Assembly (NCBI GenBank): GCA_964371045.1
Contig: CAYJMN010000003.1
Coordinates: 1,459 to 65,458, forward strand
Direction of reading: 5' to 3'
DNA from: an uncultured Chromatiales bacterium
GTDB lineage: Bacteria > Bacteroidota > Ignavibacteria > SZUA-365
Length of the DNA stretch: 64,000 nucleotides
The notes under the pieces were generated by a model, which was given only the letters and a program-made list of their open reading frames with translations, had not been told where the DNA came from and did no database searches. Shown piece by piece: positions 1-64,000 of this stretch. The number at the start of each line of letters is the position of its first letter. Within the stretch, counting starts at the first letter, position 1. The position numbers and the translations under genes are program-made.

Positions 1-147
1 GATTCTTGAAAACCGAAAGCTGGTCCGCGTTGTCGAGACTCCAGTGTACGACTTCGATCAGAAAGCGACATAACCCGCCGTGTCGGGTATGTTGCCGATA
101 CTGACCATGCGGGACGGCTCATGCACAGGGTATGAAGGGGATCATGA

Positions 148-440
<293 letters not shown>

Positions 441-454
<14 letters not shown>

Positions 455-677
455 AGAGCCATCCATTAGCGAAGCTGATATGAAAACTGAGTACGATTTT
501 TCAGGTGGGAAACGAGGGCGATACGCGCAACTCTTCCCCAGCGATACAATTGCGGTCGTTCTTGATCCGGAGATCGCGGAAGCGTACCCTGACTCACAGT
601 CGGTAAATCGCGCTCTCCACGCCATACTCCAGGCCGCACCTGTACGTCGAGCGAAAACCAAGCACAAAACCACCTAA
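441..677 (+). CDS. BrnA/CopG-like antitoxin (EYDFSxGKRG motif family)
   Basis: 78 aa. Motif KTEYDFSGGKRGRYA ... VVLDPEIAEAY ... SVNRALHAIL is typical of antitoxins encoded downstream of DUF497 toxins. Overlaps the 3' end of the upstream BrnT remnant by 14 nt. Confidence 0.5.
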
Positions 678-1014
678 GCAGCACATCGAGCGTATCCTGA
701 CCACTCGGGAAGGCTGAAGCGCAGGGCGTTGATCGTCGTTGCCGCCACCGCGCAAGCACGCATCTACGAGGCAATCGAGCGGATCGCAGCCGAGGAGTGC
801 ACGCGCGAGCATGAGAAGCAAGCAGCACGCAACAGCCCGCACATCGAGCCAACGCGAACGAAGGCTATTTTTCGACCCAAGGTTTTGTCCGCAGACGGCC
901 CAAACATCCGGCCCGCCTCCCACACTGCAACAAACAAAGCAGCATATATTTTACCCATCCCCATTAACTCCGTCAAGTCAAAACAGCGCGTGGCCGATCA
1001 TGGGGAGGTGTTTA

Positions 1015-1131
1015 CTCTTGCGTTACATTCCCCTCTTTCTTTGCGTCGTTTCATTAAAAATATTCTTTGCGTCTTTGCGCCTTTGCGTTACATTCCCCTC
1101 TTTCTTTGCGTCTTTGCGCCCTTATCGCCGT
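1015..1131. repeat. GCGTTACATTCCCCTC-type short repeats (also at 2181-2262 and 4001-4140)
   Basis: ttgcgttacattcccctctttctttgcgtc at 1017 and 1086. Variants gcgttacattcccctccc at 2203 and 2241. gcgttgaatttt, gcgttgatttct and gcgttaaattcc at 4011, 4051 and 4109. Confidence 0.7.
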
Positions 1132-1244
1132 GATCACGAGAAGGAAATTGAGAGCGCATCGAACCTATGCCATTCCAGTCGGGCTAGCTCACATTGAGCG
1201 TAAGGACGTTTGTTGCGTGTTGCGCAACATGTTATGTTATAAGC

Positions 1245-1522
1245 ATGATCAAGTCGTTCCGGCACAAAGGTTTGCGCCGACTCTTTGAAATCGGCAGCAC
1301 TTCGGGCGTTCAGGCCACCCATGCCAAACGGCTCCGGATGCAGCTCGCGGCCTTGGATACGGCCCAAATCATCGAGGATATGGACATCCCTGGCTTTCGC
1401 TGCATCCACTCAAAGGCGATATGCGCGGTCGTTGGTCCATCACTGTCAACGGCAATTGGCGGATTACGTTCGAGTTCCAAGACGGGAACGCCTACATTCT
1501 GGATTACGAGGACTATCACTAA
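1245..1522 (+). pseudogene. higB: higB (RelE/ParE-family toxin) with a -1 frameshift
   Basis: N-terminal MIKSFRHKGLRRLFEIGSTSGVQATHAKRLRMQLAALDTAQIIEDMDIPGFR runs in frame 0. The conserved C-terminus LHPLKGDMRGRWSITVNGNWRITFEFQDGNAYILDYEDYH ends at TAA 1520-1522 in another frame. One base appears missing near 1405 (ggctttcgc-tgcat). Could be a sequencing error. Confidence 0.55.
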
Positions 1523-1815
1523 TGGCTATGCACAACCCTCCCCATCCCGGCGAGTTTATCACCGACATCTACCTTGAGCCCAACGGCATTAGTGGTCGTG
1601 AGCTGGCGCAAAAGCTGGACGTAGCAGCCTCCACTCTTAGTCGCATCCTTAAGGGTTCCAGCCGTGTCACACCCGAGATGGCTCTCCGCCTTTCCAAGGC
1701 AATTGGCCGTTCTCCTGAGAGTTGGCTCGCCATGCAGGATGCGTATGATCTGTGGGTCGCACGGCAGCACGTCAATCTCAAACGCGTTGCTAAGCTGAAG
1801 CTGGCTGCGGTCTGA
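1522..1815 (+). CDS. higA: HigA antitoxin (HTH XRE family)
   Basis: 97 aa MAMHNPPHPGEFITDIYLEPNGISGRELAQKLDVAASTLSRILKGSSRVTPEMALRLSKAIGRSPESWLAMQ. The start ATG overlaps the higB stop (TAATG). Confidence 0.8.
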   Translation: MAMHNPPHPGEFITDIYLEPNGISGRELAQKLDVAASTLSRILKGSSRVTPEMALRLSKAIGRSPESWLAMQDAYDLWVARQHVNLKRVAKLKLAAV

Positions 1816-1843
1816 GCTGCGTTTCGAGCCGACGCGAGCTCAC

Positions 1844-2137
1844 ATGAAAATACTCAAGCAGATTCCGAACTTTAAGACCGAGGACGAAGAACGAGACTTC
1901 TGGGCAACCCACGACTCAACCGAATATGTGGATTGGTCGAAGGCGAGGCCCACGCTTTTCTCGAACTTGAAACCATCGAGTAGAATGATTTCGATCCGCC
2001 TACCAGAGTCCTTGCCTGAGCGTATTAAGCTCCTCGCGAACCAACGAGACGTTCCCTACCAATCACTCTTGAAGATTCTTCTGGCGGAAAAGGTCCAGGA
2101 GACACTTCAGTCCGCTAAACGGCGCGGAGCTGCCTGA
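1844..2137 (+). CDS. BrnA/CopG-family antitoxin-like protein (orphan copy)
   Basis: 97 aa. About 85% identical to the BrnA at 11288-11581 (FWATHDSTEY ... RLPESL ... LANQRDVPYQSLLKILLAEKVQETLQS). No adjacent intact BrnT. Confidence 0.7.
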   Translation: MKILKQIPNFKTEDEERDFWATHDSTEYVDWSKARPTLFSNLKPSSRMISIRLPESLPERIKLLANQRDVPYQSLLKILLAEKVQETLQSAKRRGAA

Positions 2138-2380
2138 CAATTCATTCAGGCCGGCACCGCTTCGTGGCTCGGTCTTTACGTTTTTGCGCTCTTGCGCCTT
2201 TGCGTTACATTCCCCTCCCTTTATTTGCGCCTTTGCGTTACATTCTCCTCCCTTTCTTTGTGCGGATCGGATTTCACCACAGCGATCACAGACGACTTGT
2301 GTTGTAACAGGTGGCCAGATTTTGCGGATCTCCTTTAACGCCGAAATCGCCGAGGGCACAGACGGAATTTTGAGGCAGAA

Positions 2381-2410
2381 ACACCCGCTCTTCAGCGGGT
2401 TTTTTTTCGA
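2381..2410 (+). terminator. rho-independent terminator-like hairpin
   Basis: aaacacccgctcttcagcgggtttttttt. Confidence 0.5.
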
Positions 2411-2551
2411 TTTTTTTTTCGCTTCGAGCTGATTTTCAATTTGAATTTGAAGTAATATGCCGTACCTTGACGGGGTTCACCCAACAAAAAAACCATCGCC
2501 GGGGCAGTCGCTTCACTTTCCCGGACGCAAATAGAAAGGAGTCATAGTACT

Positions 2552-2839
2552 ATGGCCAGATTTCTCCTCGAAGTTCCGCATGCGGCCGACCCTGCCGCCT
2601 GCACACTCGCAATCAAGATTCTCCTCGAGAGCGGCTCCCATTACCTGACCAAGGCGGATTTTGGGTGCAAGGACGATGAGCACAAGGCATGGATCGTTAT
2701 CGAAGCCGACAACAAGGAGGAAGCCCGTTTCATGCTTCCACCCGTGTATCGGTCCGCCGCCCACGTCGTGCAGCTTGCAAAATTCACCATCCAGGACGTC
2801 GAAGAGATGATGCGGCATCACGAGACGGCCGCCCACTGA
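2552..2839 (+). CDS. hypothetical protein
   Basis: 95-aa ORF with balanced composition. RBS-like aaaggag sits 9 nt upstream of the ATG. Lies inside an intergenic repeat cluster. Confidence 0.4.
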   Translation: MARFLLEVPHAADPAACTLAIKILLESGSHYLTKADFGCKDDEHKAWIVIEADNKEEARFMLPPVYRSAAHVVQLAKFTIQDVEEMMRHHETAAH

Positions 2840-3444
2840 GTGTGGGAGTGACGTATGGCCGTCCCCAGTGTGCACCTCTGCACGTTCAAAAGAGTCCCCG
2901 CCCTCTTGATGGACCACATTGTGCGAATCTCCATTTATCGCAGAGATCGTTGACGGGCTAGATTGTGCGGATCTCCTTTTTATCGCAGAGAGCGCAGAGA
3001 GCGCCGAGGGCACAGAGAGAGACTTAGAGGTCGCATCTCGAATGGTTTCCGTTGAGTTGAAAAAAGCAAGTCGATGATTTCCAACACGATTTGCTCCAGA
3101 CTCATGTAACTGAGACATTCTAAAAATATCTCCGCGCGCTCTGCGCCCTCTGTGCCCTCGGCGATAAAAAGTTGACCCGCACAATGTGTCACGACTATGG
3201 AATTCGCTCGTCGTACCCTCAGTGATCAAAAAGTTTTCACGGAATTGTGTTGTTGCAGGTTGTCAGATTGTGCGGATTCGGAGGTATGCTGAGATCGACA
3301 ACGCAAGTTGATGCCGGGCCATGGATACGGTTAAAGCCAGGAAACCCGAGACATCCAATTTATCTCTCTGTGACCTCTGTACCCCTCTGTGCCCTCTGTG
3401 ATCAATCAATTTAATATAAAGGTCCACTGACCAGGAGGAATGAC

Positions 3445-3930
3445 ATGCATAAGCAAGCAAAGAATACCATCTGTCTTTGGTACGATAAGGACGCCGAGGA
3501 AGCGGCGCGATTTTACGCCGAGACCTTTCCCGATTCTTCCGTTGACGCGGTACGCCTCTCACCGGGGGACTATCCACCCCACAAGAAAGGAGATGTGTTG
3601 ACGGTCGAGTTCACCGTGATGGGAATTCCCTGCATCGGGCTCAATGGTGGTCCCGATGTCAAACACAACTGGGCCTTCTCGTTTCAGGTTGCAACCGCCG
3701 ACCAGGCCGAAACGGATCGTTACTGGAACGCCATCGTCGGCAATGGCGGCGAGGAGAGCGCCTGCGGTTGGTGCAAGGACAAATGGGGCCTGTCCTGGCA
3801 GATTACGCCAGTGGCCTTGATTGAAGCGATAACCGATCCCGATCCCGCCGTCACCAAGCGCGCGTTCGATGCGATGCTGGAGATGAAAAAGATCGACATC
3901 GCTGCAATAGAAGCGGCCCGCCGCGGCTGA
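3445..3930 (+). CDS. VOC-family protein (PhnB / 3-demethylubiquinone-9 3-methyltransferase-like domain)
   Basis: 161 aa. N-terminal CLWYDKDAEEAARFYAETFPDS and GGPDVKHNWAFSFQV are typical of the PF06983 glyoxalase-like fold. aggagg RBS upstream. Confidence 0.8.
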   Translation: MHKQAKNTICLWYDKDAEEAARFYAETFPDSSVDAVRLSPGDYPPHKKGDVLTVEFTVMGIPCIGLNGGPDVKHNWAFSFQVATADQAETDRYWNAIVGNGGEESACGWCKDKWGLSWQITPVALIEAITDPDPAVTKRAFDAMLEMKKIDIAAIEAARRG

Positions 3931-4343
3931 AATCGACATTCTTCGAAGGGTGCATGCCGTTCAATCGACGTCCTTCCGCGGCTGCGCGGCCTCTGCACCT
4001 CTACGCCTTGCGTTGAATTTTCTCCGCTCCTCTGCGTCTCTGCGCCTCTGCGTTGATTTCTCCTCCCCCTGCCTCTCTCCTCTGCGTCTCTGCGCCTTTG
4101 CGTCTCTGCGTTAAATTCCCCTCCCCTGCGGCTTTCCTCCGCGCCTCTGCGCTGGCAAATACAAAAGATGCTATTATATTATGGCTTGAAACAGCGAAAG
4201 GATTTGGTGACCCGATTCCTGAACCGAAAGGACGGATGTTGCATTTCGCATGAGCAATCGACGTGCCTAATCCGCGCATCGATCCGATCCCCACCACTCG
4301 CGCCTACTTACGCGAAAGACGTTAACCATCACAAGAGGCGACC

Positions 4344-4727
4344 ATGAAGACTTACGACCCGGAAATCCCACCTCTGCCCGCCGAGTGGCTCGCGATTGAC
4401 GAGCAGCGCCGGACACAACTCATAGAGTCGTACCACCGCGCTAAGGGCGTGAAATTACCCAACGTCAAGTTGCACGCGCTGTTTCACGCCATCATCGAGA
4501 ACCAGATCGCTACGGGGGTGGAACCAGTGGTCCGTGCAATGGCTCGCCTTCGGACGCAAGGTCTGTCGCGTCACGAAACGCTGCACGCCATCGCTTCGGT
4601 GCTTACCGACCACTTCTTCGAAATAATGAAGAACAAAGACAAAAGCCTCTCTACCAACGCGCAGGAGAGCTACAACGCCGGAGTCGAGCGGCTCACGGCC
4701 AAGGAGTGGAGAAGCAAGTATAAATAG
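4344..4727 (+). CDS. hypothetical protein (tandem paralog 1)
   Basis: 127 aa. About 65% identical to the next ORF. Both are preceded by the same conserved leader ...atccccaccactcgcg...gttaac..cacaagaggcgaccATG. Confidence 0.65.
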   Translation: MKTYDPEIPPLPAEWLAIDEQRRTQLIESYHRAKGVKLPNVKLHALFHAIIENQIATGVEPVVRAMARLRTQGLSRHETLHAIASVLTDHFFEIMKNKDKSLSTNAQESYNAGVERLTAKEWRSKYK

Positions 4728-4815
4728 CAAGCAGCACGTGACATCCAGCGTCCGCATCGAACCGATCCCCACCACTCGCGACGGCTCACGCTCAGGATGT
4801 TAACAAGCACAAGAG

Positions 4816-5205
4816 GTGACCATGAAACACTACGACCCGGAAATCCCGCCGGTGACCGCCGAGTGGCTTGAGCTTGACGAGGAGCACCGGATACGGCTCG
4901 CAGAGTCCTACCACCGCGCTACGGGCGAGAAATTCCCCAACGTCAAGGTGCACGCGATTATGCACGCCATCATCGAGAACCAGATCGCTGAGGGGCTGGA
5001 ACCAGTGGTCCGTGCAATGCCTCGCCTTGTGATGCAAGGTCTGTCTCGTCACGAAGCAGTGCACGCCATCGCTTCGGTGCTTGGCGAGCACTTCTACGAA
5101 GTAATGAAGACCAAAGACATAGACCTTGCCGCCACAGCGCAAGAGCGCTACCTCGCCGATGTCGAGCGGCTCACGGCCGAAGAGTGGTTTCGCAAGTATG
5201 AATAG
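4816..5205 (+). CDS. hypothetical protein (tandem paralog 2)
   Basis: 129 aa paralog of 4344-4727, with the same leader sequence upstream. Confidence 0.65.
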   Translation: MTMKHYDPEIPPVTAEWLELDEEHRIRLAESYHRATGEKFPNVKVHAIMHAIIENQIAEGLEPVVRAMPRLVMQGLSRHEAVHAIASVLGEHFYEVMKTKDIDLAATAQERYLADVERLTAEEWFRKYE

Positions 5206-5336
5206 CAGGCAGCACGTGACGGCTCGCCCGCGCATCAAACCCTTCCCGACCAGTCGGGATGACTCACGCGCGTGACGCTAGGCTGTGCTTTGTTGATGTA
5301 ATATTCTGAACATTCAGAAGTGGTAGGTCCTCCATC

Positions 5337-5573
5337 ATGCCTAATCTCCTCACTATCGAGGGATTCAGATTCTTCTTCTACAGTTTGGAGGATCGTGAAG
5401 CGCCGCACTTCTCGATCGCACACTGCCGCTATACAAAGTTTTGGCTGGATCCGGTTAATTTAGCGGCAAACCGTGGTTTTCGAATCCATGAACTGACAAA
5501 TATTCGTATCTTGGTTGATAAGAATCGAAAGTTTTTCCTGGAGAGCTGGAATGCATACTTTAGTGGCAAGTAA
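5337..5573 (+). CDS. DUF4160 domain protein
   Basis: 78 aa. MPNLLTIEGFRFFFYSLEDREAPHFSIAH...KFWLDPVNLAANRGF matches the DUF4160 pattern. Confidence 0.75.
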   Translation: MPNLLTIEGFRFFFYSLEDREAPHFSIAHCRYTKFWLDPVNLAANRGFRIHELTNIRILVDKNRKFFLESWNAYFSGK

Positions 5574-5892
5574 TGACGCAATTGCGATAGATGTATCTTG
5601 TTCTCGGGACGCCCTCACTGTAGAGCTTGACGATGGGCGAACGATAACCGTTCCTTTGCAGTGGTTTCCTCGCCTCCTCGGTGCCACCGACAGACAGAAG
5701 AAACGATGGGAATTCATTGGAGGAGGGATCGGTATCCATTGGGAGGAAATCGATGAGGATATTTCTGTAGCGAGCCTCTTGACCCCCGAGCGGTTCATGC
5801 TGATGACTGAACTGGTTTCAGAACCACCGCCCCGCTCACAACGCAAATCGAATCCCGGCGAACGGCACGTTCCGCACAGGGCTAAAACCTGA
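5551..5892 (+). CDS. DUF2442 domain protein
   Basis: ATG at 5551 (MHTLVASNDAIAIDV...DGRTITVPLQWFPRLL...IHWEEIDEDISVASLL). Overlaps the DUF4160 gene by 23 nt, the usual two-gene arrangement for these families. Confidence 0.75.
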   Translation: MHTLVASNDAIAIDVSCSRDALTVELDDGRTITVPLQWFPRLLGATDRQKKRWEFIGGGIGIHWEEIDEDISVASLLTPERFMLMTELVSEPPPRSQRKSNPGERHVPHRAKT

Positions 5893-6079
5893 CAACTCAA
5901 CGAAGAGTTAGCGCTCAGCCCACGCGGATTCGACACGACGAGGTGTGCACTCACGTAGAACTCTTCCAGACCAGTCATGACGGCTCACGCGCGGGACGTC
6001 AGTCCGCTCGGAGCACGAAGCATGATAAGCGCAACTGGATTGGCACATCGCTTCGATCTCACTCTCGCTCAATCTATCT

Positions 6080-6763
6080 ATGGTACTGTCGACCGGGGCT
6101 ATGATGTGGGGAAATGATGCCGACAAGCACGAATTCGGCGCGCTCTGTCCGCTGTGGTACGCCGAAGATCACTCCGCGCGTGACCGCAAAAAAGCCGTGA
6201 AGCGCTTCATCCCACTTGTGAACCGCGGCTACGCGCCGGCACAATGCGCGCTCGCCATGGCTTACTTCGACGGGGCTGGCGTACGCCGCGACTATCCCCT
6301 TTGCTATCGCCATTTCCTTGCGTCGGCGGAGCAAGGGTATCCGAGCGCGGAGTGCATGATCGGCAACTTCTACGCCACCGTAAAGCCAAGGTACGATGTG
6401 TGCCAATACGACCCGGCACGGGGAGTGCAGTGGTGGCGGCGCGCTGCCGAAAACGGCAACGCCGGCGCGCAACTCAATCTGGCCACCGCTTGCAGCACGG
6501 ACAATGGGCTCGACGAGGACAACCTTGAGGCGTTTGTCTGGGCCTGCCTCGCCGTGCACTGCTCGGCAATCCGCTTCCGGCAAGCGGAGGTACTGCGCGA
6601 TCAGGTCGAGAGCAAGCTCGACGTCACGCAGCGCGCCTACGCCGATGCGCGCGTGTCGGACTTGAAGGCTGTGCTGCCGTTTCCCTGGTCAGATCACTTG
6701 CGGTACTGGATGAGCCTCGCGCAGGAGGTCGGAATCCTGACTAGCTCGAAGAAGGCGGAGTAG
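6080..6763 (+). CDS. Sel1-repeat (TPR-like) protein
   Basis: 227 aa with repeated A..GxxxAQxxLAxxYxxGxGVxxDY-like units (AQCALAMAYFDGAGVRRDY; AECMIGNFY; AQLNLATAC). Confidence 0.6.
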   Translation: MVLSTGAMMWGNDADKHEFGALCPLWYAEDHSARDRKKAVKRFIPLVNRGYAPAQCALAMAYFDGAGVRRDYPLCYRHFLASAEQGYPSAECMIGNFYATVKPRYDVCQYDPARGVQWWRRAAENGNAGAQLNLATACSTDNGLDEDNLEAFVWACLAVHCSAIRFRQAEVLRDQVESKLDVTQRAYADARVSDLKAVLPFPWSDHLRYWMSLAQEVGILTSSKKAE

Positions 6764-6938
6764 TTGAACGTCGTTCCTCCTGGAGTTGTCGGCGCGCTGA
6801 CTAACCCGCCCCGGTGGCGTTGCAGCGGAAGTTGCTCCGTGCCGCCGCTGATGCTGAGCGTCAGGCATCCTGATGATGCATCATGAGGATGAAGTGCAGT
6901 GTGTTGATTTTGTGTAGCCTAATGGCTACATTCCTGTT

Positions 6939-7229
6939 GTGTACGAGATTAGAAAGACAGACGTATTCGTGAAGTGGTTAGACTCTTTGGATGACCTCGG
7001 CGGTCGAGCGCGAATATTAGCCCGACTAAAGCGCTTGGAAGGAGGTCATCTTGGAGACGCAGCCGGTGTCGGCGGTGGAGTATCGGAAATGCGCATCCAC
7101 TATGGGCCGGGTTACCGAATTTACTACACCCGAGTTGGAAAGACGGTTATACTTCTGCTGGCTGGTGGCGACAAAAGCACGCAATCGGCTGACGTAAGGA
7201 GAGCAATCCGAATGACGGAAAATACATGA
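6939..7229 (+). CDS. addiction-module killer protein (RelE/ParE superfamily, TIGR02683-like)
   Basis: 96 aa. MYEIRKTDVFVKWLDSL...ARILARLKRLEGGHLGD...GVSEMRIHYGPGYRIYYTRVGKTVILLLAGGDKSTQSADV matches the putative killer family. Confidence 0.75.
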   Translation: MYEIRKTDVFVKWLDSLDDLGGRARILARLKRLEGGHLGDAAGVGGGVSEMRIHYGPGYRIYYTRVGKTVILLLAGGDKSTQSADVRRAIRMTENT

Positions 7230-7236
7230 GGCAAGC

Positions 7237-7614
7237 ATGGGTAAAATAAAAACATCCCGGTTTGATGTAGCGGAACATCTACGGACATCCGAAGAGATGG
7301 CGGCTTACCTGGAGGCGTGCATCGCGGAGGCACCGCAAGACGCAGCGTTCATCGCGAAAGCGGTGGGTGATATCGCGCGAGCAAAGGGTATGAGCCAGGT
7401 TGCTCATGATTCCGGTCTCTCGCGCGAGAGCCTCTATAAAGCGCTCTCCGGCGAGCGTAATCCGGATTTCGACACAATCCTCCGCGTCCTGTCGGCGCTC
7501 GGCCTACGGCTCCACGCCACAATCGAATCGTCGATACCAATGCCCAAAAAGCGCATGCAACCGACCCGAGCAAAACAAAGGACGAAACCTCAATCCCCTT
7601 CCGTGCGCGGCTGA
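7237..7614 (+). CDS. addiction-module antidote protein (HTH, TIGR02684-like)
   Basis: 125 aa. RFDVAEHLRTSEEMAAYLEACIAE...ARAKGMSQVAHDSGLSRESLYKALSGERNPDFDTILRVLSALGLRL. Starts 7 nt after the killer gene. Confidence 0.75.
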   Translation: MGKIKTSRFDVAEHLRTSEEMAAYLEACIAEAPQDAAFIAKAVGDIARAKGMSQVAHDSGLSRESLYKALSGERNPDFDTILRVLSALGLRLHATIESSIPMPKKRMQPTRAKQRTKPQSPSVRG

Positions 7615-8282
7615 TGCGCCAACCGTTCGGGCCAGCACAACATGCAAGAGATGAGTGCCAGCCAATGAGGATTTTCATCACAGGAGTCGGCTGTGTCGGC
7701 AAATCGACGATCGGCAAAAAACTGGCTGCCCTATTATGCCGTCCGTTCTTCGACCTGGACCTGGAGATAGAAAGCTATTTTGGAACGTCCATTGAGCGGC
7801 TCCAGAATCGTTTCCTGACGCCATACTCATATCGTGTAGAGGCTTCGAAGGCATTGATGCACGTCCTGTCGCGAGAGGACAGTCAGAACGCCATTATAGC
7901 CTTGCCGTCGAGCGGTCTCATGGGATCCTACTGGCGCATAGTGAAAAAGGTGAATTCCACGACGGTGGTTCTCGAAGATACACCGGAAAACATTCTGAAC
8001 AGGATCACGTTCTATAACATCGATTCCAGACTGATTGAGCGGACGTTGTCTGAAAGCGAGAAGCAGTATTACGTGAAAGAGATCCGAAGGGACATCAGCT
8101 ATTACCGCCCCTCGTACAAACGAGCTACCCTAACTGTCTCCATCGTGGGAATGGACGCCGATGAAGCTGCCGAGACGGTATTTCGCGTACTCATCGAATC
8201 GTTGCCGAATGAGTCGGGAGCGGAGCCCGAAGCATGCGCATCATATCGGACGGACTCCAGCGTCGCTTCGGCCAGCCGGTGA
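7614..8282 (+). CDS. P-loop NTPase, shikimate-kinase-like AAA family
   Basis: Walker A RIFITGVGCVGKSTIGKKLA. The ATG at 7614 overlaps the antidote stop (TGATG), suggesting translational coupling. An alternative start is the ATG at 7665. Confidence 0.6.
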   Translation: MRQPFGPAQHARDECQPMRIFITGVGCVGKSTIGKKLAALLCRPFFDLDLEIESYFGTSIERLQNRFLTPYSYRVEASKALMHVLSREDSQNAIIALPSSGLMGSYWRIVKKVNSTTVVLEDTPENILNRITFYNIDSRLIERTLSESEKQYYVKEIRRDISYYRPSYKRATLTVSIVGMDADEAAETVFRVLIESLPNESGAEPEACASYRTDSSVASASR

Positions 8283-8473
8283 TGCGCCGAACCACCTAAC
8301 CCGCGTGTCAAGCCAATCACGCACAGTCAGAAAAGCTGACACGCGCTGAACGTTAGGCGCATACAAGGACGATCTTTTCTTTAGTTCTGAGTCGAATTAT
8401 ATTGGGTATCAAATCAGCGGTAAAACTGAAATTCCAATCCCCTCTTGTGTCGCGTCCGAAGGTATAAATCCAA

Positions 8474-8821
8474 ATGAACGAAAACGGAATTTCGAAGGAA
8501 TACGAGGAACTGGTAAAAACCTTTCTCCGATTACTGGAAACCGACGCGGACGAGCAGGGTCTGGACGACAGCGAATGCATCGCTCGGATACGGCTTGTTC
8601 TTGAAGGGATTGTTGCCGACGTAACATCTCATGGCACCGATCCACAGCATGCAGAAATTTTTTTCCAGGAAATGAGAGACCATGCGCGTGAGCTTTTCAT
8701 CCAGCGCTGCAAGGACGCAAGGGCAAGATATGGAGATGATGAGCCTGAAGACGCCGATGAGGCACATGAGGACGGCGAATATTTCGATAAACTCTATCGT
8801 GGTGAAATTATTCCTTTATAG
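8474..8821 (+). CDS. hypothetical acidic protein
   Basis: 115-aa ORF, D/E-rich, about 50% GC, weak RBS. Confidence 0.35.
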   Translation: MNENGISKEYEELVKTFLRLLETDADEQGLDDSECIARIRLVLEGIVADVTSHGTDPQHAEIFFQEMRDHARELFIQRCKDARARYGDDEPEDADEAHEDGEYFDKLYRGEIIPL

Positions 8822-9174
8822 CGTCGGAATAGCACACAATTTTTCGGTTCTTCGTCTGGCTCGCGACCAATCCAGAGGCCAGTGGCGTCATCCCGGAGAA
8901 TTGTGGCTGTCGTACGGTACGTCAGTCCTGTGCCGGCACGGGCAAACGTGGCAGAGTTTTGTGGGAGCAAGTTCACCGCTCCCCTCCCAGCACCGCCCAG
9001 GCGCTTATCTTTATGCCAAACGCCATCCCGAAGTCGTACCTGACGCACTGGCTTGAAACAGAGGGTTAAGTTCTCGTGCAGTCGAACGTCCGAAACGCTG
9101 CTCTTGCAGGGACAATTCGGCGTCCGACATCCGGTCGCCGGTCACCTCAATCGTTCGCACACACGGAAAGAGGC

Positions 9175-9498
9175 ATGAAAGACATGGCCATACCCGAAAA
9201 ATACCAAGCCTGGATTGAGGCGCGGAAGCGTTTTAAGCTTACCCACGCCCAAATACAGATGGCCCGGGAACTCGGTATGAACCCCAAAAAATTCGGTAGT
9301 CTCGCCAACCACGATCAGGAGCCCTGGAAGGTGCCGCTCGCCGAATTCATCGAGGATCTTTATCAAAAGAACTTCAAGAAAGCGGAACCCGATATCGTCC
9401 GATCCATCGAAGACATAGCGAAGGCGGCGAAGGCAAAGAAGGACGGGAAGAAGGCACGAAAGCGAGCAAGATCCGCGGAGGAACCGGGAGATGCATAA
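9175..9498 (+). CDS. hypothetical protein (Lys-rich C-terminus)
   Basis: ATG at 9175 preceded by ggaaagagg. MKDMAIPEKYQAWIEARKRF..., C-terminal KAAKAKKDGKKARKRAR. Confidence 0.4.
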   Translation: MKDMAIPEKYQAWIEARKRFKLTHAQIQMARELGMNPKKFGSLANHDQEPWKVPLAEFIEDLYQKNFKKAEPDIVRSIEDIAKAAKAKKDGKKARKRARSAEEPGDA

Positions 9499-9881
9499 GG
9501 GTGCGAACACCGGTGTGCTTGTGACGGGCGATACTCTGCTTTGCGCACTGCGCGACCTGACATCAACTGGCACCCGCTCGTGACGCTGAACCTTGGAACG
9601 GCGAGAATACCATGAGCCCGCTGCCCCAACTGGTCGAGCGTGCGGACCGCCTGGGGGGCCGATTCCCGCTGCACGGCGGAATGCGCATCCATTTCACACC
9701 CTCGTGTGGCCGAACGGCGCAGACTTGGCCCCGGAGTTTCTCTTTAACAAATGTCGGATCGCCGCCTCACCCGCTTGTCGAGCCGACACGGTCTAAGGAT
9801 AATCTTCAACCCCAGGTTCTGTCCGCGAGCGGCTTGTGCGCGGGACGTCAGACTGACCAACAATAACGAGGAGTGACGTAG

Positions 9882-10196
9882 GTGGCTCTAATTACCGACC
9901 TTCGACATTTTCTGGATGAGCACGGTGCCATCCCCGACGAGATCACAGCGCCAGCGCTGAAAATCGCCCTGTTTCTGGGTTCTATCACCGGCTGGGTGAC
10001 GATTAACCCTACTCCGCGTTTCAAGGAAACCAACGTTCCATGCCGCTTTAGTCCTGGACGCAGACGGTGCCCCGGGAGGGTCTTCGCCCGTTTCGAGGTA
10101 GATGGCACTACGATTGCTTGGGAATGCCCTATTTGTGGCGATAATGGTTTAGTCCACGGTTGGGAAGGTACGATGTGGGATCGTAGTAAGGAATAA
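9882..10196 (+). CDS. hypothetical zinc-ribbon-like protein
   Basis: GTG start with gaggag RBS 8 nt upstream. Four Cys in C..C...C..C arrangement (PCRF..RRCPG...ECPICG). Confidence 0.4.
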   Translation: MALITDLRHFLDEHGAIPDEITAPALKIALFLGSITGWVTINPTPRFKETNVPCRFSPGRRRCPGRVFARFEVDGTTIAWECPICGDNGLVHGWEGTMWDRSKE

Positions 10197-10337
10197 CGAT
10201 CCAGCGGTTGCCGACGGCCCATACAAGCTCTTGCAGGCGGACGCGAAGCAAGGATGGTGACAGAATCGAAAAGAATACTCGGCGCCGATAAAGCGCCGGA
10301 CGTTTGACCTCCTAATAGCGAAAGGTACTCTTACATC

Positions 10338-10886
10338 ATGCGACCACTTCGGTATTCCATCAACGTCACACTGGACGGGTGCTGCGATCATCGCGCGGGC
10401 GTCCCCGACGAAGAATTGCATCGTCACGCGGTAGAGAACCTCAACCGGGCCGATGCCCTGCTCTTTGGCCGGGTGACGTACGAAATGATGGAGGCGGCGT
10501 TTCGGTCGCCTGAGCGGACGGGAACGATGCCCGATTGGATGGAACCCTTCGCCCGGACCATCGACGCGGCAAAAAAGTACGTTGTGTCGAGCACCCTGGA
10601 GCGAGTCGATTGGAACGCGGAGCTCTTACGCGGAGATCTGGAAAAGGCCGTTCAGCAGCTAAAACGAGAGCCGGGTAAGGGGCTGTTCATAGGTGGCGTG
10701 AAGCTCCCGCTTGCGTTGGCGGAGATGGATTTGATCGATGAGTACGAATTCGTGGTGCAGCCAATGATAGCGGGCCATGGCCCGACCTTGTTCGCGGGGC
10801 TATCGAAGCGCATCGACTTGAAGCTCGTGAGCCGACTGGAGTTCGCCTCGGGTGCGGTGGCGATGCGGTATGAGCCGAGGAGGTAG
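10338..10886 (+). CDS. dihydrofolate reductase family protein (RibD C-terminal domain-like)
   Basis: 182 aa. MRPLRYSINVTLDGCCDH...LLFGRVTYEMM...LFIGGVKLPLALAEMDLIDEYEFVVQPMIAGHGPTLF is typical of the YwjB/RibD_C family. Confidence 0.8.
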   Translation: MRPLRYSINVTLDGCCDHRAGVPDEELHRHAVENLNRADALLFGRVTYEMMEAAFRSPERTGTMPDWMEPFARTIDAAKKYVVSSTLERVDWNAELLRGDLEKAVQQLKREPGKGLFIGGVKLPLALAEMDLIDEYEFVVQPMIAGHGPTLFAGLSKRIDLKLVSRLEFASGAVAMRYEPRR

Positions 10887-11004
10887 CGGATCGGCCTCGT
10901 GACGCCGACGCCGGGGCCCGACCAACCCGCCGCAGCGGGTTAAGCGGCACAGAGACACTTGACAAGCTAGGGGGCTCCGTATAGGTTGATCATATACAGA
11001 CTTC

Positions 11005-11319
11005 ATGCAAATTCCAGAACATATCGAAGGTTTTCAGTGGGACCAGGCGAACAAGGAGAAACACAGGACCGGACGCAACGTCGCGTGGCAGGAATGCGAG
11101 GAGGTCTTCTTCAATGTACCGCTCTATACGTATCCAGACCTCAAGCACTCTGAGAAAGAATCTCGGCATGGAGCTCTTGGTCAGACGAACACCGGCAGAC
11201 TGCTGTTCGTCGTCTTCACGGCCCGGGGAACGGTGGTGCGGGTCATCTACGCACGGGATATGAATAAAAAGGAGCGCGAGGTGTACCATGAAAAAGCTCA
11301 AAAAGATTCCAACGTTTAG
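11005..11319 (+). CDS. brnT: BrnT toxin (DUF497 ribonuclease)
   Basis: 104 aa, intact. FQWDQANKEKHRTGRNVAWQECEEVF ... HSEKESRHGALGQTNTGRLLFVVFTARGTVVRVIYARDMNKKEREVY. Confidence 0.85.
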   Translation: MQIPEHIEGFQWDQANKEKHRTGRNVAWQECEEVFFNVPLYTYPDLKHSEKESRHGALGQTNTGRLLFVVFTARGTVVRVIYARDMNKKEREVYHEKAQKDSNV

Positions 11320-11581
11320 GACCGAGGACGAAGAACGAGAATTCTGGGCAACCCACGATTCGACCGAATATATGGACTGGTCGAAGGCGAAACCCACGCT
11401 TTTCTCGAATCTGAAACCGTCGAGCCGAACGATTTCGATTCGACTGCCGGAGTCCTTGCTCGAACACATTAAGCTCCTCGCAAACCAACGGGACGTACCC
11501 TACCAGTCGCTCTTGAAGATTCTGCTGGCGGAGAAGGTTCAGGAGACACTGCAGTCCGGTAAGCGGAAAAGCGTTGCTTGA
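11288..11581 (+). CDS. brnA: BrnA antitoxin (CopG-like)
   Basis: 97 aa. Overlaps brnT by 32 nt. EDEEREFWATHDSTEY...ISIRLPESLLEHIKLLANQRDVPYQSLLKILLAEKVQ. Confidence 0.8.
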   Translation: MKKLKKIPTFRTEDEEREFWATHDSTEYMDWSKAKPTLFSNLKPSSRTISIRLPESLLEHIKLLANQRDVPYQSLLKILLAEKVQETLQSGKRKSVA

Positions 11582-11698
11582 CCATTCTGATATGGAGTCA
11601 AAGACTTTTTGATCCGTGCACATCCGCATTCATCCGTGCCAATCCGCGTACGTATTCACACGCGGGTCGCGGCAATCAGCTACTCGTTTGCGGACCGC

Positions 11699-11953
11699 TC
11701 AGTTACGATATCGCAACTGAGCGATGAGGACGGCATCGGTCGTGACCTTATAGACGATACGATGCTCCGCTGTTATGCGACGTGACCAATAGCCGTTGAG
11801 CGCGTGGCGAAGTTTTTCCGGTTTGCCTATTCCCTCGAAGGGCGTACGCTGAATCTCCCGAATGAGTGTGTTGATGCGTAACAAGATTTTCTCATCATTT
11901 TTTTGCCAATGGAGGTAATCCTCCCAGGCAGCCGCAGAAAAAATCAAATTCAA
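11699..11953 (-). CDS. yoeB: YoeB toxin
   Basis: 84 aa. MNLIFSAAAWEDYLHWQKNDEKILLRINTLIREIQRTPFEGIGKPEKLRHALNGYWSRRITAEHRIVYKV is the canonical YoeB/Txe sequence. Confidence 0.9.
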   Translation of the reverse strand: MNLIFSAAAWEDYLHWQKNDEKILLRINTLIREIQRTPFEGIGKPEKLRHALNGYWSRRITAEHRIVYKVTTDAVLIAQLRYRN

Positions 11954-12201
11954 TCGATCAACTCCCGCCCGATCCCCTTTCCTTCTTCAAGTTCCAGCAT
12001 CGATGCGAGCAGGCGACGCGCGTTCGCGGGCGAACGCAACAAGTGCACCGTTTCCTCCAACGCCTCGTATTCTTCCAGGGAAAGAACAACGACGCTGTCG
12101 TTGTTGGCGCGTGTGACGATGACCGGCTGATGGTTGCTGCAAACGCCTTCCATTACTTTCGCCAGATTCTGCCGCGCCGCCGTGTATGTTATAGCTTTCA
12201 T
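11950..12201 (-). CDS. yefM: YefM antitoxin
   Basis: ATG at 12201 (cat on + strand). MKAITYTAARQNLAKVMEGVCSNHQPVIVTRANNDSVVVLSLEEYEALEETVHLL. 4-nt overlap with yoeB. Confidence 0.85.
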   Translation of the reverse strand: MKAITYTAARQNLAKVMEGVCSNHQPVIVTRANNDSVVVLSLEEYEALEETVHLLRSPANARRLLASMLELEEGKGIGRELID

Positions 12202-12766
12202 GACAATATCCTGTACATGTACATAATAATGTACGACTGTAATCGGGAAACTCCAACGAGCGTCTTCGAACCGTTGGTGACCCCGGAGGCAACATCGTGA
12301 AACCGTACAAAAGAAGTTGCGGCTGTGAATTCCGGGCAATACGCAGCGAGGGAATTCATTCGACTGAAGTGCAGCCCACGAAGTCCCTCTTTTCGAGCCA
12401 TGCGGCCGACCGCTTTCGCGCTGAAGGAATTGCCTCCCGCCGGGGAGGACCGGATTGTCGAGCTGGTGAAAAAAGGGATGGGCTGAGGTCCGCACGAACG
12501 CTCAATCCACCATCCCCCCACCGCACTTCCTGTGGCTAGCCGACGATTACATCGGTGTGCATCGGTCCGAGCCACGACGGGACATCCCCGCCTGCTTCGG
12601 ATCCGCTAATCCTGTTCTTCATGTCCGGAATTGCATTCCAACTCCGTTCAACATATTTTTACGACTAACCTGTGTTTTTCGTCGTACCCGCTCACATGAA
12701 CCATTAATGACGCACCGAGCCGACGATGGATATCATTCACGTTCGGGGCAAAGGAGTGGAGGAATC

Positions 12767-14917
12767 ATGATCATTCGAATGGGTTTCTGTTGCATTTCGA
12801 TTCTCTTTCTATTTTTCCAGAAAACACCGTGCGAAGCCCAATCCGGCTGGTACTGGCAGAATCCGCTACCGCAGGGAAACATCCTCACCGCTGTTTCCTT
12901 CACCGGAGCGAACACCGGGACGGCGGTAGGCGTTGCCGGCACGATTCTGCGCACCACGAACGGCGGAACGAAGTGGACAATACAAAACTCCGGAACGACA
13001 AACAGTCTGGTTGACGTGTTCTTCACGGATGCGAACACGGGTACCGCAGTCGGCGGAGATGGTACGATCCTCCGCACCACGGATGGCGGAACGCATTGGG
13101 GGAATCTAACCACCGGGACAACGGACGCGCTTTCCGGGGTGTTCTTCACGGATGCGTACACAGGGACCGTTGTCGGCGGCAACGGTACCATCCTCCGCAC
13201 AACCGATGGCGGAGCGACCTGGACTGAACAGCCCTCGGGTTTAATCCTCGCAACTGTGCTCAACTGCGTCTTCTTCACGGACGCTACGACAGGAACGACG
13301 GTCGGAACCGGTGGCACGATCCTCCGGACAACCAACGGAGGGACAACTTGGACAAGCCAGATAAGCGGTACGCAATACGACCTCAGCAGTGTATCCTTCA
13401 CCGATGCGACAACGGGATTCGCAGTCGGAGCGAAAGGGACGATCCTGCGGACAACCAATGGCGGAGCGGATTGGACGATTCAATCCAGCGGGACACTCAC
13501 TGCTCTGGGAGCAATCTGCTTTAGCGATGCCGCTACTGGAACCATCGTTGGATCCGCGGGAACCGTCCTCCGAACGACCGATGGCGGAACGACGTGGACG
13601 AAGCAGTCCAGCGGAACGATGGAGGCACTTCTTGGAGTTTCCTTCGCCGATGCAGCGACCGGATTTTCTGTCGGCACCAACGGTACTATCCTTCGCACGA
13701 CCGATGGCGGAGCCCGTTGGGACGCTCAATCACACATCGTGTCATTGGAATCACTCAATGACGTCACTTTCACCGATACAAATACCGGAACAGCGGTCGG
13801 CGACAACGGCACGATTCTCCGGACGACCGATGCCGGAGCGAATTGGACGGTGCAAGCGAGCGGAACGACTGCGCAGCTCAACGGGGTATCCTTCACCGAC
13901 GCGAACACGGGCCATGCGGTAGGCGGACTCATTTCCGTGGGGAGTCCGGAGGTAATCCTGCGCACCACCGACGGCGGCGCATTGTGGAGCATCACAAACA
14001 TTTCGTTACCGACGGCCACAACCATGTTATCGGATGTTGCTTTCGCCGATGCAAGCAGCGGAATCGTTGTCGGCTTAATAGATTACAGCGGAATGATCCT
14101 GACTACGTCCGACGGTGGGGCGAGTTGGACGAGGCAGGCAATCGGGAGGGTGCCTCCGCTCTACGGCGTGCACTTTACCGACGTCAACACAGGCACCGTG
14201 GTGGGAGAACAAGGCACGATCCTTCACACCAGCGATCGCGGCGCGCATTGGTCACCACAGGCAAGCGGCACAGGAGGAAGAAACCTGTTTGGCATCTGCT
14301 TCGTCGATACCAGCATCGGCATGATCGTAGGCGATGGTGGCACGATACTGCGAACGACCGATGGAGGGTCGGTCTGGAACAGCCAGTCCTCCGGAACCCA
14401 ACGGACACTTTTAGATGTCAGTTTCACCGATGCAAATACAGGAACGGTGGTCGGCGAAGCCGCCACGATCCTCCACACTACCGATGGCGGTGCGAGTTGG
14501 ATCGATCAGTCGCCGCGTGCATGGTATAATTTTTCGGGAGTTACCTTCACCGATGCTACTACAGGAACCGCCGTCGGGATGCACGGAATAATTTTCCGCA
14601 CCACCACCGGCGGCGTGACCTGGGTCGAGGAGCCGAAACCCTCCCCTACCCTCTTCCATCTCGCACAGAACTACCCGAATCCGGTCACCACGAGCACCAA
14701 CATACCCTTCTCCGTCACGAAGCGAGAACACGTGACGCTCGGCGTGTACAACATGCTTGGACGCCGGATAACTGTGCTGGTGGACGAGGAGCGTGAGATG
14801 GGATCGCATGCAGTCCCCTTCGATGCCACGGGGCTTGCTTCAGGGATGTACTTCTATGTGCTCAGGACCGGGAGTGTGGTTGAGACGAAGAAGATGCTTG
14901 TGGTAGGCCCTGAATAA
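12767..14917 (+). CDS. BNR/Ycf48-like repeat protein with T9SS C-terminal sorting domain
   Basis: ATG at 12767 after aaaggagtggagg. Signal peptide MIIRMGFCCISILFLFFQ. About 14 repeats of GTILRTTDGGxTW. C-terminus NYPNPV...GMYFYVLRTGSVVETKKMLVV is a Por/T9SS CTD. Confidence 0.85.
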   Translation: MIIRMGFCCISILFLFFQKTPCEAQSGWYWQNPLPQGNILTAVSFTGANTGTAVGVAGTILRTTNGGTKWTIQNSGTTNSLVDVFFTDANTGTAVGGDGTILRTTDGGTHWGNLTTGTTDALSGVFFTDAYTGTVVGGNGTILRTTDGGATWTEQPSGLILATVLNCVFFTDATTGTTVGTGGTILRTTNGGTTWTSQISGTQYDLSSVSFTDATTGFAVGAKGTILRTTNGGADWTIQSSGTLTALGAICFSDAATGTIVGSAGTVLRTTDGGTTWTKQSSGTMEALLGVSFADAATGFSVGTNGTILRTTDGGARWDAQSHIVSLESLNDVTFTDTNTGTAVGDNGTILRTTDAGANWTVQASGTTAQLNGVSFTDANTGHAVGGLISVGSPEVILRTTDGGALWSITNISLPTATTMLSDVAFADASSGIVVGLIDYSGMILTTSDGGASWTRQAIGRVPPLYGVHFTDVNTGTVVGEQGTILHTSDRGAHWSPQASGTGGRNLFGICFVDTSIGMIVGDGGTILRTTDGGSVWNSQSSGTQRTLLDVSFTDANTGTVVGEAATILHTTDGGASWIDQSPRAWYNFSGVTFTDATTGTAVGMHGIIFRTTTGGVTWVEEPKPSPTLFHLAQNYPNPVTTSTNIPFSVTKREHVTLGVYNMLGRRITVLVDEEREMGSHAVPFDATGLASGMYFYVLRTGSVVETKKMLVVGPE

Positions 14918-14961
14918 CGGTATTCGCCGATGCTCCAAGGCGCTGGAGGAACTGAAAGAAA

Positions 14962-15004
14962 CAGGCCAGCACCCGATTTTGGCAATCAGGTGCTGGCTTG
15001 TTAA
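14962..15004 (+). terminator. rho-independent terminator-like hairpin
   Basis: gccagcacc ... ggtgctggc stem followed by a T-rich stretch, 45 nt after the stop of the BNR gene. Confidence 0.5.
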
Positions 15005-15157
15005 CAAATCGCGATGTTAGGGATCTGGCGAATTCAGCAAAGATTAACTGGTTTTAGCCTCACTTGTGAAAAAATCCCGGCTCAACGTACACATCCGCTT
15101 TTTCGAGTTCGCCAGGCTTCACGATACCCTTTTCATACAGACTCTCTTGCAGATAAC

Positions 15158-15694
15158 TCAGTCGGATTCTGTGTCGAATCCCTCCAGACGCTCAAGAGCC
15201 TCTCGAGGCGTATCCATGAATAGATAAAGATGGTTTAGGTCATCAGCTAAACTGATGAACCCGTGTTTAAGATAAAACTCTCTGGCCAGATCGTTTTTTG
15301 CATGCGCCTCAATGGCGCGGGCCACAATCTGTTCCGACAATGAAATAGCTCTTTCAATTGCGTCCCACAACAACTCACTCCCATAGCCCTTTTCTCGATG
15401 AGAATTTGATACCGCTAATCGACCTATTCGAACCGCTGGAATTGGATGCCGGGGAAGTCCCTTAACCAACTCTTTCTGAAGGTGGATCGTGTTGATCTCC
15501 GCCATAGCGATCGCATAATAACCCAATATCTCCGATTCATCCTCTTTATGGAGCACGTATGTGACGCTCATCCCCAGCGTCATGTGCTTCCTTGCTCTCT
15601 TGTGTAGAAAGTCATTGAGCTCGGGGACGTCACAATCGAAGCCTTTACGATCAAAGTCTGGGGAGAGCTGTGAAATGCAGCGATCAGAGGCCAT
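15158..15694 (-). CDS. GNAT-family acetyltransferase toxin (TacT-like)
   Basis: 178 aa with an acetyl-CoA-binding-like core (RLAVSNSHREKGYGSELLWDAIERA). Overlaps and sits downstream of a DUF1778 antitoxin gene. Confidence 0.75.
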   Translation of the reverse strand: MASDRCISQLSPDFDRKGFDCDVPELNDFLHKRARKHMTLGMSVTYVLHKEDESEILGYYAIAMAEINTIHLQKELVKGLPRHPIPAVRIGRLAVSNSHREKGYGSELLWDAIERAISLSEQIVARAIEAHAKNDLAREFYLKHGFISLADDLNHLYLFMDTPREALERLEGFDTESD

Positions 15695-16007
15695 GGGATG
15701 ATTTAATCTTCTGTCTGTGGCGCCTGGCAGCTTTTAACAATGCCTTGTTCGGCTTTGCGGGATTTTCCAGCATACGCATAAATATTTCAGAATCGGCTAA
15801 TGAAAGCTCAGTAGCCCGATTCTCGCGTAATACACTCTGGGCGACTTTCAGGCTATTCGACAAAACGAAGCTCATAAGGCTTTGCCCCGTGACTGTAGCA
15901 GCCGCCTCGAGCAGAGTTTTTTGTTTCGCGTCAAGACGAAGATCAATTCTACGGTCTTTTGCTGGTTTCTCGTGTTTATCGTCGATTTGAAGGGCTAGTT
16001 CTTCCAT
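15684..16007 (-). CDS. DUF1778 antitoxin (TacA-like)
   Basis: ATG at 16007. MEELALQIDDKHEKPAKDRRIDLRLDAKQKTLLEAAATVTGQSLMSFVLSNSLKVAQSVLRE is typical DUF1778. Confidence 0.8.
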   Translation of the reverse strand: MEELALQIDDKHEKPAKDRRIDLRLDAKQKTLLEAAATVTGQSLMSFVLSNSLKVAQSVLRENRATELSLADSEIFMRMLENPAKPNKALLKAARRHRQKIKSSHGL

Positions 16008-16093
16008 TTCTATGCTCCTATGCGAAATAATCAGATCAACATGCCGCATTGACTACTGAGTGCAGCAACAGATTGTTTTATCGTCCAATCTAT

Positions 16094-16190
16094 ACGGAGC
16101 AATTCCGTAAACTGACAAGAATAAGGACAGGATACGGAAAATATCCGTAATGATTCAGTCTAACGTCAAGAGTACGGCATATTTCCGTAT
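16094..16190. promoter_or_regulatory. three TACGG-N7-CCGTA palindromes at exact 40-bp spacing
   Basis: tacggagcaattccgta (16094-16110), tacggaaaatatccgta (16134-16150) and tacggcatatttccgta (16174-16190). They lie 87-180 bp upstream of the tacA-like start. Confidence 0.5.
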
Positions 16191-16436
16191 AAGTCAAGAG
16201 TCTTTTCTCCCCCCATTTTTTCCGAGCTGAGGCGTGAGTTCCTGAGATGGGCGGAGTGCGGGGAAGCCTTCTCTTGTTTACAATGCAGCTTTCAAGTCAC
16301 CAGCGATCAAGCAGGAACAGATGATTTTGATGCCCGCTTGATGCTCACTTATTGCCAATGTGGATGCCTTATAACTCCTTTCGCCCCTGCCTCTCATCTT
16401 CGTCGATGGGAGTTTGTCCACCAATATATTCGAGTT

Positions 16437-16865
16437 CTAATCCCACAGGTACCTCGGCATCGTACGGACGAGTTCGTCCGCCTTCGAACGAACCGCTCTT
16501 TCGATCCGCTCAGACGAAACCCCCTGCTCCTCAAGTTCCATCGACTTCGATGTTCGGAGGACAATCGTGAGTGCGACCTGTCTCGCTCTCTTCTCGATCA
16601 TCGTATCAAGAGATGCTTCCCTTGGAATGAGGACGTGGACGAGATCCAGATCAAGAGCATTCGCGGCCTGCCGAAGTGATCTCAACGTGATCGATCCGTC
16701 CGCTTCCCGCTCCTCCATCTCCATCACGCTCTGGGGCGATATCTCCAGCCTGGCCCCAAGTTGACGGAGCGACATCCCGAAGGCAGTCCGAAAGGCATTG
16801 AGCCAGCCTCGTTCCGGAACTGCGGATATCAGATCGGAATGTCTATATTGAGCGTAAATGTTCAT
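16437..16865 (-). CDS. mobile mystery protein A (HTH, TIGR02612-like)
   Basis: ATG at 16865. ...GWLNAFRTAFGMSLRQLGARLEISPQSVMEMEEREADGSITLRSLRQAANALDLDLVHVLIPREASLDTMIEKRARQ. No partner mystery protein B (Fic) gene is adjacent. Confidence 0.7.
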   Translation of the reverse strand: MNIYAQYRHSDLISAVPERGWLNAFRTAFGMSLRQLGARLEISPQSVMEMEEREADGSITLRSLRQAANALDLDLVHVLIPREASLDTMIEKRARQVALTIVLRTSKSMELEEQGVSSERIERAVRSKADELVRTMPRYLWD

Positions 16866-17338
16866 GTTACAGCGGACAATCTGATGAGTATTCCCCTGTT
16901 TCTTGTTGAGGTAATGCAAGCTGTATGGCGTGAAGAGACTACTCCTTGACCCCAGGGACATTCGTTTATCCTCGATCAAGCCTTGCATCGTCAGCAAATT
17001 CCAATTATGTTTGCAACAAGCTGGTTTCAAGCCATATTTGACCCATAATTGGACTGAGTTGGCGGAGCTGGGTGCGTTGAAGAAAACGCACGGTCACAGG
17101 TCGATCAATGCAGCCGCTGATGAATTATCAGGAAACGTCAGGTCACGGAAGTTCAATGACCACGGGAATGCCATGATGTCACAGAAACAAGCATGCGGAG
17201 AATTCAATCCCCATCCGATGATCTCTGAAGTCGGCCAGCGTAATCTCCGTCATGTTTGAGAGTGAGGCCGCAATGATTTTACTGGTTCGTCCAATGATAC
17301 AAATCTCAAACCTGTCCCACAAGAATCACTGAAGTGCC

Positions 17339-17401
17339 TTCAGTTCTCCGAATGAACATTTGTGCTGAAAAGCCCGCCCATCGCAAATCTGCAAAACGTT
17401 A
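17339..17401. repeat. 63-bp direct repeat, left copy
   Basis: ttcagttctccgaatgaacatttgtgctgaaaagcccgcccatcgcaaatctgcaaaacgtta. 60/63 identical to 18875-18937. Confidence 0.85.
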
Positions 17402-17424
17402 GCGCCAACCTAAAAATCAATAAC

Positions 17425-18750
17425 ATGAAAAAGCAAATATTACGGATGATCAAAATCACCGCGTTTGTATTTTTCCCCGTATTTTTTTCCCCGTCACTTG
17501 TAGTTTCGCAGACTGCAGATTCTTTTTTCGTAGCTGGCATTCATCCCACAGCATCTCTTCAATCCACAACAACCGGAAAACAAATAATGACCTTATTTTC
17601 ATGGAAAGGAAGACTCTATTCCGGATACGGAGATTATGGCGCAAATACCGGGCCCATAAATATTTATTCTTTTTCGCCGGATTCGTCCACCTTTACATAC
17701 GAAGCACAGGCAAATACCGAAGCAATCTATAATTATCGTGCCATTAACGGAATGTTATATGCTCCTTCTATCGACCGCAAATCATATGCAATTCCTGGGG
17801 ATTATATAAAGGAGGATAGCAACGGACTTTGGACTAATTATAATTTTCTCAGTAATTCAACGCATGTATATGATGCTGCAAGGCTCAATGATACCGTATT
17901 ATTCATGGTAGGCTCGCAGTCTGATAGAGCAGTAGTATGGAAAAGCAGCAATAATGGCCTAACCTGGAAAGTAATTTTAACTGTTTCTGCGATCAGTGGA
18001 AAAACTGGCGACTTTGCAAGATTTTATTTCGCAGGCATGTATAATGGTAATTTATATGTGCAGGCAAGGGATTATTACGGATCACTTCATCTCAACTCAG
18101 AAGTATATAACGGTGTTAACTGGACCAATGGACCTTCGCTATTTCCGTCATCTAATTTGCAGGGTTGGAAACCGGAAGTATTTGCCGGAAAGCTTGTTTA
18201 TAGAAGCTGGGAACCTGGATTGTCTTCTCAACTCATAACTTTTGATGGTACAAATAATATATCTGCAGGATTATATGTACTTGACTGTTTTATTCATTCC
18301 AATTATTATTATGCACTTGTAGATTCGGGTTTTGGCGTAATAAATCTAAGACGAACAACAGACCTTATCAGATGGGAAAATATATTAGCTGTGCCAGCGA
18401 AGAGCCGCAGTCTTGCTATTCTGAATGACAAACTATTTATCGGTACTACTGATTCAAAAATTTTACAATTCACCAAATCCGTTTCTTTATTAACTACTTC
18501 TGTCCCAATTCTGAAACCAGATGAATTCCAGCTAACTTTTTATCCCAATCCGGTAACTGATTTTATTCAGTTGGCCTTTTTTGAATCCCATGATATTTTT
18601 GAAGTTGATATAATAAACATACATGGTGAAATAGTTCTTAAAATAAGAAACGAAAACAAGGTCAATGTTTCAGAATTATCAAGCGGGATGTATTTTCTTA
18701 AAATAAAACAGGGGAATAATTTCATTATGCAAAAATTCATTAAACAATAA
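17425..18750 (+). CDS. secreted propeller-like protein with T9SS C-terminal sorting domain, low-GC origin
   Basis: ATG at 17425 with a signal peptide. BNR-like SSNNGLTWKV. C-terminal FYPNPVTDFIQL...SSGMYFLKIKQGNNFIMQKFIKQ. GC about 33% versus about 60% in the flanks. Confidence 0.8.
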   Translation: MKKQILRMIKITAFVFFPVFFSPSLVVSQTADSFFVAGIHPTASLQSTTTGKQIMTLFSWKGRLYSGYGDYGANTGPINIYSFSPDSSTFTYEAQANTEAIYNYRAINGMLYAPSIDRKSYAIPGDYIKEDSNGLWTNYNFLSNSTHVYDAARLNDTVLFMVGSQSDRAVVWKSSNNGLTWKVILTVSAISGKTGDFARFYFAGMYNGNLYVQARDYYGSLHLNSEVYNGVNWTNGPSLFPSSNLQGWKPEVFAGKLVYRSWEPGLSSQLITFDGTNNISAGLYVLDCFIHSNYYYALVDSGFGVINLRRTTDLIRWENILAVPAKSRSLAILNDKLFIGTTDSKILQFTKSVSLLTTSVPILKPDEFQLTFYPNPVTDFIQLAFFESHDIFEVDIINIHGEIVLKIRNENKVNVSELSSGMYFLKIKQGNNFIMQKFIKQ

Positions 18751-18874
18751 TTGATGCAAAAATAATCTGTGACACAGGCGATATAACATCTCGGGAAGAA
18801 CGGGCTGGCTATAACAGCACATTTGCAATAGGCGGGGTTTCGTTCTCCGCAGACAGTTTTATGGTTAGAGAAAG

Positions 18875-18937
18875 TTCAGTTCTCCGAATGAACATTTATG
18901 CTAAAAAGCCCGCCCATCGCAAATCTGCAAGACGTTA
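18875..18937. repeat. 63-bp direct repeat, right copy
   Basis: Matches 17339-17401 with 3 mismatches. Confidence 0.85.
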
Positions 18938-19009
18938 TGGGTAATCCCCACGGTTCAGGTCAATATGTCCGGTTGCTCTCTCATAAAACGGGGCACTGGA
19001 GTGTAGACC

Positions 19010-19306
19010 ATGAAACAACCAAACCCACGGCGTGAAGAGATTCTGCAGCGTTTGAATCAGCCTGGCGCTCCATCTGTCGGAGTGATATCCGAGGAAACCG
19101 GTACTCCAAAAGCTACATTGTACTATTGGTTGTCACGTCGCGATAATGGCGGCAACCGCTCAATGTCAAGACAGGAAGGAAATCCCGGCATGCGCAAGCG
19201 TAGCAAACCCCGTTCCCCGTCTACAAAACTTCGCCTCGTTTCCGAGAGCATGGAACTCGAAGGGGATGCACTTCGCAGCTGGGCCCACGACGGCATCAAA
19301 GCCTGA
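19010..19306 (+). CDS. transposase-like HTH protein fragment (IS3-OrfA-like?)
   Basis: 98 aa. ATLYYWLSRRDNGG and RLVSESMELEGDALRSW resemble IS-family OrfA HTH/leucine-zipper N-termini. Overlaps a convergent ORF, so the call is weak. Confidence 0.3.
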   Translation: MKQPNPRREEILQRLNQPGAPSVGVISEETGTPKATLYYWLSRRDNGGNRSMSRQEGNPGMRKRSKPRSPSTKLRLVSESMELEGDALRSWAHDGIKA

Positions 19307-19801
19307 TGCTTCGATCTCCACGTCCTCATCCTCTATCGGTTCGTCACCAACTTCTTTGCAATAATCTTCTTCAGAGTGTGTCTCGGTTGTTACAACATCA
19401 ACAGGTATATCCGACCACATCCGCATCACGAGCCACAACCCAGCTTGTTCGACCTGTACGAGAAATTTAGCAAGACTGTTGATGACTGCGAGGTTGAGCT
19501 TTCTGAACTCCTCACTGTCCACGCCGCCTAGTTCCATGCACCGAGTGCCATATATGCAGACCATCGAGCGGAACTGCTCGATCATTTTGGCGTGAGTCGG
19601 CGAGATGGGCTGGTGTGTGGCGACATGGATAGTATCGGCGATGACGAGGTAGTTTAGCGTATCAACGCCGGTGGAGAGTTGGAAGAACGTATGCTCCACA
19701 TTTTCATTCAACTGGTTCATGGGTTCTGCTCCTGTCTCTGGTATCATAATACCTATTTGAGATTCATCCGCTTGTACAAACTCTCCAATGCAAGTCCGCA
19801 T
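19166..19801 (-). CDS. hypothetical protein
   Basis: 211-aa ORF in a lower-GC (about 48%) segment. Confidence 0.3.
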   Translation of the reverse strand: MRTCIGEFVQADESQIGIMIPETGAEPMNQLNENVEHTFFQLSTGVDTLNYLVIADTIHVATHQPISPTHAKMIEQFRSMVCIYGTRCMELGGVDSEEFRKLNLAVINSLAKFLVQVEQAGLWLVMRMWSDIPVDVVTTETHSEEDYCKEVGDEPIEDEDVEIEASGFDAVVGPAAKCIPFEFHALGNEAKFCRRGTGFATLAHAGISFLS

Positions 19802-20019
19802 CCACGAACCAATAATTCCACCATCTGCGACAGCAGAGAACGAAAGAATGAGGAAACTGCTCTAGAACGTATCCTATTTCTCGTCGCATCTAAATGAACC
19901 ATGGAGACGATATATTCGGGGTTACACAAATATACAATAATTTAATGACTTTTCCTAAACCGCTGTTGATCTCCTCGGTACAACAGTCCACTGGGATGGA
20001 TACCAATTCGAGGTTCTAC

Positions 20020-20721
20020 TTATGCACTCCCGATGTCGGTGGTCACTGTTACTGCACGTAACTCTGTCTTATGAAGATATGCATCAACTGTTCTTGGCAT
20101 TGTGGACAACATCTTAGAAAGTTCGTCCAAAGATGGCGGACGCTGATTAGTCGAATCCGTCACGTTTTCATGCTTCCTAGAAGAACTGAATCCGCCGAGC
20201 TGTTTCGAAAGGAATTTTCTTTTGAGCAGATCCATCATTCTGTCAAGCATTTTCACTGCGTGTAGGTCTCCTTCGTGCACTGCTCTCTTCCGCTCCGCAT
20301 CCAGATCTCCAATCATTGAATCAAGAGTCTCACGGTCGTCAGGAACATCCTCATTCTCAATGCTCAGCTCAGTGTCCAATGAGAATGTTTCGAGCAGCCT
20401 ACGAGGATCTCTAGGTGCATCATTCAGTTCTTCCTTGAGAACAGAATCTTTAGCCGTAATCTTATGGGGCATGACGATCACTGAGTCGAAACCAGTTCTC
20501 TCCGCAATTGGCGTAGGTGCGTCGCTGAGCTTGGATCCTCCGTGAACCGTCCCGATGTTCGGATAGTCAGCTAAAATCGTTTCCTGAGCCTCTGCGAGCG
20601 TCACCACTACGTTGTTACACTGATGTGGCATCTGTACCTCGGCATCTTCAAGCAGAGTGCTTTCATCGTCAGCGGATAGGCAGCGGTCTGAACCTTTATG
20701 CACGCCGTCGGGGCCATCCAT
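20020..20721 (-). CDS. hypothetical acidic protein
   Basis: 233-aa ORF in a low-GC (about 45%) segment. Confidence 0.4.
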   Translation of the reverse strand: MDGPDGVHKGSDRCLSADDESTLLEDAEVQMPHQCNNVVVTLAEAQETILADYPNIGTVHGGSKLSDAPTPIAERTGFDSVIVMPHKITAKDSVLKEELNDAPRDPRRLLETFSLDTELSIENEDVPDDRETLDSMIGDLDAERKRAVHEGDLHAVKMLDRMMDLLKRKFLSKQLGGFSSSRKHENVTDSTNQRPPSLDELSKMLSTMPRTVDAYLHKTELRAVTVTTDIGSA

Positions 20722-20846
20722 GGCTTCGTATCCAGAATCGGCTGCGAGCCGTACAAGGATTGAAACTGATCCAATAATACTCTTTCTACAAGTTCCGCAT
20801 GCTTCGGAATCGTGAGAATCGAATCATGGACGGTAAAGATCGGTAC

Positions 20847-22082
20847 CTATGGATGATGGTTCATGAGGAACACGCAGGCGTGATCGATCACCATCTTAGA
20901 CTCCATCCTTTGAAGCTTGATCGCCAGTTTGTTGTGTCCATTGATCTTTAGAGTCCGAATCATTTTATACACATGCGGGAACCTTGTCATGAAGATTCTT
21001 TCATTCTCAGATTTCCAGCGGTTCTTGCCGAACAGGATCGGCATGAACTCCGCCTTCGCGGTATCTCGGTCAGTGTTCCAGAGATTGGCAAGGCCTTCGT
21101 AGAAGACACCAGCGTGATTCAGTTCGATGTACAACACAATGTTCTCAGCGACATTCAGCCAGCGTTCTCCGGTACATACATCGGGGCAGAGTCCTTTCTC
21201 CGTGGAGTCCACTGCTGTACAAGTGAGCGGCTCAGACAGAGGAGAACCACAGGTGTCAGTAGACATGTCTTCCGCATGAGGTAATTCACTGGTACATATG
21301 AAGGGTTTTTCTGCGTGTTCATATTCGCTGGTACATATGAAGGCTTCTTCTACGAGAACAATTTCACTGGTACATATGAAGGGTTTCTCTGCGTGTTCAT
21401 CTTCGCTGGTACATATGAAGGGATCTTCATCGTGTTGCAATTCACTGGTACATATGAAGGGATCTTCGTGTTGACGCTGAGCTATCTGAAATTCTGTTCT
21501 TGTGCTTTCATTTTTGCAATTTACTGGTACATATGTGAAGGGTATGACACAGGGGACATCAATCTTTGTGTTCTTAATATCTTTAAGAGATATATTTTCA
21601 TTAGATATAACTTCCTTAATGCTAATCTGTTTCTCTGATCTTTCAATTCTTGTTTTAATACTTCTATCACTAATATCATTGTTGTTTGATAAGAGGAACG
21701 CCTTCTTTGATGTTATAGGGGTTTCAACACCACGTTTGATCACCAAAGAAAGGAAATATGGTTGAGAATTTTTAATGTCAACTGCGACAAGATTCTCACC
21801 TGCGAAGGAAACGAATGACCGCATCACTCTTGCGGTTCGGGTAATGGAGGAATGGAATCTGAATGATGTCGCATCACGTCTGCCACCGTTGTGGTTCGAG
21901 TAGGCAGTCTGAATCAGAATCCAGCAATTCTTTCGATGGACATCCATCCTTTCTGCGGCCTCCTTTGACTTCGCTGTATCCAGAATGAGCCGTTCATCGG
22001 CAAGCCACCTGTTGAGGTACCGAGTGACTTCATCCTGTGGTTTCTCATCATAGATCACTTTTTTCTTAATGAATTTGACCAC
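20847..22082 (-). CDS. hypothetical replicon-like protein with 13-aa tandem repeats (..PFICTSE..)
   Basis: 411-aa ORF (GTG start at 22082 or a later ATG). Contains six perfectly conserved 16-19-bp DNA repeats at 39-bp spacing next to an AT-rich tract. GC about 42%. Confidence 0.5.
   Translation of the reverse strand: MVKFIKKKVIYDEKPQDEVTRYLNRWLADERLILDTAKSKEAAERMDVHRKNCWILIQTAYSNHNGGRRDATSFRFHSSITRTARVMRSFVSFAGENLVAVDIKNSQPYFLSLVIKRGVETPITSKKAFLLSNNNDISDRSIKTRIERSEKQISIKEVISNENISLKDIKNTKIDVPCVIPFTYVPVNCKNESTRTEFQIAQRQHEDPFICTSELQHDEDPFICTSEDEHAEKPFICTSEIVLVEEAFICTSEYEHAEKPFICTSELPHAEDMSTDTCGSPLSEPLTCTAVDSTEKGLCPDVCTGERWLNVAENIVLYIELNHAGVFYEGLANLWNTDRDTAKAEFMPILFGKNRWKSENERIFMTRFPHVYKMIRTLKINGHNKLAIKLQRMESKMVIDHACVFLMNHHP
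21287..21543. repeat. iteron-like array: 6 copies of cactggtacatatgaaggg
   Basis: Cores at 21289, 21328, 21367, 21406 and 21445 with exact 39-bp period, plus a variant at 21524. Spacers are diverged while cores are 100% identical, including synonymous positions. Followed by a roughly 25%-GC tract at 21545-21720. Confidence 0.6.
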
Positions 22083-22109
22083 GATGGGATCGTTCTGGAA
22101 GCGTGGATA

Positions 22110-22240
22110 ATAAAGCCTATTCTCGCATGAAGTCGTCTAAGATAGTGATAATAAAGGAGTTAGCTCAAAATCACCAAAAAAAACAAATCTGCGATTTTGG
22201 CTCATTTTCGCCACTTTTTCACCGATGAAAATACATCTTA
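22110..22240. repeat. 131-bp direct repeat R1, left copy
   Basis: ataaagcctattctcgcatgaagtcgtctaagatagtgataataaaggagttagctcaaaatcaccaaaaaaaacaaatctgcgattttggctcattttcgccactttttcaccgatgaaaatacatctta. About 96% identical to 24172-24302. A 28-bp motif tttaaccac..tttttaaccagttcg also recurs at 22313-22341 and 24123-24162. Confidence 0.85.
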
Positions 22241-22626
22241 CCTCGTCACTTTTAAGCCAAAAATTGGCGTTTTTGATACTGTTTACGCCGTTTTTCAGCC
22301 GACATAAAAAACGATTTAACCACCTTTTTAACCAGTTCGGAGCGTGAAACTGTTCGAGAAGAAGCAAGCATCCGTCAGTTAAATCGGTGAACCCTCTCAG
22401 TATGACAATTCAGGTTCCGAGCGAGGGCGGGCCCGTCCACACTCCGCCATCAGGAGACCAGCCAGGCGGGACTCCATGCCACTACGGAACGCATGGGCGT
22501 GATCGAGATGGATGTTGGGACGGTTTGTTTTTGGGATAAACCGCTCGTATGATTGAATGTTATTCCAAGGTAGATTCTCTTTGATTCTACACATCAAACA
22601 GAGCACCAACATTACGAGACCAATTC

Positions 22627-23922
22627 TTGATACCACAGTTAGTCCGAACGGGATATCTTTTCCTGATGCTGTTTCTCACTTCGCAACTGTGCCGAGCACA
22701 ATCCGAAGCATTCAGTGATCAACGTGAATCACTACGGCACTCGTTTGTTATAAATTCTGGTTGGGCACGGCAACAAAGCGGGACCTCATTCACATGTTTC
22801 GGGATTTCATTCAGAGATAAAACAAATGGTTTTGTCGTATGCCGGGAGGCGTTGATTCTCGGCACAACAGATGGCGGCGATACATGGGTTGATCGATCCA
22901 ACTGGAAGGTACCCAATCGGGAGCTAAAGGCAGTCACCTTTGTAAATTCAAATCGAGCTTTTGCCTGTGGCGGAGGGAGTAGCATTTACAGAACAACCGA
23001 TGGCGGTGCAAATTGGACGAGTCAAGGATTCTGGCCAATGTACGGCTTCACAGCGATCTCATTCTGCGATACTTTACATGGCTGTGCGGTAGGGTGGGGT
23101 GGGACTATTCTTCGCACGACTGATGGGGGAGATCACTGGGTACAACAGACGAGCGGAACGACAGAATGGCTATTGGATGTTGACCTCCAGAGTCCGGAAA
23201 TTTGCACCGTCGTCCTGCAGTACGGTGTTCTCCGCACTACCGACGGTGGCAACACCTGGGTTATGAATCGAGATGTAGGTGGAAACGGTATCTCATTTAC
23301 AGATAATCTCGTCGGAACCATCATTGGAGGGTACGGCATGATTTTCCGGACAACCGACGGGGGAAATACTTGGACGCAACAGGCAAGTGGGACGACCATT
23401 CATCTCCAGGCAGTTTCTTTCTCAGACTCGTCTAATGGAACGGTTGTCGGTCCAGATGGGCTTATACTGAGAACCACAGATGGCGGAGATCACTGGACTA
23501 CGCAATCAAGTGGAACCATTGCATGGCTCTTTGATGTACAGATGATCGATGCGAATACCGTGACAGTAGTCGGGGACACAGGTATCATCCTCCGCACCAC
23601 CACCGGCGGTGTGACCTGGGTCGAGGAGCCGAAAAGTGCCCCTTCCCTTTTCCACCTCGGACAGAACTATCCCAATCCAGTCGCCGCGAGCACCAACATA
23701 CCCTTCTCCATCACGAAGCAAGAGCATGTGACGCTCAGCGTACACGACATACTTGGGAGACAGGTTGCTGTGCTGGTGGACGAGGAGCGTGAGATGGGAT
23801 CGCATGCAGTCCCCTTCGATGCGACTGGGCTTGCTTCGGGGATGTACTTCTATGTGCTTCGAACCGGGAGTGCTATTGAGACGATGAAGATGGTGCTGGT
23901 GAATCCAGCGGCTGGATTCTGA
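22627..23922 (+). CDS. BNR/Ycf48-like repeat protein with T9SS C-terminal sorting domain
   Basis: TTG start at 22627 (tool M). Signal peptide LFLMLFLTSQLCRAQS. Repeats of ILRTTDGGxxW. The last roughly 100 aa are nearly identical to the CTD of 12767-14917. Confidence 0.8.
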   Translation: MIPQLVRTGYLFLMLFLTSQLCRAQSEAFSDQRESLRHSFVINSGWARQQSGTSFTCFGISFRDKTNGFVVCREALILGTTDGGDTWVDRSNWKVPNRELKAVTFVNSNRAFACGGGSSIYRTTDGGANWTSQGFWPMYGFTAISFCDTLHGCAVGWGGTILRTTDGGDHWVQQTSGTTEWLLDVDLQSPEICTVVLQYGVLRTTDGGNTWVMNRDVGGNGISFTDNLVGTIIGGYGMIFRTTDGGNTWTQQASGTTIHLQAVSFSDSSNGTVVGPDGLILRTTDGGDHWTTQSSGTIAWLFDVQMIDANTVTVVGDTGIILRTTTGGVTWVEEPKSAPSLFHLGQNYPNPVAASTNIPFSITKQEHVTLSVHDILGRQVAVLVDEEREMGSHAVPFDATGLASGMYFYVLRTGSAIETMKMVLVNPAAGF

Positions 23923-24171
23923 TCGGACAATTGGGCTGACAGGCAGTCAATCACGTCAGAGTAGTGGAGAACCTCATATTTCCGAAACAATCGCAACATG
24001 TGAGTTGCCTTCTACGCCGCATCCCGTCGGGTTTTGAAATCGTTGTTATTCAGGATAAGTCAGCAATCGGTGAGCGGATAGCGATGGAAATATTCCATAG
24101 GTGTAAATACAAAGCGGGTAAAAATTTAACCACTTTTTACCCGCTTTTTAACCAGTTCGAAATGTCGCTGA

Positions 24172-24302
24172 ATAAAGCCTATTCTCGCATGAAGTCGTCT
24201 AAGATACTGATAATAAAGGAGTTAGCTCAAAATCTCCAAAAAAAGCAAATCTGCGATTTTGGCTCATTTTCGCCACTTTTTCACCTGTGAAAATACATCT
24301 TA
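24172..24302. repeat. 131-bp direct repeat R1, right copy (overlaps the glnA 3' end)
   Basis: Matches 22110-22240. The last 8 codons of glnA (EYKMYFHR*) lie inside this repeat. Confidence 0.85.
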
Positions 24303-25651
24303 TATTCGAACGGGTGCGGCATGGTGGCGATGGCGTGGACTTCCTCGCGTTTGGTCTTGACCCACTGGGCGATGAGGGATTCGGGGAAGACGCCGCCGCG
24401 AAGCAGGAATTCGTGATCGATCTCCAGTGAATCCAGCGCTTCCTCGAGGTTGCGCGGGAGATAGTTCAAGCCAACTTTATCGAACACGTTGGTGTCGATG
24501 GGACCGAAGCCTTCGGTGCGCGGATCGATCTTGTTCACGATGCCGTCGATGCCGGCCATCAGCATGGCGGCGAGCATGAGGTAAGGATTGGCGGTGGCAT
24601 CGGGCGGACGGTACTCGAGACGCGTCTCCATCGGATCGTACACGTAACGCGGTATGCGCACGCAACTCGAACGGTTGGCCTGGCTGAAGGTCAGCGCTAC
24701 GGGAGCTTCGAAGCCGGGGACGAGCCGCTTGTATGAATTCGTCGAAGGATTGGTGAACGCGGCCAGCGCGGCGGCATGCTTGAGCAATCCGCCGATGTAA
24801 TACAATCCGGTTTCGTTGAAATTCGCGTATTCGCCTTCCTTGTAAAAGACATTCTCGCCGTTTTTCGTCAGAAACTGATGGACGTGCAATCCGCTGCCGG
24901 CCTGCTGGTACATCGGCTTCGGCATGAACGTCACTTCCAGCCCCTGCTCGGCTGCCTGACTGAAAAGGATGTACTTCGCGAGCATGATGTTGTCCGCGGT
25001 TTTCAACAGGGGCTCGAACAGAAACTCGATCTCCTGCTGTCCGCGCTCGCCCACTTCGTGATGATGATATTTCACAGGTATGCACGCCTGCTCGAGCAGA
25101 CGGCAGGACTCGTCGCGGTAATCGTCATACAGATCGAAGGGACTGCATGCGTGATACGCGTTCTGGAAAAACTCCTCCTCGTGACTGACCTTGTAATACG
25201 AGGAAGAGGTCCGCGTATCGAATTCGACGCTTGAGAAAATGTAGTACTCGAGTTCCGGTCCCCAGTGCGTGGTGTCGGCGATGCCGAGCGATTGCAGAAG
25301 CTCCTCGGCCTGCCTGGCCACCCAGCGGACATCCTGCGAAAAACGCGAGCGATTCGCGTCCGTGAGATACACGTTGGTGAAACAGGTCATCGTGGGGCGG
25401 TCGCGGAACAGATCGATCTGCGCGGTGGCGAGATCGGGTTTCTGCACCATGTCGCTGCTCTCCACTTTCACGAAGCCGAAACTGGAGCCGTCGAAGCCGA
25501 CACCCTGTTCGAGCAGGCGGTCGAGCGTATTGTCGCGTACCGGAAGGGTGATGTGATGCAGCCTTCCTACAAGGTCGATGGTCTTGAGGTCGATAAATTC
25601 GATGTGGTGATCCCTGATCAACTGCTGGACGCGTTCGAGGTCAGCGGTCAT
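24281..25651 (-). CDS. glnA: glutamine synthetase, type I
   Basis: ATG at 25651. Motifs GFDGSSFGF, KPMYQQAGSGLHVHQ, NSYKRLVPGFEAPVALTFSQANRSSCVRIP and the C-terminal HPFEYKMYF. Confidence 0.9.
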   Translation of the reverse strand: MTADLERVQQLIRDHHIEFIDLKTIDLVGRLHHITLPVRDNTLDRLLEQGVGFDGSSFGFVKVESSDMVQKPDLATAQIDLFRDRPTMTCFTNVYLTDANRSRFSQDVRWVARQAEELLQSLGIADTTHWGPELEYYIFSSVEFDTRTSSSYYKVSHEEEFFQNAYHACSPFDLYDDYRDESCRLLEQACIPVKYHHHEVGERGQQEIEFLFEPLLKTADNIMLAKYILFSQAAEQGLEVTFMPKPMYQQAGSGLHVHQFLTKNGENVFYKEGEYANFNETGLYYIGGLLKHAAALAAFTNPSTNSYKRLVPGFEAPVALTFSQANRSSCVRIPRYVYDPMETRLEYRPPDATANPYLMLAAMLMAGIDGIVNKIDPRTEGFGPIDTNVFDKVGLNYLPRNLEEALDSLEIDHEFLLRGGVFPESLIAQWVKTKREEVHAIATMPHPFEYKMYFHR

Positions 25652-25896
25652 ACGTGCTCCTGGCAAGGTTACGAGGCGATGTCTACCCTTCGGTCGAAGG
25701 CACCCAAGGGACATTAAGCTACGAAACAACGGAACAAAACTCAATGCCCAAATTTGCGACATAGGAGAATCCCTCTCAAATCGCAAGGAAGGTCTTTGTT
25801 ATTCCCCTTGCGTGTTATATCTTTCATCAAACTCCATCAGAAACCGCACAACGTATCGCGGCTCTCCCGAGTCCCTCATCATCAGAAGCGTCCCAC

Positions 25897-26241
25897 ATGA
25901 CCGCCTCACCCGTCAGGCCTTTTCTCGCCGTCCTTGCATGGAGCATCGGTCTGCTCAGTGCACTGATCGGTATCGTATTTCTGCTCTCCGGATTGCAGGC
26001 GTACTTCGGAACGGATCTTACGGAGGCCTCGCCCTTCGCGCAGCTGCTGTTGGCGGTGGGTTTCCTTGGTCTGCCGATGGGCCTGCTGCTGCTCCATCGT
26101 GCACGGAACAGTTTTCTGCGCGGGTTCGAAAAGTACAGCCTGCCCGATCCGCCGGTTCGCTCCATGACGATGAGCGTCGCGGGCGCTGCCTGCGTCATCG
26201 CCGCGGTCACCGCCTTTATCATCGCCAACGTCCTGTTTTAA
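25897..26241 (+). CDS. hypothetical membrane protein
   Basis: 114 aa with 3-4 predicted hydrophobic helices, between glnA and lipA. Confidence 0.45.
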   Translation: MTASPVRPFLAVLAWSIGLLSALIGIVFLLSGLQAYFGTDLTEASPFAQLLLAVGFLGLPMGLLLLHRARNSFLRGFEKYSLPDPPVRSMTMSVAGAACVIAAVTAFIIANVLF

Positions 26242-26433
26242 GCCCGGTGCGGCAGCCTCCAGCGCACCGGAGGTTCCGCGACAATCCACCGTAACCTCGC
26301 ACTTCTCTTCTCCTCATCGATAGCAACGTCTTGCCGCGTACGGACCTGTCTGTATCGAGCTACGTTGTGCATGTCGTTCCGGCTTGCCGGTCTCGTCCGC
26401 CCGCCGTAATTTGATGGATTGATACAGTTTTGA

Positions 26434-27324
26434 ATGGATCCCCGCATGAGTTCAATAAAAATTTCCAACCCCGACGGCGTGACCGAACGCGTCCGACGCC
26501 CGGATTGGCTGAAGGTGAAAGTTCCGCTTGGAACAAAGTTTTCCGAGATTCGCCGCCTCGTTGACGAGCAGAGGCTGAACACCGTATGCGAAGACGCACG
26601 TTGCCCAAACATGGCGGAGTGTTGGAACCGCGGGACGGCGACATTCATGATTCTCGGCGACGTATGCACCCGCTCCTGCGGTTTCTGTTCGGTGAAAACC
26701 GGGCGTCCGCTCGATCTGGATCTGGACGAGCCGCGGCGCGTGGCCGATGCCGTGGTCAGCATGCGCTTGCGCCACACGGTCATCACATCCGTCAACCGCG
26801 ACGAATTGCCCGACGGAGGGGCTGGCATATTCGCGGCGACAATCCGTGCGATACGCGATCGCGTTCCCTCGTGCAGTATCGAAGTGCTGACGCCGGATTT
26901 CCAGGGAATCACCTCCGCGATCCAAACGGTGATTGATGCGCGTCCCGATATTTTCAATCATAACACTGAGACGGTCCCGCGATTGTACCGGCGCGTGCGT
27001 CCGCAGGCGAAGTATCAACGCTCGCTCGACCTGTTGAATATGTGCAAGGAGCAGGGATTGCGGACCAAGACAGGCATCATGCTCGGACTCGGGGAACAGG
27101 AAGATGAACTTGTGCGGGTAATGGAAGATTTACGCGGGATCGGCGTCGACATATTGACGCTGGGCCAATACCTTCAACCGACGAAAGCGCATCTGCCGGT
27201 GGAGCGCTACGTGACGCCGGAAGAATTCGTGAACTGGAAAAGGGTCGGCCTGGAACTTGGTTTCGCCCACGTCGAATCCGGGCCACTGGTGCGTTCGAGC
27301 TACCATGCGGATGAGCAAGCTTGA
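26434..27324 (+). CDS. lipA: lipoyl synthase
   Basis: [41 protein letters not shown] (two Cys clusters), [16 protein letters not shown] and SSYHAD. An alternative ATG is at 26446. Confidence 0.92.
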
Positions 27325-27340
27325 ACGAGTGGCGAGTGAC

Positions 27341-27580
27341 GATTTACGATTGACGATTTACGATTGACGATTTACGATCTACGATTGACGAGTGACGATT
27401 TACGAGTTACGACTTGGATGCTATGGATGGTTGGAGCAGCGAATGGGTGACACAGTAGGCACGACATGCACCATCACCAGACCTCGTCAATCGTAAATCG
27501 CACCAAATCGTACATCGTAAATCGTAAATCGTAGATCGTAGATCGTAAATCGTAAATCGTAGATCGTACACCGTAAATCG
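27341..27580. repeat. inverted arrays of a tacgatt heptamer (long imperfect hairpin or cruciform)
   Basis: Left arm 27341-27410 is (gacgatttacgatt)n. Right arm 27488-27580 is (aatcgtaaatcgta)n, its reverse complement. A roughly 75-nt unique loop lies between them. Confidence 0.8.
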
Positions 27581-27608
27581 AAAAAGGATTCCTCGCGGAA
27601 TCCTTTTT
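27581..27608. terminator. bidirectional rho-independent terminator
   Basis: aaaaaggattcctcgcggaatccttttt: a 7-bp stem with an A-run before and a T-run after. Lies between convergent lipA and secG. Confidence 0.7.
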
Positions 27609-27632
27609 ATTTACTTATCCAAGCCTTTGGAT

Positions 27633-28103
27633 CTACTTGCCGGGGGCATTGTCCGAGGGGGGAGTTTGCGCAGGCGTATTCCGTCCGGGGGCCTGCTGTC
27701 CGGGGGTTTGTCCTGCCGGGGTTTGTCCTGCAGGGGTTTGTCCTGCAGGGGTTTGTCCTGCCGGGGTTTGGGTCGGCTGTTGGGTTTGCATCTGCTGCGA
27801 CTTCTGCACGGGCGTCATAGGTTGATCAGCCGATCCACGCTGAATGATGCTCTCTTCCGTACCCTGGGTAGGGAGGAAGAACATATTGAGCATGAAAATC
27901 AGCACGGTCATGCCGATCGCAAGTCCCCACGTTGTTTTCGCGAGAATATCCGATGCATGTCGGACACCGAGCATGCTGCCGAAACCGCCGCCTGCGCCAC
28001 CAAATGCACTGGAAAGACCGCCGCCCTTGGGATTCTGCATCAGAATCGCGATGGTCATGAAGATTCCAGCGAGTATTATCAGCAGCATCAAAATCGTGTA
28101 CAT
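27633..28103 (-). CDS. secG: preprotein translocase subunit SecG with a Q/P-rich C-terminal extension
   Basis: ATG at 28103. MYTILMLLIILAGIFMTIAILMQNPKGGGLSSAFGGAGGGFGSMLG is canonical SecG. The C-terminal half contains QTPAGQTPAGQTPAGQTPAGQTPG repeats. Confidence 0.85.
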   Translation of the reverse strand: MYTILMLLIILAGIFMTIAILMQNPKGGGLSSAFGGAGGGFGSMLGVRHASDILAKTTWGLAIGMTVLIFMLNMFFLPTQGTEESIIQRGSADQPMTPVQKSQQMQTQQPTQTPAGQTPAGQTPAGQTPAGQTPGQQAPGRNTPAQTPPSDNAPGK

Positions 28104-28425
28104 AATTTTCAAATCTCCAGATTCATTATGAAAAATAAATATACGCTTTGTACGGGAGAAAGGCAACGGGCTTTTTTTGGAGATGTATTTGCGATTTACG
28201 ATTTGTAGGATGTAGTAGAGACGTTGCGGATGGGCGTCTTTGTAGAGACGTTGCATCGCACAATGTATTTCAAAATGTCAAAACGTTGGTGCAACGGCTC
28301 TACGGGCAACGTCTCTCTACTCGCCGCGGCGAGATGACGACGTTGGATAGACCAATCGAAGACATGAGCACCAATGTCATTCGCAGGAGCCGCACGAAAT
28401 GATTGTGCGAGAGGTCGTATCCGTT

Positions 28426-28461
28426 CCATGTAGAGACGTTGCATGCAACGTCTCTACATGG
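28426..28461. promoter_or_regulatory. perfect 36-bp palindrome containing the gtagagacgttgc repeat
   Basis: ccatgtagagacgttgcatgcaacgtctctacatgg. The half-site recurs at 28215-28227 and 28242-28254, and inverted at 28308-28320. Confidence 0.6.
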
Positions 28462-28498
28462 AACTTCAAAAAAAATTTAAACAGATTTTGTTTTTTTC

Positions 28499-28527
28499 TT
28501 GACATGCGGTGATGCGATGGCTATATT
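28499..28527 (+). promoter_or_regulatory. sigma70-consensus-like promoter (TTGACA-17-TATATT)
   Basis: ttgaca at 28499-28504, a 17-bp spacer, tatatt at 28522-28527. About 190 nt upstream of the ATG at 28720. Confidence 0.45.
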
Positions 28528-28719
28528 GCCGTACAACATCGCTCACAATACGTTCGCACCCGCTGAACAGATGGTCCGCATGTACAATGCGTGATTATCC
28601 GGTATCATCTTGCCGTTCGAAGAAACTTCGGCTTGTAGAATTCCCTTTTACTTCCGGGTGCCCATGTGGGCAAGGCCCGAACCATCCATCACTCTTTACA
28701 TATTTCTCCAGGAGGATTC

Positions 28720-30156
28720 ATGAAACGTGCAACCATGTTCGCGGCGCTTTTCGCGCTGCTGGCCATTTCCGCCCAGGCCCAGGGTCCCGTCGTTCTGATG
28801 GGAATAGACGCGGAGGATTTCGGGCACCCCGTACCGGCGAATTACGTTACCGTCATGGGAACAGTGTATTCAAACGCAACGAACGGAGGAACCGGAGCTC
28901 TCGTCATCGGAGGCGGGAAAAACGCCCTCGATGGCGTCACGACGTTCTGGAACGCCCTCGCGGGGACAATCGGTCCCATCACCTACGTCAATGGCGCCGC
29001 CAATATCACCGCCGCCTCATTCGCGGGCTACCGGATGATCGGCGTTGTGAGTGACGCGTTTAACACATTCAGCGGCGGTTTGACGAACCTTGAGAATGAC
29101 GCGCTGACTGGTCGTTCCGGAGATATCGCGGGATTTATCAATGGCGGAGGCGGGCTGTTGGGCTTCTCGAGCACGCAACTTACCACCCCGTACGGGTATC
29201 TCGGAGCATTGGGGTCGTTTACGTCCGGTCTTCCCCCGCAGCAGGATCAGATCACTCCAACCGCTGAAGGTCTGGCAATCGGTGTGACCGATGCGCTGGA
29301 CGGCTGCTGCTGGCACGATTCCTATCTGACGTTTCCGAGTTTTCTCGATATCCTCGCGTACTATCCGAATGTCAGCGGTCTGCCCGCTGCGGCGATAGGC
29401 GGCCAGCAGGTCATCGTGGTGAATAACTGCCCATACTCACAGGGTTTCTGGAAAAATCATGGCGAGGGCGACTGCCATTCAGGCAATAATGCTGACTTCT
29501 GGCCGGCAACTGCGTTCCCGATGCTGGTCGGTACTGTTGCGTACGCGAAAGCTGACGTGTGTGAAATGATCCGTCTGAACAGCGCCGGTGGCAATGCCCT
29601 TCGCACCCTGGCTCGTCAGCTTATCGCAGCCAAGCTGAACATCGCCAACGGCTCACCGAATCTCGTCGCAGCCGAACTTGCTCAAGCTGATGCGCTGATC
29701 GGCGCACTGGATCCGAGAACCGCCAGTGTGCAGGCCAATTCTCCGCTTGGCCAGCAGATGAACGCGCTCGCCGGAGTGCTGGATATGTACAACAACAATC
29801 AGCTCCTCCCGATCTGCGTACCGCCGCCCGCGCCGGCCCCCAAGTCCGGATACACGCGTCCGAGCGATCTCGCAACCCAGGATATCCGGCTCGACTATAA
29901 CTACCCGAATCCCGTCGTCGATGGAACGTCGGTCGGCTACACGCTGAAGCAGGGTGGCAACACGGTCCTCGCGATCTACAACACGCTCGGCGCGAAGGTG
30001 CGTGAACTCGTCAACCGCAACGTCGACGCAGGTTCGTACAGCGTGAAGTGGGACGGACGCGACGACAACGGTATCGCCGTCAGCAACGGCGTCTACTTCG
30101 TCAAGCTGATGATGGACGGCCAGACGGTATCCACCAAGCTTAGCGTAGCTCGCTGA
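28720..30156 (+). CDS. secreted protein with T9SS C-terminal sorting domain
   Basis: ATG at 28720 after ggagga. Signal peptide MKRATMFAALFALLAISAQAQ. C-terminal YNYPNPVVDGTSVGYTL...VYFVKLMMDGQTVSTKLSVAR. Confidence 0.8.
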   Translation: MKRATMFAALFALLAISAQAQGPVVLMGIDAEDFGHPVPANYVTVMGTVYSNATNGGTGALVIGGGKNALDGVTTFWNALAGTIGPITYVNGAANITAASFAGYRMIGVVSDAFNTFSGGLTNLENDALTGRSGDIAGFINGGGGLLGFSSTQLTTPYGYLGALGSFTSGLPPQQDQITPTAEGLAIGVTDALDGCCWHDSYLTFPSFLDILAYYPNVSGLPAAAIGGQQVIVVNNCPYSQGFWKNHGEGDCHSGNNADFWPATAFPMLVGTVAYAKADVCEMIRLNSAGGNALRTLARQLIAAKLNIANGSPNLVAAELAQADALIGALDPRTASVQANSPLGQQMNALAGVLDMYNNNQLLPICVPPPAPAPKSGYTRPSDLATQDIRLDYNYPNPVVDGTSVGYTLKQGGNTVLAIYNTLGAKVRELVNRNVDAGSYSVKWDGRDDNGIAVSNGVYFVKLMMDGQTVSTKLSVAR

Positions 30157-30180
30157 TCACACCCGTGTTTCAATAAAAAA

Positions 30181-30208
30181 ATCCCCGCGAACGCGGGGAT
30201 TTTTTTTA
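30181..30208 (+). terminator. rho-independent terminator
   Basis: atccccgcgaacgcggggat followed by tttttttt. Confidence 0.75.
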
Positions 30209-30899
30209 TCGTTCGCATGCCGGAACACCGACGGCGGTGACGAGGGAAGCCCTCCCCGCCTGCGCCACCGATGCTCATCCGCAGCCGTGGCTCAGTACAC
30301 TGGCTTCGACGGCTTGCTCTCCGAGGCCGAGTCAGAAACGCTGTCGCTAACAGTAGGGCTTTGCCCGGGGCAGGATCGGCAGGGACACTCCACGCTCCGC
30401 TCTCCGTGCTCTGCTCGGATATCTAATGGAAGGATGTGTTTTCGGTGATCGGACCTGTGAGCGTGACTGTCACAGGATTGTCTGGTCACCCCGGCGTAGG
30501 GATCGTTGCTTGGTCCCCAGATAGCGGTCTTCGCAAGGCAGGATGATATTGCACAAACAGTGCAGCGATCGCCGCGAGCGCGGCGCTGATCCTGAAATGC
30601 GAATGCATAAGAGTATCACCTTGCATCGTGGTGCTATCTATCGAAATGCGTGCGATGCGTGGCTGGAGGACTCAAACGTCGGGACTTTCAGGAAGACTTG
30701 AACGTGAAAACAATATAATATGGTAGTAATATTTTAATCAATGTCGACGCGGGCTCCATGGCGCGTCGATCCCGACTTTTTCCTCGAGGTTGCTTTTCTT
30801 TGGCGCCCGATTTATGTTAAGGATATAATTATCATTTTTTCTCTCCGGTATCGACCGGGGAAACCGCCAGCTTCCATATTTACATTCCGCGAGCACATC

Positions 30900-32840
30900 A
30901 TGAACGCGTATCGGTTCCCCGCATTCGTCTTGCTGATTGCAGGATTATGCCTCACCTGCCTTTCCGCATGTGACGAAGGAGCACCAACAGACAACGGTGA
31001 TCCTTCTCTCATCCTGTTCGAAACGACGGTGGAGATTGGCCCTTCAGGCGGGTCAGCCACGTTGGAGGACGGTTCGTCAATCGAGATAGCGCAAGGAACG
31101 CTGGCGTCGACGACGAGCGTCACATGGGCGAAGCTGAAAGAAGACAAATTCTTTACCGGAACGAAGCTCCTCGTGTACGACCTGAGTTCGGACATCGCGC
31201 CGGCTATTGTCACGCTGAACATTCCTGTCGCTCCCGGTCAATCGAGCGAAGATTTCAGTATCTACAACTACGATCCAACGTATGACGCGGAAATTGACGG
31301 ACGCGACGTGGCATTTACGTATGATTCGCTTGGCGGGATGCTCACCGCCGTGCTTCACGTTGATGGAATCGCAGGTGGCGGCGGTTTGAGGAAAGCCGCC
31401 GACGGCGTCAAACGCACACGTATCGTGGTCGATAACGAGCCACTGGTCGAGCCCTCTGTGACACAGCTCGCGCTACCCATGCCCTTTTATCAGCAGGATG
31501 CGAAAACCTGCTACGCCACATGCGTGAAAATGCTCGCGAGGGCCTATACGCCGCAGGGAACGACGCAGGTGTGCGATATTCTGAAATGGATCGACTACCC
31601 CGAAACCACAGGTCCAAACTCCTATATGTACCAATGGCACATGCCGACACTCATCAAGCGCGCCACTGGATTTACCGCGCAGAGCGGACGCTACTGGTGG
31701 GCGCGATCGGCATTCAACAATCTCATCACGAAACTGGATGCCGGGTATCCGGTCATTATCGGTCGTATGGGACATTCCATTTTGGTAATCGGGTATGAAA
31801 AAACCAGTGGATTGAAAGGCCCCTCCGCATACCGCTATCTCGTCAACGATCCTTCAGGGGACTATGCGCCGAACACCTGGAAGGACTGGAATTGGTTGTT
31901 CCAGCGCAGCTTCGATTTCGGTTCTTTCGTCGAACTCTGGATCCCCCAGACGCCGCCCGCGAACCGCACCCTTCAGACAATCGCCATGCCCATGACTTCG
32001 GCGACCGGGCGCATCGAATTCCTCAAAACCAACGAAGACACCGGCGATGATGTCCCGATGGTCTCGCTCGACTTCAACAGGGCATCCGGCACAGGCTATG
32101 GATGGAAATACAGGACGCAGTGGGTGAACAGCATTCCCGAGGAAGCGACCAAACTGCGCGTACAGACCCAACTTCGTAACGCCGATGCGACGAAGAGTCC
32201 GCGGTCGGGCGTGTATCTGAAAGTGTGGCAGCATGGGACGGGCGGCGGGATGTTCATGGCGACGGAGTTTTTCACGCCGCCATCATCCGGAGCGAAAACG
32301 GAGTTTCTGAAAACCATCCCCTTCACCGAGTTCTTCACGCCCGGCGGTGACACCACCTGCACGCTCTCGCTGGAATTGCTCGACACGCAAGGCGCAACTG
32401 TTGATAAATTCTCCGTCGATTTCGTGCTCTCGCCGGCGGCGGCGGAGTACCGCATTATAAAGGAAAGTGGTAACGCGGCGCCATCCGGCATAACGCTCAC
32501 CCTGCCCACTGAAGTCGAGTTCGGGAAGACCTACAATATTCGCGGCGTGTGGGCCGACGTGCCCACGTATCCGGACGCGCAATATTCCATACTCGGTGGT
32601 TTCGTCGCGGACGAAATCGATCTTGAAACGGAATTATGGGTTCAAGCTGTGTTCCGCGACAAATTCGTGGACCTCAAGGGCTTCCACCATTATTTCGACG
32701 ACAACATCACGATATCAGACGCGGACAAGACCCGGAAATACTTCAAACTGCAGCTCACCATGCGCGCTTACGACGCCAACAACGCTTCGGCCCCATACTG
32801 GCTGCAGACGAGGATATACAAGATTCCGATAAAACAGTAA
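30900..32840 (+). CDS. lipoprotein with peptidase C39-like (papain-fold) domain
   Basis: ATG at 30900. Lipobox LTCLSAC. QQDAKTCYATCVKMLARAY ... GHSILVIGYEKTS ... YLVNDPSG resembles a Peptidase_C39_2 Cys/His/Asp arrangement. Confidence 0.65.
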   Translation: MNAYRFPAFVLLIAGLCLTCLSACDEGAPTDNGDPSLILFETTVEIGPSGGSATLEDGSSIEIAQGTLASTTSVTWAKLKEDKFFTGTKLLVYDLSSDIAPAIVTLNIPVAPGQSSEDFSIYNYDPTYDAEIDGRDVAFTYDSLGGMLTAVLHVDGIAGGGGLRKAADGVKRTRIVVDNEPLVEPSVTQLALPMPFYQQDAKTCYATCVKMLARAYTPQGTTQVCDILKWIDYPETTGPNSYMYQWHMPTLIKRATGFTAQSGRYWWARSAFNNLITKLDAGYPVIIGRMGHSILVIGYEKTSGLKGPSAYRYLVNDPSGDYAPNTWKDWNWLFQRSFDFGSFVELWIPQTPPANRTLQTIAMPMTSATGRIEFLKTNEDTGDDVPMVSLDFNRASGTGYGWKYRTQWVNSIPEEATKLRVQTQLRNADATKSPRSGVYLKVWQHGTGGGMFMATEFFTPPSSGAKTEFLKTIPFTEFFTPGGDTTCTLSLELLDTQGATVDKFSVDFVLSPAAAEYRIIKESGNAAPSGITLTLPTEVEFGKTYNIRGVWADVPTYPDAQYSILGGFVADEIDLETELWVQAVFRDKFVDLKGFHHYFDDNITISDADKTRKYFKLQLTMRAYDANNASAPYWLQTRIYKIPIKQ

Positions 32841-32880
32841 TTTCGAGCGGGTGATTCAACACTCCGCTCGAATGCTCATT

Positions 32881-34521
32881 TCATCGCACAACCATCACGC
32901 GACAATGCGCCGCGCCGGTCCGTGTGCCGAGCCGTGCGATATACATGCCGGCTGCCAGACGTCCGGGATTCCATCGCACTGTGTGCGCCCCTGCGTTCCT
33001 CCAACCTTCGCCGAACGCGGCCACCTTCCGGCCGCGAATGTCGTAGACATCGATGTCCGCGGTTCCCGCACGATCCAGGACGTACTCCAGCAGGGCGCTA
33101 TCCCGCACCGGATTGGTGAGCGAGCGGATTTCGGGATTCTTTGGCCGCGCGGTGGGAGAGGCCGCCGAGAGCGTGCTGTAATCGAAAGGTTCGTCCACAA
33201 GATGATAATAGGCCTCGCTCTGACCGTTGTAATCGCGACGGAGATACGGGCACACGAGAGGGGTACGGGTCAGGTCGGTGAGCGCCGTCAGCTGGGGTGT
33301 CCCGCTGTTCCAGTCGTACACCGGAATGCGCGAAGGATCGATTTCGGGACACATCCCGCGTTCGCGTGCGATGTGGAACAAGCCGAAATTCCCCGGTTCG
33401 TGCCCGCCAAGCCAGGTACCGACGACGTCGACCAGCAGCGGATTCTTGCCGAACACGAGAATATTGCTCATGAAATCTTCCGGTGTATCTCCAGGGCCAG
33501 GGCCTTTCGTGAAACCGTTTCCGTTTCTCCCGTAGATGCCTTCGATGATATTCAGTCCCGTAGGCGTGACGCTGATCGAGTCGAGAGTGCGCTGGGCCCA
33601 GGTTTCCATGCCGTAACCGCCATTGGTATCCCTTCCGGGGCGATCCCAGCGCGGGATGCCCGCAGCCGCATGACGCGCGTAGGCTTCATCGATACGCTGC
33701 TCGAAATCGACGTTGAACACGCGACGTTCGGTCTCGCTTCTGCTTTTCGTCCCATCCACTCCCTCGCAGAAATGCACGTACGGCGCCACCACCATGCCCT
33801 GGAGATTCTTCGTGCAGAGCGTCAATCCCATCGAGTGGGATTTGAACTTCGCGATGTTGATGAGCCAGGAATTGTCGTCGTTACAGGGAGCAAGATACCC
33901 GATACGATTGAACAACACACCGTCGGCGACATCGCGCCAGATTACTTCGGTTCCGGTTTGCAAATCCTCGAGACGCAGATCGTAGATATTCCTGCCGGAC
34001 TGGAAATCGAACAAATGCATTCCGTGCCGTGTGGTGACGGTGTTCATGCGCTGCCCCGTGACGAGGTACTCGCCGGTACAGTACCCGTTGCCCATCCAGT
34101 TGGCTTCCCGTACGAACATGTTAAACCCGGGGAAGCCCGTTTGCCTGATGCCGCCGAACAGCCCGTCCAGGAAATCGATGTCGGTGATGATGCCCATGCC
34201 TTCAGGGGTGTTGCCCGTGCCCGAGGTGCAGGTGAGATTGGGCTTGATGGCGAGGGCGTGTTCAAACGGTATGCCGGTATCTATATGCGGGGTGAAATAC
34301 TCCCGGCCAAACAGCAATCCTTCGTTTTTTTTCGCTGCCGCATCGAGCTTGTCGGTGACGGCGGTTTTCCGGATAAACACGGCCTCCGGGTGGGCTTCAA
34401 CGAACGGATGCGGCAGGAGAAAGGAAGGCAGGCGGCCGGGATTCGCACGCAGAAGGCGCGGCAGAACCGTACTGCCGGCTGCGATGGCGGAGATTCCGGC
34501 GAGAAAATCGCGTCGTTTCAT
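32881..34521 (-). CDS. Tat-signal DUF362 domain protein with T9SS C-terminal sorting domain
   Basis: MKRRDFLAGISAIAAGS is a twin-arginine motif. LAIKPNLTCTSGTG and IAKFKSHSMGLTLCTKNLQGMV are DUF362-like. C-terminal VYDIRGRKVAAFGEG...GMYIARLGT is CTD-like. The antisense 616-aa ORF is rejected. Confidence 0.75.
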   Translation of the reverse strand: MKRRDFLAGISAIAAGSTVLPRLLRANPGRLPSFLLPHPFVEAHPEAVFIRKTAVTDKLDAAAKKNEGLLFGREYFTPHIDTGIPFEHALAIKPNLTCTSGTGNTPEGMGIITDIDFLDGLFGGIRQTGFPGFNMFVREANWMGNGYCTGEYLVTGQRMNTVTTRHGMHLFDFQSGRNIYDLRLEDLQTGTEVIWRDVADGVLFNRIGYLAPCNDDNSWLINIAKFKSHSMGLTLCTKNLQGMVVAPYVHFCEGVDGTKSRSETERRVFNVDFEQRIDEAYARHAAAGIPRWDRPGRDTNGGYGMETWAQRTLDSISVTPTGLNIIEGIYGRNGNGFTKGPGPGDTPEDFMSNILVFGKNPLLVDVVGTWLGGHEPGNFGLFHIARERGMCPEIDPSRIPVYDWNSGTPQLTALTDLTRTPLVCPYLRRDYNGQSEAYYHLVDEPFDYSTLSAASPTARPKNPEIRSLTNPVRDSALLEYVLDRAGTADIDVYDIRGRKVAAFGEGWRNAGAHTVRWNPGRLAAGMYIARLGTRTGAAHCRVMVVR

Positions 34522-34842
34522 ACAGCACCTCGAAGATGGAGATCACAATGTACACATCGTACCAAGGGTAGACACATGAACGGCCCATTCGTTCCCTTTG
34601 CGGAAAAAATATTTTTCGGAAATGAGCGGACCTGTCTGTCTGCCGCTTATGCTACGAGTCGTTTCCATCAAATGCAAATGTTTTCTTACATTGGGGTCTG
34701 AAAGCGCGCATGATGGCGAAGATGGGTAGGCGCTGCCTCACGGTTACGCGTTGCAGTGTCTCCCGCTCCGATTCGACAGGAACTCCCTCCGGATCGATCG
34801 ATCACGTACCCCACAGCCGACATTCACATACGGAGCTTCATA

Positions 34843-36153
34843 ATGATTTATGAACTTTTAACCGGTCAACACTCTCCCGAGGAACAGCAGCTTCGCTATA
34901 AACTGCGATTCCTGTGGCAAAGCGACGGATATTCCGCTGCGGACCCGATCGTCAATCTCCTTCTCCACGACAACGACAGGGACGGATTGCTGTGGGGTAT
35001 GAGATACATACTCGACACACGCAAGTCGCCGGATTACCACTCAGGCATACGCCGGTCCTGCGAACTCGTGGAATCGGATCTCTCTCTTGAGGAACAATTC
35101 CGCATGTTGTATTTCCTCCTGGAGGATCATCAGGATACACTGATCATCAATTTCGTCACAGTGTTCGTGCAGAAGATCTGTCGCGTCGATAGTATTCCGG
35201 ATAATCATATTCCATTGTATCAGAAGGCGGGAGAACGACTGATTGCGGCTGGTCTGATTTCCCTCGGAAGAGATCTGCTGGAATTCCTCCTTGACACCGC
35301 ACCGATCAAAGCTTCAATCGCTGCTTACTCTTCGATGGTATCCATGGTTGGCGACGTTCGGGAAAACCCGCAAAACGAATTCCGGGCGCTGTTCCAGATG
35401 CTCCTCAAACGATTCAATATCCAACTCAGCGCCGAGACGACGGCCGAAGTGCACGAGAACTGGCACGAACCGATGCTGATGGCATGGTTCAATCTTATGA
35501 ACGAGTCCCCCGTCCCCCGGTACCAATACATGACGCGCGAGGAAAGAATTGAATATCTCGCCGGCCTGGCTGATAAAACGATGTATTTTGTGAAGCATCC
35601 CGAAGAGCGCTCACTTGACGACATTCTTCGCGGTTTGTTCGTGCTTGATATCGAGTGGAGGGAGGAGTTGTTTGGCCTTGAAGTAGATCCTGACGTTCCC
35701 TCCGAGGATGAATCCGATTCCATGCATCTCCCGGAATTCGACGATGAAGACTACCTCCGCTGCGTGGACTTCGTGCTCGATCATTTCGATCATTACCTGC
35801 CGGACAATAAAGCTGAAATCAAAGCCTTTGTACCACTCCTCTACCTCCCCATCTATGCGATGGATTACAAAATGCCCGAACTCCGCAGTGACCTCGAAGT
35901 CAAAGTGGACGGCACGTACCTTGCGACATTTATCCGTGACATGGCCGAGGTGGTTCAAATACTGTGGGAGATGCTTTCGGAGTACGATGAGGTGGGTAAG
36001 GCCTTGATGGCGATCGATGCCAATGATATTCTACTTGAGCACTGTGGTGAAGGTGTTTCAACCGAGGCGATCGAAATTTTCATCTCCACGCTGAAGACCG
36101 AAAAGAAAACCATACAGCGCGTCATGAAGGAATACAGGCACGGAGAGCGTTGA
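34843..36153 (+). CDS. hypothetical protein
   Basis: 436 aa from the ATG at 34843. No signal peptide. About 50% GC. Confidence 0.55.
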   Translation: MIYELLTGQHSPEEQQLRYKLRFLWQSDGYSAADPIVNLLLHDNDRDGLLWGMRYILDTRKSPDYHSGIRRSCELVESDLSLEEQFRMLYFLLEDHQDTLIINFVTVFVQKICRVDSIPDNHIPLYQKAGERLIAAGLISLGRDLLEFLLDTAPIKASIAAYSSMVSMVGDVRENPQNEFRALFQMLLKRFNIQLSAETTAEVHENWHEPMLMAWFNLMNESPVPRYQYMTREERIEYLAGLADKTMYFVKHPEERSLDDILRGLFVLDIEWREELFGLEVDPDVPSEDESDSMHLPEFDDEDYLRCVDFVLDHFDHYLPDNKAEIKAFVPLLYLPIYAMDYKMPELRSDLEVKVDGTYLATFIRDMAEVVQILWEMLSEYDEVGKALMAIDANDILLEHCGEGVSTEAIEIFISTLKTEKKTIQRVMKEYRHGER

Positions 36154-36288
36154 CGCATTCGGGCGCGCAGGTCTGCTGTTCAGTGAAGCTGCACGAATGT
36201 CACTCCCGCAGGCGCAGTGCGTCTATACGATGAGCGACTACAGGCAAACGGCCCGGCGCGGACATTCATCCGCCCCGGGCCGCTCGTT

Positions 36289-39200
36289 CTACGGCAATAC
36301 CACGAAGCTCCGCGTCGCTTCTCCGCTCGCTGTGCGCAGCGAAATGAAATAGACACCGGAACGAAGTCTGTCCGTGTCTATCACGATGCTGCCCTGGCCG
36401 TCAGCGGACGCCGCTTCGGTGCGGGACAGAATCTCGCGGCCCAGCACATCGCGCACACTGATACGGCTCACGCTGCCGACGGGGACACTGTACGGCACGG
36501 TCGTCCGCTCGCCTCGCACCACGGGATTCGGATGACTGTCGTACAGCGCGACGCCCTCCACGGGACGCGGCGCGGCAACAGACAGCGGCGAGACGATGGA
36601 GTACACCACCTGGATATCGCCGGGTGTTATCGGCGCGGGATGAAGTTCGATCTTTCCGTAATGCTTGCCGATCGGCAGGTCCGTGGTGACGGGTTGCACG
36701 TTCATGACCGTCCGCGCGTTGCCGTCCAGCGGGATCGTCGACAACCACGACGGCGATTGCGCCACCGACCACGCCGGGGTCGGTCCGCCGCCGGTCCAGA
36801 GCGTCACCGATTTCGACGCGGGCAGCGCTCCGAGATGCTCGGCGGTGAATCGCAGCAGCCAGGGCGTCAGCACGATTCCGTCCGGATCGCGCGCGGTGAT
36901 GGTCACTGTCGATTCACACGAAAGCGGCGTCTCCTGTCCATCGCAATCGGCGATCCAGCGCACCGCGACCGTCCCGGCGGCGGCCTGCGACTCCACGATG
37001 TCCAGCATCCACTCTGCGCTCGCTGACGCGCCTGGGAGGAGCGCGGGGATCATCTTGACGCTATCCTCCCCTGCCGCGAGAACGAGCACCGGAGGAAGCA
37101 CGATCGCGATGCGGCATGGCTTCGAAATCATCGTTCCCGTGTTGCGCACCGTGTACTGCAGCTGCAAGGGATCGGGAATCAGCGCTTCGTAGAAATTGTC
37201 GGCCCAGATCGTATCGTGACCGGCGGTGGAGCAATGCAACGACACGTAGCGCGGACCGCCTTCGATCAGCGTCGCCGCGTCGCAGGCGGAATGAATATCG
37301 CGGTCTCCGATGTCGATGGAGACGATGTAGCGCTCCTCCTCGTCCGTCGCAGCCCACAGCGGAGTCAGTTTCCAGGTGACGTCGACACTCGAACCGGCAT
37401 TCAACAGTGGAAGCACGCGCACGGGCATCGCGGGACCCACGAGCCGCGACCGTTTCAGCGACGCCGTATCGAGACGCGCCCGCACATTGACCAACGCGGT
37501 ATCCGTCGGATTGCGGAGCCGGAGTGTGACGTCGAATGGATCAGTCACATACTCACCGCGCGGCATATCGTAATGCACGGTGTCCGGAGACAGCACGAGG
37601 CATGGAATCCCGACAGCGGGGATGAATATCGTTTTTTCACACCGCGCCGCCTCCGAGGCGTCCGGCGCGTACGCCACGACGCCGATCGATGAAAGACGCT
37701 CCGTAGGCGAGGACAACGCGCGCAGCGACCACGACACCGTATCGCGTTCGCCCGCCGCGAGCTGCCGCAATCCCTTCAACCGCGCGTCCAGCAGCGCGAT
37801 CATGCCATCCGGAGGCAGCAGGATGTCCGCTTCTTTCAACGGCAGCGGAATGCTCCCGACATTGTGCAGTACCATGGTTGCGGTAAAGTCGGTTTGTGAG
37901 AGTAACCCATTTGAAGAATCGATATGGAGCGAATCCGGCAGGTCCAACGTGCAAAGGATTTCACCGCGCTGAACACGGATATTCACAATGGCTTCGCAGC
38001 GGTGTTCTTTCCCATCAGCCTCTGTGATATACACAAGACCGACGGTATCCGATACATCGTGGTCGATGGGTGGAAGCACGGCGAAGCGCCACTGCTGCAA
38101 CCTACGGAATCCTGGATTGACATAGAATCGATCCCGTCGCTCCACTTCGCCAGTGGCAAGTTGGAGGTGCGGCGCTCGCGACATGTCGAGTCGCTCCACG
38201 GTGTAAAAGCGCACGGTGTCCGCAGGATTCTCGATAGTCAGGCCAATCCCGAATTCCATCGGATCGCTGCGTCCGCTCATCGGATCCCATCGCACCGTCG
38301 GCGGCGAGATTGTGGAGCACACCGTGCCGTGCACACCGGGAATAGTGACGGTGAGTTCGCAGTACTGCGTTATTAAATCGAAGGTGTCCACCAGCACGGC
38401 CTTGAAGAAAACATCGCGGTAAAACTGCCACGAAAGCACCCGGAAACTGAACAACTCCTCCCTGTCGCTTCGTGGCGGAAGTTGCTGAAATGTTCTCTGG
38501 AGTGGAGTCAGAGAAAAGACACCCGTACCCGGCTGCACGACAAGGTTCAGCGCTTTGATTGGTGCCGGTTCGTCTCCGAGGTTGCGTACATGCACGAGGA
38601 CATGCAACGTATCGTTCGCAAGACGCAAGTCCTTGATTCCTGACTCCAGTTGGGGAAAACTCTTGATCGAGCAATGGACCTCGGTAGAGGCGAGATCCAT
38701 CAAGACAACTCGAACAGACCGAGTCCCGCTCGCGGTAACCGGACAAGGGGCATTCGGAGAAACTCGAAGGAAAAAGCGGAGTGACGCTGGATCGAGCAGC
38801 GTATCGAACGGCGCATGAAAAAACCACTCGAGTACGCGCGAGTCCCCGGGAGCGATGCTGGAGAGATACAGCTCCGATGGAGCCGATCCGTTCAGCAATT
38901 GTATGACACCGGGAATATTCAGCAGGACGCGAAGCGAATCCGACGTTGCGATGGAATCGACGTTGGTGATCCTCGCACGTAGTACACAAACCGATGGAGC
39001 AGCGATGCGTCGCAGGGTGTCAACGAACAATGTGTCCACGGCGTCAAGATCAACGGTCAGCGAGGTATTCAGACCCGGTGGAGGTGGAGAAATCGCCGGA
39101 CGCGGACAGATGCCGGGGATATCCAACCGGGTGAGCAGCAGGTCGTTACCCCCGGGGTTCGGTCCGGGCATGCCTGGCGTCGGCTGCATGTTGGTGCCTG

Positions 39201-41097
39201 TCGTCGCGGAAGCCAAAAATAACGACCGCTCGTGCAGTGAGAGCGAATACTCGGCGCTACCGCCGTACCAGCTGCAGAAAAGCACCGAGGCGGTTGTTGG
39301 ATCGATGACGGCGATGAAGGATTCGGGGGACGTCGCCACGCTGGTTTTATTCGCGATGGCGCCTACTTGCGGAAGATCGGCTGAATTGCTCTGTCCTGAA
39401 ATGATGATTCTACCGCAGGCATCGACATCCATTTCGCTGAACTGATCGGTGCCCGACCCGCCAAAATACGTGGAGAAGAGAATCTGCCCCCGGGGAGAAA
39501 TGCATCCCATGACAATATCGCTCGATCCGGTCGGTACAATCTTGAACCCCCGCACTATGGGAAATCCCGGCGCGTTTGTCTGAAATGCGAAATACAGATT
39601 CCCTGTGGAATCAAAGCGCATCGCACGCCGACCATATCCGCTGTACACGGCGTACGCTTCACTCAGGTAGGAAGAGTAATCGATCTCCCCATGCTCCGAA
39701 GCTAGTTTGGTGATCACCGCTCCGTTTGAATTCGGAGGCGTGGGAATCAGAGGATTCACTATGGGATATCCGGGCCTGGATGTCGCTCCGCTGACCACGA
39801 CTTCCCCATGATCCCCGACGGCGATGCACTGGTACTCTTCGTGTCCGGGTCCGCCCATCAGGGTGGCGTAGGTCAATGTCCAGTCACAGCTGGAATATTT
39901 CATGATGAAGCCGTCCTCAATACCCTGGAGGACATTGAGGTAGGCATCGTCCGTGACCATCGGAGGGGTGTAATACGTATGCGCGAAAAGAAACACATCG
40001 CCGTTGGCTCCGACGGCCATATCACAGATCAGTTGCAAGGTCTGCGTCTGGATGTAGGAAACGTACTCCCGCGCCCCGATGGGATCGAGGATAATGAATC
40101 CGTACGGACTGTAGATCGTATCCCTCGCGTCGGGTGTCAGCAGGTTCGCGAGATTCGTGTTCCATACCAGCAGAATAGTGCGGTCGTTGATGCCGATCTC
40201 CATGTCCCGCACTGAATTTCCATAGAATCCGTATGAGAACACGGTGCTGTGAATCACTGTCCGTCCGTCGGGTGAAATTTTCACGACGTAATCACCGTAG
40301 GTAAATTTGAACAGCAGCGAATCCGCCGGCACGAGGGGAAAATCAGGCGAAATCGTCGATCCCGCCAGGGTCGGATTGCCCTCGCTGTCCACACGAACGA
40401 GCGGGTTGGACTCATTCTTCGTCCCGCCATGAAACAGCGTAAATCCCACCGTCACTGTGAATGCGTACGGCCGCACATAGCCGCCGCCAAGCGTAATCTC
40501 GGTGGTGCCATCGCTGGTTTGACGAATGATGGGGTTCACCGCCGCATCGCCACTCTCGACCTGCAGTGCTCCCGGTGAAACGTTTTCGAAGTGCAACTTC
40601 ACCTGCGAGGGATCGGCCCTGGCGGCTACGTGTATCTCATGCCGAAGCTCGCCAGCGTCGCCTTCAACGCGTACATCGATCCCTTTCCACGCCTGAGCGT
40701 ATGTCAATGAGGATGTCGCTGGCAGCAGGGACTCGCGTGCTTGATTGGCGGAGCCATCGATCAATCGCAACGGTGCGACGGTCGCACCACTTTGCGCGGG
40801 ACGCAAATCCACACGCGTACCGAACATTTCCATGGATGAAAATACAGGGCGAGGCTGTTCCTGCTTGCCGCCATCACTGCCCGGAATCACGGCCACGCTG
40901 TAGCCATTGTTTGAAAACGACACCGTCGGTCCGTACCCTATGCTCGCGGCTTTGACGCGTGCGTCCCACTGACCGTCATTGAGCACGAAGGATCGGGGAA
41001 CCCGAATGCTCTCAACCCGTGGCGTAATCTGGGCGAGACCGGGTTCGCGCATGACGAACAACATGCACGCAAGTATGATCAATCGACGATGCTTCAT
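36289..41097 (-). CDS. giant SBBP-repeat surface protein with T9SS CTD (paralog A)
   Basis: 1602 aa. RBS ggagga. Signal peptide. N-terminal VPRSFVLNDGQWD (as in SBBP-family N-termini). Repeats of YFGGSGTDQ..DVDACG. C-terminal YDSHPNPVV...GVYFISLRTASGEATRSFVVLP. Confidence 0.9.
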   Translation of the reverse strand: MKHRRLIILACMLFVMREPGLAQITPRVESIRVPRSFVLNDGQWDARVKAASIGYGPTVSFSNNGYSVAVIPGSDGGKQEQPRPVFSSMEMFGTRVDLRPAQSGATVAPLRLIDGSANQARESLLPATSSLTYAQAWKGIDVRVEGDAGELRHEIHVAARADPSQVKLHFENVSPGALQVESGDAAVNPIIRQTSDGTTEITLGGGYVRPYAFTVTVGFTLFHGGTKNESNPLVRVDSEGNPTLAGSTISPDFPLVPADSLLFKFTYGDYVVKISPDGRTVIHSTVFSYGFYGNSVRDMEIGINDRTILLVWNTNLANLLTPDARDTIYSPYGFIILDPIGAREYVSYIQTQTLQLICDMAVGANGDVFLFAHTYYTPPMVTDDAYLNVLQGIEDGFIMKYSSCDWTLTYATLMGGPGHEEYQCIAVGDHGEVVVSGATSRPGYPIVNPLIPTPPNSNGAVITKLASEHGEIDYSSYLSEAYAVYSGYGRRAMRFDSTGNLYFAFQTNAPGFPIVRGFKIVPTGSSDIVMGCISPRGQILFSTYFGGSGTDQFSEMDVDACGRIIISGQSNSADLPQVGAIANKTSVATSPESFIAVIDPTTASVLFCSWYGGSAEYSLSLHERSLFLASATTGTNMQPTPGMPGPNPGGNDLLLTRLDIPGICPRPAISPPPPGLNTSLTVDLDAVDTLFVDTLRRIAAPSVCVLRARITNVDSIATSDSLRVLLNIPGVIQLLNGSAPSELYLSSIAPGDSRVLEWFFHAPFDTLLDPASLRFFLRVSPNAPCPVTASGTRSVRVVLMDLASTEVHCSIKSFPQLESGIKDLRLANDTLHVLVHVRNLGDEPAPIKALNLVVQPGTGVFSLTPLQRTFQQLPPRSDREELFSFRVLSWQFYRDVFFKAVLVDTFDLITQYCELTVTIPGVHGTVCSTISPPTVRWDPMSGRSDPMEFGIGLTIENPADTVRFYTVERLDMSRAPHLQLATGEVERRDRFYVNPGFRRLQQWRFAVLPPIDHDVSDTVGLVYITEADGKEHRCEAIVNIRVQRGEILCTLDLPDSLHIDSSNGLLSQTDFTATMVLHNVGSIPLPLKEADILLPPDGMIALLDARLKGLRQLAAGERDTVSWSLRALSSPTERLSSIGVVAYAPDASEAARCEKTIFIPAVGIPCLVLSPDTVHYDMPRGEYVTDPFDVTLRLRNPTDTALVNVRARLDTASLKRSRLVGPAMPVRVLPLLNAGSSVDVTWKLTPLWAATDEEERYIVSIDIGDRDIHSACDAATLIEGGPRYVSLHCSTAGHDTIWADNFYEALIPDPLQLQYTVRNTGTMISKPCRIAIVLPPVLVLAAGEDSVKMIPALLPGASASAEWMLDIVESQAAAGTVAVRWIADCDGQETPLSCESTVTITARDPDGIVLTPWLLRFTAEHLGALPASKSVTLWTGGGPTPAWSVAQSPSWLSTIPLDGNARTVMNVQPVTTDLPIGKHYGKIELHPAPITPGDIQVVYSIVSPLSVAAPRPVEGVALYDSHPNPVVRGERTTVPYSVPVGSVSRISVRDVLGREILSRTEAASADGQGSIVIDTDRLRSGVYFISLRTASGEATRSFVVLP

Positions 41098-41220
41098 GGT
41101 TTCCTCCGCGGATCGAGGCTGGATGCTCGATGCTTCTGCCGGTCAGGTCCGCTCGCTGATCCCGGCTCGTCTGTCTCAAGAACACCCTGGGCGGACATGC
41201 ATCCGCCCCTGGATTTTTTC

Positions 41221-44200
41221 TTACGGCAGCACGACGATGCTCCGTGTCGCCTCTCCGCTTGATGTGCGGAGCGAAATGTAATATACACCGGAACGGAGTC
41301 TGTCCGTGTCTATCACGATGCTACCCTGGCCGTCCACGGACGCCGCTTCGGTGCGGGACAGGATCTCGCGGCCCAGCACATCACGCACGCTGATCCGGCT
41401 CACGCTGCCGACGGGAACCCTGTACGGTAGGGTCGTGCGCTCGCCGCGCACAACGGGATTCGGATGGCTGTCATACAATGCGACGGTCTCCACCGGACGC
41501 GGTTCGGATACCGAGAGCGGCGCGATAATGGCGTACACAACCTGGATATCGCCAGGTGTTATCGGTGTGGGATGGATCTCGATCAATCCGCGATGCTCGC
41601 CGATCGGCAGGTCCGTGGTCACGGGTTGCACGCTCATGACCGTACGCGCATTGCCGTCGAGCGGGATCGTCGACAGCCACGACGGTGCCTGCGCCACCGC
41701 CCATGCCGGCGTGGGTCCGCCACCGGTCCACAGCGTCACGGACTTCGATGCCGGCAATGCGCCGAGGCGTTCGGCGGTGAAGCGCAGCAGCCAGGGCGTC
41801 AGCACGATCCCGTTCGGATCGCGCGCGGTGATGGTCACTGTCGCTTCACACGACAGCGGCGTCTCCTGTCCGTCGCAATCGGCAATCCAGCGCACCGCGA
41901 CACTCCCGACCGCTACCTGCGACTGCACGATATCCAGCATCCACTCCGCGCTCGCCGAAACGCCCGGGAGTATCGCGGAGATCATCTTGACGCTATCCTC
42001 CCCCGCCGCGAGAACGAGCACCGGAGGAAGTACGATCGCGATACGGCACGGTTTCGAGATCATCGTTCCCGTGTTGCGCACCGTGTACTGCAGTTGCAGA
42101 GGATCGGGGATGAGCGCTTCGTAGAAATTGTCGGCCCAGATCGTATCGTGACCGGCGGTGGAGCAATGCAACGACACGTCCCGCGGACCGCCTTCTATCA
42201 ATGTCGTCGCGTCGCAGGTGGAATGAATACCGCGCTCTCCGATGTCGATGAAAACCACATAGTGTTCCTCCTCGTCCGTCGCGGCCCACAGCGGAGTCAG
42301 TTTCCAGGTGACGTCCACGCTCGCGCCCGCATCCAGCAATGCAATCACGCGCACGGGCATCGCGGGACCCACGAGCCGCGACCGTATCAGCGACGCCGTA
42401 TCGAGCCTTACCTGCACATTGACCAATGCGGTATCCGTTGGATTGCGGAGCCGCAGTGTGACGTCGAACTCGTCCGTTTCATACTCGCCGCGCAACACAT
42501 CGTAATGCACCGTGTCGGGGGATATGACGAGGCATGGAATCCCAACAGCGGGGATGAATATCGTTTTCTCGCACCGCGCCGCCTCCGAGGCGTCCGGCGC
42601 ATACGCCACGACGCTTATCGACGAGAGCCGCTCGGTCGGCGAAGACATCGCGTGCAGCGACCACGACACCGTATCGCGTTCGCCCGCCGCGAGCTGATGC
42701 AAACCCTTCAACCTTGCGTCCAGCAGCGTGATCATGCCGTCGGGAGGCAGCAGTATGTCCGCCTCTTTCAGAGGCAATGCGGCGATGCCCACATTGTGGA
42801 ACACCGCCGTCGCGGTAAATTCCGAAGGAGAAATTAGGCCAGTTATCGTATCCAGATGGAGTGAATCCGGCAGCAGGAGATCGCACACAATTTCATTGCG
42901 CTCTACGCAAATATTCACGACGGCATCGCAGACATGCTCCTTCCCATCAAACTCCGTGATATACACAATCCCCACCGTCTCTGATACATCCTCATCGATG
43001 GGCGGTATGACGGCAAGATTCCAATTCTGCTTACGCCGGTAGCGATCCGCGACAAAGAATCTTGGGCGTTGTTCTATCTCCCCCACATCAAGTTTCAGAT
43101 GCGGAGCCCGTGAGAAATCGAGGCGATCCACTGTGTAGAAGCGCATGGTGTCCGATGGATTTTCAATGGTCAAGGCAATTGGTATCGGGTAGGGATCACT
43201 TGATCGGGCAACCTGATACCATTTCACTTCGGGCGGTGACGTGGTGGAGCAGATGGTTCCAGTCACGCCGGGGATTGTCACGCTTATCTCACAATGTTCA
43301 GTTTCGTAGTCGAAGGTGTCGATCAGTGCCGCAGTGAGTGTTATTGCTCTATTGATTTGCAATGAAAGGACTCGAAACAAGAATTCAGCCTCCACATCAC
43401 TCTTTGGGGGAATTGCAGCGATTGGTCGCAGAAGGGATGGCGATAAAAGGCGGAGAGTCGCAGCGTGCGGGTCGTGCAATCGGATGGCTTTGATCGGCGC
43501 AATGCTGGTGCCCACATTGTGGACGCGAACGCGAACATGCAGGGTGTCGTGTACCAATCGCATGCCCTGGATATCGACTTCTGGTTGAGGAAAACTTTCG
43601 AGCACGCAGTGTACTTCCTTGTACGAAAAATCTTCATGTATCACTGGGATGGTTTTCATCTGACTCGAGGATGTTGGGCAGACGTCAATCGGGAGAGCGC
43701 TTACGATGAATCGAAGCGAACCAACATTTCTCAACGAGTCGTAAGGTGAATGCAGTAACCATTCCAGTAATCGCTTTCCCTGCGGAGGCAGCCCCGGGAC
43801 AACTAATTCCAAAGGGATAGAACCAGCACGCAATTTGATTGCAAGAGGTATAGCGAGGCGGACGAGAAGCGAATCCGAGGTCAAGTGAGAATCGAGATTG
43901 CTGATGGTTGCCCGAAGGACGAAATTCGTGGGTGTCGCAACGCGACGGAAGGTATCCACGCGAACCGAACTCACGATGTCAATATTTACAGACAACATCG
44001 GGCCTCCTCTAGATAACGGTGGAAGCGCTACACGGGGGCAAAGTCCGGGTATATCCAATCGCGACAGGACGATATCACGACCGGAGGGATTTGGACCAGG
44101 CATGCCTGCTGAGGCTTGCATATTGTCGCCGGTCGTTGCCGATGAAATCAGGACGGAATTGTTATGCAGTGTGAGCGAGTATGGCGTCACCCCACCGTAC

Positions 44201-46023
44201 CAGCTGCAAAACGGGATGGTTGCTGTATGCGGATTGACGACGGCAATGAATGCTTCCTGCGTCGGGACAGTTGTAACTCGACCGGCAATCGGCGAGACAA
44301 TGGGCAAATCAGCGGAGTTACTGAACCCGGTAAGAATCATATTTCCGCAAGCATCGACGGTAAGCTCGTTCACAGACTCTGACCCCATCCCTCCAAAGAA
44401 TGAGGAGAAGATAAGTTGTCCCGTGGGTGAAAAACAAACGAGCACGATATCGGTTGTGCCTTCGACAGATCCCTTCATGCTCCTGAAAAGGGGAAAATCC
44501 TGGCAGGGTGTTTCTCCGGCGAAATACACCCTCCCCGAAGCATCAAAGCGGAGCCGTCTTACATTGCTCTGTCCCCGTATCTCCGACACCTTTCCACCAA
44601 GAAACGTCGAGAATACGATGCTTCGAAAATCAGGTTCGAATTTGGTGATGATATAGTCACTATCTCCGTTGGACGCGGACTGAACTGCGTTCACGACGGG
44701 ATACGTACCCCGATCGATCATAATACCTAGAATGGCTATTTCATTGGAATCGCTCAAGGCAATGTGAGTGTACTCCTCGTGCCCTTTGCCCCCAAAGCAT
44801 GATGCGTAGATCAAGCTATAGTCACAACCAGAAAACCGCATGATGAAGCCATCCTCGGCGCCCTGATTTTTCTTGAACATGGCATCAGCCGTAACCATCG
44901 GAGGAGTTGAATAGGTATGCGCAATCATATATACGTCCCCATCGGGACCGCACTCCATATCCGCGATTTCCTGCAATCCATCGGTCAAAATGTAAGAGAT
45001 ATAGACGATCTCGCCGGCGTCACTCAACACGATTACTCCGTAGGAGCTAAATGTTGTGTGTTTCGCGTCAAATGTCAACAATGGTCCCAAATTTGTTCCA
45101 CCCACCAGAAGCACATGACGGTTTTGTATTCCTATCGCAGCGTCGACTAGTGAGATGTTGAATATAACCGTGCTGTGTTTTACCGTGCGCCCATCAGCGG
45201 AGAGCTTGACATCGAACATCATGGTTTGTAATAACGGTGGGAACGGTTTTGCAGGCAGAGTCGGGAAATCAAACGAATTGGTTGTCCCGCTCAGTCTTGT
45301 GTAACCGTCACGATCAACCCGTACAAATGTATCGGACTCCTCTCTCGTCCCTCCATAAAATAACGTAAATCCCACCGTCACCGTGAACGCGTACGGCCGT
45401 ACATACCCGCCTCCGAGTGTGATCTCCGTCGCGCCTGCGCTGCTTTGACGAATGAGGGGTTTTACCGCCGCGTCACTGCACTCGACATGCAATGCTCCTA
45501 AGGGAACGTTGTCGAAACGCAGCCTCACCTGCGAGGGATCGGAACCGGCTGCAACGTGTATCTCATGCCGGAGCTCCCCGGCGTCGCCCTCCATGCGCAC
45601 GTCGATCCCCTTCCATGCGTCGGCGTAGGTCAGGGAGGATGTCGCGGGCAACAGGGACTCGCGCGCGGGAGCGGCCGAACCATCGATCAACCGCAAGGGC
45701 GCGACGACGGCGCCGCTTTGCATCGGACGAATATCCTTGCGCACTCCGACCATTTCCATCGATGAAAATTTAGAGCCGGGCGCTTCATGTTTTTCGCTAC
45801 CCTCTCCCGGAATCACGGCGACGCTGTAGCCGCTGTTGGAAAACGACACCGTCGGTCCGTAGCCCATGCTCGCGGCTTTCACGCGCGCGTCCCACTGACC
45901 GTCATTCAGAACAAATGAGCGCGGCACCCGGATGCGCTCAATCTTCGGCGCATTCTGGGCGAGCGCGATTTCGCCCGTGAGCAAAAATATGCACGCGAGT
46001 ACAAGCAGTCGATGATGACTCAT
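41221..46023 (-). CDS. giant SBBP-repeat surface protein with T9SS CTD (paralog B)
   Basis: ATG at 46023 after ggagga (the tool ORF extends further to 46173). 1600 aa. Same architecture as A. Confidence 0.9.
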   Translation of the reverse strand: MSHHRLLVLACIFLLTGEIALAQNAPKIERIRVPRSFVLNDGQWDARVKAASMGYGPTVSFSNSGYSVAVIPGEGSEKHEAPGSKFSSMEMVGVRKDIRPMQSGAVVAPLRLIDGSAAPARESLLPATSSLTYADAWKGIDVRMEGDAGELRHEIHVAAGSDPSQVRLRFDNVPLGALHVECSDAAVKPLIRQSSAGATEITLGGGYVRPYAFTVTVGFTLFYGGTREESDTFVRVDRDGYTRLSGTTNSFDFPTLPAKPFPPLLQTMMFDVKLSADGRTVKHSTVIFNISLVDAAIGIQNRHVLLVGGTNLGPLLTFDAKHTTFSSYGVIVLSDAGEIVYISYILTDGLQEIADMECGPDGDVYMIAHTYSTPPMVTADAMFKKNQGAEDGFIMRFSGCDYSLIYASCFGGKGHEEYTHIALSDSNEIAILGIMIDRGTYPVVNAVQSASNGDSDYIITKFEPDFRSIVFSTFLGGKVSEIRGQSNVRRLRFDASGRVYFAGETPCQDFPLFRSMKGSVEGTTDIVLVCFSPTGQLIFSSFFGGMGSESVNELTVDACGNMILTGFSNSADLPIVSPIAGRVTTVPTQEAFIAVVNPHTATIPFCSWYGGVTPYSLTLHNNSVLISSATTGDNMQASAGMPGPNPSGRDIVLSRLDIPGLCPRVALPPLSRGGPMLSVNIDIVSSVRVDTFRRVATPTNFVLRATISNLDSHLTSDSLLVRLAIPLAIKLRAGSIPLELVVPGLPPQGKRLLEWLLHSPYDSLRNVGSLRFIVSALPIDVCPTSSSQMKTIPVIHEDFSYKEVHCVLESFPQPEVDIQGMRLVHDTLHVRVRVHNVGTSIAPIKAIRLHDPHAATLRLLSPSLLRPIAAIPPKSDVEAEFLFRVLSLQINRAITLTAALIDTFDYETEHCEISVTIPGVTGTICSTTSPPEVKWYQVARSSDPYPIPIALTIENPSDTMRFYTVDRLDFSRAPHLKLDVGEIEQRPRFFVADRYRRKQNWNLAVIPPIDEDVSETVGIVYITEFDGKEHVCDAVVNICVERNEIVCDLLLPDSLHLDTITGLISPSEFTATAVFHNVGIAALPLKEADILLPPDGMITLLDARLKGLHQLAAGERDTVSWSLHAMSSPTERLSSISVVAYAPDASEAARCEKTIFIPAVGIPCLVISPDTVHYDVLRGEYETDEFDVTLRLRNPTDTALVNVQVRLDTASLIRSRLVGPAMPVRVIALLDAGASVDVTWKLTPLWAATDEEEHYVVFIDIGERGIHSTCDATTLIEGGPRDVSLHCSTAGHDTIWADNFYEALIPDPLQLQYTVRNTGTMISKPCRIAIVLPPVLVLAAGEDSVKMISAILPGVSASAEWMLDIVQSQVAVGSVAVRWIADCDGQETPLSCEATVTITARDPNGIVLTPWLLRFTAERLGALPASKSVTLWTGGGPTPAWAVAQAPSWLSTIPLDGNARTVMSVQPVTTDLPIGEHRGLIEIHPTPITPGDIQVVYAIIAPLSVSEPRPVETVALYDSHPNPVVRGERTTLPYRVPVGSVSRISVRDVLGREILSRTEAASVDGQGSIVIDTDRLRSGVYYISLRTSSGEATRSIVVLP

Positions 46024-46049
46024 AAGGTCCTCCAATGCGGCAAGGTACG

Positions 46050-46160
46050 GTTCTTCGTCGTTCGTTCTTCGTTCCGAGTTCTTCGCTCTTCGCGCTTTGC
46101 TCTTCGCGCTTTGCTCTTCGCGCTTTGCTCTTCGCTCTTTGCTCTTCGCTCTTCGCCCGG
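46050..46160. repeat. tandem 15-mer (gctcttcgcgctttg) x5 in the B-C intergenic/promoter region
   Basis: 46083-46157 holds five tandem copies, preceded by a ttcg-rich stretch. Confidence 0.8.
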
Positions 46161-46191
46161 AGCGGACATTCACCCGCCCCGGGCGTGATTC

Positions 46192-49100
46192 CTACGGCAA
46201 CACCACGATACTCCGCGTGGCCTCTCCGCTCGCTGTGCGGAGCGAAATGAAGTACACGCCGGGCCAGAAGCGCTCGGTGTCGATCACGATGCTGCCCTCG
46301 CCGGTCACGGACGCGGCCTCCGTGCGCGACAGAATCTCTCGGCCGAGGACATCGCGCACGCTGATCCGGCTCACGCTGCCGACCGGAACCCGGTACGGCA
46401 CGGTCGCGATTTCGCCGCGTACCACGGGATTCGGATGGCTGTTGTACAGAGCGACGGTCTCGACGGGAAGCGGATCCGACACCGACAGCGGCGAGATTAT
46501 CGAATACACGACCTGAATATCGCCCGGCGTGATCGGTGCGGGATGGAGTTCAATTGTTCCGAAATGATCGCCGAGCGGCAGATCCGTGGTCACGGGTTGC
46601 ACGCTCATGACGGTACGGGCGTTGCCATCGAGCGGGATCGTCGACAGCCACGACGGTGCCTGCGCCACCGCCCATGCCGGCGTGGGTCCGCCACCGGTCC
46701 AGAGCGTCACCGATTTCGACGCGGGCAGCGCTCCGAGATGCTCGGCGGTGAAGCGCAGCAGCCATGGCGTCAGCACAATCCCGTCCGGATCGCGCGCGGT
46801 GATGGTCACTGTCGATTCACACGAAAGCGGCGCCTCCTGTCCGTCGCAATCGGCGATCCAGCGCACCGCGACACTCCCGACCGCTACCTGCGACTGCACG
46901 ATGTCCAGCATCCACTCCGCGCTCGCCGACGTGCCCGGCAGTATCGCCGGGATCATCTTGACGCTGTCCTCCCCCGCCGCGAGAGCGAGCACCGCAGGAA
47001 GCACGATCGCGATACGGCACGGCTTCGAAATCATCGTTCCCATGTTGCACACCGTGTACTGCAGTTGCAGGGGATCGGGAATCAACGCTTCGTAGAATTT
47101 GTCGCCCCAGATGGTGTCGTGACCGGCCGTTGAGCAACGCAGCGAAACATCCCGCGGACCTCCTTCGATCAGCCTCGTCGCATCACAGGTTGCATGAACA
47201 TCGCGGTCACCGAAGTCGACGGAGACGATGTAGCGTTCCTCTTCGTCCGTCGCGCCCCACAGCGGCTCCAGCTTCCAAATAACATCCACGCTGTTACCGG
47301 CATCCAGGATTGGAATCACTTGCTCCGGCATCGCAGGCCCCACCAGTCGCGACCTCTTTAGCGACACGGTATCCAGACGCACCTGCACATTAACCAACGC
47401 GGTGTCCGTTGGATTGCGGAGCCGCAGGGTAACGTCGAACACGTCCGTTTCGTACTCGCCGCGCAGAATATCGTAGTGCACGGTATCGGGAGCAAGCACG
47501 AGGCACGGAATCCCCACAGCGGGGATGAATATCGTCTTTTCACAGCGCGCAGCCTCTGAGGCGTCAGGCGCATACGCCACGACACCGATCGACGAGAGGC
47601 GCTCGGTCGGCGAGGACAACGCGCGCAGCGACCACGACACCGTATCGCGTTCGCCCGGCGCAAGTTGATGCAAACCCTTCAACCTTGCGTCCAGCAGCGT
47701 GATCATGCCGTCGGGAGGCAGCAGTATGTCCGCCTCTTTCAACGGCAGCGGGATCGAACCCACATTGTGGAATACCGCGGTCGCAGTAAAATCCGATTCT
47801 CGTAATAATCCCGTCGACGCATCTACTTCAAGCGAATCCGGCACCTGCAGATCGCACACAATTTCATTACGCTGCATGCGGATTTTCACGACCGCTTCGC
47901 AGACATGCTCTTTCCCATCCAGCTCCGTGATATGCACAATCGCCACAGTGTCTGATACATCCGTATTGATAGGCGGAATGACCGCAAGATTCCATCGCTG
48001 TTTCCGCTTGTTCCGATCATAGACAAAGAATCTCTCGCGTTGTTCGATTTCTCCCGTGTCCAGCCGCAGATGCGGAGCGCGCGAAAAATCGAGGCGATCG
48101 ACAGTGTAGAACCTCGTGGTATCCGTCGGGTTTTCTATAGTCAACACGACCTGCACTGGGTGAGGATTACTCGTCCGGGATATTTGATCCCAGATCACCG
48201 TCAGAGGAGTCGGAGTCGTGCAGACCGTGCCTGTCACACCGGGGATCCGGACGGTACCTTCGCAGTACTGCATTGTAAAATCGAAGGTGTCCACAAGGGC
48301 CGCCATGAACGTCACATCCCGGTTCCACTGCCACGACAGCACCAGGAAGCTGAACAACTCCTCTCTCTCGCTTTTGGGCGGAAGCTGCGGGAAGGATCTC
48401 TGGAGCGGCGTCAACGACATCATACCGCTGCCAGGCGGCACGATGAGATTCAGCGCCTTGATCGGTGCGATGTTGTCGCCAAGGTTTCGTAAACGAACCC
48501 GAACATGCAGCGTGTCATGAGCCAGGCGCAGCCCCTGAACTCCGACCTCCGGTTCGGGAAAACACTCGACCGAGCAGTGGACCTCCGAATAGGAGAGATC
48601 CCTGAAAACAACTCGCAACTGCAGATGAGCGCTGGCTGTAAACGGACAGGGAGCACTCGGAGATGAACGAAGCAGAAAGCGGAGTGATGTAACGTCCAGC
48701 AACGAGTCGAATGGCGTATAAAAAAACCATTCGAGAACGCGCGTATCCCCCGGAGCAATACGGGAGAGGTATCGTTCTGCCGGGGACGATCCGTTCAACA
48801 GGCGCACAACTCCGGGTATACGCAGTAACACGAGGAGCGAATCCGGGGTCGGTAAGGAATCCACATTGGTGAACCTCGCACGCAGGACAAAGGTTGTCGG
48901 AGATGCGATACGCCGCAGAGTGTCCACGAACAGTGTGTCGATAGCGTCGAGCTCAACAGTTAATACCGTACTCAACCCAGCGGGGACTGGAGGAATTGCC
49001 GGTCGCGGGCACAGACCGGGAATATCCAGACGAGTGAGCAGAAGATCGTAACCTGTCGGATTCGCTCCTGGCATCCCAGGTGTCGGTTGCATGTTGCCGC

Positions 49101-51009
49101 TGTAAGACGCCGTAGCCAGAAATACCGATCGATCATGAACCGTGAGTGAATAACTGGCGTCACCACCATACCAGCTGCAAAAAAGTACAGAAGCCGTGGT
49201 TGGATCTATGACGGCTACAAAGGATTCAAGAAAGATCCCCATACTGGATTTGTTAGCAACCGCGCCAATGATCGGAAGATCGTCTGAATTGCTCAGTCCG
49301 GTAATGACAACTCTGCCGCAGGCATCGACATCCATCTCATGCAGCTGGTCACTTGCTGATCCTCCAAAATACGTCGAAAAGAGCAACTGCCCCTGGGGCG
49401 ATATACATCCGATGATTATTTCGTCTGATCCTGTGGGCGCGGTCTTGAATCCTCTAACGATCGGAAATCCCGTGGCAAATGTGGCAGATATTGTAAACGC
49501 GAAATAGAGGTTCCCGGACGAATCAAAGCGCATCACTCTCCGACGATATCCACCATAGCTGCCGGATGCCCCAGCCATATAGGAGGAAAAGTCGATCTCT
49601 CCTCGATCCGACGCGAGTTTCGTCATCACCGTCCCCCAAACACTCTGTGGCGTCGGTATCAGAGGCTTCACAATTGGATACCCAGGCTCGGATGTAAAGC
49701 CATTGACCGCAACCTCACCACGATCTCCGATGGCGATGCCGACGTACTCTTCATGTCCAGCCCCGCCCAGCATTGTCGCGTAGCTCATTGTCCAGTCGCA
49801 ACCCGAGTATTTCATGATGAAGCCGTCCTCTATGCCTTGAAGGACCTTGATGTACGCATCGGCCGTGATCATCGGTGGAGTAAAATATGTATGCGCGAAG
49901 AGAAACACATCACCCGTGGCGCCGACGGCCATGTCGGTGATTTCCTGCAGCTTCTCGGTCGGGATGTATGACACATACTCCTTTTCTCCGTTGGGATCGA
50001 GGATAACGAAGCCATAAGGGCTGTAGATCGTATCCCTTGCGTTGGGTGTCAGAAGATTCGCGAGATTGGTGTTCCACACGAGCAGGATCGTACGGTCAAG
50101 GATGCCGATTTCCATGTCCCGTACGGAATTTCCATAGAATGAGGATGTGAGTACAGTGCTATGAAGCACCGTCCGTCCGTCCGGTGCAATTTTCAGAACG
50201 AAAACACCATCGCCAAAATTGAATGGCAGCGAATCCGCGGGCACAAGAGGAAAATCAGGAGATTTCGTTGACCCTACCAGGGTCGGATTTCCTTCGCTGT
50301 CCACGCGCACGAATATGTTGCTCTCATCCTTCGTCCCCCCATGAAACATCGTAAATCCCACCGTCACCGTAAATGCGTACGGCCTCACGTACCCCCCGCC
50401 GAGCGTGACCTCGGTTGCACCATCGCTGGTTTGACGCACGATGGGCTTCACAACCGCATCGCCGCTCTCAACTTGGAGAGCGCCGACTGGAACGTTATCG
50501 AAGCGTAACTTCACCTGCGAGGGATCGGCCCCGGCGGCGACGTGTATCTCGTGCCGAAGCTCCCCGGCGTCGCCCTCGATGCGCACATCGATCCCCTTCC
50601 ACGCGTCGGCGTAGGTCAATGAAGATGTCGCGGGCAGCAGGGATTCGCGGGCGGGATTGGCGGAACCATCGATCAGTCGTAACGGCGCGACAGTCGCACC
50701 GCTTTGCACGGGACGCAGGTCCACACGCGTGCCGACCATCTCCATGGATGAAAATACAGGGCGAGGGTGTTCCTGTTTGCCATCGCCGGTGCCCGGGATC
50801 ACGGCCACGCTGTAGCCATTGTTCGAAAACGACACCGTCGGTCCGTACCCCATGCTCGCGGCCTTGACGCGGGCGTCCCATTGACCGTCGTTGAGCACGA
50901 AGGAGCGGGGAACCCGAATGTTCTCCACGCTTTGCGGTTTTTGGGCGAAACTGAGTTCCCCGATGAGCAGCAATGCGCAGACAAGAATAATCATCCGCTG
51001 AAACATCAT
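46192..51009 (-). CDS. giant SBBP-repeat surface protein with T9SS CTD (paralog C)
   Basis: Starts at the ATG at 51009 (or 51024). RBS ggagga. 1605 aa. Same architecture. Confidence 0.9.
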   Translation of the reverse strand: MMFQRMIILVCALLLIGELSFAQKPQSVENIRVPRSFVLNDGQWDARVKAASMGYGPTVSFSNNGYSVAVIPGTGDGKQEHPRPVFSSMEMVGTRVDLRPVQSGATVAPLRLIDGSANPARESLLPATSSLTYADAWKGIDVRIEGDAGELRHEIHVAAGADPSQVKLRFDNVPVGALQVESGDAVVKPIVRQTSDGATEVTLGGGYVRPYAFTVTVGFTMFHGGTKDESNIFVRVDSEGNPTLVGSTKSPDFPLVPADSLPFNFGDGVFVLKIAPDGRTVLHSTVLTSSFYGNSVRDMEIGILDRTILLVWNTNLANLLTPNARDTIYSPYGFVILDPNGEKEYVSYIPTEKLQEITDMAVGATGDVFLFAHTYFTPPMITADAYIKVLQGIEDGFIMKYSGCDWTMSYATMLGGAGHEEYVGIAIGDRGEVAVNGFTSEPGYPIVKPLIPTPQSVWGTVMTKLASDRGEIDFSSYMAGASGSYGGYRRRVMRFDSSGNLYFAFTISATFATGFPIVRGFKTAPTGSDEIIIGCISPQGQLLFSTYFGGSASDQLHEMDVDACGRVVITGLSNSDDLPIIGAVANKSSMGIFLESFVAVIDPTTASVLFCSWYGGDASYSLTVHDRSVFLATASYSGNMQPTPGMPGANPTGYDLLLTRLDIPGLCPRPAIPPVPAGLSTVLTVELDAIDTLFVDTLRRIASPTTFVLRARFTNVDSLPTPDSLLVLLRIPGVVRLLNGSSPAERYLSRIAPGDTRVLEWFFYTPFDSLLDVTSLRFLLRSSPSAPCPFTASAHLQLRVVFRDLSYSEVHCSVECFPEPEVGVQGLRLAHDTLHVRVRLRNLGDNIAPIKALNLIVPPGSGMMSLTPLQRSFPQLPPKSEREELFSFLVLSWQWNRDVTFMAALVDTFDFTMQYCEGTVRIPGVTGTVCTTPTPLTVIWDQISRTSNPHPVQVVLTIENPTDTTRFYTVDRLDFSRAPHLRLDTGEIEQRERFFVYDRNKRKQRWNLAVIPPINTDVSDTVAIVHITELDGKEHVCEAVVKIRMQRNEIVCDLQVPDSLEVDASTGLLRESDFTATAVFHNVGSIPLPLKEADILLPPDGMITLLDARLKGLHQLAPGERDTVSWSLRALSSPTERLSSIGVVAYAPDASEAARCEKTIFIPAVGIPCLVLAPDTVHYDILRGEYETDVFDVTLRLRNPTDTALVNVQVRLDTVSLKRSRLVGPAMPEQVIPILDAGNSVDVIWKLEPLWGATDEEERYIVSVDFGDRDVHATCDATRLIEGGPRDVSLRCSTAGHDTIWGDKFYEALIPDPLQLQYTVCNMGTMISKPCRIAIVLPAVLALAAGEDSVKMIPAILPGTSASAEWMLDIVQSQVAVGSVAVRWIADCDGQEAPLSCESTVTITARDPDGIVLTPWLLRFTAEHLGALPASKSVTLWTGGGPTPAWAVAQAPSWLSTIPLDGNARTVMSVQPVTTDLPLGDHFGTIELHPAPITPGDIQVVYSIISPLSVSDPLPVETVALYNSHPNPVVRGEIATVPYRVPVGSVSRISVRDVLGREILSRTEAASVTGEGSIVIDTERFWPGVYFISLRTASGEATRSIVVLP

Positions 51010-51220
51010 ACTCTCCTCCAACAAACGTTGCGGAATGTGCTTCTATGGAATGCATCCCGGCTGTTCCGCGCTACCAGGCAGCATCAGGCGTTGATTCAGC
51101 GTCTAGATCCCAGGGGAGGTTGATTAAGTGCAACAGGACCTCATATGTCCCGTTTCATGCGTTTCGGATGCTCTTATCACTCTTGCCAGTGAATCTACGC
51201 AGCTGTTTCGTCAAAGACAA

Positions 51221-51245
51221 GAAAAAACCCGCCAAGTGGCGGGTT
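51221..51245 (-). terminator. rho-independent terminator for the OMP gene
   Basis: On the minus strand: aaacccgccacttggcgggttttttc. Confidence 0.7.
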
Positions 51246-51273
51246 TGTATAAAACAATGTTGCTGAGACGCGA

Positions 51274-51990
51274 TCAGAGTTTCAGGACGATCCCCGCCAT
51301 GGCCTGCACACCGCTGAAGTCCTTCTGACCGGTAAACATTTCTTCCTTGTATTCTATCATCTGGTACTTGGCGGCTACGGAAATGCCGAACTCCGGTGAG
51401 AAAAGAAAATCGAGGCCCGCGCCGAAATACCAACCGAACTGTATGTGGGTGTCGTCGTCGTTCAATTCATTGCGCTCGGAGATCTGAAGACTCCTGCCTG
51501 TGAGTCCGAAATACGCTCCCAATCCCGCCATGGCATAAGGCTGGATGGGATTGTCCGGCAGCGGCGCCACCGAGAGGCCAACCGTCACCGGGATGATGAC
51601 GACCCATGAGTCGGCGGAAAGTATTTTGTCCGGATCAATCAGCGCGGTATTGCGAAGCTTGTAGGTGTAGGAGGAATACCATCCCGATACCGCGAGATCA
51701 ACGAAGAGCGGACGTCCGACATTGCGTCGGAAGTGGAAATCGAGTCCCAGCGCCTGCGACTGATCGATATCCCCGTCAGCGTCGTTGATCGAAACATCGT
51801 TGACCTTGAAATCCTTCTCCCAATCCTTCGGAAACCACGCACCCACACGCATGCTGTAATAATTTTGCTTCAACTGTTCATCTTGCTGAACGACGATCGT
51901 GGTTCTGTCGTCACGCGGTTTGTCCTGTTGCGCGTGGAGCGACGCCGTCGCGAGCAGCACCAACAGAAATAATGAAGTCACGGTTTTCAT
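51274..51990 (-). CDS. outer-membrane beta-barrel protein (OmpW/porin-like)
   Basis: ATG at 51990. Signal peptide MKTVTSLFLLVLLATASLHAQ. Alternating hydrophobic strands. C-terminal ...AGIVLKL with an aromatic/hydrophobic terminus. Confidence 0.75.
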   Translation of the reverse strand: MKTVTSLFLLVLLATASLHAQQDKPRDDRTTIVVQQDEQLKQNYYSMRVGAWFPKDWEKDFKVNDVSINDADGDIDQSQALGLDFHFRRNVGRPLFVDLAVSGWYSSYTYKLRNTALIDPDKILSADSWVVIIPVTVGLSVAPLPDNPIQPYAMAGLGAYFGLTGRSLQISERNELNDDDTHIQFGWYFGAGLDFLFSPEFGISVAAKYQMIEYKEEMFTGQKDFSGVQAMAGIVLKL

Positions 51991-52284
51991 GATGCCTCCA
52001 AAACTTTGATATTCAAGATTGCCAGTAACCACTCAGAATGAGCCGGCCGATCGCTCGACGCCGGTGTGGAAAATGTCATGTTAATTCATGTAAACGTAGG
52101 TAAAAGCTGCGAAATACGAAAACGTTCGAGACAATCGACACGGACGCGGATGAATCGCGGGCTGCTGCATGCGGGTTCCCGGTCCGGCTCAAAGAAGGGA
52201 TTCCCGGCAGCCACGCATCCGTGTCGATGGTTTCCAATTTCAATCGCAACTCCTACATTGCATCGATCATAACCTGAGAACGCT

Positions 52285-53196
52285 ATGGTGAAGTTTCGCA
52301 TTGGAACGTGCAGTTGGAAATACGGCGAATGGAAAGGGCTGGTGTATTCAGCGGATAAAGGGATCAATTTCCTTCGGGAATATTCCCGGATGTATGACAC
52401 CGTCGAGATCGACCAGTGGTTCTGGTCGCTCCACGCCGCGGACAAGATCTCCCTGCCGGACCCGCTTGTCGTACAGGAGTATGCGTCCAGCGTACCTGAG
52501 GATTTCGTCTTCACGGTCAAGGTTCCCAACAGCGTGACGCTCACCCATCTCTACGGAAAATCCAAAGCGGCGCCGCTTGTCGGCAACGACCACTTTCTTT
52601 CAACCGATCTGTTTCTCCGCTTCATCGACTCGCTTGACCCGATAAGAGGACGTATCGCTTCACTCATGCTCCAGTTCGAATATCTGAACAGAGAGAAAAT
52701 GCCGCAACGAAAAGTGTTTCTCGACCGGCTCGATGTCTTTCTCGCCGCGTGCCCTGCGGATATCCCCATCGGCATCGAAACGCGCAATCCGAATTATCTC
52801 GGCAGCGACTACTTTTCGCTGCTCGGAAGTCGCGGCGCGCATCACGTCTACCTGCAGGGATACTACATGCCGCCCGTCACTCAGGTGTACCGTGAGCATG
52901 CATTCGCAGGCTCACCGGCGGTGATACGGCTGCACGGTCCTGACCGCAAAGGCATGGAGGAAAAAAGCGGCGGCAAATGGAACAGGCTCGTCGAACGACG
53001 GGAAGGAGAATTGCGGGAGATTGGGGCGATGGTGACCGGGTTGCTCGTCCATGGCGTTGAAGTGATTGTGAACGTCAACAACCATTATGAAGGCTCGGCT
53101 CCCCTGACCATCGAGCGGTTTATGAATGTGCTGCGGCAGCTTGCTCAGGAGGCCGGGGTCTCGTTGCCACCTCGGGGCGGAAACATTGAAGCGTAG
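52285..53196 (+). CDS. DUF72 family protein
   Basis: RIGTCSWKYGEWKGLVY is the DUF72/UPF0759 N-terminal signature. Confidence 0.8.
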   Translation: MVKFRIGTCSWKYGEWKGLVYSADKGINFLREYSRMYDTVEIDQWFWSLHAADKISLPDPLVVQEYASSVPEDFVFTVKVPNSVTLTHLYGKSKAAPLVGNDHFLSTDLFLRFIDSLDPIRGRIASLMLQFEYLNREKMPQRKVFLDRLDVFLAACPADIPIGIETRNPNYLGSDYFSLLGSRGAHHVYLQGYYMPPVTQVYREHAFAGSPAVIRLHGPDRKGMEEKSGGKWNRLVERREGELREIGAMVTGLLVHGVEVIVNVNNHYEGSAPLTIERFMNVLRQLAQEAGVSLPPRGGNIEA

Positions 53197-53532
53197 GTAT
53201 GATCCGCTTCGCCGGACAAACGGCAGACGCCAAGCGCCAGAAGAAGGAAGGACGCGCACAGCAGAAGAAAAGCACAAGCGATGATGATAGCCATGACAAC
53301 CTCGATAAAGTGACTACGAGGTACACGTTGCTCATTCGCGTGTGGTGTTTCAACCCAAAAAAGAAAACCGGATAGTTTTTTGCGGTCATTGCGCCGTCCC
53401 CAACCTGCTCCCGCATACAGGTGGATCGGGCGCCGGTATCATTCAAAGCCGCATCCCATTTTCGCTTCGCCGGGTTCCTGTGCACCGACCTGATGGTTGC
53501 CGATCATCGCCGCGGCTCGCGTGCGAGGGAAG

Positions 53533-54300
53533 TCAATCGGGTCGTGATCGATCATGCACCGCCGCATGATTGTTGAACGGGCATGCCGTGGCGAGGCAGT
53601 CCCGGTTGAGCTTGCTGACGCCACAGAGCGTTCTGCCGCGGACCTGCATATTCATACCGTGGGTTTCAGTCAGGAATAGCGCCGCTTCCTCGATCGCGAG
53701 CGAAGTGTCGAGCTTGCAGCAACGCGAACGGACATCCCGGTCGATGCGCTCCATGCTTCGGCTCATCGCACGATTGCTCCACTGGCGGTGGAAATCCGAA
53801 TATTCCGAGGTTTTTGTCAGGACCTCGAAAAATATTCCGCTCCCCGTCGCGGCGCCGCATCCATGTTCGGTTCCGCACTGCCCGTCGTGCACGCACTCGG
53901 CTAGGATGCGCGCTTCACGGAGGCGTATTTCGCGTTCGTCCTCCTCGTCGAACATGTTGCTGTAAGCCGCGAGAAGCGCCGCGGGTACGAGGAAGTGATG
54001 GTCCGCCCCATTCATCCGTACGGAGGGGTGCCGCATCAGAACATCGGCGATGGCAAGGGGATCGCGTTCTGTTGTCCGCATGCAATGCCGCTGGATGAGG
54101 TCCATGGCGGATTGTGTGGCGCAGGTCTCGCACATGGCGTGCGCCGATCCGCATGTGTACCCTTCGCCTGTATCGTCTCCGCAAAACGTGCATGACAACG
54201 CGGGGATAGCATTCCGTGTGTCAAGTGCTTCGTCGCACAGTGCGCACGTCGTCGGATTATGATCGATCGGGACACGATTCCTGATTGGTGGAATTGTCAT
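53533..54300 (-). CDS. Cys/His-rich hypothetical protein (possible metal-binding)
   Basis: 255 aa with many CxxC pairs (CALCDE, CTFCGDD, CETCATQ). Confidence 0.55.
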   Translation of the reverse strand: MTIPPIRNRVPIDHNPTTCALCDEALDTRNAIPALSCTFCGDDTGEGYTCGSAHAMCETCATQSAMDLIQRHCMRTTERDPLAIADVLMRHPSVRMNGADHHFLVPAALLAAYSNMFDEEDEREIRLREARILAECVHDGQCGTEHGCGAATGSGIFFEVLTKTSEYSDFHRQWSNRAMSRSMERIDRDVRSRCCKLDTSLAIEEAALFLTETHGMNMQVRGRTLCGVSKLNRDCLATACPFNNHAAVHDRSRPD

Positions 54301-54303
54301 AGG

Positions 54304-56358
54304 CTACTCGATCGGTGTTTCAACAATGATGCTCACAGTCCTGCAATAGAATCGGCCTTCGGGCAAATCGTTCGTGTGCATGGTTGTTTCACCCAGTCCA
54401 AGGGCTTTATCGAGCGGTTGCTCGAGTGCTCGCGCGGCGGAGCGCGCCCGTCCAAGAGAGAGGGGTTCATTGACGGAAGGCTCACCGATGCGATCGGTAT
54501 ATCCCGTGATCATGACCGTCGCGTTCGGAGCGATGCGCGGCCGTATCATGTCCGTGATGCGACGATTTTTTTCACCCAGTTCTTCCGAATTGAATTCGAA
54601 AAGAATGAGGTTATATCTGTCGATCTCCTTGTCGCCGAGGCGCTCGCGCCTTTTTTTCTGAATGGTCACTTGCTCGATCGGCAGGCTGTGCTTCGGCGAA
54701 CTCACCCTCTGCGCCGCGGCGTCGGCGACGTCGATGCGATACACCAGGCTCTCCGTGCCGCGCGGGATGGCCTGTCGTTCGCGCTCAACCATCCATTCGA
54801 TGGTAGCTGGAACGTCGCCACGGCCATCGAAGCGTCGCAGCGTGGCGCCGCTTTGTTCGACCGACACATTCCAGGAGGTCACGCCAGCCTGGCTCACGAC
54901 GTCGGGCTTGAAACGGACGACCGGAGGACTTACCGAGCGGAGTGTATCGTCGATGACGATAGGATCGAGGATACGCGGATCGTCAGATACTATTTCGACG
55001 CGCCGATTTTCTTCCACACCGTCAGGATCGCCGATGTTGGAGGGTTTTTCCGGGAGTCCGCGTGCATCGATGGTAATGCGCGAAGCGTCGATCGGCCATG
55101 TGGCGAGGAGATAATCACGCACTGTTTCCGCGCGGTTGCGCGAGAGTTCCAGATTCCCGGCTTCAATGCCTGCGTCAATATTCGTTCCTGTCAATTGCAC
55201 CTTCGCATTGGGATACAATCCCATGCGCTGGCCGATGATGTTCAAAATGTTATGATACGTACCGAGGATATCGTGATTCTTCAGCGACACGATATCGAAC
55301 GATTGCGCCGCCGCATTGCTGAGACGCTCGTACCGATGAGGAAGCACGGCGCTGTTCTCGTCGAAGAAGACATAATGCAGAAGGGGACGCATTTCGCTTG
55401 AAATGAATTCCTCGACACGAATTGTCGCCAGGGGAGTCTCTTCTCCGTTCCGCTCGACCGCGACCGCGACAATGTCTGCTGCGAGCGCGGGAGGCGGGGG
55501 TGGAGGCGGAGGAGGAGGGGGCGGCGGGGGCGGTGGAGGAAGGGGCGCCTCTTTCCGCGCTTCCGGCCGATACAACACGCCCACACCAAGGCGAAGGGAG
55601 TTCGAAAACCAATCGAGATTCGAAGCCACCGGGGTAAGTCCGATGGAATAGAAGGCTTCAGGCGCGGCCATAAGGGTGCCGCGTTCGTTCAGCGGAACCT
55701 CATACCGCGCGCCGGCCACGAAAGATGCGGTGATGGACAAGGCATCGGGAATGTCCCCCGAAAATTCGTTTCTGGTGCGTCGCTGTTCATTGAAAAAGAC
55801 TCCCACATCGGCAGGATCGACGATGGTCTCGGCTTGCTCGAATCCCTTGTTCACGACAAAACCGATATTCGGTCCGGCCAATATGGAAAAATCTCCGAAA
55901 ACCTTCCAGGCGACAAGCGGTTCGAGGATGACTGCGGACAAGGAGGCGTCTATCGTATGCTCGAAACTCCCCTGCACCGCGGCGCCGTCGACGTTCACCA
56001 TGATTGGTTCAAGATAGCTGAGCAGCGCGCTGTAGTCATGCAAACCAAGCCTCAGCAAGAGAGCGAACTGGCTGGAAAAAGGCCATTCCACCATGAGGCC
56101 GAGCGCGTAGCCGTTTCCGTCGCCCTCTTCGAAGCGCGGACAACAATTCGGGATGCCGGGTAATCTTTGAAAGTTGGCCCCATGGAAATTGAGGGAGTAA
56201 TTCGCAAAGCCGCCATAACGAAGGCCGAGCGAATCGGGATCACTCTCCTCTTGCGCAAACCCTGTCACGGTGAACACGGCGTTGCACAGTACGAAGGCGA
56301 CCAGCAACGTGCGTACCGGATGCCATGATGCTACATCAGTAGACGGTTGAAATTTCAT
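54304..56358 (-). CDS. OmpA-family outer-membrane protein (beta-barrel + poly-Pro linker + OmpA domain)
   Basis: ATG at 56358. Signal peptide. N-terminal barrel-like region. Then (P)18. C-terminal ILFEFNSEELGEKNRRITDMI...ITGYTDRIGEPSVNEPLSLGRARSAARAL is an OmpA-like domain. Confidence 0.8.
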   Translation of the reverse strand: MKFQPSTDVASWHPVRTLLVAFVLCNAVFTVTGFAQEESDPDSLGLRYGGFANYSLNFHGANFQRLPGIPNCCPRFEEGDGNGYALGLMVEWPFSSQFALLLRLGLHDYSALLSYLEPIMVNVDGAAVQGSFEHTIDASLSAVILEPLVAWKVFGDFSILAGPNIGFVVNKGFEQAETIVDPADVGVFFNEQRRTRNEFSGDIPDALSITASFVAGARYEVPLNERGTLMAAPEAFYSIGLTPVASNLDWFSNSLRLGVGVLYRPEARKEAPLPPPPPPPPPPPPPPPPPALAADIVAVAVERNGEETPLATIRVEEFISSEMRPLLHYVFFDENSAVLPHRYERLSNAAAQSFDIVSLKNHDILGTYHNILNIIGQRMGLYPNAKVQLTGTNIDAGIEAGNLELSRNRAETVRDYLLATWPIDASRITIDARGLPEKPSNIGDPDGVEENRRVEIVSDDPRILDPIVIDDTLRSVSPPVVRFKPDVVSQAGVTSWNVSVEQSGATLRRFDGRGDVPATIEWMVERERQAIPRGTESLVYRIDVADAAAQRVSSPKHSLPIEQVTIQKKRRERLGDKEIDRYNLILFEFNSEELGEKNRRITDMIRPRIAPNATVMITGYTDRIGEPSVNEPLSLGRARSAARALEQPLDKALGLGETTMHTNDLPEGRFYCRTVSIIVETPIE

Positions 56359-56466
56359 AATCTCGTTCCATATCGCTGAATACAAACTGCGTGTTCGATG
56401 ATGCGTTCCGGCTACGTCTGTCGGCTGTGTAAGTGCATGAACAATTTCACGTGCACATTACGCTTT

Positions 56467-59400
56467 TTACCGCATTGAGGCAATCCTTCCTGATGAATGA
56501 ATTCCTTCGATGTTCCGCCCGTTGCGCGATCCGGCGGCTACCGATCGACATGTGACCCATCGATGCGTACGGCCAGACTCTTCCATGCGCCACTTCGACG
56601 CCGAACAGAAACCGGTCCGGAAAGCAGGGAGGGTATTCAGCGCGCCGGTTCGAATGACCCGTGCCTCGCTTTTTGCTGAACAACCTTGCTCGTTACGCAC
56701 GAGCACCTGATAGCTTCCACTCCGCTCCGCGACAAGTATGCGGTTCCTTGCCCCGGGAATTTCCTGCCCGTCGCGAAACCATTGATAGGCGGTCGACTGA
56801 AATGCTATCAATGTATCGCCGCGCTGTACGATCGTCGCTACGGGAGCAGTATCGACGGTTACATGGACGTTCGCTGCCACTGCTTCGCAATTCCCTTTGC
56901 CCTTGACTGTCACGGAATAATCACCGGAACGATGCACGCTGATGCTGCGCGATACCGCGCCGGTGGACCAATGGTACAGCGTGTACCCTGAGCCTGCGTC
57001 GAGTACGACACTGTCGCCCTCGCAAAATCGTAACGGACCCAGTGCGCTGATCACAGGCGTGGGCACGGGGTACACACTGACGGCGATAGCGGAACTTCGT
57101 CCTTCACAACCGACGCTGCTCCATGCGCTGACGGAATATTCTCCGGGTTCGCGGACAGCGAGGGAGGGTCCCTCCGTTCCGTCGGACCATTTATATTTCG
57201 TGAAACCAGGAGTGGCGCGCAATGTGAGGGTTTGACCTTCGCAGATGCCCGATCCTCCTTCATTGACGATAGCCACAACGGGTACAGGTTGTGCGATAAG
57301 CTGCACGGTATCGGTCATCTGACATCCGTTGGCGTCTGTCACAGTCACGGTATACGTCATGCTGCGACGAGGCGTGGCCACCGGAGTCGCCTTGTTCCGA
57401 TTATCAAGCCCCTCGGGGGGGCTCCAAAAAAAACCGAACGGAGGCGTACCTCCCGAGACGCTTCCTCCGAGTTGCACCGGCAAACCTTCACACACTGTCA
57501 ATTTCCGGGACATAGCGATCAGCGGCGGCTGAGACACCGCGACGAACACTGAATCGCGGGCGATGCAGCCTGTGGCATCGGTGACTGTGACGGTGTACAG
57601 CGTAAGTGCGCCCGGCTGCGCTGTGGTACGCGCCGCATTCGGACGCGAAAGACCCACCGCCGGAGACCAGGCAAAACGATAGGGCGCCTTGCCTCCCTTG
57701 ACCTGCGCTGCCAATTGCGCGGTCCCGCCAGGGCACAGCGTTACATCCTCATTCGCCTGAACGGATGGAACAGGGCGCACCTTTATCCGCACGGTGTCCG
57801 CGTCGACGCAGCCAAACGCATTGCGTACTTGCAGAACATACATTGTGCTGGCTGTCGGAGAAGCGAGCGGCGAGGGCGACCGCGCATCGCGAAGTCCGTC
57901 GGCCGGTGTCCACGTGAAGACAGCGCCGTTCGTGGTGTCGGATTTGCCTGAACCCAAGCGGACCTGCTCACCGAGACACAGATCCGCGTCGCTGCCCGCA
58001 TCCGCCTTATTGCACGGGGTAACGGCCACAACAATGGTTGCCCTTGCACGACAGCCTTTCGCATCGATCACGGTAACGGTGTAGGTAATGGTCTGTACGG
58101 GATTTGCGACTGGTGTAGGTGAGGCCGGATCACTCAATCCTTCGCGAGGAGTCCATTCATAGCGATAAGGGCGAGTGCCTCCGCTCACGGACAGCTCGAT
58201 GCGTTTTCCCTGCCCGCGGCAGACTGTCATCTCACGGGGGAGTATGATGCCGGGCGCCGGTGCGACGCTCACAGTCACCTGATCCGAGGCTGTGCAGCCG
58301 CGCGCATCCGTCACCATAACCGTGTATTGGGTGGATGATGTCGGTGCGGCGGTCGGTGTGGGGATGGATGCGTTATCGAGACCGAACGCCGGAGTCCACC
58401 GCCAGGAGTATGGAGGCGTGCCTCCAGTGGCCTGCGCCGGTATTTGATACGAATTCCCCGAGCAAATCGTGACATCCGCACCGGCACGCACCACGGGCGA
58501 TGATGTCGCGAATACGGTGACGACATCCGTCGCCACGCAACCACGCGTATCCGTGGCGGTGAGGGTGTATACCGTAGTCGAGACCACGGATACATTGGGA
58601 TTGAGCGAACGCGCCGAGCTGAGTCCCGTAGCCGGGGACCATGTGAATTTGTAGGGTGGACTACCGCCGCTGATGCGGGCATTCAAGGAAATCTGGCTGC
58701 CTGAACACAGAGATACATCCGCACCCGCATCGACAACGGGAGGATCGAGAATCGCGACATCCACGCTCCCCTGAGCTACGCACCCGACGGCGTCCGTCAC
58801 CGTGAGCGTATAGGTCGAGGTGACGGCCGGCGTAGCCCGGGGATTCGGAATGGTGCCTGAACTCAGCCCTTGAAGGGGGGACCAGCTATACACATACGGA
58901 GGACTGCCGCCACGCACCGCTGCGGAGAGTTCGGTGGAGCTGCCGCGGCAGAGGGTGACACGATCGGCGATGCGCAACACAGGCTTCGGCTGGACGGTGA
59001 CGCGCACCATCGTGGTGGCCGTGCAGCCGTTCGCATCCCTGGCCGTGACAGTGTATGTCGTGTTCTTTTGCGGTGTCGCGGAAGGTATCGCACTCGTGGC
59101 ATTGTCCAATCCGGTAGAGGGAACCCATGAATATCTGAACGGAGGAGTGCCCCCCATCGCTTCGGCGCCAATTCGCAGCGGCACGCCGGCACAGGCCGTA
59201 ACGTCGCCCTGCACCCTCAGCGACGGCTGCGGATGTACAGAGACCAGCACCGAGTCGATCGCGACGCAGCCGTTGGCATCGGTGACGGTGAGCGTGTACA
59301 GCGCCGTTCTGGAAGGTGCGATCCTGGGTGTTGGGGTAATAGTTGAACTCAATCCGTCTCCGGGATTCCACTTGATGATGTAGGGCGGCCTCCCGCCGCT

Positions 59401-62349
59401 CACCCGGCCTTGCATGCCGCTCTGCTCGCCGGTGCAAAGTGAAAGATTGTCCCCCGCATCGACCACCGGAGGAGGATGCACGGTCAATCGCACCGTATCC
59501 ATGGCGGTACAGCCATTCGCATCCGTGACGGTGACGGTTAGCGCACCGCTGCTCCTTGGCGTAAAACGAGGCTCGGACGCGGATGCGTCACTCATGCCGG
59601 GTGCAGGCGACCACGAATATCGGAACGGCGCCTTCCCTCCCATAACCGCGGCCCTCAGCGACATCGGTGTATTCGCGCAGGCGATGCGATCTTCGCCCGC
59701 ACTGATGGAGAGCGCGGGGTGCACCGTGACCACCACGGCATCGCTGTGCGAGCAGCCTTTCGCATCGGTGACCGTGAGCGTGTACCGAGTCGTTATACGC
59801 GGGGCGGCGACAGGAGCGGGGATCGCCGCGCTGCTCAGACCGTCGGCGGGCGACCAGTTGAAATTGTACGGCGGCGTGCCCGCGTTCGCTTTACCTTTTA
59901 ATTGAACCGAACTTCCGGGGCAGATGGCGACAGGCTCGCCGGCATCGGCCACAGGCGGCGCGACCACGCTGACGAGAACGGTGTCGCGCGAAATCGCCCC
60001 TTCCGCATCGGTCACCGTCATGACGTACCATGTCGTACGCGTCGGTGATGCGAGCGGGCGCTGAGCGTCCGGTGGCTTTAAACCCTCGACTGGACTCCAG
60101 GAATACAAGTACGGCGGCTGCCCGCCTCCGGCATCTCCACCCAGACTCACCGAGGTGCCCAGACAAATCGTCGTGTCCGGCCCGGCGTTCGCGAGTGGTT
60201 CGTTGAAAACGATGCGTAGCATGAAAGCGTCCGTCAGGCCGGCCAGATCGCCTTGAAAGGTGTTCCCCGCCGTACGGAATCCCCTGCTTTCGGTGCCCCC
60301 GACAACTGCGGCGTTTCCCTTGGAATCCACCGAAAGCCCATGGCTGATATCATGTCCTTCACCGCCGAAGAAACTTCCCCAGAGGAGGGCGCCTGTTTTT
60401 GCAAACTGGATTATGAAAGCATCGTATCCCTTCCCTTTTTCCCTCTGGAAGGGCGTTCCGGCGAGCGGAAAATCCGTGCTCGCGGTGAATCCGGAAACGA
60501 CGATATTGCCCTGTGGATCGATGTCAAGTCCACCGGCCTTGTCCACTTCGTTCCCTCCAAGATACGTGGACCACTGCAGATCCCCTTTTGCACCGAATAC
60601 TGTTACGAACGCATCGATAAGTCCCCCGTGTTTGTTGCGCACGGATGCTCCCTTCACAGGGAAACGCACGCTTGCCGTGTATCCGGCGACAGCGATATTC
60701 CCGGTGACATCGATAGCGACGCGTTCGGCGCTGTCCTCGAGTTCTCCGCCCAGATAGGTCGCCCAGGCGATCTTGCGCGAACGGCCGTCGATACGCAGCA
60801 GTGCGGCATCGAAACTTCCGCCTCCGTAACTCTGCTGCATCCCGGTCGATACGGCAGGCAGATTGGTGCTCTCCGTCCTCACCGCGATCACCGCATCTCC
60901 GTTGGGTGCGACCGCGATGTCCGTGGCGAAATCCATGCTCCATCCGCCGATGTACGTCGCCCATGCCCGCGAGCCGTTCGCGTCAAAAATGGCGACAAAC
61001 ATGTCGTAATCTCCGGCGTTACTCGTCTGAAACGCATCCGGAGTGACCGGGAAATTCGTGCTGTACGTCCCACCGGCGATGTGGACCCTGCCGTTCGCGT
61101 CGATATCCAGTCCGCCGCACTCGTCGGAAAAGCTTCCGCCGAGGTACGTGCACCAGCGTCGTTGCCCCGCGGCGTCCAGCGACAGGAGAAACACATCGTA
61201 GCGTCCTCCGTTCCGGCTCTGAACAGCGCCCGGACTGACCGGTATATCGATGCTCGATGTGGAGCCGGCAACGACGACGTCCCCTCGGGCCGAGAGAGCG
61301 ATTTGCGGATTTTCCTCGGAGCCGGAGCCGCCGAACAGCGTCGTCCAGACACGCTTGCGTTCGCGAGAAAATTTCGCGATGAACAGATCGAAGTTTCCCT
61401 TCGCGGACGTCTGCATCGCGCCTGGGGTGACGGGGAATACGAGACTCGCGGTGTAGCCGCATACCAGCATGGATCCCTCGGCGTCGACAGCGACATCGCG
61501 GGCATAATCCGACAGATCACCGCCGAGAAACGTACTCCACTGCAGAAACGGATCAATGACGAGCACCGCATGCTCGGGCGTCGCTCCCACTGCGAATCCA
61601 AGCGTCCGCCCTTCAAGGCGCCAGTTTGCCTTGACGTGCAAGGGATGATCACCCGCTGTAAACGCAACCGGAGCCGCGTCCGTCAGTGTCCAGCCGTCGC
61701 AGTCATACCGCAGGCTGCCGTCGCGCGCGACCGAGGCGGCACCTGCGCCTTCGACGGAGAGCCTGATCCTGCGCGCGTCGGCGCCGGGATGAACGATGAA
61801 TTGATACTTGAGCCCACGCTCGTTGATGAAGCACTCGGCATCGATCCCTGGATAGATGTTTCTGTAGCGAACACCACCGAACGCCTCTCCCGAAGCCGAT
61901 TCGGCGTCGGGTGTATAGACCCACCGTCGCTCATCGCACGGATTCAACATCTCAATATCCGGGATGGCGCAATCGATGAAACGGAGATCGATTCTGTGCA
62001 GTGCGATTCGATCGTCTCCACCGCCATGCGGCGATTCGCTCCCGGCAAGCCGCTGCCCCGGAACGAGGGCGGAGTGAACGATGCTCAGTCCTTGCGAGGT
62101 AAAAAACACCCGAGCGCCACGCTGCCGGGTGGTCACGGCGAAAGGACGCTGGTCCATAGCCGTCCCCACATCGGGATCTCGCAGGAGGAACATGACGGGA
62201 GTTTCGGCGGCGGTATTTCCAAGCAGCCACGGACGAACACGAACATCATCGGGCTCGGAGCGGGCTATGAATATGAGTGCAAGAAACAAAATCGAAGCGA
62301 GGATGCCTGCGCGTGTACCAACTCGGTTCATCGTCATTGCCGATTCCAT
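56467..62349 (-). CDS. giant cell-surface protein: N-terminal SBBP repeats + about 13 SprB/PKD-like repeats + Ig-like domains
   Basis: ATG at 62349 (tool GTG at 62397). Signal peptide. SBBP-type YTASLVFPVTPGAMQ...DLFIAKFS. Repeats ICxGxSxQL...GGTPPYxYSWSPxxGL. The last roughly 60 aa are an atypical Arg-rich tail. Confidence 0.85.
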   Translation of the reverse strand: MESAMTMNRVGTRAGILASILFLALIFIARSEPDDVRVRPWLLGNTAAETPVMFLLRDPDVGTAMDQRPFAVTTRQRGARVFFTSQGLSIVHSALVPGQRLAGSESPHGGGDDRIALHRIDLRFIDCAIPDIEMLNPCDERRWVYTPDAESASGEAFGGVRYRNIYPGIDAECFINERGLKYQFIVHPGADARRIRLSVEGAGAASVARDGSLRYDCDGWTLTDAAPVAFTAGDHPLHVKANWRLEGRTLGFAVGATPEHAVLVIDPFLQWSTFLGGDLSDYARDVAVDAEGSMLVCGYTASLVFPVTPGAMQTSAKGNFDLFIAKFSRERKRVWTTLFGGSGSEENPQIALSARGDVVVAGSTSSIDIPVSPGAVQSRNGGRYDVFLLSLDAAGQRRWCTYLGGSFSDECGGLDIDANGRVHIAGGTYSTNFPVTPDAFQTSNAGDYDMFVAIFDANGSRAWATYIGGWSMDFATDIAVAPNGDAVIAVRTESTNLPAVSTGMQQSYGGGSFDAALLRIDGRSRKIAWATYLGGELEDSAERVAIDVTGNIAVAGYTASVRFPVKGASVRNKHGGLIDAFVTVFGAKGDLQWSTYLGGNEVDKAGGLDIDPQGNIVVSGFTASTDFPLAGTPFQREKGKGYDAFIIQFAKTGALLWGSFFGGEGHDISHGLSVDSKGNAAVVGGTESRGFRTAGNTFQGDLAGLTDAFMLRIVFNEPLANAGPDTTICLGTSVSLGGDAGGGQPPYLYSWSPVEGLKPPDAQRPLASPTRTTWYVMTVTDAEGAISRDTVLVSVVAPPVADAGEPVAICPGSSVQLKGKANAGTPPYNFNWSPADGLSSAAIPAPVAAPRITTRYTLTVTDAKGCSHSDAVVVTVHPALSISAGEDRIACANTPMSLRAAVMGGKAPFRYSWSPAPGMSDASASEPRFTPRSSGALTVTVTDANGCTAMDTVRLTVHPPPVVDAGDNLSLCTGEQSGMQGRVSGGRPPYIIKWNPGDGLSSTITPTPRIAPSRTALYTLTVTDANGCVAIDSVLVSVHPQPSLRVQGDVTACAGVPLRIGAEAMGGTPPFRYSWVPSTGLDNATSAIPSATPQKNTTYTVTARDANGCTATTMVRVTVQPKPVLRIADRVTLCRGSSTELSAAVRGGSPPYVYSWSPLQGLSSGTIPNPRATPAVTSTYTLTVTDAVGCVAQGSVDVAILDPPVVDAGADVSLCSGSQISLNARISGGSPPYKFTWSPATGLSSARSLNPNVSVVSTTVYTLTATDTRGCVATDVVTVFATSSPVVRAGADVTICSGNSYQIPAQATGGTPPYSWRWTPAFGLDNASIPTPTAAPTSSTQYTVMVTDARGCTASDQVTVSVAPAPGIILPREMTVCRGQGKRIELSVSGGTRPYRYEWTPREGLSDPASPTPVANPVQTITYTVTVIDAKGCRARATIVVAVTPCNKADAGSDADLCLGEQVRLGSGKSDTTNGAVFTWTPADGLRDARSPSPLASPTASTMYVLQVRNAFGCVDADTVRIKVRPVPSVQANEDVTLCPGGTAQLAAQVKGGKAPYRFAWSPAVGLSRPNAARTTAQPGALTLYTVTVTDATGCIARDSVFVAVSQPPLIAMSRKLTVCEGLPVQLGGSVSGGTPPFGFFWSPPEGLDNRNKATPVATPRRSMTYTVTVTDANGCQMTDTVQLIAQPVPVVAIVNEGGSGICEGQTLTLRATPGFTKYKWSDGTEGPSLAVREPGEYSVSAWSSVGCEGRSSAIAVSVYPVPTPVISALGPLRFCEGDSVVLDAGSGYTLYHWSTGAVSRSISVHRSGDYSVTVKGKGNCEAVAANVHVTVDTAPVATIVQRGDTLIAFQSTAYQWFRDGQEIPGARNRILVAERSGSYQVLVRNEQGCSAKSEARVIRTGALNTLPAFRTGFCSASKWRMEESGRTHRWVTCRSVAAGSRNGRNIEGIHSSGRIASMR

Positions 62350-62470
62350 GCGGTTGTGGCTGAGACATAGAAAATCCGGTGATGAATAACCACCCACCTG
62401 GCCTGTACCATGGACGTCCGGTTACTCGGAGCTGCGCGCGCCCTGCGTCGCAAGCCTTGAAATACCGGAG

Positions 62471-63547
62471 TCAGCGAAGGATCGTGAAGCGCTGCTGCGC
62501 ACCCGATCCACTCGCATCCCTGCCGCGCACAATGTACATACCGGCCGGAAGATCCGCCGCCGGTACGGTCAGCGCATGGCGACCTTCAGACGCATGTCCC
62601 GAAAAAACGTCGCGGAGATGGCGTCCGAGCATGTCGTGAAGCGTTATTTCCAACGTCGATGAGCGGTCTTGCCTCCACGAAATATTGACTTCTCCCGCAG
62701 CGTTCAGCGGATTGGGCCAGACTGCGTCGAATTCGAATCCGGAAGTCGCGGCCATGGGAGCAACAGCGTTGACGGCGCCATCGACGTTGATGCTGGCATC
62801 CACGAGTCTGGGCGTCATGCTGTCGGAATCCGTCGAGTCAACCGAAAGTGTTGCGGAGACGCCGCTTTTCGTCATGAACATGTAATTCGTGCTGGTGCTA
62901 TATCCCTCGGAAACAACTTGTCCGGCTATTTCGAGTCGTTGAGTTGTTTTTGTGACATTTTTCATGCACAAAGCCTCGTACGATCCCTGGGGAGTGATCA
63001 ATGTGCCGCTGGATATGGCTTCGATCGTCATTTCAGTTTCATTTGTGAAACCGACGATCGGTGAAATCGGGTCTCCTTTGTAGGTCCATTTCGAGCCCAG
63101 GGTCGTGGGAAACAGCATATCCGGTTTGGGCGGGACATTGGCCAGGATATAGGGCATACCCTGCACCTCCGTACCGTAGCCAAGTGAATAGAAGCCGTCG
63201 TCATTGAGTAAGTAAAAAACATACGCGACCTCCTGCCCGGTAACCATCTGAGAATGTGTCGCGTCAGGGAAGTCGGCTGCGTACGGTGTAAGCGCGGGGT
63301 CGACAAATACGTGATTGTATATCGACGATGTGTACTGGAATACCGTAAAATCCCATGTGTTGCCGCTTCCCTTGCTGCCGAGGTCGAACGTCGTACCGAC
63401 CGCGTTCGATGCGTCGAACATCGTCGTCTGGCCGTCGCGCAGACTCGGTTCGAGATCGGAACGTGAAAAGCTGAGTTGTCCGGCGGCCGGGGAGGCTATG
63501 GTCGCGGATAGCAGAAACGCGAAAATCAATCGATAATAACGCATCAT
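62471..63547 (-). CDS. secreted protein with T9SS C-terminal sorting domain
   Basis: Signal peptide MMRYYRLIFAFLLSATIASPAAGQ. C-terminal WPNPLNAAGEVNISW...AGMYIVRGRDASGSGAQQRFTILR. Confidence 0.8.
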   Translation of the reverse strand: MMRYYRLIFAFLLSATIASPAAGQLSFSRSDLEPSLRDGQTTMFDASNAVGTTFDLGSKGSGNTWDFTVFQYTSSIYNHVFVDPALTPYAADFPDATHSQMVTGQEVAYVFYLLNDDGFYSLGYGTEVQGMPYILANVPPKPDMLFPTTLGSKWTYKGDPISPIVGFTNETEMTIEAISSGTLITPQGSYEALCMKNVTKTTQRLEIAGQVVSEGYSTSTNYMFMTKSGVSATLSVDSTDSDSMTPRLVDASINVDGAVNAVAPMAATSGFEFDAVWPNPLNAAGEVNISWRQDRSSTLEITLHDMLGRHLRDVFSGHASEGRHALTVPAADLPAGMYIVRGRDASGSGAQQRFTILR

Positions 63548-63843
63548 GTATCTCCTTTTTTTGTGTGCAATGTGAGTGCGATAAGGTACGAAAAGTTCTC
63601 GCAGATTGCGAATACGACGAGCATCCAGGCTTCAGCCGAGAGTGGAACGGAGCAGCTCACAGACGGAAAGACTACGTACTTTCATAGAGAACCTGCATCC
63701 GCCCTGGCATAACGGAGAAATCCCCGCGATGATCGGGGCGCGCATCTCGCAGGATGTTGATTTTGGCCATGATCCTCCGTAACTTTATGGATTATTTTCT
63801 TTGAGCATTCCACGCCTCACCGACCGCACATCCGGATCGCCAT

Positions 63844-64000
63844 ATGCACACCAACCCCGACTTCTACAACATCGACAGCCTTTTCACGGAAGAGGAAATT
63901 CTGGTTCGCGATACGATACGCAATTTCGTCGCGAAGGAGGTACTGCCGATTATCGAACAAGCGAACCGCGAACATCGTTTCCCGCTTCACCTTGCACGAC
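63844..64000 (+). CDS. acyl-CoA dehydrogenase (glutaryl-CoA dehydrogenase-like), N-terminal fragment
   Basis: MHTNPDFYNIDSLFTEEEILVRDTIRNFVAKEVLPIIEQANREHRFPLHL is an ACAD N-terminal pattern. Runs off the window. Confidence 0.65.
   Translation, partial: MHTNPDFYNIDSLFTEEEILVRDTIRNFVAKEVLPIIEQANREHRFPLHLAR

Follow-up and report, generated by a model that had tools for sequence, protein, structure and literature searches.

At the locus, a two-gene operon on the minus strand is preceded by a palindrome array and by a third gene of the same orientation; the 64-kb stretch of DNA in which we analysed them is called the window throughout. The first gene of the operon (15684–16007, minus strand) encodes a TacA-like antitoxin, a 107-aa ribbon-helix-helix (RHH) protein of the DUF1778/TacA1 type that matches PF08681 at 75.6 bits, against a cut-off of 21 bits. 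Its likely start is the ATG at 16007, which has a ribosome binding site, AGGAG, at 16019–16015, and eight TacA homologues share the 107-aa length. Relatives in the PDB are KacA (5ZGN), AtaR (6AJM/6GTS) and TacA (7ZG5), with E values of about 1e-9, and the beta strand of the window protein is RRIDLRL (residues 19–25). The second gene (15158–15694, minus strand) overlaps the end of tacA by 11 nt and encodes a 178-aa GNAT acetyltransferase (Acetyltransf_1/7/10) that matches the toxins TacT (5FVJ/7AK8), KacT (5ZGN_C) and AtaT (6GTS/6AJM) with E values from 1e-13 to 1e-23. A tyrosine of the KacT Y145 type was sought in the toxin, and the 'FY' of AREFYLKHGF aligns with the 'FY' of 9ILR, its closest PDB relative. 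By profile and gene order, the operon classifies as a DUF1778/TacA–GNAT type II toxin–antitoxin (TA) module of the TacAT/KacAT/AtaRT type. Gene callers were split on both starts, calling the antitoxin (region 15684–16049) at 107 or 121 aa (P0010) and the toxin either at 178 aa, overlapping tacA, or at 141 aa, starting 100 nt later, a split seen with L134–L141. The 107-aa and 178-aa forms fit the ribosome binding site, the lengths of the homologues and the solved toxins.

The surroundings of the tacAT operon are a TA-rich island. A BrnT/BrnA module (11005–11319 and 11288–11581, plus strand) and a YefM/YoeB module (12201–11950 and 11953–11699, minus strand) lie about 3–5 kb away from it. Directly upstream of the yefM-like antitoxin gene, and overlapping it, is a 107-aa open reading frame (12198–12521, minus strand). 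Gene calls of related contigs include this frame, and a Pfam search with it returned no match.

On the other side of the palindromes lies a gene for mobile mystery protein A, a helix-turn-helix (HTH) protein (16437–17030, minus strand; TIGR02612, 135 bits), which gene callers start at 16961 to give 174 aa. The GTG start of the following frame overlaps its stop codon, and such an overlap is the usual junction of mystery A and B genes. This second frame (16369–16446, minus strand) is a remnant of mobile mystery protein B, only 25 codons long (MGLELEYIGGQTPIDEDERQGRKEL, then a stop codon). The remnant aligns with the N-termini of annotated mobile mystery B proteins ('GQTPIDEDERQG' versus 'GQTPLDAEDLEG') before it terminates, and it is 52% identical to the Euzebya protein; an HMM search with these 25 residues, too short a query, returned no match. 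Mobile mystery protein B is the Fic-type partner of the pair, and its loss has left mystery A an orphan beside the TA cassette. With only 25 codons of B left, the A/B operon is truncated, and its adjacency to the TA sites looks accidental or secondary. We read this arrangement as a TA cassette that carries its own control region and has come, by rearrangement, to lie beside a truncated A/B operon.

Between the remnant and tacA are three perfect palindromes of the form TACGG-N7-CCGTA. Site 3, distal to tacA, occupies 16173–16189 and reads TACGGAAATATGCCGTA on the TA-coding (minus) strand; site 2, in the middle, occupies 16133–16149 (TACGGATATTTTCCGTA); and site 1, proximal to tacA, occupies 16093–16109 (TACGGAATTGCTCCGTA). 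The preliminary description of this DNA had reported three perfect half-site inverted repeats spaced at 40 bp, and our scan of the window bore this out: the sequences it quoted are correct and the start-to-start distances are exactly 40 and 40 bp. It had placed the array at 16094–16190 and 87–180 bp upstream of the tacA-like start. The array is real and does lie upstream of tacA, but its true coordinates are 16093–16189, one base to the left, and its distance from the likely ATG is 85–182 nt. It was also right in putting the sites downstream of the mystery A gene, from whose stop codon at 16437 the array is separated by 247 nt. There is no further perfect TACGG-N7-CCGTA elsewhere in the window, and hence no second cluster; allowing a single mismatch added one site, at 54019. 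By chance, a mean of 0.01 perfect matches is expected in the window, and none of 100 dinucleotide-preserving shuffles contained three or more. The N7 spacers of the three sites are A or T at 5–7 of their 7 positions. Similarity between the repeats is limited to cores of 17–19 bp, and the 23-nt linkers within the locus are unrelated to one another.

The motif corresponds to an operator of known structure. The DNA crystallised with Klebsiella KacA4KacT2 (PDB 5ZGN) is AAATGTACGGTTATTAACCGTACATGA, in which TACGG and CCGTA flank TTATTAA and are themselves flanked by AAATG and CATGA, and a single KacA4KacT2 hexamer covers its two arms (Qian et al. 2019, PMC6698736). The 5-bp arms of the window motif are identical to those of the 5ZGN DNA, and both have a 7-bp AT-rich spacer. 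In KacA, R12 and D10 hydrogen-bond to bases, the R8A and R12A substitutions abolish DNA binding, and D10A weakens it (PMC6698736). These three residues align with R20, D22 and R24 of the window TacA and are identical to them, and KacA, AtaR and the window protein have one and the same RIDLRL strand; the overall identity of the window protein to KacA and AtaR is only 32–35%. The kacAT operon of K. pneumoniae likewise has a DUF1778 antitoxin gene followed by a GNAT toxin gene. Its control region differs: it has a single GTACGG...CCGTAC just past the -10 box, where it spans the transcription start, and the promoter answers to the toxin:antitoxin ratio (PMC6698736), whereas the window has three copies, one per 40 bp, with the best-conserved copy between the -35 and -10 boxes. 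The window antitoxin also has the same QRIDLRL strand as AtaR of the ataRT operon of E. coli O157:H7 (6GTS). Accounts of ataRT describe an AtaT-AtaR4-AtaT heterohexamer that places two RHH dimers on one palindrome, and a derepression set by the toxin:antitoxin ratio (Jurenas et al. 2019, summarised in PMC8138530 and PMC6698736). We found one perfect TACGG-N7-CCGTA in each of the E. coli plasmid relatives of ataRT that were examined, as against three in the window. On this match, the motif is one already known, the structurally characterised KacA/AtaR-type operator, here found in a distant uncultured lineage that homologue names and neighbouring T9SS-tail proteins suggest to be Bacteroidota-like.

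Orthologous operons carry the same motif. Eight close antitoxin homologues, 72–100% identical, were used to fetch contigs, and these yielded six independent operons with enough upstream sequence (L121, L123, L124, L125, L130 and L131), whose antitoxins are 72–90% identical; a seventh (P0006; L128 and its duplicate L129) was left out because its contigs end 66 nt upstream. The preliminary description had held that absence of the motif upstream of orthologous operons would speak against its proposal, and we found the motif in all six, in two or three copies with 0–2 mismatches each. The genes upstream of the six operons all differ (DUF362, UbiA with a tocopherol cyclase, a 706-aa protein, a contig end and others). 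Conservation is concentrated in the palindromes. Taking mean pairwise identities between loci in a fixed ungapped register, we obtained 90% for the arms and 95% for the N7 (AAATATG) of site 3, 93% for the arms of site 2, and 37–39% for the 23-nt linkers. Sites 2 and 3 are exactly 40 bp apart in all orthologues, and 10 of the 11 inter-site intervals are exactly 40 bp, the remaining one being 39 bp. That these intervals are kept although the linkers have diverged indicates that the spacing itself is under constraint. Between the last site and the ATG, the orthologues have anything from 26 to 122 nt. Site 1 is kept, with 0–2 mismatches, in L121, L123 and L131, and is absent or degenerate in L124, L125 and L130; lost in half of the orthologues, it may be dispensable, and it looks accessory.

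Conservation also outlines a putative promoter around site 3. A candidate -35 hexamer, TTGACT (16192–16197, minus strand), read from the sequence, lies 2 nt upstream of site 3, and a candidate -10 hexamer, TACTCT (16169–16174, minus strand), takes as its first two bases the last two of the site. The spacer between them is 17 nt and is filled by site 3. At the -35 position, cTTGAC is present in five of the six sequences of alignment A3 and also in L124; at the -10 position the orthologues have TATTCT, TAATCT or TAAACT, with A58 and T62 invariant in A3. We infer from this frame, TTGAC-N17-TAnnCT, that site 3 sits in the core promoter. Should transcription start mainly from this distal promoter, site 2 would fall at about +14 to +30 and site 1 at about +54 to +70, in a leader of roughly 155 nt. 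There may be a secondary promoter around site 1 (16089–16118, minus strand), made up of TTGTCA (16118–16113), an 18-nt spacer that holds the site, and TATAGA (16094–16089). This arrangement is kept in L121, and L123 has TTGTGC-N17-TAATAA; the case for it is weak. A scan for consensus promoters returned a single match, TTGACG-N18-GATATT (16140–16169, minus strand), whose -10 box is within the spacer of site 2. One match against 1.8 expected by chance is not significant by itself, and the putative promoter is assigned from conservation.

To see how widespread such arrays are, we compared further operons and genome collections. Each of five enterobacterial plasmid operons of the KacA/AtaR type (antitoxins 74–100% identical to KacA) has exactly one perfect (G)TACGG-N7-CCGTA(C), and it lies just after a -10-like box; upstream of a Rhizobium homologue 40% identical to KacA there was no TACGG-N7-CCGTA site. 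We then scanned a genome collection for two perfect sites 30–60 bp apart. Of 120 clusters among the matches listed, 113 lie within long open reading frames; most of these have a 15-nt period and come from Actinomycetota, and they look like five-codon repeat proteins that yield the palindrome by chance. Two loci, L034 (Pseudomonadales) and L006 (Poribacteria), were set aside as irrelevant, being GC-rich tandem repeats between genes, with a period of 22 nt in the first and 52 nt in the second, and the cluster at L099, among the matches listed, lies outside a long open frame and is likewise not relevant. The useful loci among the matches listed were L063, L091, L100, L106, L109 and L049. At least four operons whose antitoxin matches PF08681 are immediately preceded by two perfect sites: one of E. 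coli/Shigella, at 55-bp spacing, one of Leclercia, at 38 bp, and two of Cyclobacteriaceae, at 30 bp. The E. coli/Shigella gene is chromosomal, carries the NCBI annotation 'TacA family antitoxin', and occurs in 1370 of 5426 complete E. coli genomes. Like the window, these loci have perfect palindromes upstream of a tacA-GNAT operon, interleaved with promoter elements; unlike it, they have two copies only, and their antitoxins have the beta strands RVELK, RLEIK or RFDAR. A Serratia locus has a pair of sites 58 bp apart upstream of a similar antitoxin open reading frame that is cut by the edge of the locus. The beta strands of the proteins encoded at these array loci follow the pattern R-x-(D/E)-x-(R/K). 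At the two Cyclobacteriaceae metagenome-assembled genome (MAG) loci L100 and L106, the proximal site continues from its right arm into TAcaTTTG or TAtaTTTG, in keeping with the Bacteroidota -7 promoter consensus, TAnnTTTG. The terminal TA of the operator thus seems to double as the start of a -10 or a -7 box across promoter dialects.

One array stands next to a different kind of gene. In a Sphingomonadaceae MAG (L049, positions 5094–5194; JASBUR010000039.1), three perfect GTACGG-N7-CCGTAC palindromes at 42 and 42 bp lie 28 nt upstream of a gene for a 60-aa RHH protein (strand TRVEVRV; NikA-like, below threshold), and this gene is followed by one for a 568-aa GmrSD_N/GmrSD_C nuclease. Here a TacA-type operator array is apparently joined to a defence nuclease and not to a GNAT toxin.

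Multi-site promoters are known from other modules. In Salmonella tacAT, a 75-bp promoter probe contains two binding sites, one in the interval from -81 to -46 and one in that from -46 to -6, and DNA binding requires the TacA-TacT complex; the system is modulated further by TacA acetylation (VanDrisse et al. 2017, PMC5449658). Judged by these probe intervals the spacing is roughly similar to that of the window, with two sites instead of three. A preprint on a Klebsiella plasmid tacAT operon describes two pseudo-palindromes, of a sequence other than the window motif, only one of them being needed. It reports that the TacAT complex there activates its own promoter and does not repress it, so that the direction of regulation cannot be assumed. 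The relBE, phd/doc and ccdAB modules resemble the window in that antitoxin-toxin complexes act on repeated operators and the toxin:antitoxin ratio sets repression; they differ in protein fold or site geometry, and their adjoining sites are contiguous, not 40 bp apart.

Taken together, these comparisons make it very probable that the three palindromes serve the adjacent tacA-GNAT operon as operators and are bound by its antitoxin. The preliminary description had raised such TA-operon autoregulation as one of two readings, and it is supported about as firmly as a sequence-based approach permits, by the match to the KacA operator, the recognition residues, the six orthologous operons and the conserved -35 and -10 boxes. 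By analogy with KacAT and AtaRT, each 17-bp palindrome would take one T-A2-A2-T heterohexamer, in which two RHH dimers would each insert a beta-ribbon (R20, D22 and R24) into the major groove at one TACGG arm, and the AT-rich 7-bp spacer between the arms would be narrowed. With site 3 filling the spacer of the putative promoter, a complex bound there would keep RNA polymerase off. Site 2, 40 bp further downstream, and site 1, 80 bp downstream, would lie in the early transcribed region or in weaker tandem promoters, where they probably add occupancy, cooperativity or a roadblock. Free toxin in excess should weaken the complex and relieve repression, as in conditional cooperativity. In this scheme we infer the binding as such, the positions of the promoters, the direction of regulation and any cooperation between sites.

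The operators might be of the TacA type and yet be read mainly by another RHH regulator encoded elsewhere, with the local TacA contributing little. Cross-talk of this kind is conceivable since TacA proteins with RVELK, RLEIK and RFDAR strands use this motif as well, and the motif also occurs at the short non-TacA RHH gene beside the GmrSD nuclease gene. However, the local TacA carries exactly the recognition residues of KacA, motif and tacA migrate together across genomic contexts, and the window lacks a second cluster of sites; we consider this reading very unlikely.

Slightly less probable again is that the sites serve a dimer of mobile mystery protein A, controlling either read-through from its own operon or the TA operon. 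The preliminary description had named this HTH protein as the other possible binder. A palindrome of 17 bp whose arms are spaced by one helical turn would suit an HTH dimer too, and the mystery A gene is close upstream on the same strand. Yet all six orthologous loci that retain the motif lack a mystery A gene, and the motif matches the operator crystallised with KacA. The sites are, moreover, downstream of the mystery A gene and not at its promoter, and with B truncated to 25 codons the adjacency is secondary. The proposal of mystery A binding is therefore unsupported, and with the neighbouring HTH gene a bystander there is no new regulatory link to propose.

About as improbable is the idea that the palindromes form hairpins, of RNA or single-stranded DNA, within the 5' leader, acting on stability, termination or translation. 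Each could fold as a 5-bp stem with a 7-nt loop, a main promoter at site 3 would put sites 2 and 1 in the transcript, and the minimum-free-energy fold of the leader contains the site 2 hairpin. But that fold is an ordinary one (z = -1.75; a fold as good or better in 8 of 200 shuffles), and the centroid structure of the leader lacks these hairpins. We counted no compensatory pairs in sites 3 and 2, where every departure breaks pairing, which fits a protein reading out the identity of the bases. The arms are conserved in sequence, beyond pairing, and the identical sequence is a solved protein-binding site. A search of Rfam found no family match at the sites, its only return being a sub-threshold snoRNA match away from them. 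Least probable of all is an array of iterons, a binding array for a recombinase or transposase, or a recent tandem duplication with no regulatory role, which the even spacing, the abundance of mobile-type genes (several TA modules) and the broken A/B operon might bring to mind, but against which only the 17–19 bp palindromes repeat while the linkers are mutually unrelated (contrary to iterons or duplication), and in the orthologues it is always tacA, and never a replication or recombinase gene, that travels with the array.

With the palindromes taken as operators of the TA operon, what sets this clade apart is the array of two or three copies in a 40-bp register, its best-conserved copy lying within the spacer of the putative promoter; the three-copy form is a modest lineage-specific elaboration of a known operator. 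TACGG-N7(AT-rich)-CCGTA can serve in annotation as a portable mark of autoregulation of the TacA/KacA/AtaR type far outside Enterobacteria, as in the Bacteroidota-like genomes, the Cyclobacteriaceae and the GmrSD locus described above, with operator copies that vary by lineage between one, two and three, at 30–58 bp. As to the register itself, it is possible, if doubtful, that it reflects a higher-order repressor in which two or three TacA4-TacT2 hexamers touch or are bridged through their terminal toxin subunits on bent promoter DNA, or wrap it. Were this so, operator number and spacing would tune the sharpness of the response to the toxin:antitoxin ratio, by a mechanism unlike the single-palindrome model of KacAT and AtaRT. 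At about 3.8 helical turns, 40 bp is not a whole number of turns, so cooperation on the same face of the helix is not obvious, and other lineages have spacings of 30, 38, 42, 55 or 58 bp. The 40-bp register may reflect contacts between adjacent hexamers or only the architecture of the promoter; the fixed three-site form offers a natural test case for the cooperation of adjacent TA hexamers.

Further observations concern the relatives of the cassette and its upstream edge. The motif is absent at L133, where an antitoxin homologue (42% identical) is encoded without a toxin gene, and a metagenome scan for relatives (alignment A2) returned one distant locus only, L148, leaving six orthologous loci as the sample of the clade. 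Proteins with T9SS tails are encoded near tacA homologues in the fetched contigs. A G/A-rich stretch, GGGGGGAGAAAAGA (about 16201–16216, minus strand), precedes the -35 box by about 4–19 nt; it is partly conserved in the orthologous cassettes (alignment A3, columns 15–30) and may represent either an UP-like element or the left boundary of the mobile TA cassette.

Follow-up and report, generated by a model that had tools for sequence, protein, structure and literature searches.

The window (the whole 64-kb stretch of DNA that was analyzed) contains a low-GC island at 14.9–22.6 kb that holds a TacA/TacT toxin–antitoxin pair, small HTH genes, orphan ORFs and a single-gene unit, referred to below as the cargo cassette, that lies between two direct repeats. 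The features of this unit and of its borders are listed below in window coordinates, with + denoting the forward strand.

17328..17344, no strand: novel inverted repeat with 7-bp arms (ACTGAAG tgc CTTCAGT), formed where the truncated half-site meets unrelated DNA
17339..17400, +: upstream half-site, consisting of the second internal unit, the L′ arm and the R′ box with its terminal GTT (17398–17400)
17399..18934, +: one complete integron-type gene cassette of 1536 nt, based on the match to array L001 and end complementarity
17425..18750, +: cargo ORF (441 amino acids) with signal peptide, β-propeller and type A T9SS C-terminal sorting domain (CTD)
Amino acids ~34–352 of the cargo: β-propeller (predicted structure)
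Amino acids 373–439 of the cargo (18541–18741): T9SS CTD (Por_Secre_tail, PF18962)
18806..18943, +: complete attC-type site of the cargo cassette, based on fold, family-model score, pairing and covariation
18813–18815: AAC of this site, with the R″ flank
18817–18819 with 18926–18928: mini-helix
18821–18836: L″
18837–18908: variable central part (two units of ~35 nt)
18909–18924: L′
18929–18932: unpaired AAGA (4 nt)
18934–18936: R′ GTT, with flank
18935..19306, +: start of the next cassette, with a small HTH ORF at 19010–19306 (HTH_28), based on homology to L001

Results

Repeats and probable recombination sites in the window

The direct repeats described in the initial annotation (17339–17401 and 18875–18937) were confirmed; they are 63 nt long, identical at 60 of 63 positions and spaced by 1536 nt. 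A 25-nt core of the repeat occurs exactly twice in the window and in none of 100 shuffled sequences. The downstream copy lies inside a longer element (the full site, ~18806–18943), and each 63-base repeat is the 3′ half of an attC-type site, an imperfect palindrome of ~130 nt. TAAC and GTTA boxes terminate the complete site, whose stem comprises 6 + 3 + 16 bp and whose unpaired elements are the 4-nt bulge and a G·G mismatch. The bottom strand has a folding energy of −21.2 kcal/mol (z = −3.3; not reached by any of 200 shuffles), and the site scores 163 bits against the family model. No significant hairpin was obtained when the 91 nt around each 63-nt repeat were folded alone (z of −0.5 to −1.6) because half of the palindrome is absent from such pieces.

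The upstream site lacks its 5′ half (R″–L″), the sequence that the family model matches upstream of 17339 being without pairing, and owing to this loss it cannot fold. Its first position corresponds to 18875 of the full copy, which is the midpoint between the AAC at 18813 and the GTT at 18936, so that the truncation of the upstream site falls at the centre of its dyad. This half-site is the remnant of the site of a preceding, now lost, cassette, and L001 carries a complete site at the equivalent position. A scan of the window using the family model with filters off gave a total of only 1.5 sites. A scan for arm complementarity recovered only the known site and a terminator at 14960–15002, and a constrained minimum free energy scan for attC was uninformative in this GC-rich genome, in which the null reaches −31 kcal/mol. 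An Rfam E-value scan of 14000–24000 gave no relevant family. Neither a tyrosine recombinase (box II motif scan) nor an attI site was found in the 64-kb window.

The cargo cassette and its gene

The cassette begins with the TT of the upstream GTT and ends with the G of the GTT in its own site; a leader of 26 nt, the promoterless ORF and a spacer of 55 nt precede that site. Its start (AGCGCCA) is complementary to its own R″ flank (TGGCTAT) at five of seven positions.

The cargo protein begins with a signal-like peptide, as judged by eye, and ends with a Por_Secre_tail domain that scores 57.7 bits against a cut-off of 27. Its predicted structure (pLDDT 90.8) consists of a β-propeller followed by the β-sandwich of the CTD, and the best matches in the PDB were PorZ and the BT4663 propellers, with PorZ (5m11) at the top. 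The start codon was called differently by gene callers, which gave proteins of 387 or 434 amino acids, and an exact look-up of the 441-residue protein consequently gave no match. The earlier proposal of a propeller with a T9SS CTD was therefore borne out, and at least four native CTD proteins are encoded in the window, from which the host probably possesses a T9SS. Export of the cargo by the host T9SS is putative.

The GC content of the cargo ORF is 36.6% and its GC3 is 0.31, compared with 0.66–0.73 in native genes; that of the window is 55.0%, or 56.3% outside the island (14918–22626). The low-GC character that had been noted thus stands, but the figures given for it (33% in a 60%-GC genome) are somewhat off. 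The closest proteins are encoded in Saprospiraceae MAGs (74–82% identity), and a 95%-identical copy lies on a contig of 38.8% GC, in agreement with the low-GC Bacteroidota donor that had been suggested. The cargo cassette is not native to the 56%-GC host, and its gene belongs to a Saprospiraceae-type low-GC family. A metagenome scan for the cargo protein gave one distant match alone, and no match was found among the PLSDB plasmids. The ORF is intact, but its dN/dS against the L001 copy is 0.97, and the claim that the cargo was functional on arrival found no support.

Comparison with a related array and between assemblies

L001 is a low-GC cassette array that carries the cargo cassette at 97.8% identity. 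The block comprising the end of the previous site, the cargo cassette and the start of the next cassette matches L001, which has one further cassette between the cargo and the next cassette: an MNT/HepT toxin–antitoxin cassette with its own site, absent from the window, that sits at the same GTT boundary and has an end complementarity of 10/10. The first ~40 nt of the next cassette in the window are homologous to the L001 cassette that follows this extra cassette (87% between 18933–18975 of the window and 2615–2660 of L001). No terminal site of the next cassette (18935 onwards) was found in the window. The toxin–antitoxin and HTH genes of the island are encoded on the opposite strand and have no sites at their borders, and the island ORFs at 19166–22082 had no match in PHROGs or Pfam.

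Across a stretch of 10 955 nt that covers both junctions, three independent assemblies, each from a different sample, agree at 100% of positions, and 23 contigs of the population share the same gene order. The search for an empty site that had been proposed in the initial annotation gave no single-copy site among these contigs, all of which carry the cassette, or in the nearest relatives, which retain only the glnA–orf114–lipA synteny.

The site family in Bacteroidota

The same site family was found in more than 120 Bacteroidota genomes, beside unrelated genes and including arrays in high-GC members such as Hymenobacter at 55% GC. Of 153 full-length members, 129 have AAC and GTT where expected, and the span between them is 124 nt in 63 of 72 copies. 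The R boxes depart from the canonical RYYYAAC/GTTRRRY consensus and take the form nnnTAAC/GTTAnnn, in which only TAAC/GTTA is conserved; TGGTAAC, CTATAAC and GCATAAC are the most frequent TAAC boxes, and GTTAGCG, GTTATGG and GTTATGC the most frequent GTTA boxes.

The bottom strand, which is antisense to the ORFs, is the more stable in 92 of 107 copies and has three conserved G·T pairs. An RNAalifold consensus fold of the top strand gave nothing because these pairs are A·C on that strand. In an alignment of 98 sites that had been fitted to the model structure, compensatory changes were observed at 22 of 29 pairs, and double-change cells numbered 368, compared with 141 ± 8 after shuffling (not reached in 500 trials) and at most 80 in slid controls.

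The arrays consist of single promoterless ORFs, all in one orientation, and their content differs between L001 and the window by one cassette. Site orientation is uniform at all 40 multi-site loci, and in about two thirds of cases neighbouring sites are 0.67–1.7 kb apart. ORF and site point in the same direction in 21 of 21 cassettes. Leaders are mostly 24–60 nt in length, most cassette bodies are ~90% coding and the sites follow stop codons by 10–30 nt. The 7 nt after the GTT at the start of a cassette complement the 7 nt before the AAC of its own site at a mean of 5.58 of 7 positions; flanks that belong to one site reach 3.55, and the chance expectation is 3.09 ± 0.25 (0 of 2000 permutations). 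Complementarity between the two flanks within one site was no better than in permuted data.

The associated recombinase

Homologues of an Xer-like tyrosine recombinase are present at 12 loci, at nine of which the gene is upstream of the array and co-oriented with it. The best profile match is the XerA/integron-integrase model NF040815, and the recombinase aligns end to end with XerA. The scores against TIGR02249 (170–208 bits) are under the cut-off of 265 bits, and this match is split into two stretches that skip profile positions ~180–253. There is no counterpart of residues ~196–246 of VchIntIA, the Pfam catalytic domain is uninterrupted, and the IntI-specific additional domain is therefore absent. 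This domain defines integron integrases and is considered to be necessary for canonical integron recombination, and it is held to be required for recognition of the folded attC site. A candidate attI-like junction lies at the upstream edge of the arrays: the predicted start of the first cassette shows 9–10 matches out of ten at nine of nine loci, 77–782 nt after the recombinase stop codon, and is preceded by a loosely conserved A/T-rich sequence that is not attC. Action of the recombinase on the folded sites is putative.

Discussion

Interpretation of the locus

On the sequence comparisons above, the locus quite probably belongs to an integron-like cassette system, of which the window holds one stranded foreign cassette that can no longer be excised, its upstream partner site being unable to fold. 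In such a system, the bottom strand of the site would fold into a long hairpin, the recombinase would exchange strands in the R box between the G and TT of the top strand, and cassettes would leave as circles and then reinsert. The initial suggestion of a single-gene cassette mobilized in trans, with no integrase inside, is supported. A fragment of a foreign cassette array was probably acquired and then fixed in this population. We infer this route of acquisition, as opposed to the decay of a once-active host array, from the Saprospiraceae-type low-GC gene, the block match to L001, the cut upstream site and the lack of a recombinase, attI or any other site within 64 kb.

Relation to known systems

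The closest parallels are the sedentary chromosomal integrons, such as the Vibrio cholerae superintegron with its ~125-nt VCR. Both systems are arrays of single co-oriented promoterless ORFs, each followed by an imperfect palindrome of ~125–130 nt that has AAC and GTT ends and is highly similar within the family. They also share the G|TT crossover, a cassette start that complements its own R″ box, toxin–antitoxin cassettes and better folding of the bottom strand. However, the recombinase of the Bacteroidota arrays lacks the IntI-specific domain, its gene mostly points in the direction of the cassettes instead of diverging from them, and the site sequence is conserved across the phylum and not within one genus. 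A folded attC site is characterized by extrahelical bases and by a central spacer that stays unpaired between its R and L boxes (PMC7439510); the present site has a 4-nt bulge on the R′–L′ arm and a G·G mismatch instead of the two single extrahelical bases of the canonical form.

The window cassette resembles CALIN or orphan cassettes in that an attC-type site lies on the chromosome with no integrase nearby, and it is presumably a degraded or transferred piece of an array. It differs from a CALIN, for which IntegronFinder 2 takes at least two sites (PMC9024848), in having one complete site and a half-site truncated at the centre of its dyad.

Xer recombination of folded single-stranded sites is known from IMEX of the CTX-φ type, and the Xer-type recombinase of the present system likewise appears to act on hairpin-folded DNA, a likeness that extends to the archaeal XerA-like integrases. 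Nevertheless, IMEX integrate whole elements at dif, whereas the Bacteroidota sites form cassette arrays, and the archaeal IntIs have been reported to keep the additional domain (PMC9668308) that the Bacteroidota recombinases do not have. The cargo shares with T9SS type A cargo such as PorZ a signal peptide, a β-propeller and a C-terminal Por_Secre_tail sandwich; it differs in that there is just one propeller, that no sequence family could be recognized outside the CTD and that its gene is carried as a mobile cassette.

Alternative explanations

The host lineage could have, or have had, an active platform of its own, in which case the island would be a decayed resident array into which the cargo was inserted site-specifically. 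The island does hold typical array passengers (TacA/TacT, small HTH genes and orphan ORFs), arrays of these sites exist in high-GC Bacteroidota and the host is a T9SS-bearing member of the phylum. However, nothing else in the window stands out as a site, whatever its type, no recombinase is present there, and the toxin–antitoxin and HTH genes are on the opposite strand without bounding sites. Furthermore, the next cassette is the same as that in L001 if the extra toxin–antitoxin cassette of L001 is set aside, which suggests that a multi-cassette block arrived together, and a break in the middle of a site is not a product of site-specific recombination. A resident platform is consequently rather unlikely.

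A second possibility, which we regard as very improbable, is that the repeats are a widespread regulatory or structural element (a terminator, a REP- or MITE-like repeat or a structured RNA) with no role in mobility. The initial annotation had named a widespread regulatory element upstream of many unrelated genes, away from insertion boundaries, as the observation that would speak against its reading, and half of this was indeed seen, the element being widespread and next to unrelated genes; it is conserved and hairpin-forming, lies shortly after stop codons where terminators sit, and in cassette transcripts its hairpins could attenuate transcription as a side effect. The sites nevertheless coincide precisely with the boundaries of cassettes, which leaves the cassette reading standing in a narrower version. 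A regulatory repeat would leave unexplained the complementarity between the first 7 nt of a cassette and the outer flank of the next downstream site, the precise presence or absence of units of an ORF plus its site, and the linkage to a recombinase and a predicted junction. In addition, the G·T pairs antisense to the ORFs would become A·C mismatches in the sense 3′UTR RNA, and no Rfam match was found.

It is harder still to maintain the view of the initial annotation that the repeats are an att-like duplication, i.e. attL and attR or a long target duplication left by the site-specific integration of a small island containing only the cargo. Two direct repeats do flank a compositionally foreign gene, but they represent the attC-type sites of two different cassettes, which looked like 63-nt repeats only because the upstream one had lost its 5′ half; the downstream copy lies within a 130-nt palindromic site. 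In L001 complete sites are present on both flanks, and in the other genomes sites of this type separate unrelated array genes. The unit gained or lost is an ORF with its downstream site and not the segment between target copies, and there is neither an integrase nor a single-copy empty site among the sequences searched. Finally, that the low-GC segment is an assembly chimera joined via the shared repeat, as a sharp drop in GC with flanking repeats in metagenome-type sequence might suggest, has a negligible probability given the identity of the three assemblies across both junctions, the single gene order of the 23 contigs and the three positions at which the repeat copies differ.

Implications

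The stranded-cassette interpretation of the window leads to a broader one, in which we have slightly less than even confidence: the sites and the recombinase may constitute an undescribed, phylum-wide class of Bacteroidota integron, with a ~127-nt attC conserved across families and an Xer-like integrase without the IntI domain. Such a class may span Flavobacteriia, Cytophagia, Sphingobacteriia, Chitinophagia, Saprospiria and Bacteroidales MAGs. Its recombination at folded single-stranded sites would either have been invented independently or represent an ancestral form, and distant lineages would exchange cassettes, those with T9SS cargo among them, of which the stranded cassette in the window would be an example. 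Integrons are generally regarded as rare in, or missing from, Bacteroidia-type Bacteroidota. The elements reported for Bacteroidota with IntegronFinder 2 were only In0 elements and one integron in Salinibacter (PMC9024848), and no description of this site family or platform was found in the literature covered, i.e. that available without subscription.

A single family of recombination sites is thus present in more than 120 genomes of one phylum with all of the comparative hallmarks of cassette mobility. If the recombinase is active, the system would bear on the evolution of the integron from Xer recombination and would contain a large unexplored pool of cassettes, among them ones that encode defence, toxin–antitoxin and secreted T9SS proteins, and integron searches that rely on the IntI-specific domain could miss whole phyla. 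In the present genome, the gene for a surface or secreted protein would have passed from a low-GC to a high-GC lineage as an array fragment and become fixed.

Repeats, cargo gene and attC-type site

The 63-nt direct repeat reported in the initial annotation was confirmed at the same coordinates (17339-17401 and 18875-18937, 60/63 identical), and its 25-nt core occurs twice in the window and not at all in shuffled sequence. The features of this region are as follows.

12557-14917: native flanking gene, high-GC, with BNR/Ycf48-like repeats and a T9SS C-terminal domain (CTD)
17425-18750, + strand: cargo ORF, 441 aa, the sole gene between the repeat copies
18806-18943: complete site, downstream copy, an imperfect palindrome
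22627-23922: native flanking gene, high-GC, with BNR/Ycf48-like repeats and a T9SS CTD

The earlier description of the cargo as a single gene for a propeller-like protein with a T9SS CTD holds. The N-terminus of the protein resembles a signal peptide, PF18962 identifies a T9SS sorting domain (57.7 bits), and the AlphaFold model (57 homologues, pLDDT 90.8) predicts a β-propeller followed by a CTD sandwich, with the PorZ and BT4663 propellers as the best matches in the PDB. The contrast between a low-GC gene and high-GC surroundings also stood, but not the figures first given for it (33% and 60%): the ORF has a GC content of 36.6% (GC3 0.31) and the window 55%, with GC3 values of 0.66-0.73 in native genes.

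Folding of the repeat neighbourhoods alone gave nothing significant. The closest relative of the cargo protein (95% identical) is encoded on L001, a 2.66-kb Logan contig with a low-GC cassette array, which is 97.8% identical to window positions 17339-18945 and carries an element of ∼130 nt complete on both sides of the cargo gene; the upstream copy in the window comprises the 3' half only. The complete site is arranged as ...TAAC-A-GCA-C-ATTTGCAATAGGCGGG...CCCGCCCATCGCAAAT-C-TGC-AAGA-C-GTTA..., and its bottom strand folds as a 6 + 3 + 16-bp hairpin (−21.2 kcal/mol, z −3.3, 0/200 shuffles as good), interrupted by a 4-nt bulge and a G.G mismatch; its central part, 72 nt long, consists of two ∼35-nt units. 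Integron attC sites follow the ground plan R''-L''...L'-R' with AAC/GTT ends, in which one region is unpaired and the terminal structure varies (PMC7439510), and the ∼130-nt element has this ground plan.

In L001 the cargo cassette is followed by an MNT/HepT toxin–antitoxin cassette with its own, different site and then by a further cassette, whereas in the window the cargo cassette is followed directly by that same further cassette, so that the two differ by one unit, an ORF plus its downstream site. The proposal that the repeats are an att-like (attL/attR) duplication made by insertion is contradicted both by this unit and by the repeats being parts of attC-type palindromic sites. The MNT/HepT (nucleotidyltransferase/HEPN) cassette occupies L001 positions 1878-2632; its site of ∼108 nt is quite different, and the first 10 nt of the cassette complement its own R'' flank at every position.

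Site family and crossover point

A search with a 19-mer of the L' arm matched more than 120 genome loci, which is a lower bound; the matches listed include Flavobacterium, Pedobacter, Algoriphagus, Hymenobacter, Chitinophaga, Saprospiraceae, Cytophagales, Bacteroidales and others, and contain at least 187 non-overlapping sites according to R1, a covariance model of the family, and an nhmmer profile. The whole element is conserved, and conservation ends sharply at TAAC and GTTA. Site orientation is uniform in all 40 multi-site loci, and adjacent sites lie 0.67-1.7 kb apart in about two-thirds of 33 intervals. In 21/21 single cassettes the longest ORF runs in the same direction as the site; leaders are typically 24-60 nt, the site begins 10-30 nt past the stop codon and the coding share is ∼90% in most cassette bodies.

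The bottom strand is the stabler in 92 of 107 site copies. Among 98 sites, including array members from outside the exact-word selection and aligned by fitting to the model, compensatory changes were found in 22 of 29 pairs, with 368 double-change cells compared with 141 ± 8 in shuffles (0/500) and at most 80 in slid controls. Two pairs are kept as G.T in 94-95 of these 98 model-fitted sites, and therefore selection acts on one strand. Site GC is 46.6 ± 3% at any host GC (31-59%; all copies, L001-L123). Two ∼35-nt units in tandem, each with a small hairpin, make up the central part; some sites have only one unit or carry insertions. The 19-mer core was also present in 15 predicted viral contigs (L136-L150, IMG/VR), and had no match among PLSDB plasmids.

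The 7 nt after GTT at a cassette start complement the 7 nt before AAC of the downstream site of the same cassette, with a mean of 5.58/7 and with 6 or 7 matches in 21 of 31 pairs, compared with 3.55 for flanks of the same site and 3.09 ± 0.25 for random pairs (0/2000 permutations). As judged from these sequences, this is what circular excision and reinsertion with strand exchange at G|TT would be expected to leave. A purely regulatory repeat is contradicted, since such complementarity would not arise from a terminator, a REP element or an RNA motif.

In L002, a comparison sequence, a 128-nt insertion with terminal inverted repeats of ∼13 nt (AACGTCARWCTG...) lies in the R' box of a site remnant (∼9820-9950). 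Its end sequence (CGTCAAACTGTCTAAGAACT / CGTCAGTCTGTCTAAAAACT) stands directly 3' of sites in two others, L101 (∼3090-3110) and L027 (∼6190-6215), and a small element may target these sites.

Recombinases adjoining the arrays

Among the matches listed, tyrosine recombinase genes adjoin arrays in 12 of ∼120 loci, in nine of them at the upstream array edge and co-oriented with the cassettes. The first cassette start, predicted as GTT followed by its own R'' flank in reverse complement, was matched at 9-10 of 10 positions in 9/9 of the latter loci, 77-782 nt past the recombinase stop codon; the sequence before it is non-attC, A/T-rich and loosely conserved, and the junction appears attI-like. The recombinase family is large and its annotation generic only. 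Among NCBIfam models the proteins score highest with NF040815, XerA/integron integrase (188-226 bits; two of them exceed the 220-bit cut-off), and they align end to end with the Xer recombinase XerA (5hxy). Scores against the integron integrase model TIGR02249 are 170-208 bits (cut-off 265), over two segments that leave out profile positions ∼180-253; residues ∼196-246 of the integron integrase VchIntIA (2a3v) have no counterpart, and the Pfam catalytic domain is uninterrupted, with an N-terminal extension of ∼100 aa. The profile gap, the missing counterpart and the uninterrupted domain together indicate that the IntI-specific domain is absent. The recombinases are akin to integron integrases without being canonical ones.

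State and history of the cassette

Neither an unfiltered R1 search, which returned nothing beyond the complete site and the half-site, nor an arm-complementarity scan revealed a further site in the window; the next-best arm match, 14960-15002, was rejected as a bidirectional terminator. The claim that the cassette contains no integrase was borne out, as the 64 kb yielded no box II-bearing tyrosine recombinase.

The half-site starts at 17339, equivalent to 18875 in the full copy, which is the midpoint between AAC (18813) and GTT (18936) and the point where the two internal units meet. A new 7-bp inverted repeat (17328-17344) has arisen at the break. The dyad centre is not where site-specific recombination cuts; a hairpin or palindrome may have been broken at its centre and then joined to unrelated DNA.

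The segment reads as the end of a previous site, the cargo cassette and the start of the next cassette, an order shared with L001 minus its extra toxin–antitoxin cassette. The gene belongs to a family native to low-GC Saprospiraceae, and this together with the L001 copy agrees with the low-GC Bacteroidota donor suggested initially. L003 is an ordinary chromosomal copy of the gene (80.5% nucleotide identity) with no site remnants around it (z 1.1 or less), and L002 has a remnant upstream of the gene (z 15.6). Because of the shared order, the Saprospiraceae family and the presence of the cassette in 23/23 contigs of the host population, a fragment of a foreign array was probably acquired and then fixed. 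The one serious alternative, which bears on history only, is that the island may have arisen by decay of a resident array. An assembly chimera is contradicted by these 23 contigs and by three assemblies identical over 10,955 nt.

Since its upstream partner site cannot fold, the cassette would not be excisable by the attC × attC route; given a recombinase, the downstream site could still take up cassettes. Between the cargo gene and its L001 copy dN/dS is 0.97 (24 nonsynonymous and 7 synonymous changes), and the protein therefore shows no sign of purifying selection after the two copies diverged; the flanking sites differ at 4/281 nt.

Host setting

Beyond the flanking BNR/T9SS genes come glnA and lipA, and these neighbours therefore indicate chromosomal DNA of an organism with a T9SS; going by LipA relatives, the host falls among uncultured 'Bacteroidia/Bacteroidota/Ignavibacteria' MAGs. 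The 3' ends of the two BNR/Ycf48-like paralogues bordering the low-GC island (last propeller blade and CTD) form a 300-nt direct repeat (14551-14850 and 23547-23846, 83% identity). A 132-nt direct repeat (22109-22240 and 24171-24302, 96% identity) flanks the gene at 22627-23922, its right copy being the last ∼22 nt of glnA and the region 3' of it. The DNA 3' of glnA is wholly different in the nearest relatives (L130 and L133), and therefore looks like a rearrangement or integration hot spot separate from the cassette.

Within the island, overlapping genes for a TacT (GNAT toxin)/TacA antitoxin pair (15158-16049, − strand, 46-48% GC) have no recombination site at either boundary. The ORF at 20847-22082 (− strand) encodes an orphan 411-aa protein with no match in Pfam or PHROG; ∼5 tandem 39-nt units at 21268-21462 encode a recurring ...EDPFICTSE... 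peptide. Between lipA and secG, 27340-27584 holds two ∼78-nt arms, 85% complementary, composed of short tandem units (CGATTTACGATTGACGA and similar). A perfect 42-nt palindrome (GTTCCATGTAGAGACGTTGCA / TGCAACGTCTCTACATGGAAC) occupies 28423-28464. Three giant ORFs (1602, 1650 and 1610 aa) follow in succession at 36289-51024 (− strand); the product of 36289-41097 has a precomputed DUF7948 match and a weak T9SS CTD match. Positions 1-12500 have an array-like look, with dense small ORFs (120-240 aa) on both strands, and no recombination sites were found there.

Comparison with known integrons

Among known systems, sedentary chromosomal integrons with homogeneous attC sites of ∼125 nt (Vibrio VCRs) come closest, and the nearest counterpart of the window cassette is the CALIN, or orphan cassettes. 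Unlike Vibrio-type integrons, the Bacteroidota system has a recombinase without the IntI domain, a mostly co-oriented recombinase/cassette geometry and a site sequence conserved across a phylum; its unpaired elements and R-box flanks also differ. For Bacteroidetes, IntegronFinder 2 records only In0 elements and one Salinibacter integron (PMC9024848), reviews merely name Bacteroidota among phyla with detected integrons, and no description of the site family or platform was found in the literature outside subscription journals. On sequence grounds the system would work like an integron, and is not filed here as a canonical one; that it represents a real, undescribed integron class is a tentative reading, held with slightly less than even confidence.

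Follow-up and report, generated by a model that had tools for sequence, protein, structure and literature searches.

Gene content and repeats downstream of glnA

The glnA gene (24281-25651, minus strand) lies within a 64-kb window, the whole stretch of DNA that was analysed, and encodes a type I glutamine synthetase of 456 amino acids with the Pfam domains Gln-synt_N and Gln-synt_C. Its translation ends in HPFEYKMYFHR and the stop codon, like the ends of its homologues, and the Gln-synt_C match extends to profile position 344/344, so this gene is intact. The C-terminus had been judged native in the initial annotation, and both the translation and the full domain match bear this out. Converging on glnA is BNR431 (22627-23922, plus strand), which encodes a BNR-repeat (YCF48-like) protein with a T9SS C-terminal sorting domain (Pfam PSII_BNR and Por_Secre_tail; NCBIfam TIGR04183).

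BNR431 is bracketed by two copies of a direct repeat, R1. In a repeat search of the window, R1 was recovered as one two-copy family of 132 nt (22109-22240 and 24171-24302, both read on the minus strand) with 127/132 identical positions (96%) and a spacing of 2062 nt. Sub-strings of 33 and 40 nt from R1 are confined to these two sites in the 64 kb and had 0 matches in 100 dinucleotide shuffles. BNR431 is the sole credible gene between the copies (small ORFs in this interval have no family match), and no inverted repeat bracketing the unit was found. The earlier description of two repeats of about 96% identity flanking only a BNR/T9SS gene is therefore confirmed, with the length now set at 132 nt. 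A 28-bp motif said to recur on each side is also real: positions 22315-22339 and 24135-24159 match over 25 nt at 88%, and their 16-nt exact core occurs only twice in the window (0.02 expected).

Each R1 copy is composed of 22 nt of the glnA 3' end (KMYFHR and the stop codon) and a 110-nt arm, designated D. In the right copy, core-1 (24281-24302) forms the last 22 nt of glnA and is followed by arm D (24171-24280). The left copy contains core-2 (22219-22240) and arm D' (22109-22218). The right copy had been described as holding the last eight codons of glnA; it does hold the gene's end, but this amounts to the stop codon, six codons and 1 nt. Core-1 and core-2 are identical at 20/22 nt, and core-2 encodes the same peptide and stop with two synonymous changes (cac to cat and agg to cgg). 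Over 21 nt, core-2 is identical to the glnA ends of four relatives (L006, L007, L008 and L011).

Two further features lie between the repeats. Next to arm D is a region comprising a cluster of 13-mers, M, and the remnant of an integrase leader (24070-24159, minus strand). Here, two direct copies of the 13-mer AAAAGYGGKTAAA are found at 24125-24148 (minus strand) and one inverted copy at 24110-24122. Next to core-2 is the 145-nt arm E (22241-22385, minus strand), which contains one 13-mer (22315-22327) and the left occurrence of the 28-bp motif. With up to 5 mismatches allowed, no extra copies of R1, E, M or the core were found in the window.

Integrase-bearing junctions in relatives

In the relative L011, the series glnA-core-D-M is followed by a tyrosine integrase ORF (Pfam Phage_int_SAM_5, 40 bits; Phage_integrase, 28.5 bits). 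Six known members of this integrase family (P0001-P0006) were traced, on eight contigs besides L011. Five of the six, on six contigs from different samples, are found directly after glnA with an alignable core-D-M; these glnA-linked homologues are 73-99% and 50% identical to the L011 integrase. P0005 is present on two contigs, each beginning just 315 nt upstream of the integrase gene and lacking a glnA end. Linkage of D, M and the integrase gene is seen in seven contigs (L011, L084-L086, L087, L089 and L090).

Members of this family match PF13102 at 40-46 bits (cut-off: 22.3). The match to PF00589 (Phage_integrase) is marginal, with P0001 at 28.8 bits (cut-off: 27.1) and P0002 and P0006 below the cut-off. 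In a Foldseek search, the top matches were all tyrosine recombinases (Brujita Int, lambda Int, Cre and Tn1549 Int; TM-scores 0.26-0.43), which count as weak support only as the structural model is of low confidence (pLDDT 57). As candidate parts of the catalytic R-K-H-R-(H/W)-Y set, the motifs GLRxCD, GKTKRKV, xRHSF and a C-terminal EKNY are visible as invariant in the alignment. Based on the domain matches, P0001-P0006 are predicted to be tyrosine recombinases with a SAM-like core-binding domain and a catalytic domain, and are presumed to be the cognate integrases. A PDB sequence search with the integrase profile gave no match, and DNA searches gave none to known plasmids or phages. Against a phage collection, the best integrase matches were unannotated gut phage contigs at ~24% identity. 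A scan of metagenome contigs with the alignment profile produced one irrelevant 25% match and no complete element.

The right R1 copy is collinear with the glnA-to-integrase junctions of L011, L084, L085, L089 and L090, with D ~78-80% identical. The layout of M as two direct and one inverted 13-mer also adjoins the integrase gene in L011, L084 and L085, and two direct copies are present beside it in L089 and L090. At the right junction, homology with the DNA that precedes the integrase gene continues past M down to about 24075. This alignment passes the string atatttccatc just 5' of the integrase start and reaches within about 20 nt of it, and the gene itself is absent. At the left copy, the match to the intact junctions ends exactly at the border of D', and both M and the integrase gene are missing. 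The integrase-linked core-D-M of relatives supports the proposal that the repeats are junction scars of site-specific elements that integrate at the glnA 3' end and bring a replacement for it.

Arm E is 79% identical to positions 13304-13447 of L008 and 86% identical to the end of L007. In L008, E closes off a different insert of 2.1 kb at its distal end and is immediately followed by a second copy of the glnA core; the gene on this insert encodes an AlbA_2/HATPase_c_4/HTH protein, and L007 contains the same gene with E as far as the contig end. Because no contig carries a complete integrase-bearing element with both ends, E is placed as the far arm in this element family on the basis of the shared 13-mer and its position. 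Between lineages with only 58-64% identity at glnA third codon positions, arms D and E show 78-86% identity. D tracks the integrative element and is absent at the empty glnA sites of L009, L010 and L012. Exact-pattern scans found neither D nor E in viral contigs and no D in JGI metagenome contigs.

The reported lack of an integrase between the repeats is confirmed and extends to the entire 64-kb window. A search for a matching recombinase, as had been recommended, succeeded in part: it uncovered the glnA-linked tyrosine integrase family in relatives, but no cognate integrase in the window or among ENA-derived proteins. In a search of 5.8 billion proteins, none of the six family members came from ENA samples holding this genome.

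The native glnA end and site occupancy

A displaced glnA end (TTTTCACAAGTGA), together with native downstream DNA and its terminator, is located at about 14955-15075, 9.2 kb away and beside the gene p786. The degenerate core at this site, core-3 (15060-15075, minus strand; ATTTTTTCACAAGTGA, reading ..FFHK*), was recognised only through comparison with the empty-site relative L009, in which the same GGCTAAA as at core-3 comes after the glnA end TATTTTCATCGTTGA. The native downstream DNA (14955-15059, minus strand) includes a bidirectional terminator common to p786. Its terminator segment (14955-15003) matches L009 11427-11474 at 86% over 49 nt (E-value: 2.6e-8 in 1.35 Mb; sole match) and begins 55-56 nt past the glnA stop codon in both the window genome and L009. 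p786 (12557-14917, plus strand; Pfam and NCBIfam matches) is a resident BNR/T9SS gene and the ancestral convergent neighbour of glnA. Convergent BNR/T9SS genes also follow glnA in L009 and L013. A weak M-like string (CGAACTCGAAAAAGCGG) is found at 15095-15111.

The target gene's end is thus present as a direct repeat at the insert borders, in core-1 and core-2 and, in degenerate form, in core-3. As the native end lies at about 14955-15075, the insert measures about 9.2 kb and comprises two tandem remnants, a size that replaces the single 2-kb cassette envisaged at the outset.

A comparison of glnA 3' regions across related species, suggested in the initial annotation, shows that occupancy varies. 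L009, L010 and L012 are empty, each with a single core and unrelated downstream DNA; other relatives carry the integrase-bearing junctions described above, and L005-L008 have short integrase-less inserts behind glnA. In L006-L008, a terminator segment of ~90 nt follows core-1 in two genomes and core-2 in the third, a placement that is not explained by the simple model. Terminator-like hairpins recur after both core copies in L005 and L008. Within the population itself, a protein identical to the window glutamine synthetase is encoded on 23 contigs. In the three independent assemblies compared from this set, the 10.7 kb from 14900 to 25651 are base-for-base identical, and neither an empty-site variant nor any other difference in occupancy was found. 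All of the sequences are metagenome assemblies.

Elements A and B

The region 15076-24280 most likely represents two tandem, decayed, integrase-less integrative elements behind glnA, with the R1 copies as attachment-site scars. The glnA-proximal element, A, has BNR431 as its only gene. It keeps both junctions: core-1 with D and M on one side (the right R1 copy, an attL-type junction) and E with core-2 on the other, E being its putative P-type arm. The left R1 copy is a hybrid, belonging to A on its E side and to the second element, B, on its D' side, and the E-core-D' layout around it is attP-like. The integration and transfer genes of element A have been lost, and a stub of the integrase leader is left at about 24070-24109.

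CIMEs are defined as elements that retain attL and attR and have lost their integration and transfer genes; accretion with a functional ICE or IME then allows their mobilisation in cis (PMC5704250). The BNR unit, with both junctions and no integrase, fits this published definition, and the suggestion of a CIME-like remnant at the glnA 3' end is accordingly upheld. The window contains no functional partner element (ICE or IME), and element B is decayed as well.

BNR431 lacks close homologues elsewhere, the nearest foreign ones reaching no more than 51% identity. Over its last 355 nt the gene shows 83% identity to p786, the 3' ends of the two genes forming a second, diverged direct repeat (14551-14904 and 23547-23900). 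As it shares its 3' third with this resident neighbour, BNR431 may be partly local in origin.

Element B (15076-22108, minus strand) is a low-GC and probably older remnant (GC 0.31-0.52, compared with 0.55-0.62 outside) that encodes no integrase. Its genes are p411 (20847-22082), p233 (20020-20721), p211 (19166-19801), a T9SS protein gene (17362-18750, plus strand) and genes for a mobile mystery protein A (16437-17030; NCBIfam TIGR02612, mob_myst_A), TacA (15684-16049; TacA1 match) and the acetyltransferase TacT (15158-15694; Acetyltransf match). TacA and TacT constitute a toxin-antitoxin pair. p411 sits where an integrase gene would be expected and was checked as a cryptic recombinase; it has no match in Pfam, PHROG or NCBIfam and only five weak homologues. 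The T9SS protein gene is bracketed by 63-nt repeats that fall within this remnant and share no sequence with R1, E or M. The DNA before core-3 does not align with E. Because core-3 is short (13/16 nt glnA-like) and is preceded by DNA unlike E, the far junction of element B appears to be either degenerate or derived from a different variant.

Proposed model

Events at this locus may be reconstructed in the following way. The glnA 3' end probably serves as the attachment site for elements encoding the distinctive tyrosine integrase found in relatives (P0001-P0006). The integrase is expected to carry out recombination between the last ~22 nt of glnA and the identical core of the element. That core would have arm E on its one side and, on the other, arm D, the M cluster and the integrase gene; the 13-mers may act as arm-type binding sites. 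Upon integration, the core copy of the element would substitute for the last six codons and stop of glnA, such that glutamine synthetase stays intact. Two elements were probably laid down in tandem and decayed later. Read in the orientation of glnA, the order in the window is glnA with core-1, element A (D, M, integrase-leader stub, BNR431 and E), core-2, element B (D', p411 and onwards to TacAT), the degenerate core-3, the native terminator and p786. R1 corresponds to core plus D at two successive junctions. Deletion has probably removed both integrase genes. Element A probably entered the glnA-proximal junction of B, which is likely to be the older element. Element A could presumably exit only with an integrase supplied in trans or by RecA recombination between the 132-nt copies.

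Alternative explanations

The initial annotation also suggested that T9SS genes move here as single-gene cassettes. On such a reading, the BNR unit and the unit bounded by 63-nt repeats would be mobile now, moved to and from the glnA site by an integrase located elsewhere in the genome, and would exchange T9SS cargo. Element A does retain both arms and both of its nearly identical cores, and single-gene units lie between glnA cores elsewhere: L008 has an AlbA_2 gene in this position and L005 a BNR/T9SS gene whose leader is 76% identical to that of BNR431. However, the three assemblies compared from this population are uniform in occupancy, the window holds no integrase of this family, none of the six members found in the protein search comes from the ENA samples holding this genome, BNR431 lacks a close copy, and the 63-nt repeats are unrelated to R1, E and M. 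In addition, the integrase-leader stub beside M points to deletion from a larger element and not to a purpose-built cassette. Movement of T9SS genes as cassettes thus has no direct support, and an active system of this type is unlikely.

A broader version would make the glnA 3' end of this Ignavibacteria clade a cassette-collecting site, at which integrase-less single-gene units of about 2-2.6 kb are captured and exchanged in trans, using the glnA-specific tyrosine integrase that full-length elements encode. Candidate units bounded by the glnA core are the BNR/T9SS genes of the window and L005 and the AlbA_2/HATPase regulator of L006-L008; the conserved E arm is seen at the units of the window, L007 and L008 only. 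If true, the site would function much like an integron, but one made of lambda-type att sites, and would shuffle secreted T9SS cargo and defence-like genes. This scenario is improbable.

A non-mobile origin of R1, as a duplicated 3'-UTR, small RNA or terminator module or through local duplication or gene conversion, is very improbable. The shared 3' ends of p786 and BNR431 show that local homologous exchange happens, and the terminator-like hairpins after both cores in L005 and L008 also speak for this view. Yet the repeat borders coincide exactly with the start of glnA homology and the end of the integrase-side arm, D, M and the integrase gene are linked in seven contigs, and a consensus terminator scan gave nothing in D. 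R1 was rejected as a known RNA, with no Rfam family at E <= 1 (two noise matches elsewhere) and no tRNA. A single 2-kb insertion, in which the right R1 copy was brought by a BNR cassette, the left copy is the displaced native end and all DNA left of 22109 is ordinary chromosome, is the simplest view of two direct repeats around one gene and accommodates the KMYFHR and stop kept in the left copy, but it is already contradicted and highly unlikely: D occurs only where an integrase or element is present and is an element arm, which rules out the left copy as the native end, the native downstream DNA and terminator (14955-15059) lie beside a third glnA-like stop context, and 15076-22108 is low in GC with element-type genes.

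Comparison with known systems

Two tandem decayed elements behind glnA explain the 9.2-kb low-GC stretch as foreign DNA and locate the point at which the chromosome proper resumes. The analysis also identifies glnA as the attachment site used by an undescribed and divergent family of tyrosine integrases in Ignavibacteria-like bacteria, a little-studied lineage known almost only from metagenomes. The candidate att cores and arm-type 13-mers might possibly serve as a tool for site-specific integration in these organisms. As integration at 3' ends, decay to CIMEs and tandem accretion are already established, the value of the locus is in annotation and natural history rather than in mechanism.

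Tyrosine integrases of the Bacteroides NBU1/CTnDOT type have an N-terminal extension, a SAM_5-type core-binding domain and arm-type sites. The family described here is similar in that it has such an extension and a SAM_5-type domain, the integrase gene lies directly beside one att junction and the short direct arm repeats resemble arm-type sites. The target and the arm motifs differ, and the likeness is one of domains and layout. As in integrons, single-gene or promoter-less units pile up side by side at one recombination site. In contrast to integrons, neither an IntI-type integrase beside the array nor attC hairpin sites are present; the junctions are gene-end direct repeats with long arms, and the units resemble what deletion would leave of larger elements.

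Islands in tRNA and tmRNA genes split their target and restore it, with a displaced fragment marking the far end (Islander; PMC4383910). Core-2 and core-3 act as such displaced fragments, although the target here is protein-coding and only about 13 nt are left of the outermost, decayed fragment. The 132-nt repeat is also far longer than the core, since the same arm is supplied by each of two related elements.

A close parallel is found in the ICESt1/ICESt3-type elements of Streptococcus thermophilus, for which CIMEs and tandem accretion at the fda 3' end are summarised in PMC5704250 (Pavlovic 2004; Bellanger 2011). The two systems differ in host and target (Ignavibacteria-like Bacteroidota and glnA as opposed to Firmicutes and fda), and the integrase of the relatives is unrelated, highly divergent and lacks a PDB sequence match. 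No conjugation or mobilisation genes are seen at the glnA locus, where both elements are decayed and mobility is putative. In both systems, the 3' end of a housekeeping protein gene is targeted and a replacement end is carried, loss of the integration genes leaves an att-flanked remnant, and successive site-specific integrations build up a tandem array whose internal att site is a hybrid. An evolutionary path through decay to a CIME and tandem accretion at a target gene's 3' end has been described (PMC5704250), and elements A and B appear to have followed it behind glnA.

Repeats at the 3' end of glnA

The glutamine synthetase (GS) gene glnA (24281-25651, minus strand) encodes a 456-aa protein with the C-terminus HPFEYKMYFHR*. 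Its 3' end lies in R1, a single two-copy family of 132-nt direct repeats (22109-22240 and 24171-24302; 96% identity, 2062 nt spacing). Long R1 sub-strings have no other occurrence in the window and are absent from all shuffled sequences, bearing out the initial annotation, which had placed direct repeats around a BNR/T9SS gene. This gene, BNR431 (22627-23922, plus strand), encodes a product with BNR repeats and a sorting domain for T9SS. A 28-bp motif reported on each side is also real (22315-22339 versus 24135-24159; its exact 16-nt core is seen twice, with 0.02 occurrences expected). R1 does hold the glnA end, but as six codons, the stop and 1 nt (22 nt in total, here called the core) rather than the eight codons first counted; the remaining 110 nt constitute arm D. 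The left copy retains KMYFHR* with two synonymous changes, and its core is identical to glnA ends in several relatives.

Two further arrays of 14-nt tandem repeats, mutually inverted, are found at 27311-27422 and 27476-27597, with the lipoyl synthase gene on one side and secG on the other (arms of up to 78 nt, 85% complementary). A run of four very long ORFs (1602, 1650, 1610 and 1976 aa) occupies 36289-62397 on the minus strand.

Native glnA end and extent of the insert

GC content is 0.31-0.52 from approximately 15000 to 24300 and 0.55-0.62 in the flanks on either side. The closest species-level genomes are Ignavibacteria/Bacteroidota MAGs (GS identity 74-86%), and one of their contigs, L009 (GS 86%), looks like an empty site: after the stop codon of glnA come GGCTAAA, then, at a distance of 55 nt, a hairpin terminator, and then a convergent BNR/T9SS gene. 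The L009 terminator is matched at 14955-15003 (86% over 49 nt, E-value: 2.6e-8; the sole match in 1.35 Mb), beside the 3' end of p786, the resident BNR/T9SS gene. A distance of 56 nt separates the window terminator from a TGA, which has TTTTCACAAG before it and GGCTAAA after it. The sequence at 15060-15075 (core-3) is thus the original glnA end in a displaced position, and the entire region 15076-24280 is insert.

The insert includes, at its far end, a TacA/TacT-type (GNAT acetyltransferase) toxin-antitoxin pair (15158-16049) as well as a 'mobile mystery protein A' (TIGR02612; 16437-17030), both on the minus strand, together with three orphan genes and a second T9SS gene. This very low-GC T9SS gene (17362-18750), which belongs to element B of the model below, is bracketed by 63-nt direct repeats (17339-17401 and 18875-18937, 95% identical) that share no common sequence with R1, arm E or the 13-mer cluster M described below. 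The orphan gene p411 (20847-22082, minus strand) sits where intact elements have an integrase gene. It contains six 39-nt tandem repeats (21268-21535) encoding 13-aa Cys-containing units (..PFICTSE..). One of its weak homologues lies just 5' of cas1-cas2 (L093, L094) and another in an integrase/HTH_17 module (L095).

Integrase-bearing junctions in relatives

In L011 (GS 82%), glnA is followed by the core, a D homologue, a 13-mer cluster (M, with the consensus AAAAGYGGKTAAA) and an integrase ORF that reaches the contig end. This ORF has the domains Phage_int_SAM_5 and Phage_integrase. Only six relatives were found among 5.8 billion proteins searched, and genomic context was looked up for all six. 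The genes for P0001-P0004 (73-99% identity to the L011 protein) and P0006 (50%) are directly 3' of glnA on six contigs; these come from different samples, and core, D and M can be aligned on them. P0005 is on two contigs, each beginning 315 nt 5' of the integrase gene and without the glnA end. The family is divergent: PF00589 scores are marginal and no PDB match was found by sequence. The AlphaFold prediction is of poor quality (pLDDT 57), and the only folds it matches are those of tyrosine recombinases, among them lambda Int, Cre, Tn1549 Int and XerA.

From D through M and into the leader just 5' of the integrase start, the right R1 copy aligns collinearly with these junctions. The 13-mers of M, putative arm-type integrase sites, are arranged alike in both (two direct and one inverted). 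Homology ends at approximately 24070, and the integrase gene is missing. In the left copy, junction homology extends through its own arm D (D') only, M and the integrase being missing. No integrase homologue was found in the whole 64 kb window, which extends the initial finding of none between the repeats.

Arm E and occupancy in other species

Read in the glnA direction, arm E (22241-22385, 145 nt) lies before the left core; it contains one 13-mer and the 28-bp motif. The left R1 copy plus E is laid out like an attP or a hybrid attI site. E also occurs in L008 (79%) and L007 (86%), the GS of both being merely 82% identical. In L008 it forms the distal end of a different 2.1-kb insert after glnA, immediately before a second glnA core; the L007 contig terminates within E, with the second core out of view. 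E is a putative distal arm of the integrase-bearing elements, none of which was recovered complete. Conservation of D and E is 78-86% between lineages with 58-64% identity at glnA third positions, which argues for constraint or recent element spread.

The single gene of the L007/L008-type insert encodes an AlbA_2/HATPase_c_4/HTH protein. Such a gene directly follows glnA in three other species (L008 11372-13469; L007 1815-3885; L006 4549-4742). A terminator segment of approximately 90 nt is found after core-1 in L006 and L007 and after core-2 in L008; the copy next to core-1 of L008 looks, by eye, much more diverged. This placement is a weak point that the model below does not account for. In L005 (11351-14090), two core copies 2.6 kb apart enclose a p786-like BNR/T9SS gene on the glnA strand, with a leader similar to that of BNR431. 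An identical 32-nt hairpin lies approximately 155 nt past each core; the core-hairpin spacers are unrelated.

Occupancy differs among related species. The GS protein is identical on 23 contigs. Three of these, each from its own ENA assembly, were retrieved and match the window base for base over 14900-25651, so this population offers no occupancy variants among them.

Origin of BNR431

Homologues of BNR431 elsewhere are all distant (51% identity at most). Its last 355 nt form a second direct-repeat pair with those of p786 (14551-14904 and 23547-23900; 83% identical), including a stretch of approximately 108 nt that is approximately 96% identical and a run of 34 identical aa; outside this shared 3' end the proteins are approximately 45% identical. 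BNR431 therefore either underwent recombination with its resident paralogue or stems in part from it, and the shared end suggests a gene-conversion patch or a T9SS sorting domain of common origin. The wider initial suggestion, movement of T9SS genes as single-gene cassettes, is improbable.

Proposed model

Two related integrative elements probably inserted one behind the other at the glnA end and subsequently lost their integrases. In glnA orientation, glnA with core-1 is followed by element A (D, M, an integrase-leader stub, BNR431 and E), core-2, element B (D', then p411 through TacAT) and core-3 with the native terminator; R1 is core plus D at two consecutive junctions. Element B probably integrated first, given its greater decay and an outer junction that has all but disappeared. 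A weak point of the model is that core-3 is short and that the DNA preceding it does not align with E. Element A would now be movable only by an integrase in trans, or could be lost through homologous recombination of one 132-nt copy with the other.

The initial reading of an integrative element that targets the 3' end of glnA, brings its own replacement for it and is now an integrase-less, CIME-like remnant is supported; its native-end position, nature of D and insert size gave way to those described here. Rfam, tRNA, phage and plasmid searches returned nothing that alters the assignment to a known architecture. That architecture is textbook; neither the target gene nor the integrase family had been described, and the phylum is under-studied.

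Follow-up and report, generated by a model that had tools for sequence, protein, structure and literature searches.

Inverted heptamer-repeat arrays between lipA and secG in an uncultured Bacteroidota/Ignavibacteria-like bacterium

Knowledge of tandem heptamer repeats in bacteria goes back to 1990, the STRR heptamers of cyanobacteria being the oldest example. STRRs are a small number of fixed heptamers that are dispersed genome-wide in heterocystous cyanobacteria, mostly as direct arrays. Extragenic DNA with the capacity to form hairpins is familiar from the REP, BIME and REPIN elements of proteobacteria, which lie at the 3' ends of genes or between convergent genes, and whose copies in 3' UTRs can stabilise the upstream mRNA. 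REPs are conserved palindromes of 20-40 nt that number in the hundreds and are mobilised by RAYT transposases. Contiguous heptads also occur as protein-binding sites: omega, the RHH protein of plasmid pSM19035, recognises WATCACW heptads in direct as well as inverted arrangement, and its sites in inc18 plasmids comprise 7-10 heptads in promoter regions beside the omega gene.

Of the long SSRs of bacteria, heptamers are the most over-represented, an excess for which polymerase slippage is the proposed explanation (PMC4692102, PMC4679880). The work on STRRs and long SSRs by Mazel (1990) and Mrazek (2007), as far as it is related in PMC4692102 and PMC4679880, ascribes their expansion to polymerase slippage and not to function. 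Each Xanthomonas genome carries 70-75 convergent inverted pairs of GGGAATC arrays near stop codons (Rehm et al. 2015, PMC4692102); the length of these pairs differs between species, and a function has not been found for them (PMC4692102). In some Bacteroidetes and cyanobacteria, TAACTGA arrays reach up to 43 units (MacGregor 2015, PMC4679880). They are missing in close relatives, and contigs often end inside them (PMC4679880).

Here we analysed a 64-kb stretch (hereafter, the window) of contig CAYJMN010000003.1 (GCA_964371045.1) from an uncultured Chromatiales bacterium (GTDB Bacteroidota; Ignavibacteria; SZUA-365), in which a first-pass annotation had pointed to a giant inverted array of heptamers between lipA and secG. 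With a probability of about 0.6, we read this element as a non-coding, lineage-specific long SSR, namely two heptamer arrays in inverted orientation within the 3' UTR of lipA, placed ahead of a terminator that lipA shares with secG.

Anatomy of the lipA-secG spacer

The convergent genes lipA (+) and secG (-) are separated by a spacer of 308 nt, which divides into four parts. The lipA gene (26434-27324, + strand) encodes a lipoyl synthase, as recognised by translation and by the Pfam domains LIAS_N and Radical_SAM, and the exact LipA protein is present on more than 20 public contigs. Its TGA stop codon occupies 27322-27324, and the first repeat unit starts directly after it. The left heptamer array (27325-27412, + strand), delimited by TRF, direct-repeat family D1, a pattern search and a list of the units, spans 88 nt with a period of 7 and about 12.6 copies; TRF scored it at a period of 14 as well (5.7 copies, 86% matches). 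It is followed by a non-repetitive spacer of 71 nt (27413-27483), which forms the loop of the hairpin, and by the right heptamer array (27484-27584, + strand; TRF, family D2, inverted pairs I1-I22). This second array is 101 nt long, with a period of 7 and about 14 copies, and was also scored at a period of 28 (2.8 copies, 92% matches). The inverted heptamer arms of the first-pass annotation are thus present with revised extents: the left one starts at 27325 and not at 27341, and the arms measure 88 and 101 nt instead of about 70-90. The unique loop of about 75 nt that it had placed between them corresponds to the 71-nt spacer, for which a blastn-short search over 1.1 Mb of gathered sequence matched the same locus only.

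Every unit combines a constant core of 4 nt (ACGA or TCGT) with three variable bases. On the left, the units have the form NNN-ACGA, with the variants GTG, TTT, TTG, TCT and GTT; on the right, they have the form TCGT-NNN, with AAA, AGA, ACA and a single CAA, and one unit is interrupted by CACCAAA. The right array is the reverse complement of the left-array unit family. The best inverted repeat, obtained by inverted-repeat search and folding, extends over 27340-27580 (+ strand) as a long hairpin in the lipA 3' UTR, with arms at 27340-27417 and 27503-27580 that are 78 nt long, 85% complementary and 85 nt apart. The sole ORF within the arrays (54 aa, - strand) is itself built from the repeat and has no Pfam match. 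The element is non-coding.

The arrays are followed, as had been noticed from the letters, by a bidirectional intrinsic terminator (27581-27608; inverted pair I23, terminator search). Its sequence, AAAAAGGATTCC-tcgc-GGAATCCTTTTT, gives a perfect stem of 12 bp with a loop of 4 nt, flanked by an A-run (AAAAA) upstream and a T-run downstream, as is characteristic of a Rho-independent terminator. Since the A-run stands before the stem and the T-run after it, the terminator is usable in both directions. It is common to the convergent lipA and secG, and its stem adjoins the base of the long hairpin without a gap. On the other side, secG (27633-28103, - strand; 156 aa by translation, Pfam SecG) has its stop at 27633, and the exact SecG protein occurs on 12 public contigs. 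The C-terminal tail of SecG, (PAGQT)x5, is encoded by a 15-nt tandem repeat of its own at 27703-27770 (TRF). By Pfam annotation, the genes adjoining the element are lipA, secG and the gene of a 114-aa protein.

Reality and folding of the element

The presence of the element, far above chance expectation, was confirmed by a search with the pattern ACGATNNACGATNNACGA (at most two mismatches), which gave 21 matches in the window, 20 of them inside the element, against 0.86 expected from shuffled sequences. Five contigs, drawn from four separate ENA SPAdes assemblies (L164/L167, L165, L166, L168), reproduce the whole lipA-secG spacer with 100% identity. An assembly artefact was considered and is ruled out by this base-for-base identity in four independent assemblies, and a fold-back artefact is excluded because one arm does not copy the other exactly (85% complementary). 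Three short Logan contigs stop within the left arm, as is expected of a repeat in de Bruijn assembly. The first-pass annotation had proposed to look for length polymorphism among strains; there is none across the five contigs, which come from four assemblies of one population and give no sign of hypermutability on that timescale. A scan of JGI metagenomes returned relatives with at most 68% LipA identity, with no close strains among them. Another candidate, a replication origin or terminus, was rejected, since the window contains no GC-skew switch.

Folded as RNA, the element reaches -133.2 kcal/mol on the + strand (z -11.8 with respect to shuffled controls) and -125.3 kcal/mol on the - strand (z -11.1); folded as DNA, it reaches -82.7 kcal/mol (z -12.2). 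The very long RNA hairpin that had been envisaged is therefore borne out by folding, which is strong for RNA of either strand and for single-stranded DNA as well. A cruciform in duplex DNA, envisaged along with it, is unlikely with a spacer of 71-85 nt and 15% mismatches, judging from general knowledge of extrusion. On both strands, shuffled versions of the central 79 nt fold more stably than the sequence itself (z +1.7 and +1.5); the central spacer is a plain unstructured loop, with no hidden structured RNA.

The unstructured state of the unique centre also bears on the suggestion, made in the first-pass annotation, that the locus is an independent sRNA gene, in which a hairpin precursor would be transcribed from its own promoter and end at the terminator. 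One sigma-70-like match does lie within the left arm (TTGACG-17-TACGAT), and a strong terminator is found downstream. However, the repeat units by themselves produce the promoter-like match, whose consensus is that of sigma-70, from which FCB-group promoters differ. The Rfam search that had been recommended gave no match at gathering thresholds over the whole window, and in permissive mode at the locus it gave only a chance match to the terminator (E 0.93). As the sequence is, in addition, not conserved in relatives, we abandoned the sRNA as extremely improbable.

The lipA 3' flank in relatives and the history of the arms

The nearest LipA proteins, with 80-88% identity, come from Bacteroidota/Ignavibacteria-like MAGs. 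A neighbour-joining tree of LipA joins the window to L169 and L172 (clade A), and a second clade (clade B) contains the sisters L005 and L174 together with L178. Downstream of lipA, five relatives (L006, L007, L008, L176, L210) have only a terminator and a short unique stretch, and no array is found there in four others (L004, L172, L177, L179). In L005, lipA is followed by (AAATGAC)x4, a 9-nt loop, inverted units and then a terminator. Its sister L174 has the units AAATGAC AAATGGC AGATGGC AGAT, the inverted units ATC TGCCATT TTCCATT TGCCATC TGCCAT, and then a terminator and secG. The hairpins at L005 and L174 fold with z -8.9 and -7.9, respectively. L178 carries GGATGTC/GGATGAC units, and its contig ends within the array, while L211 shows four tandem GC-rich hairpins of 22 nt plus CCCTATC and CTTCTCG heptamers. 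In L169, a MAG of 5.24 Mb, 7.5 tandem hairpin units of 156 nt stand behind lipA, their arms made of GCGGAT-type 9-10-mers, and the stretch upstream of the 114aa-lipA operon holds 20 more 156-nt units, oppositely oriented. In L005, L006, L007, L008, L174, L176, L210 and L211, a terminator with another stem sequence stands at the position that corresponds to the one in the window.

The TACGATT sequence is not conserved in these relatives, and the hairpin architecture recurs in several independent forms. For the first-pass annotation, an absence of conservation in relatives would have counted against the element; this absence was found for the sequence and not for the architecture, as short-repeat hairpins come back at the same spot. 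Of 15 family-level relatives, about 7 have such a hairpin behind lipA, a recurrence that is biased in that all loci were sampled around lipA. Copy number and sequence vary between related genomes, the element being absent or replaced at 80-88% LipA identity. By this comparison, the element appears to be lineage-specific and fast-evolving, with rapid turnover at the orthologous site. The description as a slippage-type element, offered at the outset, agrees with its construction from repeats and with its quick turnover between relatives.

Within the window, the two arms differ in their internal order. The left arm alternates TTT and TTG units, which gives the period of 14 nt, and the right arm is organised in a super-unit of 28 nt, ACA-AAA-AAA-AGA. 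The variants GTG and GTT occur on the left only, and TGT (in the complementary-strand reading) on the right only. The two innermost units of the right arm (27484-27500) are the only perfect complement of the left TTTACGA-TTGACGA (I16, I17). All 7-nt registers pair about equally, with 72-82% Watson-Crick pairs, and G·U-compatible mismatches number 2 vs 2 on the two strands. In the window element, we found neither a strand-specific RNA signal (G·U bias) nor register- or position-specific compensation. Equal pairing of the registers and balanced G·U mismatches indicate that the complementarity derives from the common ancestry of the units and not from position-specific compensation. Each arm has expanded separately since its origin. 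In the sister pair L005/L174, both arms have altered together, from GAC/GTC to GGC/GCC, and this coordinated change requires gene conversion between the arms or compensatory selection, and not pure independent slippage.

We extended the comparison to a survey set of 975 kb in 161 sequences (FCB group, Planctomycetota and others). Period 7 accounts for 34 arrays in this set, which makes it the commonest tandem-repeat period; period 9 has 26 and period 6 has 14. Nearby pairs of arrays of the same heptamer are all inverted (window, L005, L015, L060, L073, L161, L174), and direct pairs number 0. No other pair approaches the size of the window element, whose arms hold 12-14 units each, vs 3-6 elsewhere in the survey. 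In L161, the heptamer hairpin is followed by CTTTTTCTC and looks like a terminator itself. As in long SSRs, defined by units of 5-11 nt, the lipA element iterates its unit head to tail beyond chance and has a non-coding location. A second long hairpin of similar size, with nonamer arms, was seen in the window at 2962-3185, and its motif recurs at 2317 and 2916. A scan of viral contigs for ACGATNN arrays yielded 30 loci, including (TTGACGA)n in one phage family and (TTTACGA)17 in a giant-virus MAG; the ORFs around two of these 30 loci offered no informative neighbour.

The recurrence of short-repeat hairpins at the lipA 3' flank could reflect selection for a hairpin there. The window element might then be a selected cis-acting RNA structure that tunes the 3' end of lipA by exonuclease protection, by termination between convergent genes or as an RNase III site, with repeat arms as an easy evolutionary route to a long stem of tunable length. 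We consider this a serious possibility, although an unlikely one. Heptamer-arm hairpins do stand between the lipA stop and the terminator in the second clade (L005, L174), and the coordinated changes in their two arms are suggestive of selection, but such changes can also come from gene conversion between inverted repeats. That paired arrays are all inverted, with direct ones at 0, would fit a selected stem too, and yet the deletion of direct pairs explains the same pattern. The position of the hairpins speaks for selection, as the L161 heptamer hairpin, with CTTTTTCTC after it, itself resembles the terminator and the base of the window hairpin abuts the terminator stem with a gap of 0. On the other hand, at least nine relatives lack such a hairpin and have terminator or unique sequence only, the arms of the window element differ by 15% mismatches, and the element is devoid of register-specific compensation and of G·U strand bias.

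An improbable alternative is that a non-autonomous mobile or amplifiable hairpin (REPIN-, BIME- or MITE-like) was inserted behind lipA, with arms that are only incidentally repetitive. This idea is fed by L169, a member of the same clade A, whose 27 units of 156 nt with GCGGAT-repeat arms form two opposed blocks flanking the 114aa-lipA operon, and by a fragment of the L169 unit that nhmmer detects at another locus of the window (11593-11665, E 2e-5). The second long repeat-arm hairpin at 2962-3185, with its motif at 2317 and 2916, is also what an amplifiable element might leave. The profile of the L169 unit, however, gives no nhmmer match at 27325-27584. The window heptamer ACGATTT equals the L172 decamer ACG[CGG]ATTT minus 3 nt, but this link between the decamer ACGCGGATTT and the heptamer ACGATTT is a post-hoc idea. 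Moreover, a pattern search found no second copy of the heptamer family elsewhere in the 64-kb window, and no TACGATT-type element exists in about 1 Mb of related loci; the TACGATT-type element is single, and its loop is unique. The flanks (...GCAAGCTTGA before the element and AAAAAGGATT after it) share no target-site duplication, and Pfam shows no transposase or RAYT gene at the locus. A MITE was rejected as a candidate: the inverted arms are present, and the target-site duplication and other copies are absent. For the recombination site of the first-pass annotation there is likewise no pointer, as the element has no adjacent recombinase gene, no duplicated target and no other copy in the window.

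The regular 7-bp spacing of a constant core of 4-5 nt with variable flanks, in direct and inverted orientation, also recalls a protein-binding heptad array that takes one dimer per 7-bp unit and serves as an operator, as a centromere-like site or in the organisation of the nucleoid. TTGACGA and TTTACGA arrays in 30 viral contigs, including one phage family, are compatible with this proposal, as are two CopG/RHH genes elsewhere in the window (1844-2137 and 11288-11581), each with a short-period array after it. We nevertheless hold it to be very improbable. Located where two convergent housekeeping genes meet at their 3' ends, the site has no promoter that it could control; Pfam shows no adjoining DNA-binding gene; and a second array of the ACGA heptad is absent from the window. 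Orthologous loci carry other heptamers or none, which a sequence-specific binder could not tolerate.

Proposed origin and comparison with described repeats

For the non-coding long SSR that we favour, we infer a birth mechanism, transcription and a possible effect at the RNA level from the arrangement of the locus. A template switch, for example, would have given an inverted second copy of a short heptamer tract, and each arm would then have lengthened separately via replication slippage or unequal exchange. Inverted pairs would persist while direct pairs would be lost by direct-repeat deletion, since inverted pairs, unlike direct ones, cannot be collapsed in this way. RNA polymerase exiting lipA would cross the entire element before it meets the terminator, so that the 3' terminus of the lipA mRNA would carry an imperfect hairpin of about 80 bp on top of that of the terminator. 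If this hairpin does anything, it would act through its structure and not its sequence: it might block 3' exonucleases, add to pausing or termination, or be cut by RNase III. Such an effect is probably dispensable, given that many relatives, close ones included, have the terminator alone.

The locus adds a very large inverted heptamer example in an uncultured Bacteroidota/Ignavibacteria-like lineage. It also yields a comparative series at the lipA 3' flank, which runs from loci free of repeats through short heptamer hairpins and one giant one to arrays of 156-nt hairpin units that extend over kilobases. This series and the inverted-only rule for paired arrays across distant phyla are the most useful by-products of the analysis. 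If the hairpins are selected, they would be a simple and evolvable means of setting the structure of a 3' end; if they are not, they would be a clear case of neutral repeat growth, which also breaks short-read assemblies. A broader idea, which we regard as rather doubtful, is that the FCB group and Planctomycetota may carry a general, so far undescribed class of heptamer-stem hairpins at 3' ends, with arms kept complementary by exchange between them (template switching or gene conversion) and a stem tuned in steps of 7 bp. Were such a class real, stem length would set termination strength or mRNA stability, and the lipA element would be its most expanded example so far.

Among the described repeats, the Xanthomonas pairs resemble the lipA element in that convergent arrays of the same heptamer, one per strand, lie a short distance apart in intergenic DNA, often just after a stop codon. 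With arms of 78 nt that are 85% complementary and 85 nt apart, the element in the window is, in this respect, an inverted pair of the Xanthomonas type. The Xanthomonas units differ in being G-rich, in forming G-quadruplexes and in preferring four units, and one heptamer occupies about 190 sites per genome. The lipA element, in contrast, has an AT-rich unit (ACGATTT, ACGATTG) with no G-run, which does not have the G-rich composition of a G-quadruplex-capable unit, and it has 12-14 units per arm at a single site in the 64 kb of the window.

Likeness to the STRRs lies in the tandem heptamers in non-coding DNA and in the over-representation of the heptamer period; the lipA element differs from them by its private heptamer, by its occurrence in an FCB-group bacterium and by its hairpin arrangement. 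The TAACTGA arrays are similar as intergenic heptamer arrays in some Bacteroidetes that are missing from the same intergenic region of close relatives and that end contigs. Those arrays (Beggiatoaceae, Cyanobacteria, Bacteroidetes) are nearly always direct and located mostly just upstream of starts, and a role in translation has been proposed for them (PMC4679880), whereas the lipA element has a different unit, is inverted and lies downstream of a stop codon.

With REP, BIME and REPIN elements, the shared feature is hairpin-forming extragenic DNA between convergent genes. The lipA element departs from REPs through its tandem-heptamer arms, its single copy in the examined sequence and the lack of a visible RAYT; it is not a multi-copy palindrome, as its arms and its loop each occur once in the window and are not found again in 1.1 Mb of loci. 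The omega arrays have in common with it the contiguous 7-bp units, the conserved core and the direct and inverted orientation, but the lipA element comprises about 26 heptads at convergent housekeeping 3' ends with no adjacent RHH gene, and so differs from an RHH heptad operator, which occupies a promoter region beside its cognate RHH gene. In conclusion, the evidence so far makes the element a curiosity and does not amount to a new system. Neither a conserved RNA gene nor a system that can be recognised, it belongs to an already described, functionally unexplained class of heptamer repeats.

Hairpins and short-period repeats elsewhere in the window

The window holds a second long hairpin at 2962-3185, with arms of 67 nt (2962-3028 and 3119-3185; 78% complementarity) around a loop of 90 nt, for which folding gave -108 kcal/mol (z -7.9). 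In size it is similar to the heptamer element, the inverted arrays at 27325-27584 between lipA and secG. Nonamer repeats, CGCAGAGAG/CTCTGCGCC, lie within its arms, and it is flanked by the motif AGATTGTGCGGATCTCC, which occurs three times in the vicinity (2317, 2916 and 2960). Another motif, GCGTTACATTCCCCTC, is found five times across 1020-4123, always on the same strand and each time inside TCTTTGCG/CTCTGCG octamer arrays. From 1 to 5 kb, short-period repeats alternate patchwise with small genes, a toxin-antitoxin-like pair among them. A tandem duplication follows at 4275-5270 (unit 478 nt, 2.1 copies, 81% identical), holding paralogous ORFs of about 127-129 aa.

Two paralogous genes for CopG-family (ribbon-helix-helix) antitoxins lie at 1844-2137 and 11288-11581, and behind each, at a distance of 25-45 nt, comes an array of short-period repeats (2183-2260 and 11605-11650, respectively). 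The latter array, ATCCGnnnnn in four copies, matches a 156-nt hairpin-unit family of the relative L169 (E 2e-5).

One heptamer array that has no paired partner, (TCTTCGC)x11, occupies 46080-46156 and shows a higher-order period of 14 nt. It separates two tandem genes, both coding for about 1,600 aa, whose products have DUF7948 and a type IX secretion tail. Right beside the heptamer element, a 15-nt tandem repeat at 27703-27770 (4.5 copies, 96% matches) encodes the C-terminal (PAGQT)x5 tail of SecG, so that tandem repeats at this locus are both coding and non-coding. GC content falls to 44-47% at about 16000-24000, versus 55-60% elsewhere, and this stretch is possibly acquired DNA; a 411-aa ORF within it contains a 39/78-nt tandem repeat (21284-21467).

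Repeats at the loci of relatives

In L169, a lipA locus grouping with the window on the LipA tree (GCA_027493955.1, contig JAOSJT010000001.1), the 156-nt unit forms a hairpin over its full length, with arms of GCGGAT-type 9-10-mers, and is arrayed in about 20 tandem copies at 6300-9400 and in 7.5 at 10960-12150. These blocks are oppositely oriented, one on either side of the operon of lipA and the gene for a 114-aa protein. They are satellite-like, at about 3 kb and 1.2 kb, and their host is a bacterial MAG of 5.24 Mb.

In L172, of the same LipA clade, a direct decamer array, ACGCGGATTT, separates lipA from the 114-aa gene (9740-9920). Taking CGG out of the decamer leaves ACGATTT, the heptamer of the window. 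A 2.5-kb stretch of L172 without genes, at 5265-7659, is filled by a separate repeat family of about 450 nt having 23-nt sub-repeats.

At L161 a hairpin armed with heptamers (ATTGCCG/CAATCGG; 2331-2412) is followed by CTTTTTCTC without a gap, and therefore looks like a terminator itself. The lipA 3' flank of L211 (1000-1215) has four GC-rich 22-nt hairpins in tandem and two other heptamer runs, ahead of a terminator.

The same heptamers in viral contigs

The heptamers of the window arrays are also tandemly arrayed in 30 IMG/VR viral contigs. Inspection of the ORFs beside the arrays at two of these loci gave no functional hint. (TTGACGA)n arrays occur in L183, L187, L191, L193, L196, L199, L201 and L207-L209, and (TTTACGA)x17 at 1905-2020 of L202. 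Among the 30 are a giant-virus MAG and one recurring phage family, in which the array adjoins an A-rich tract.
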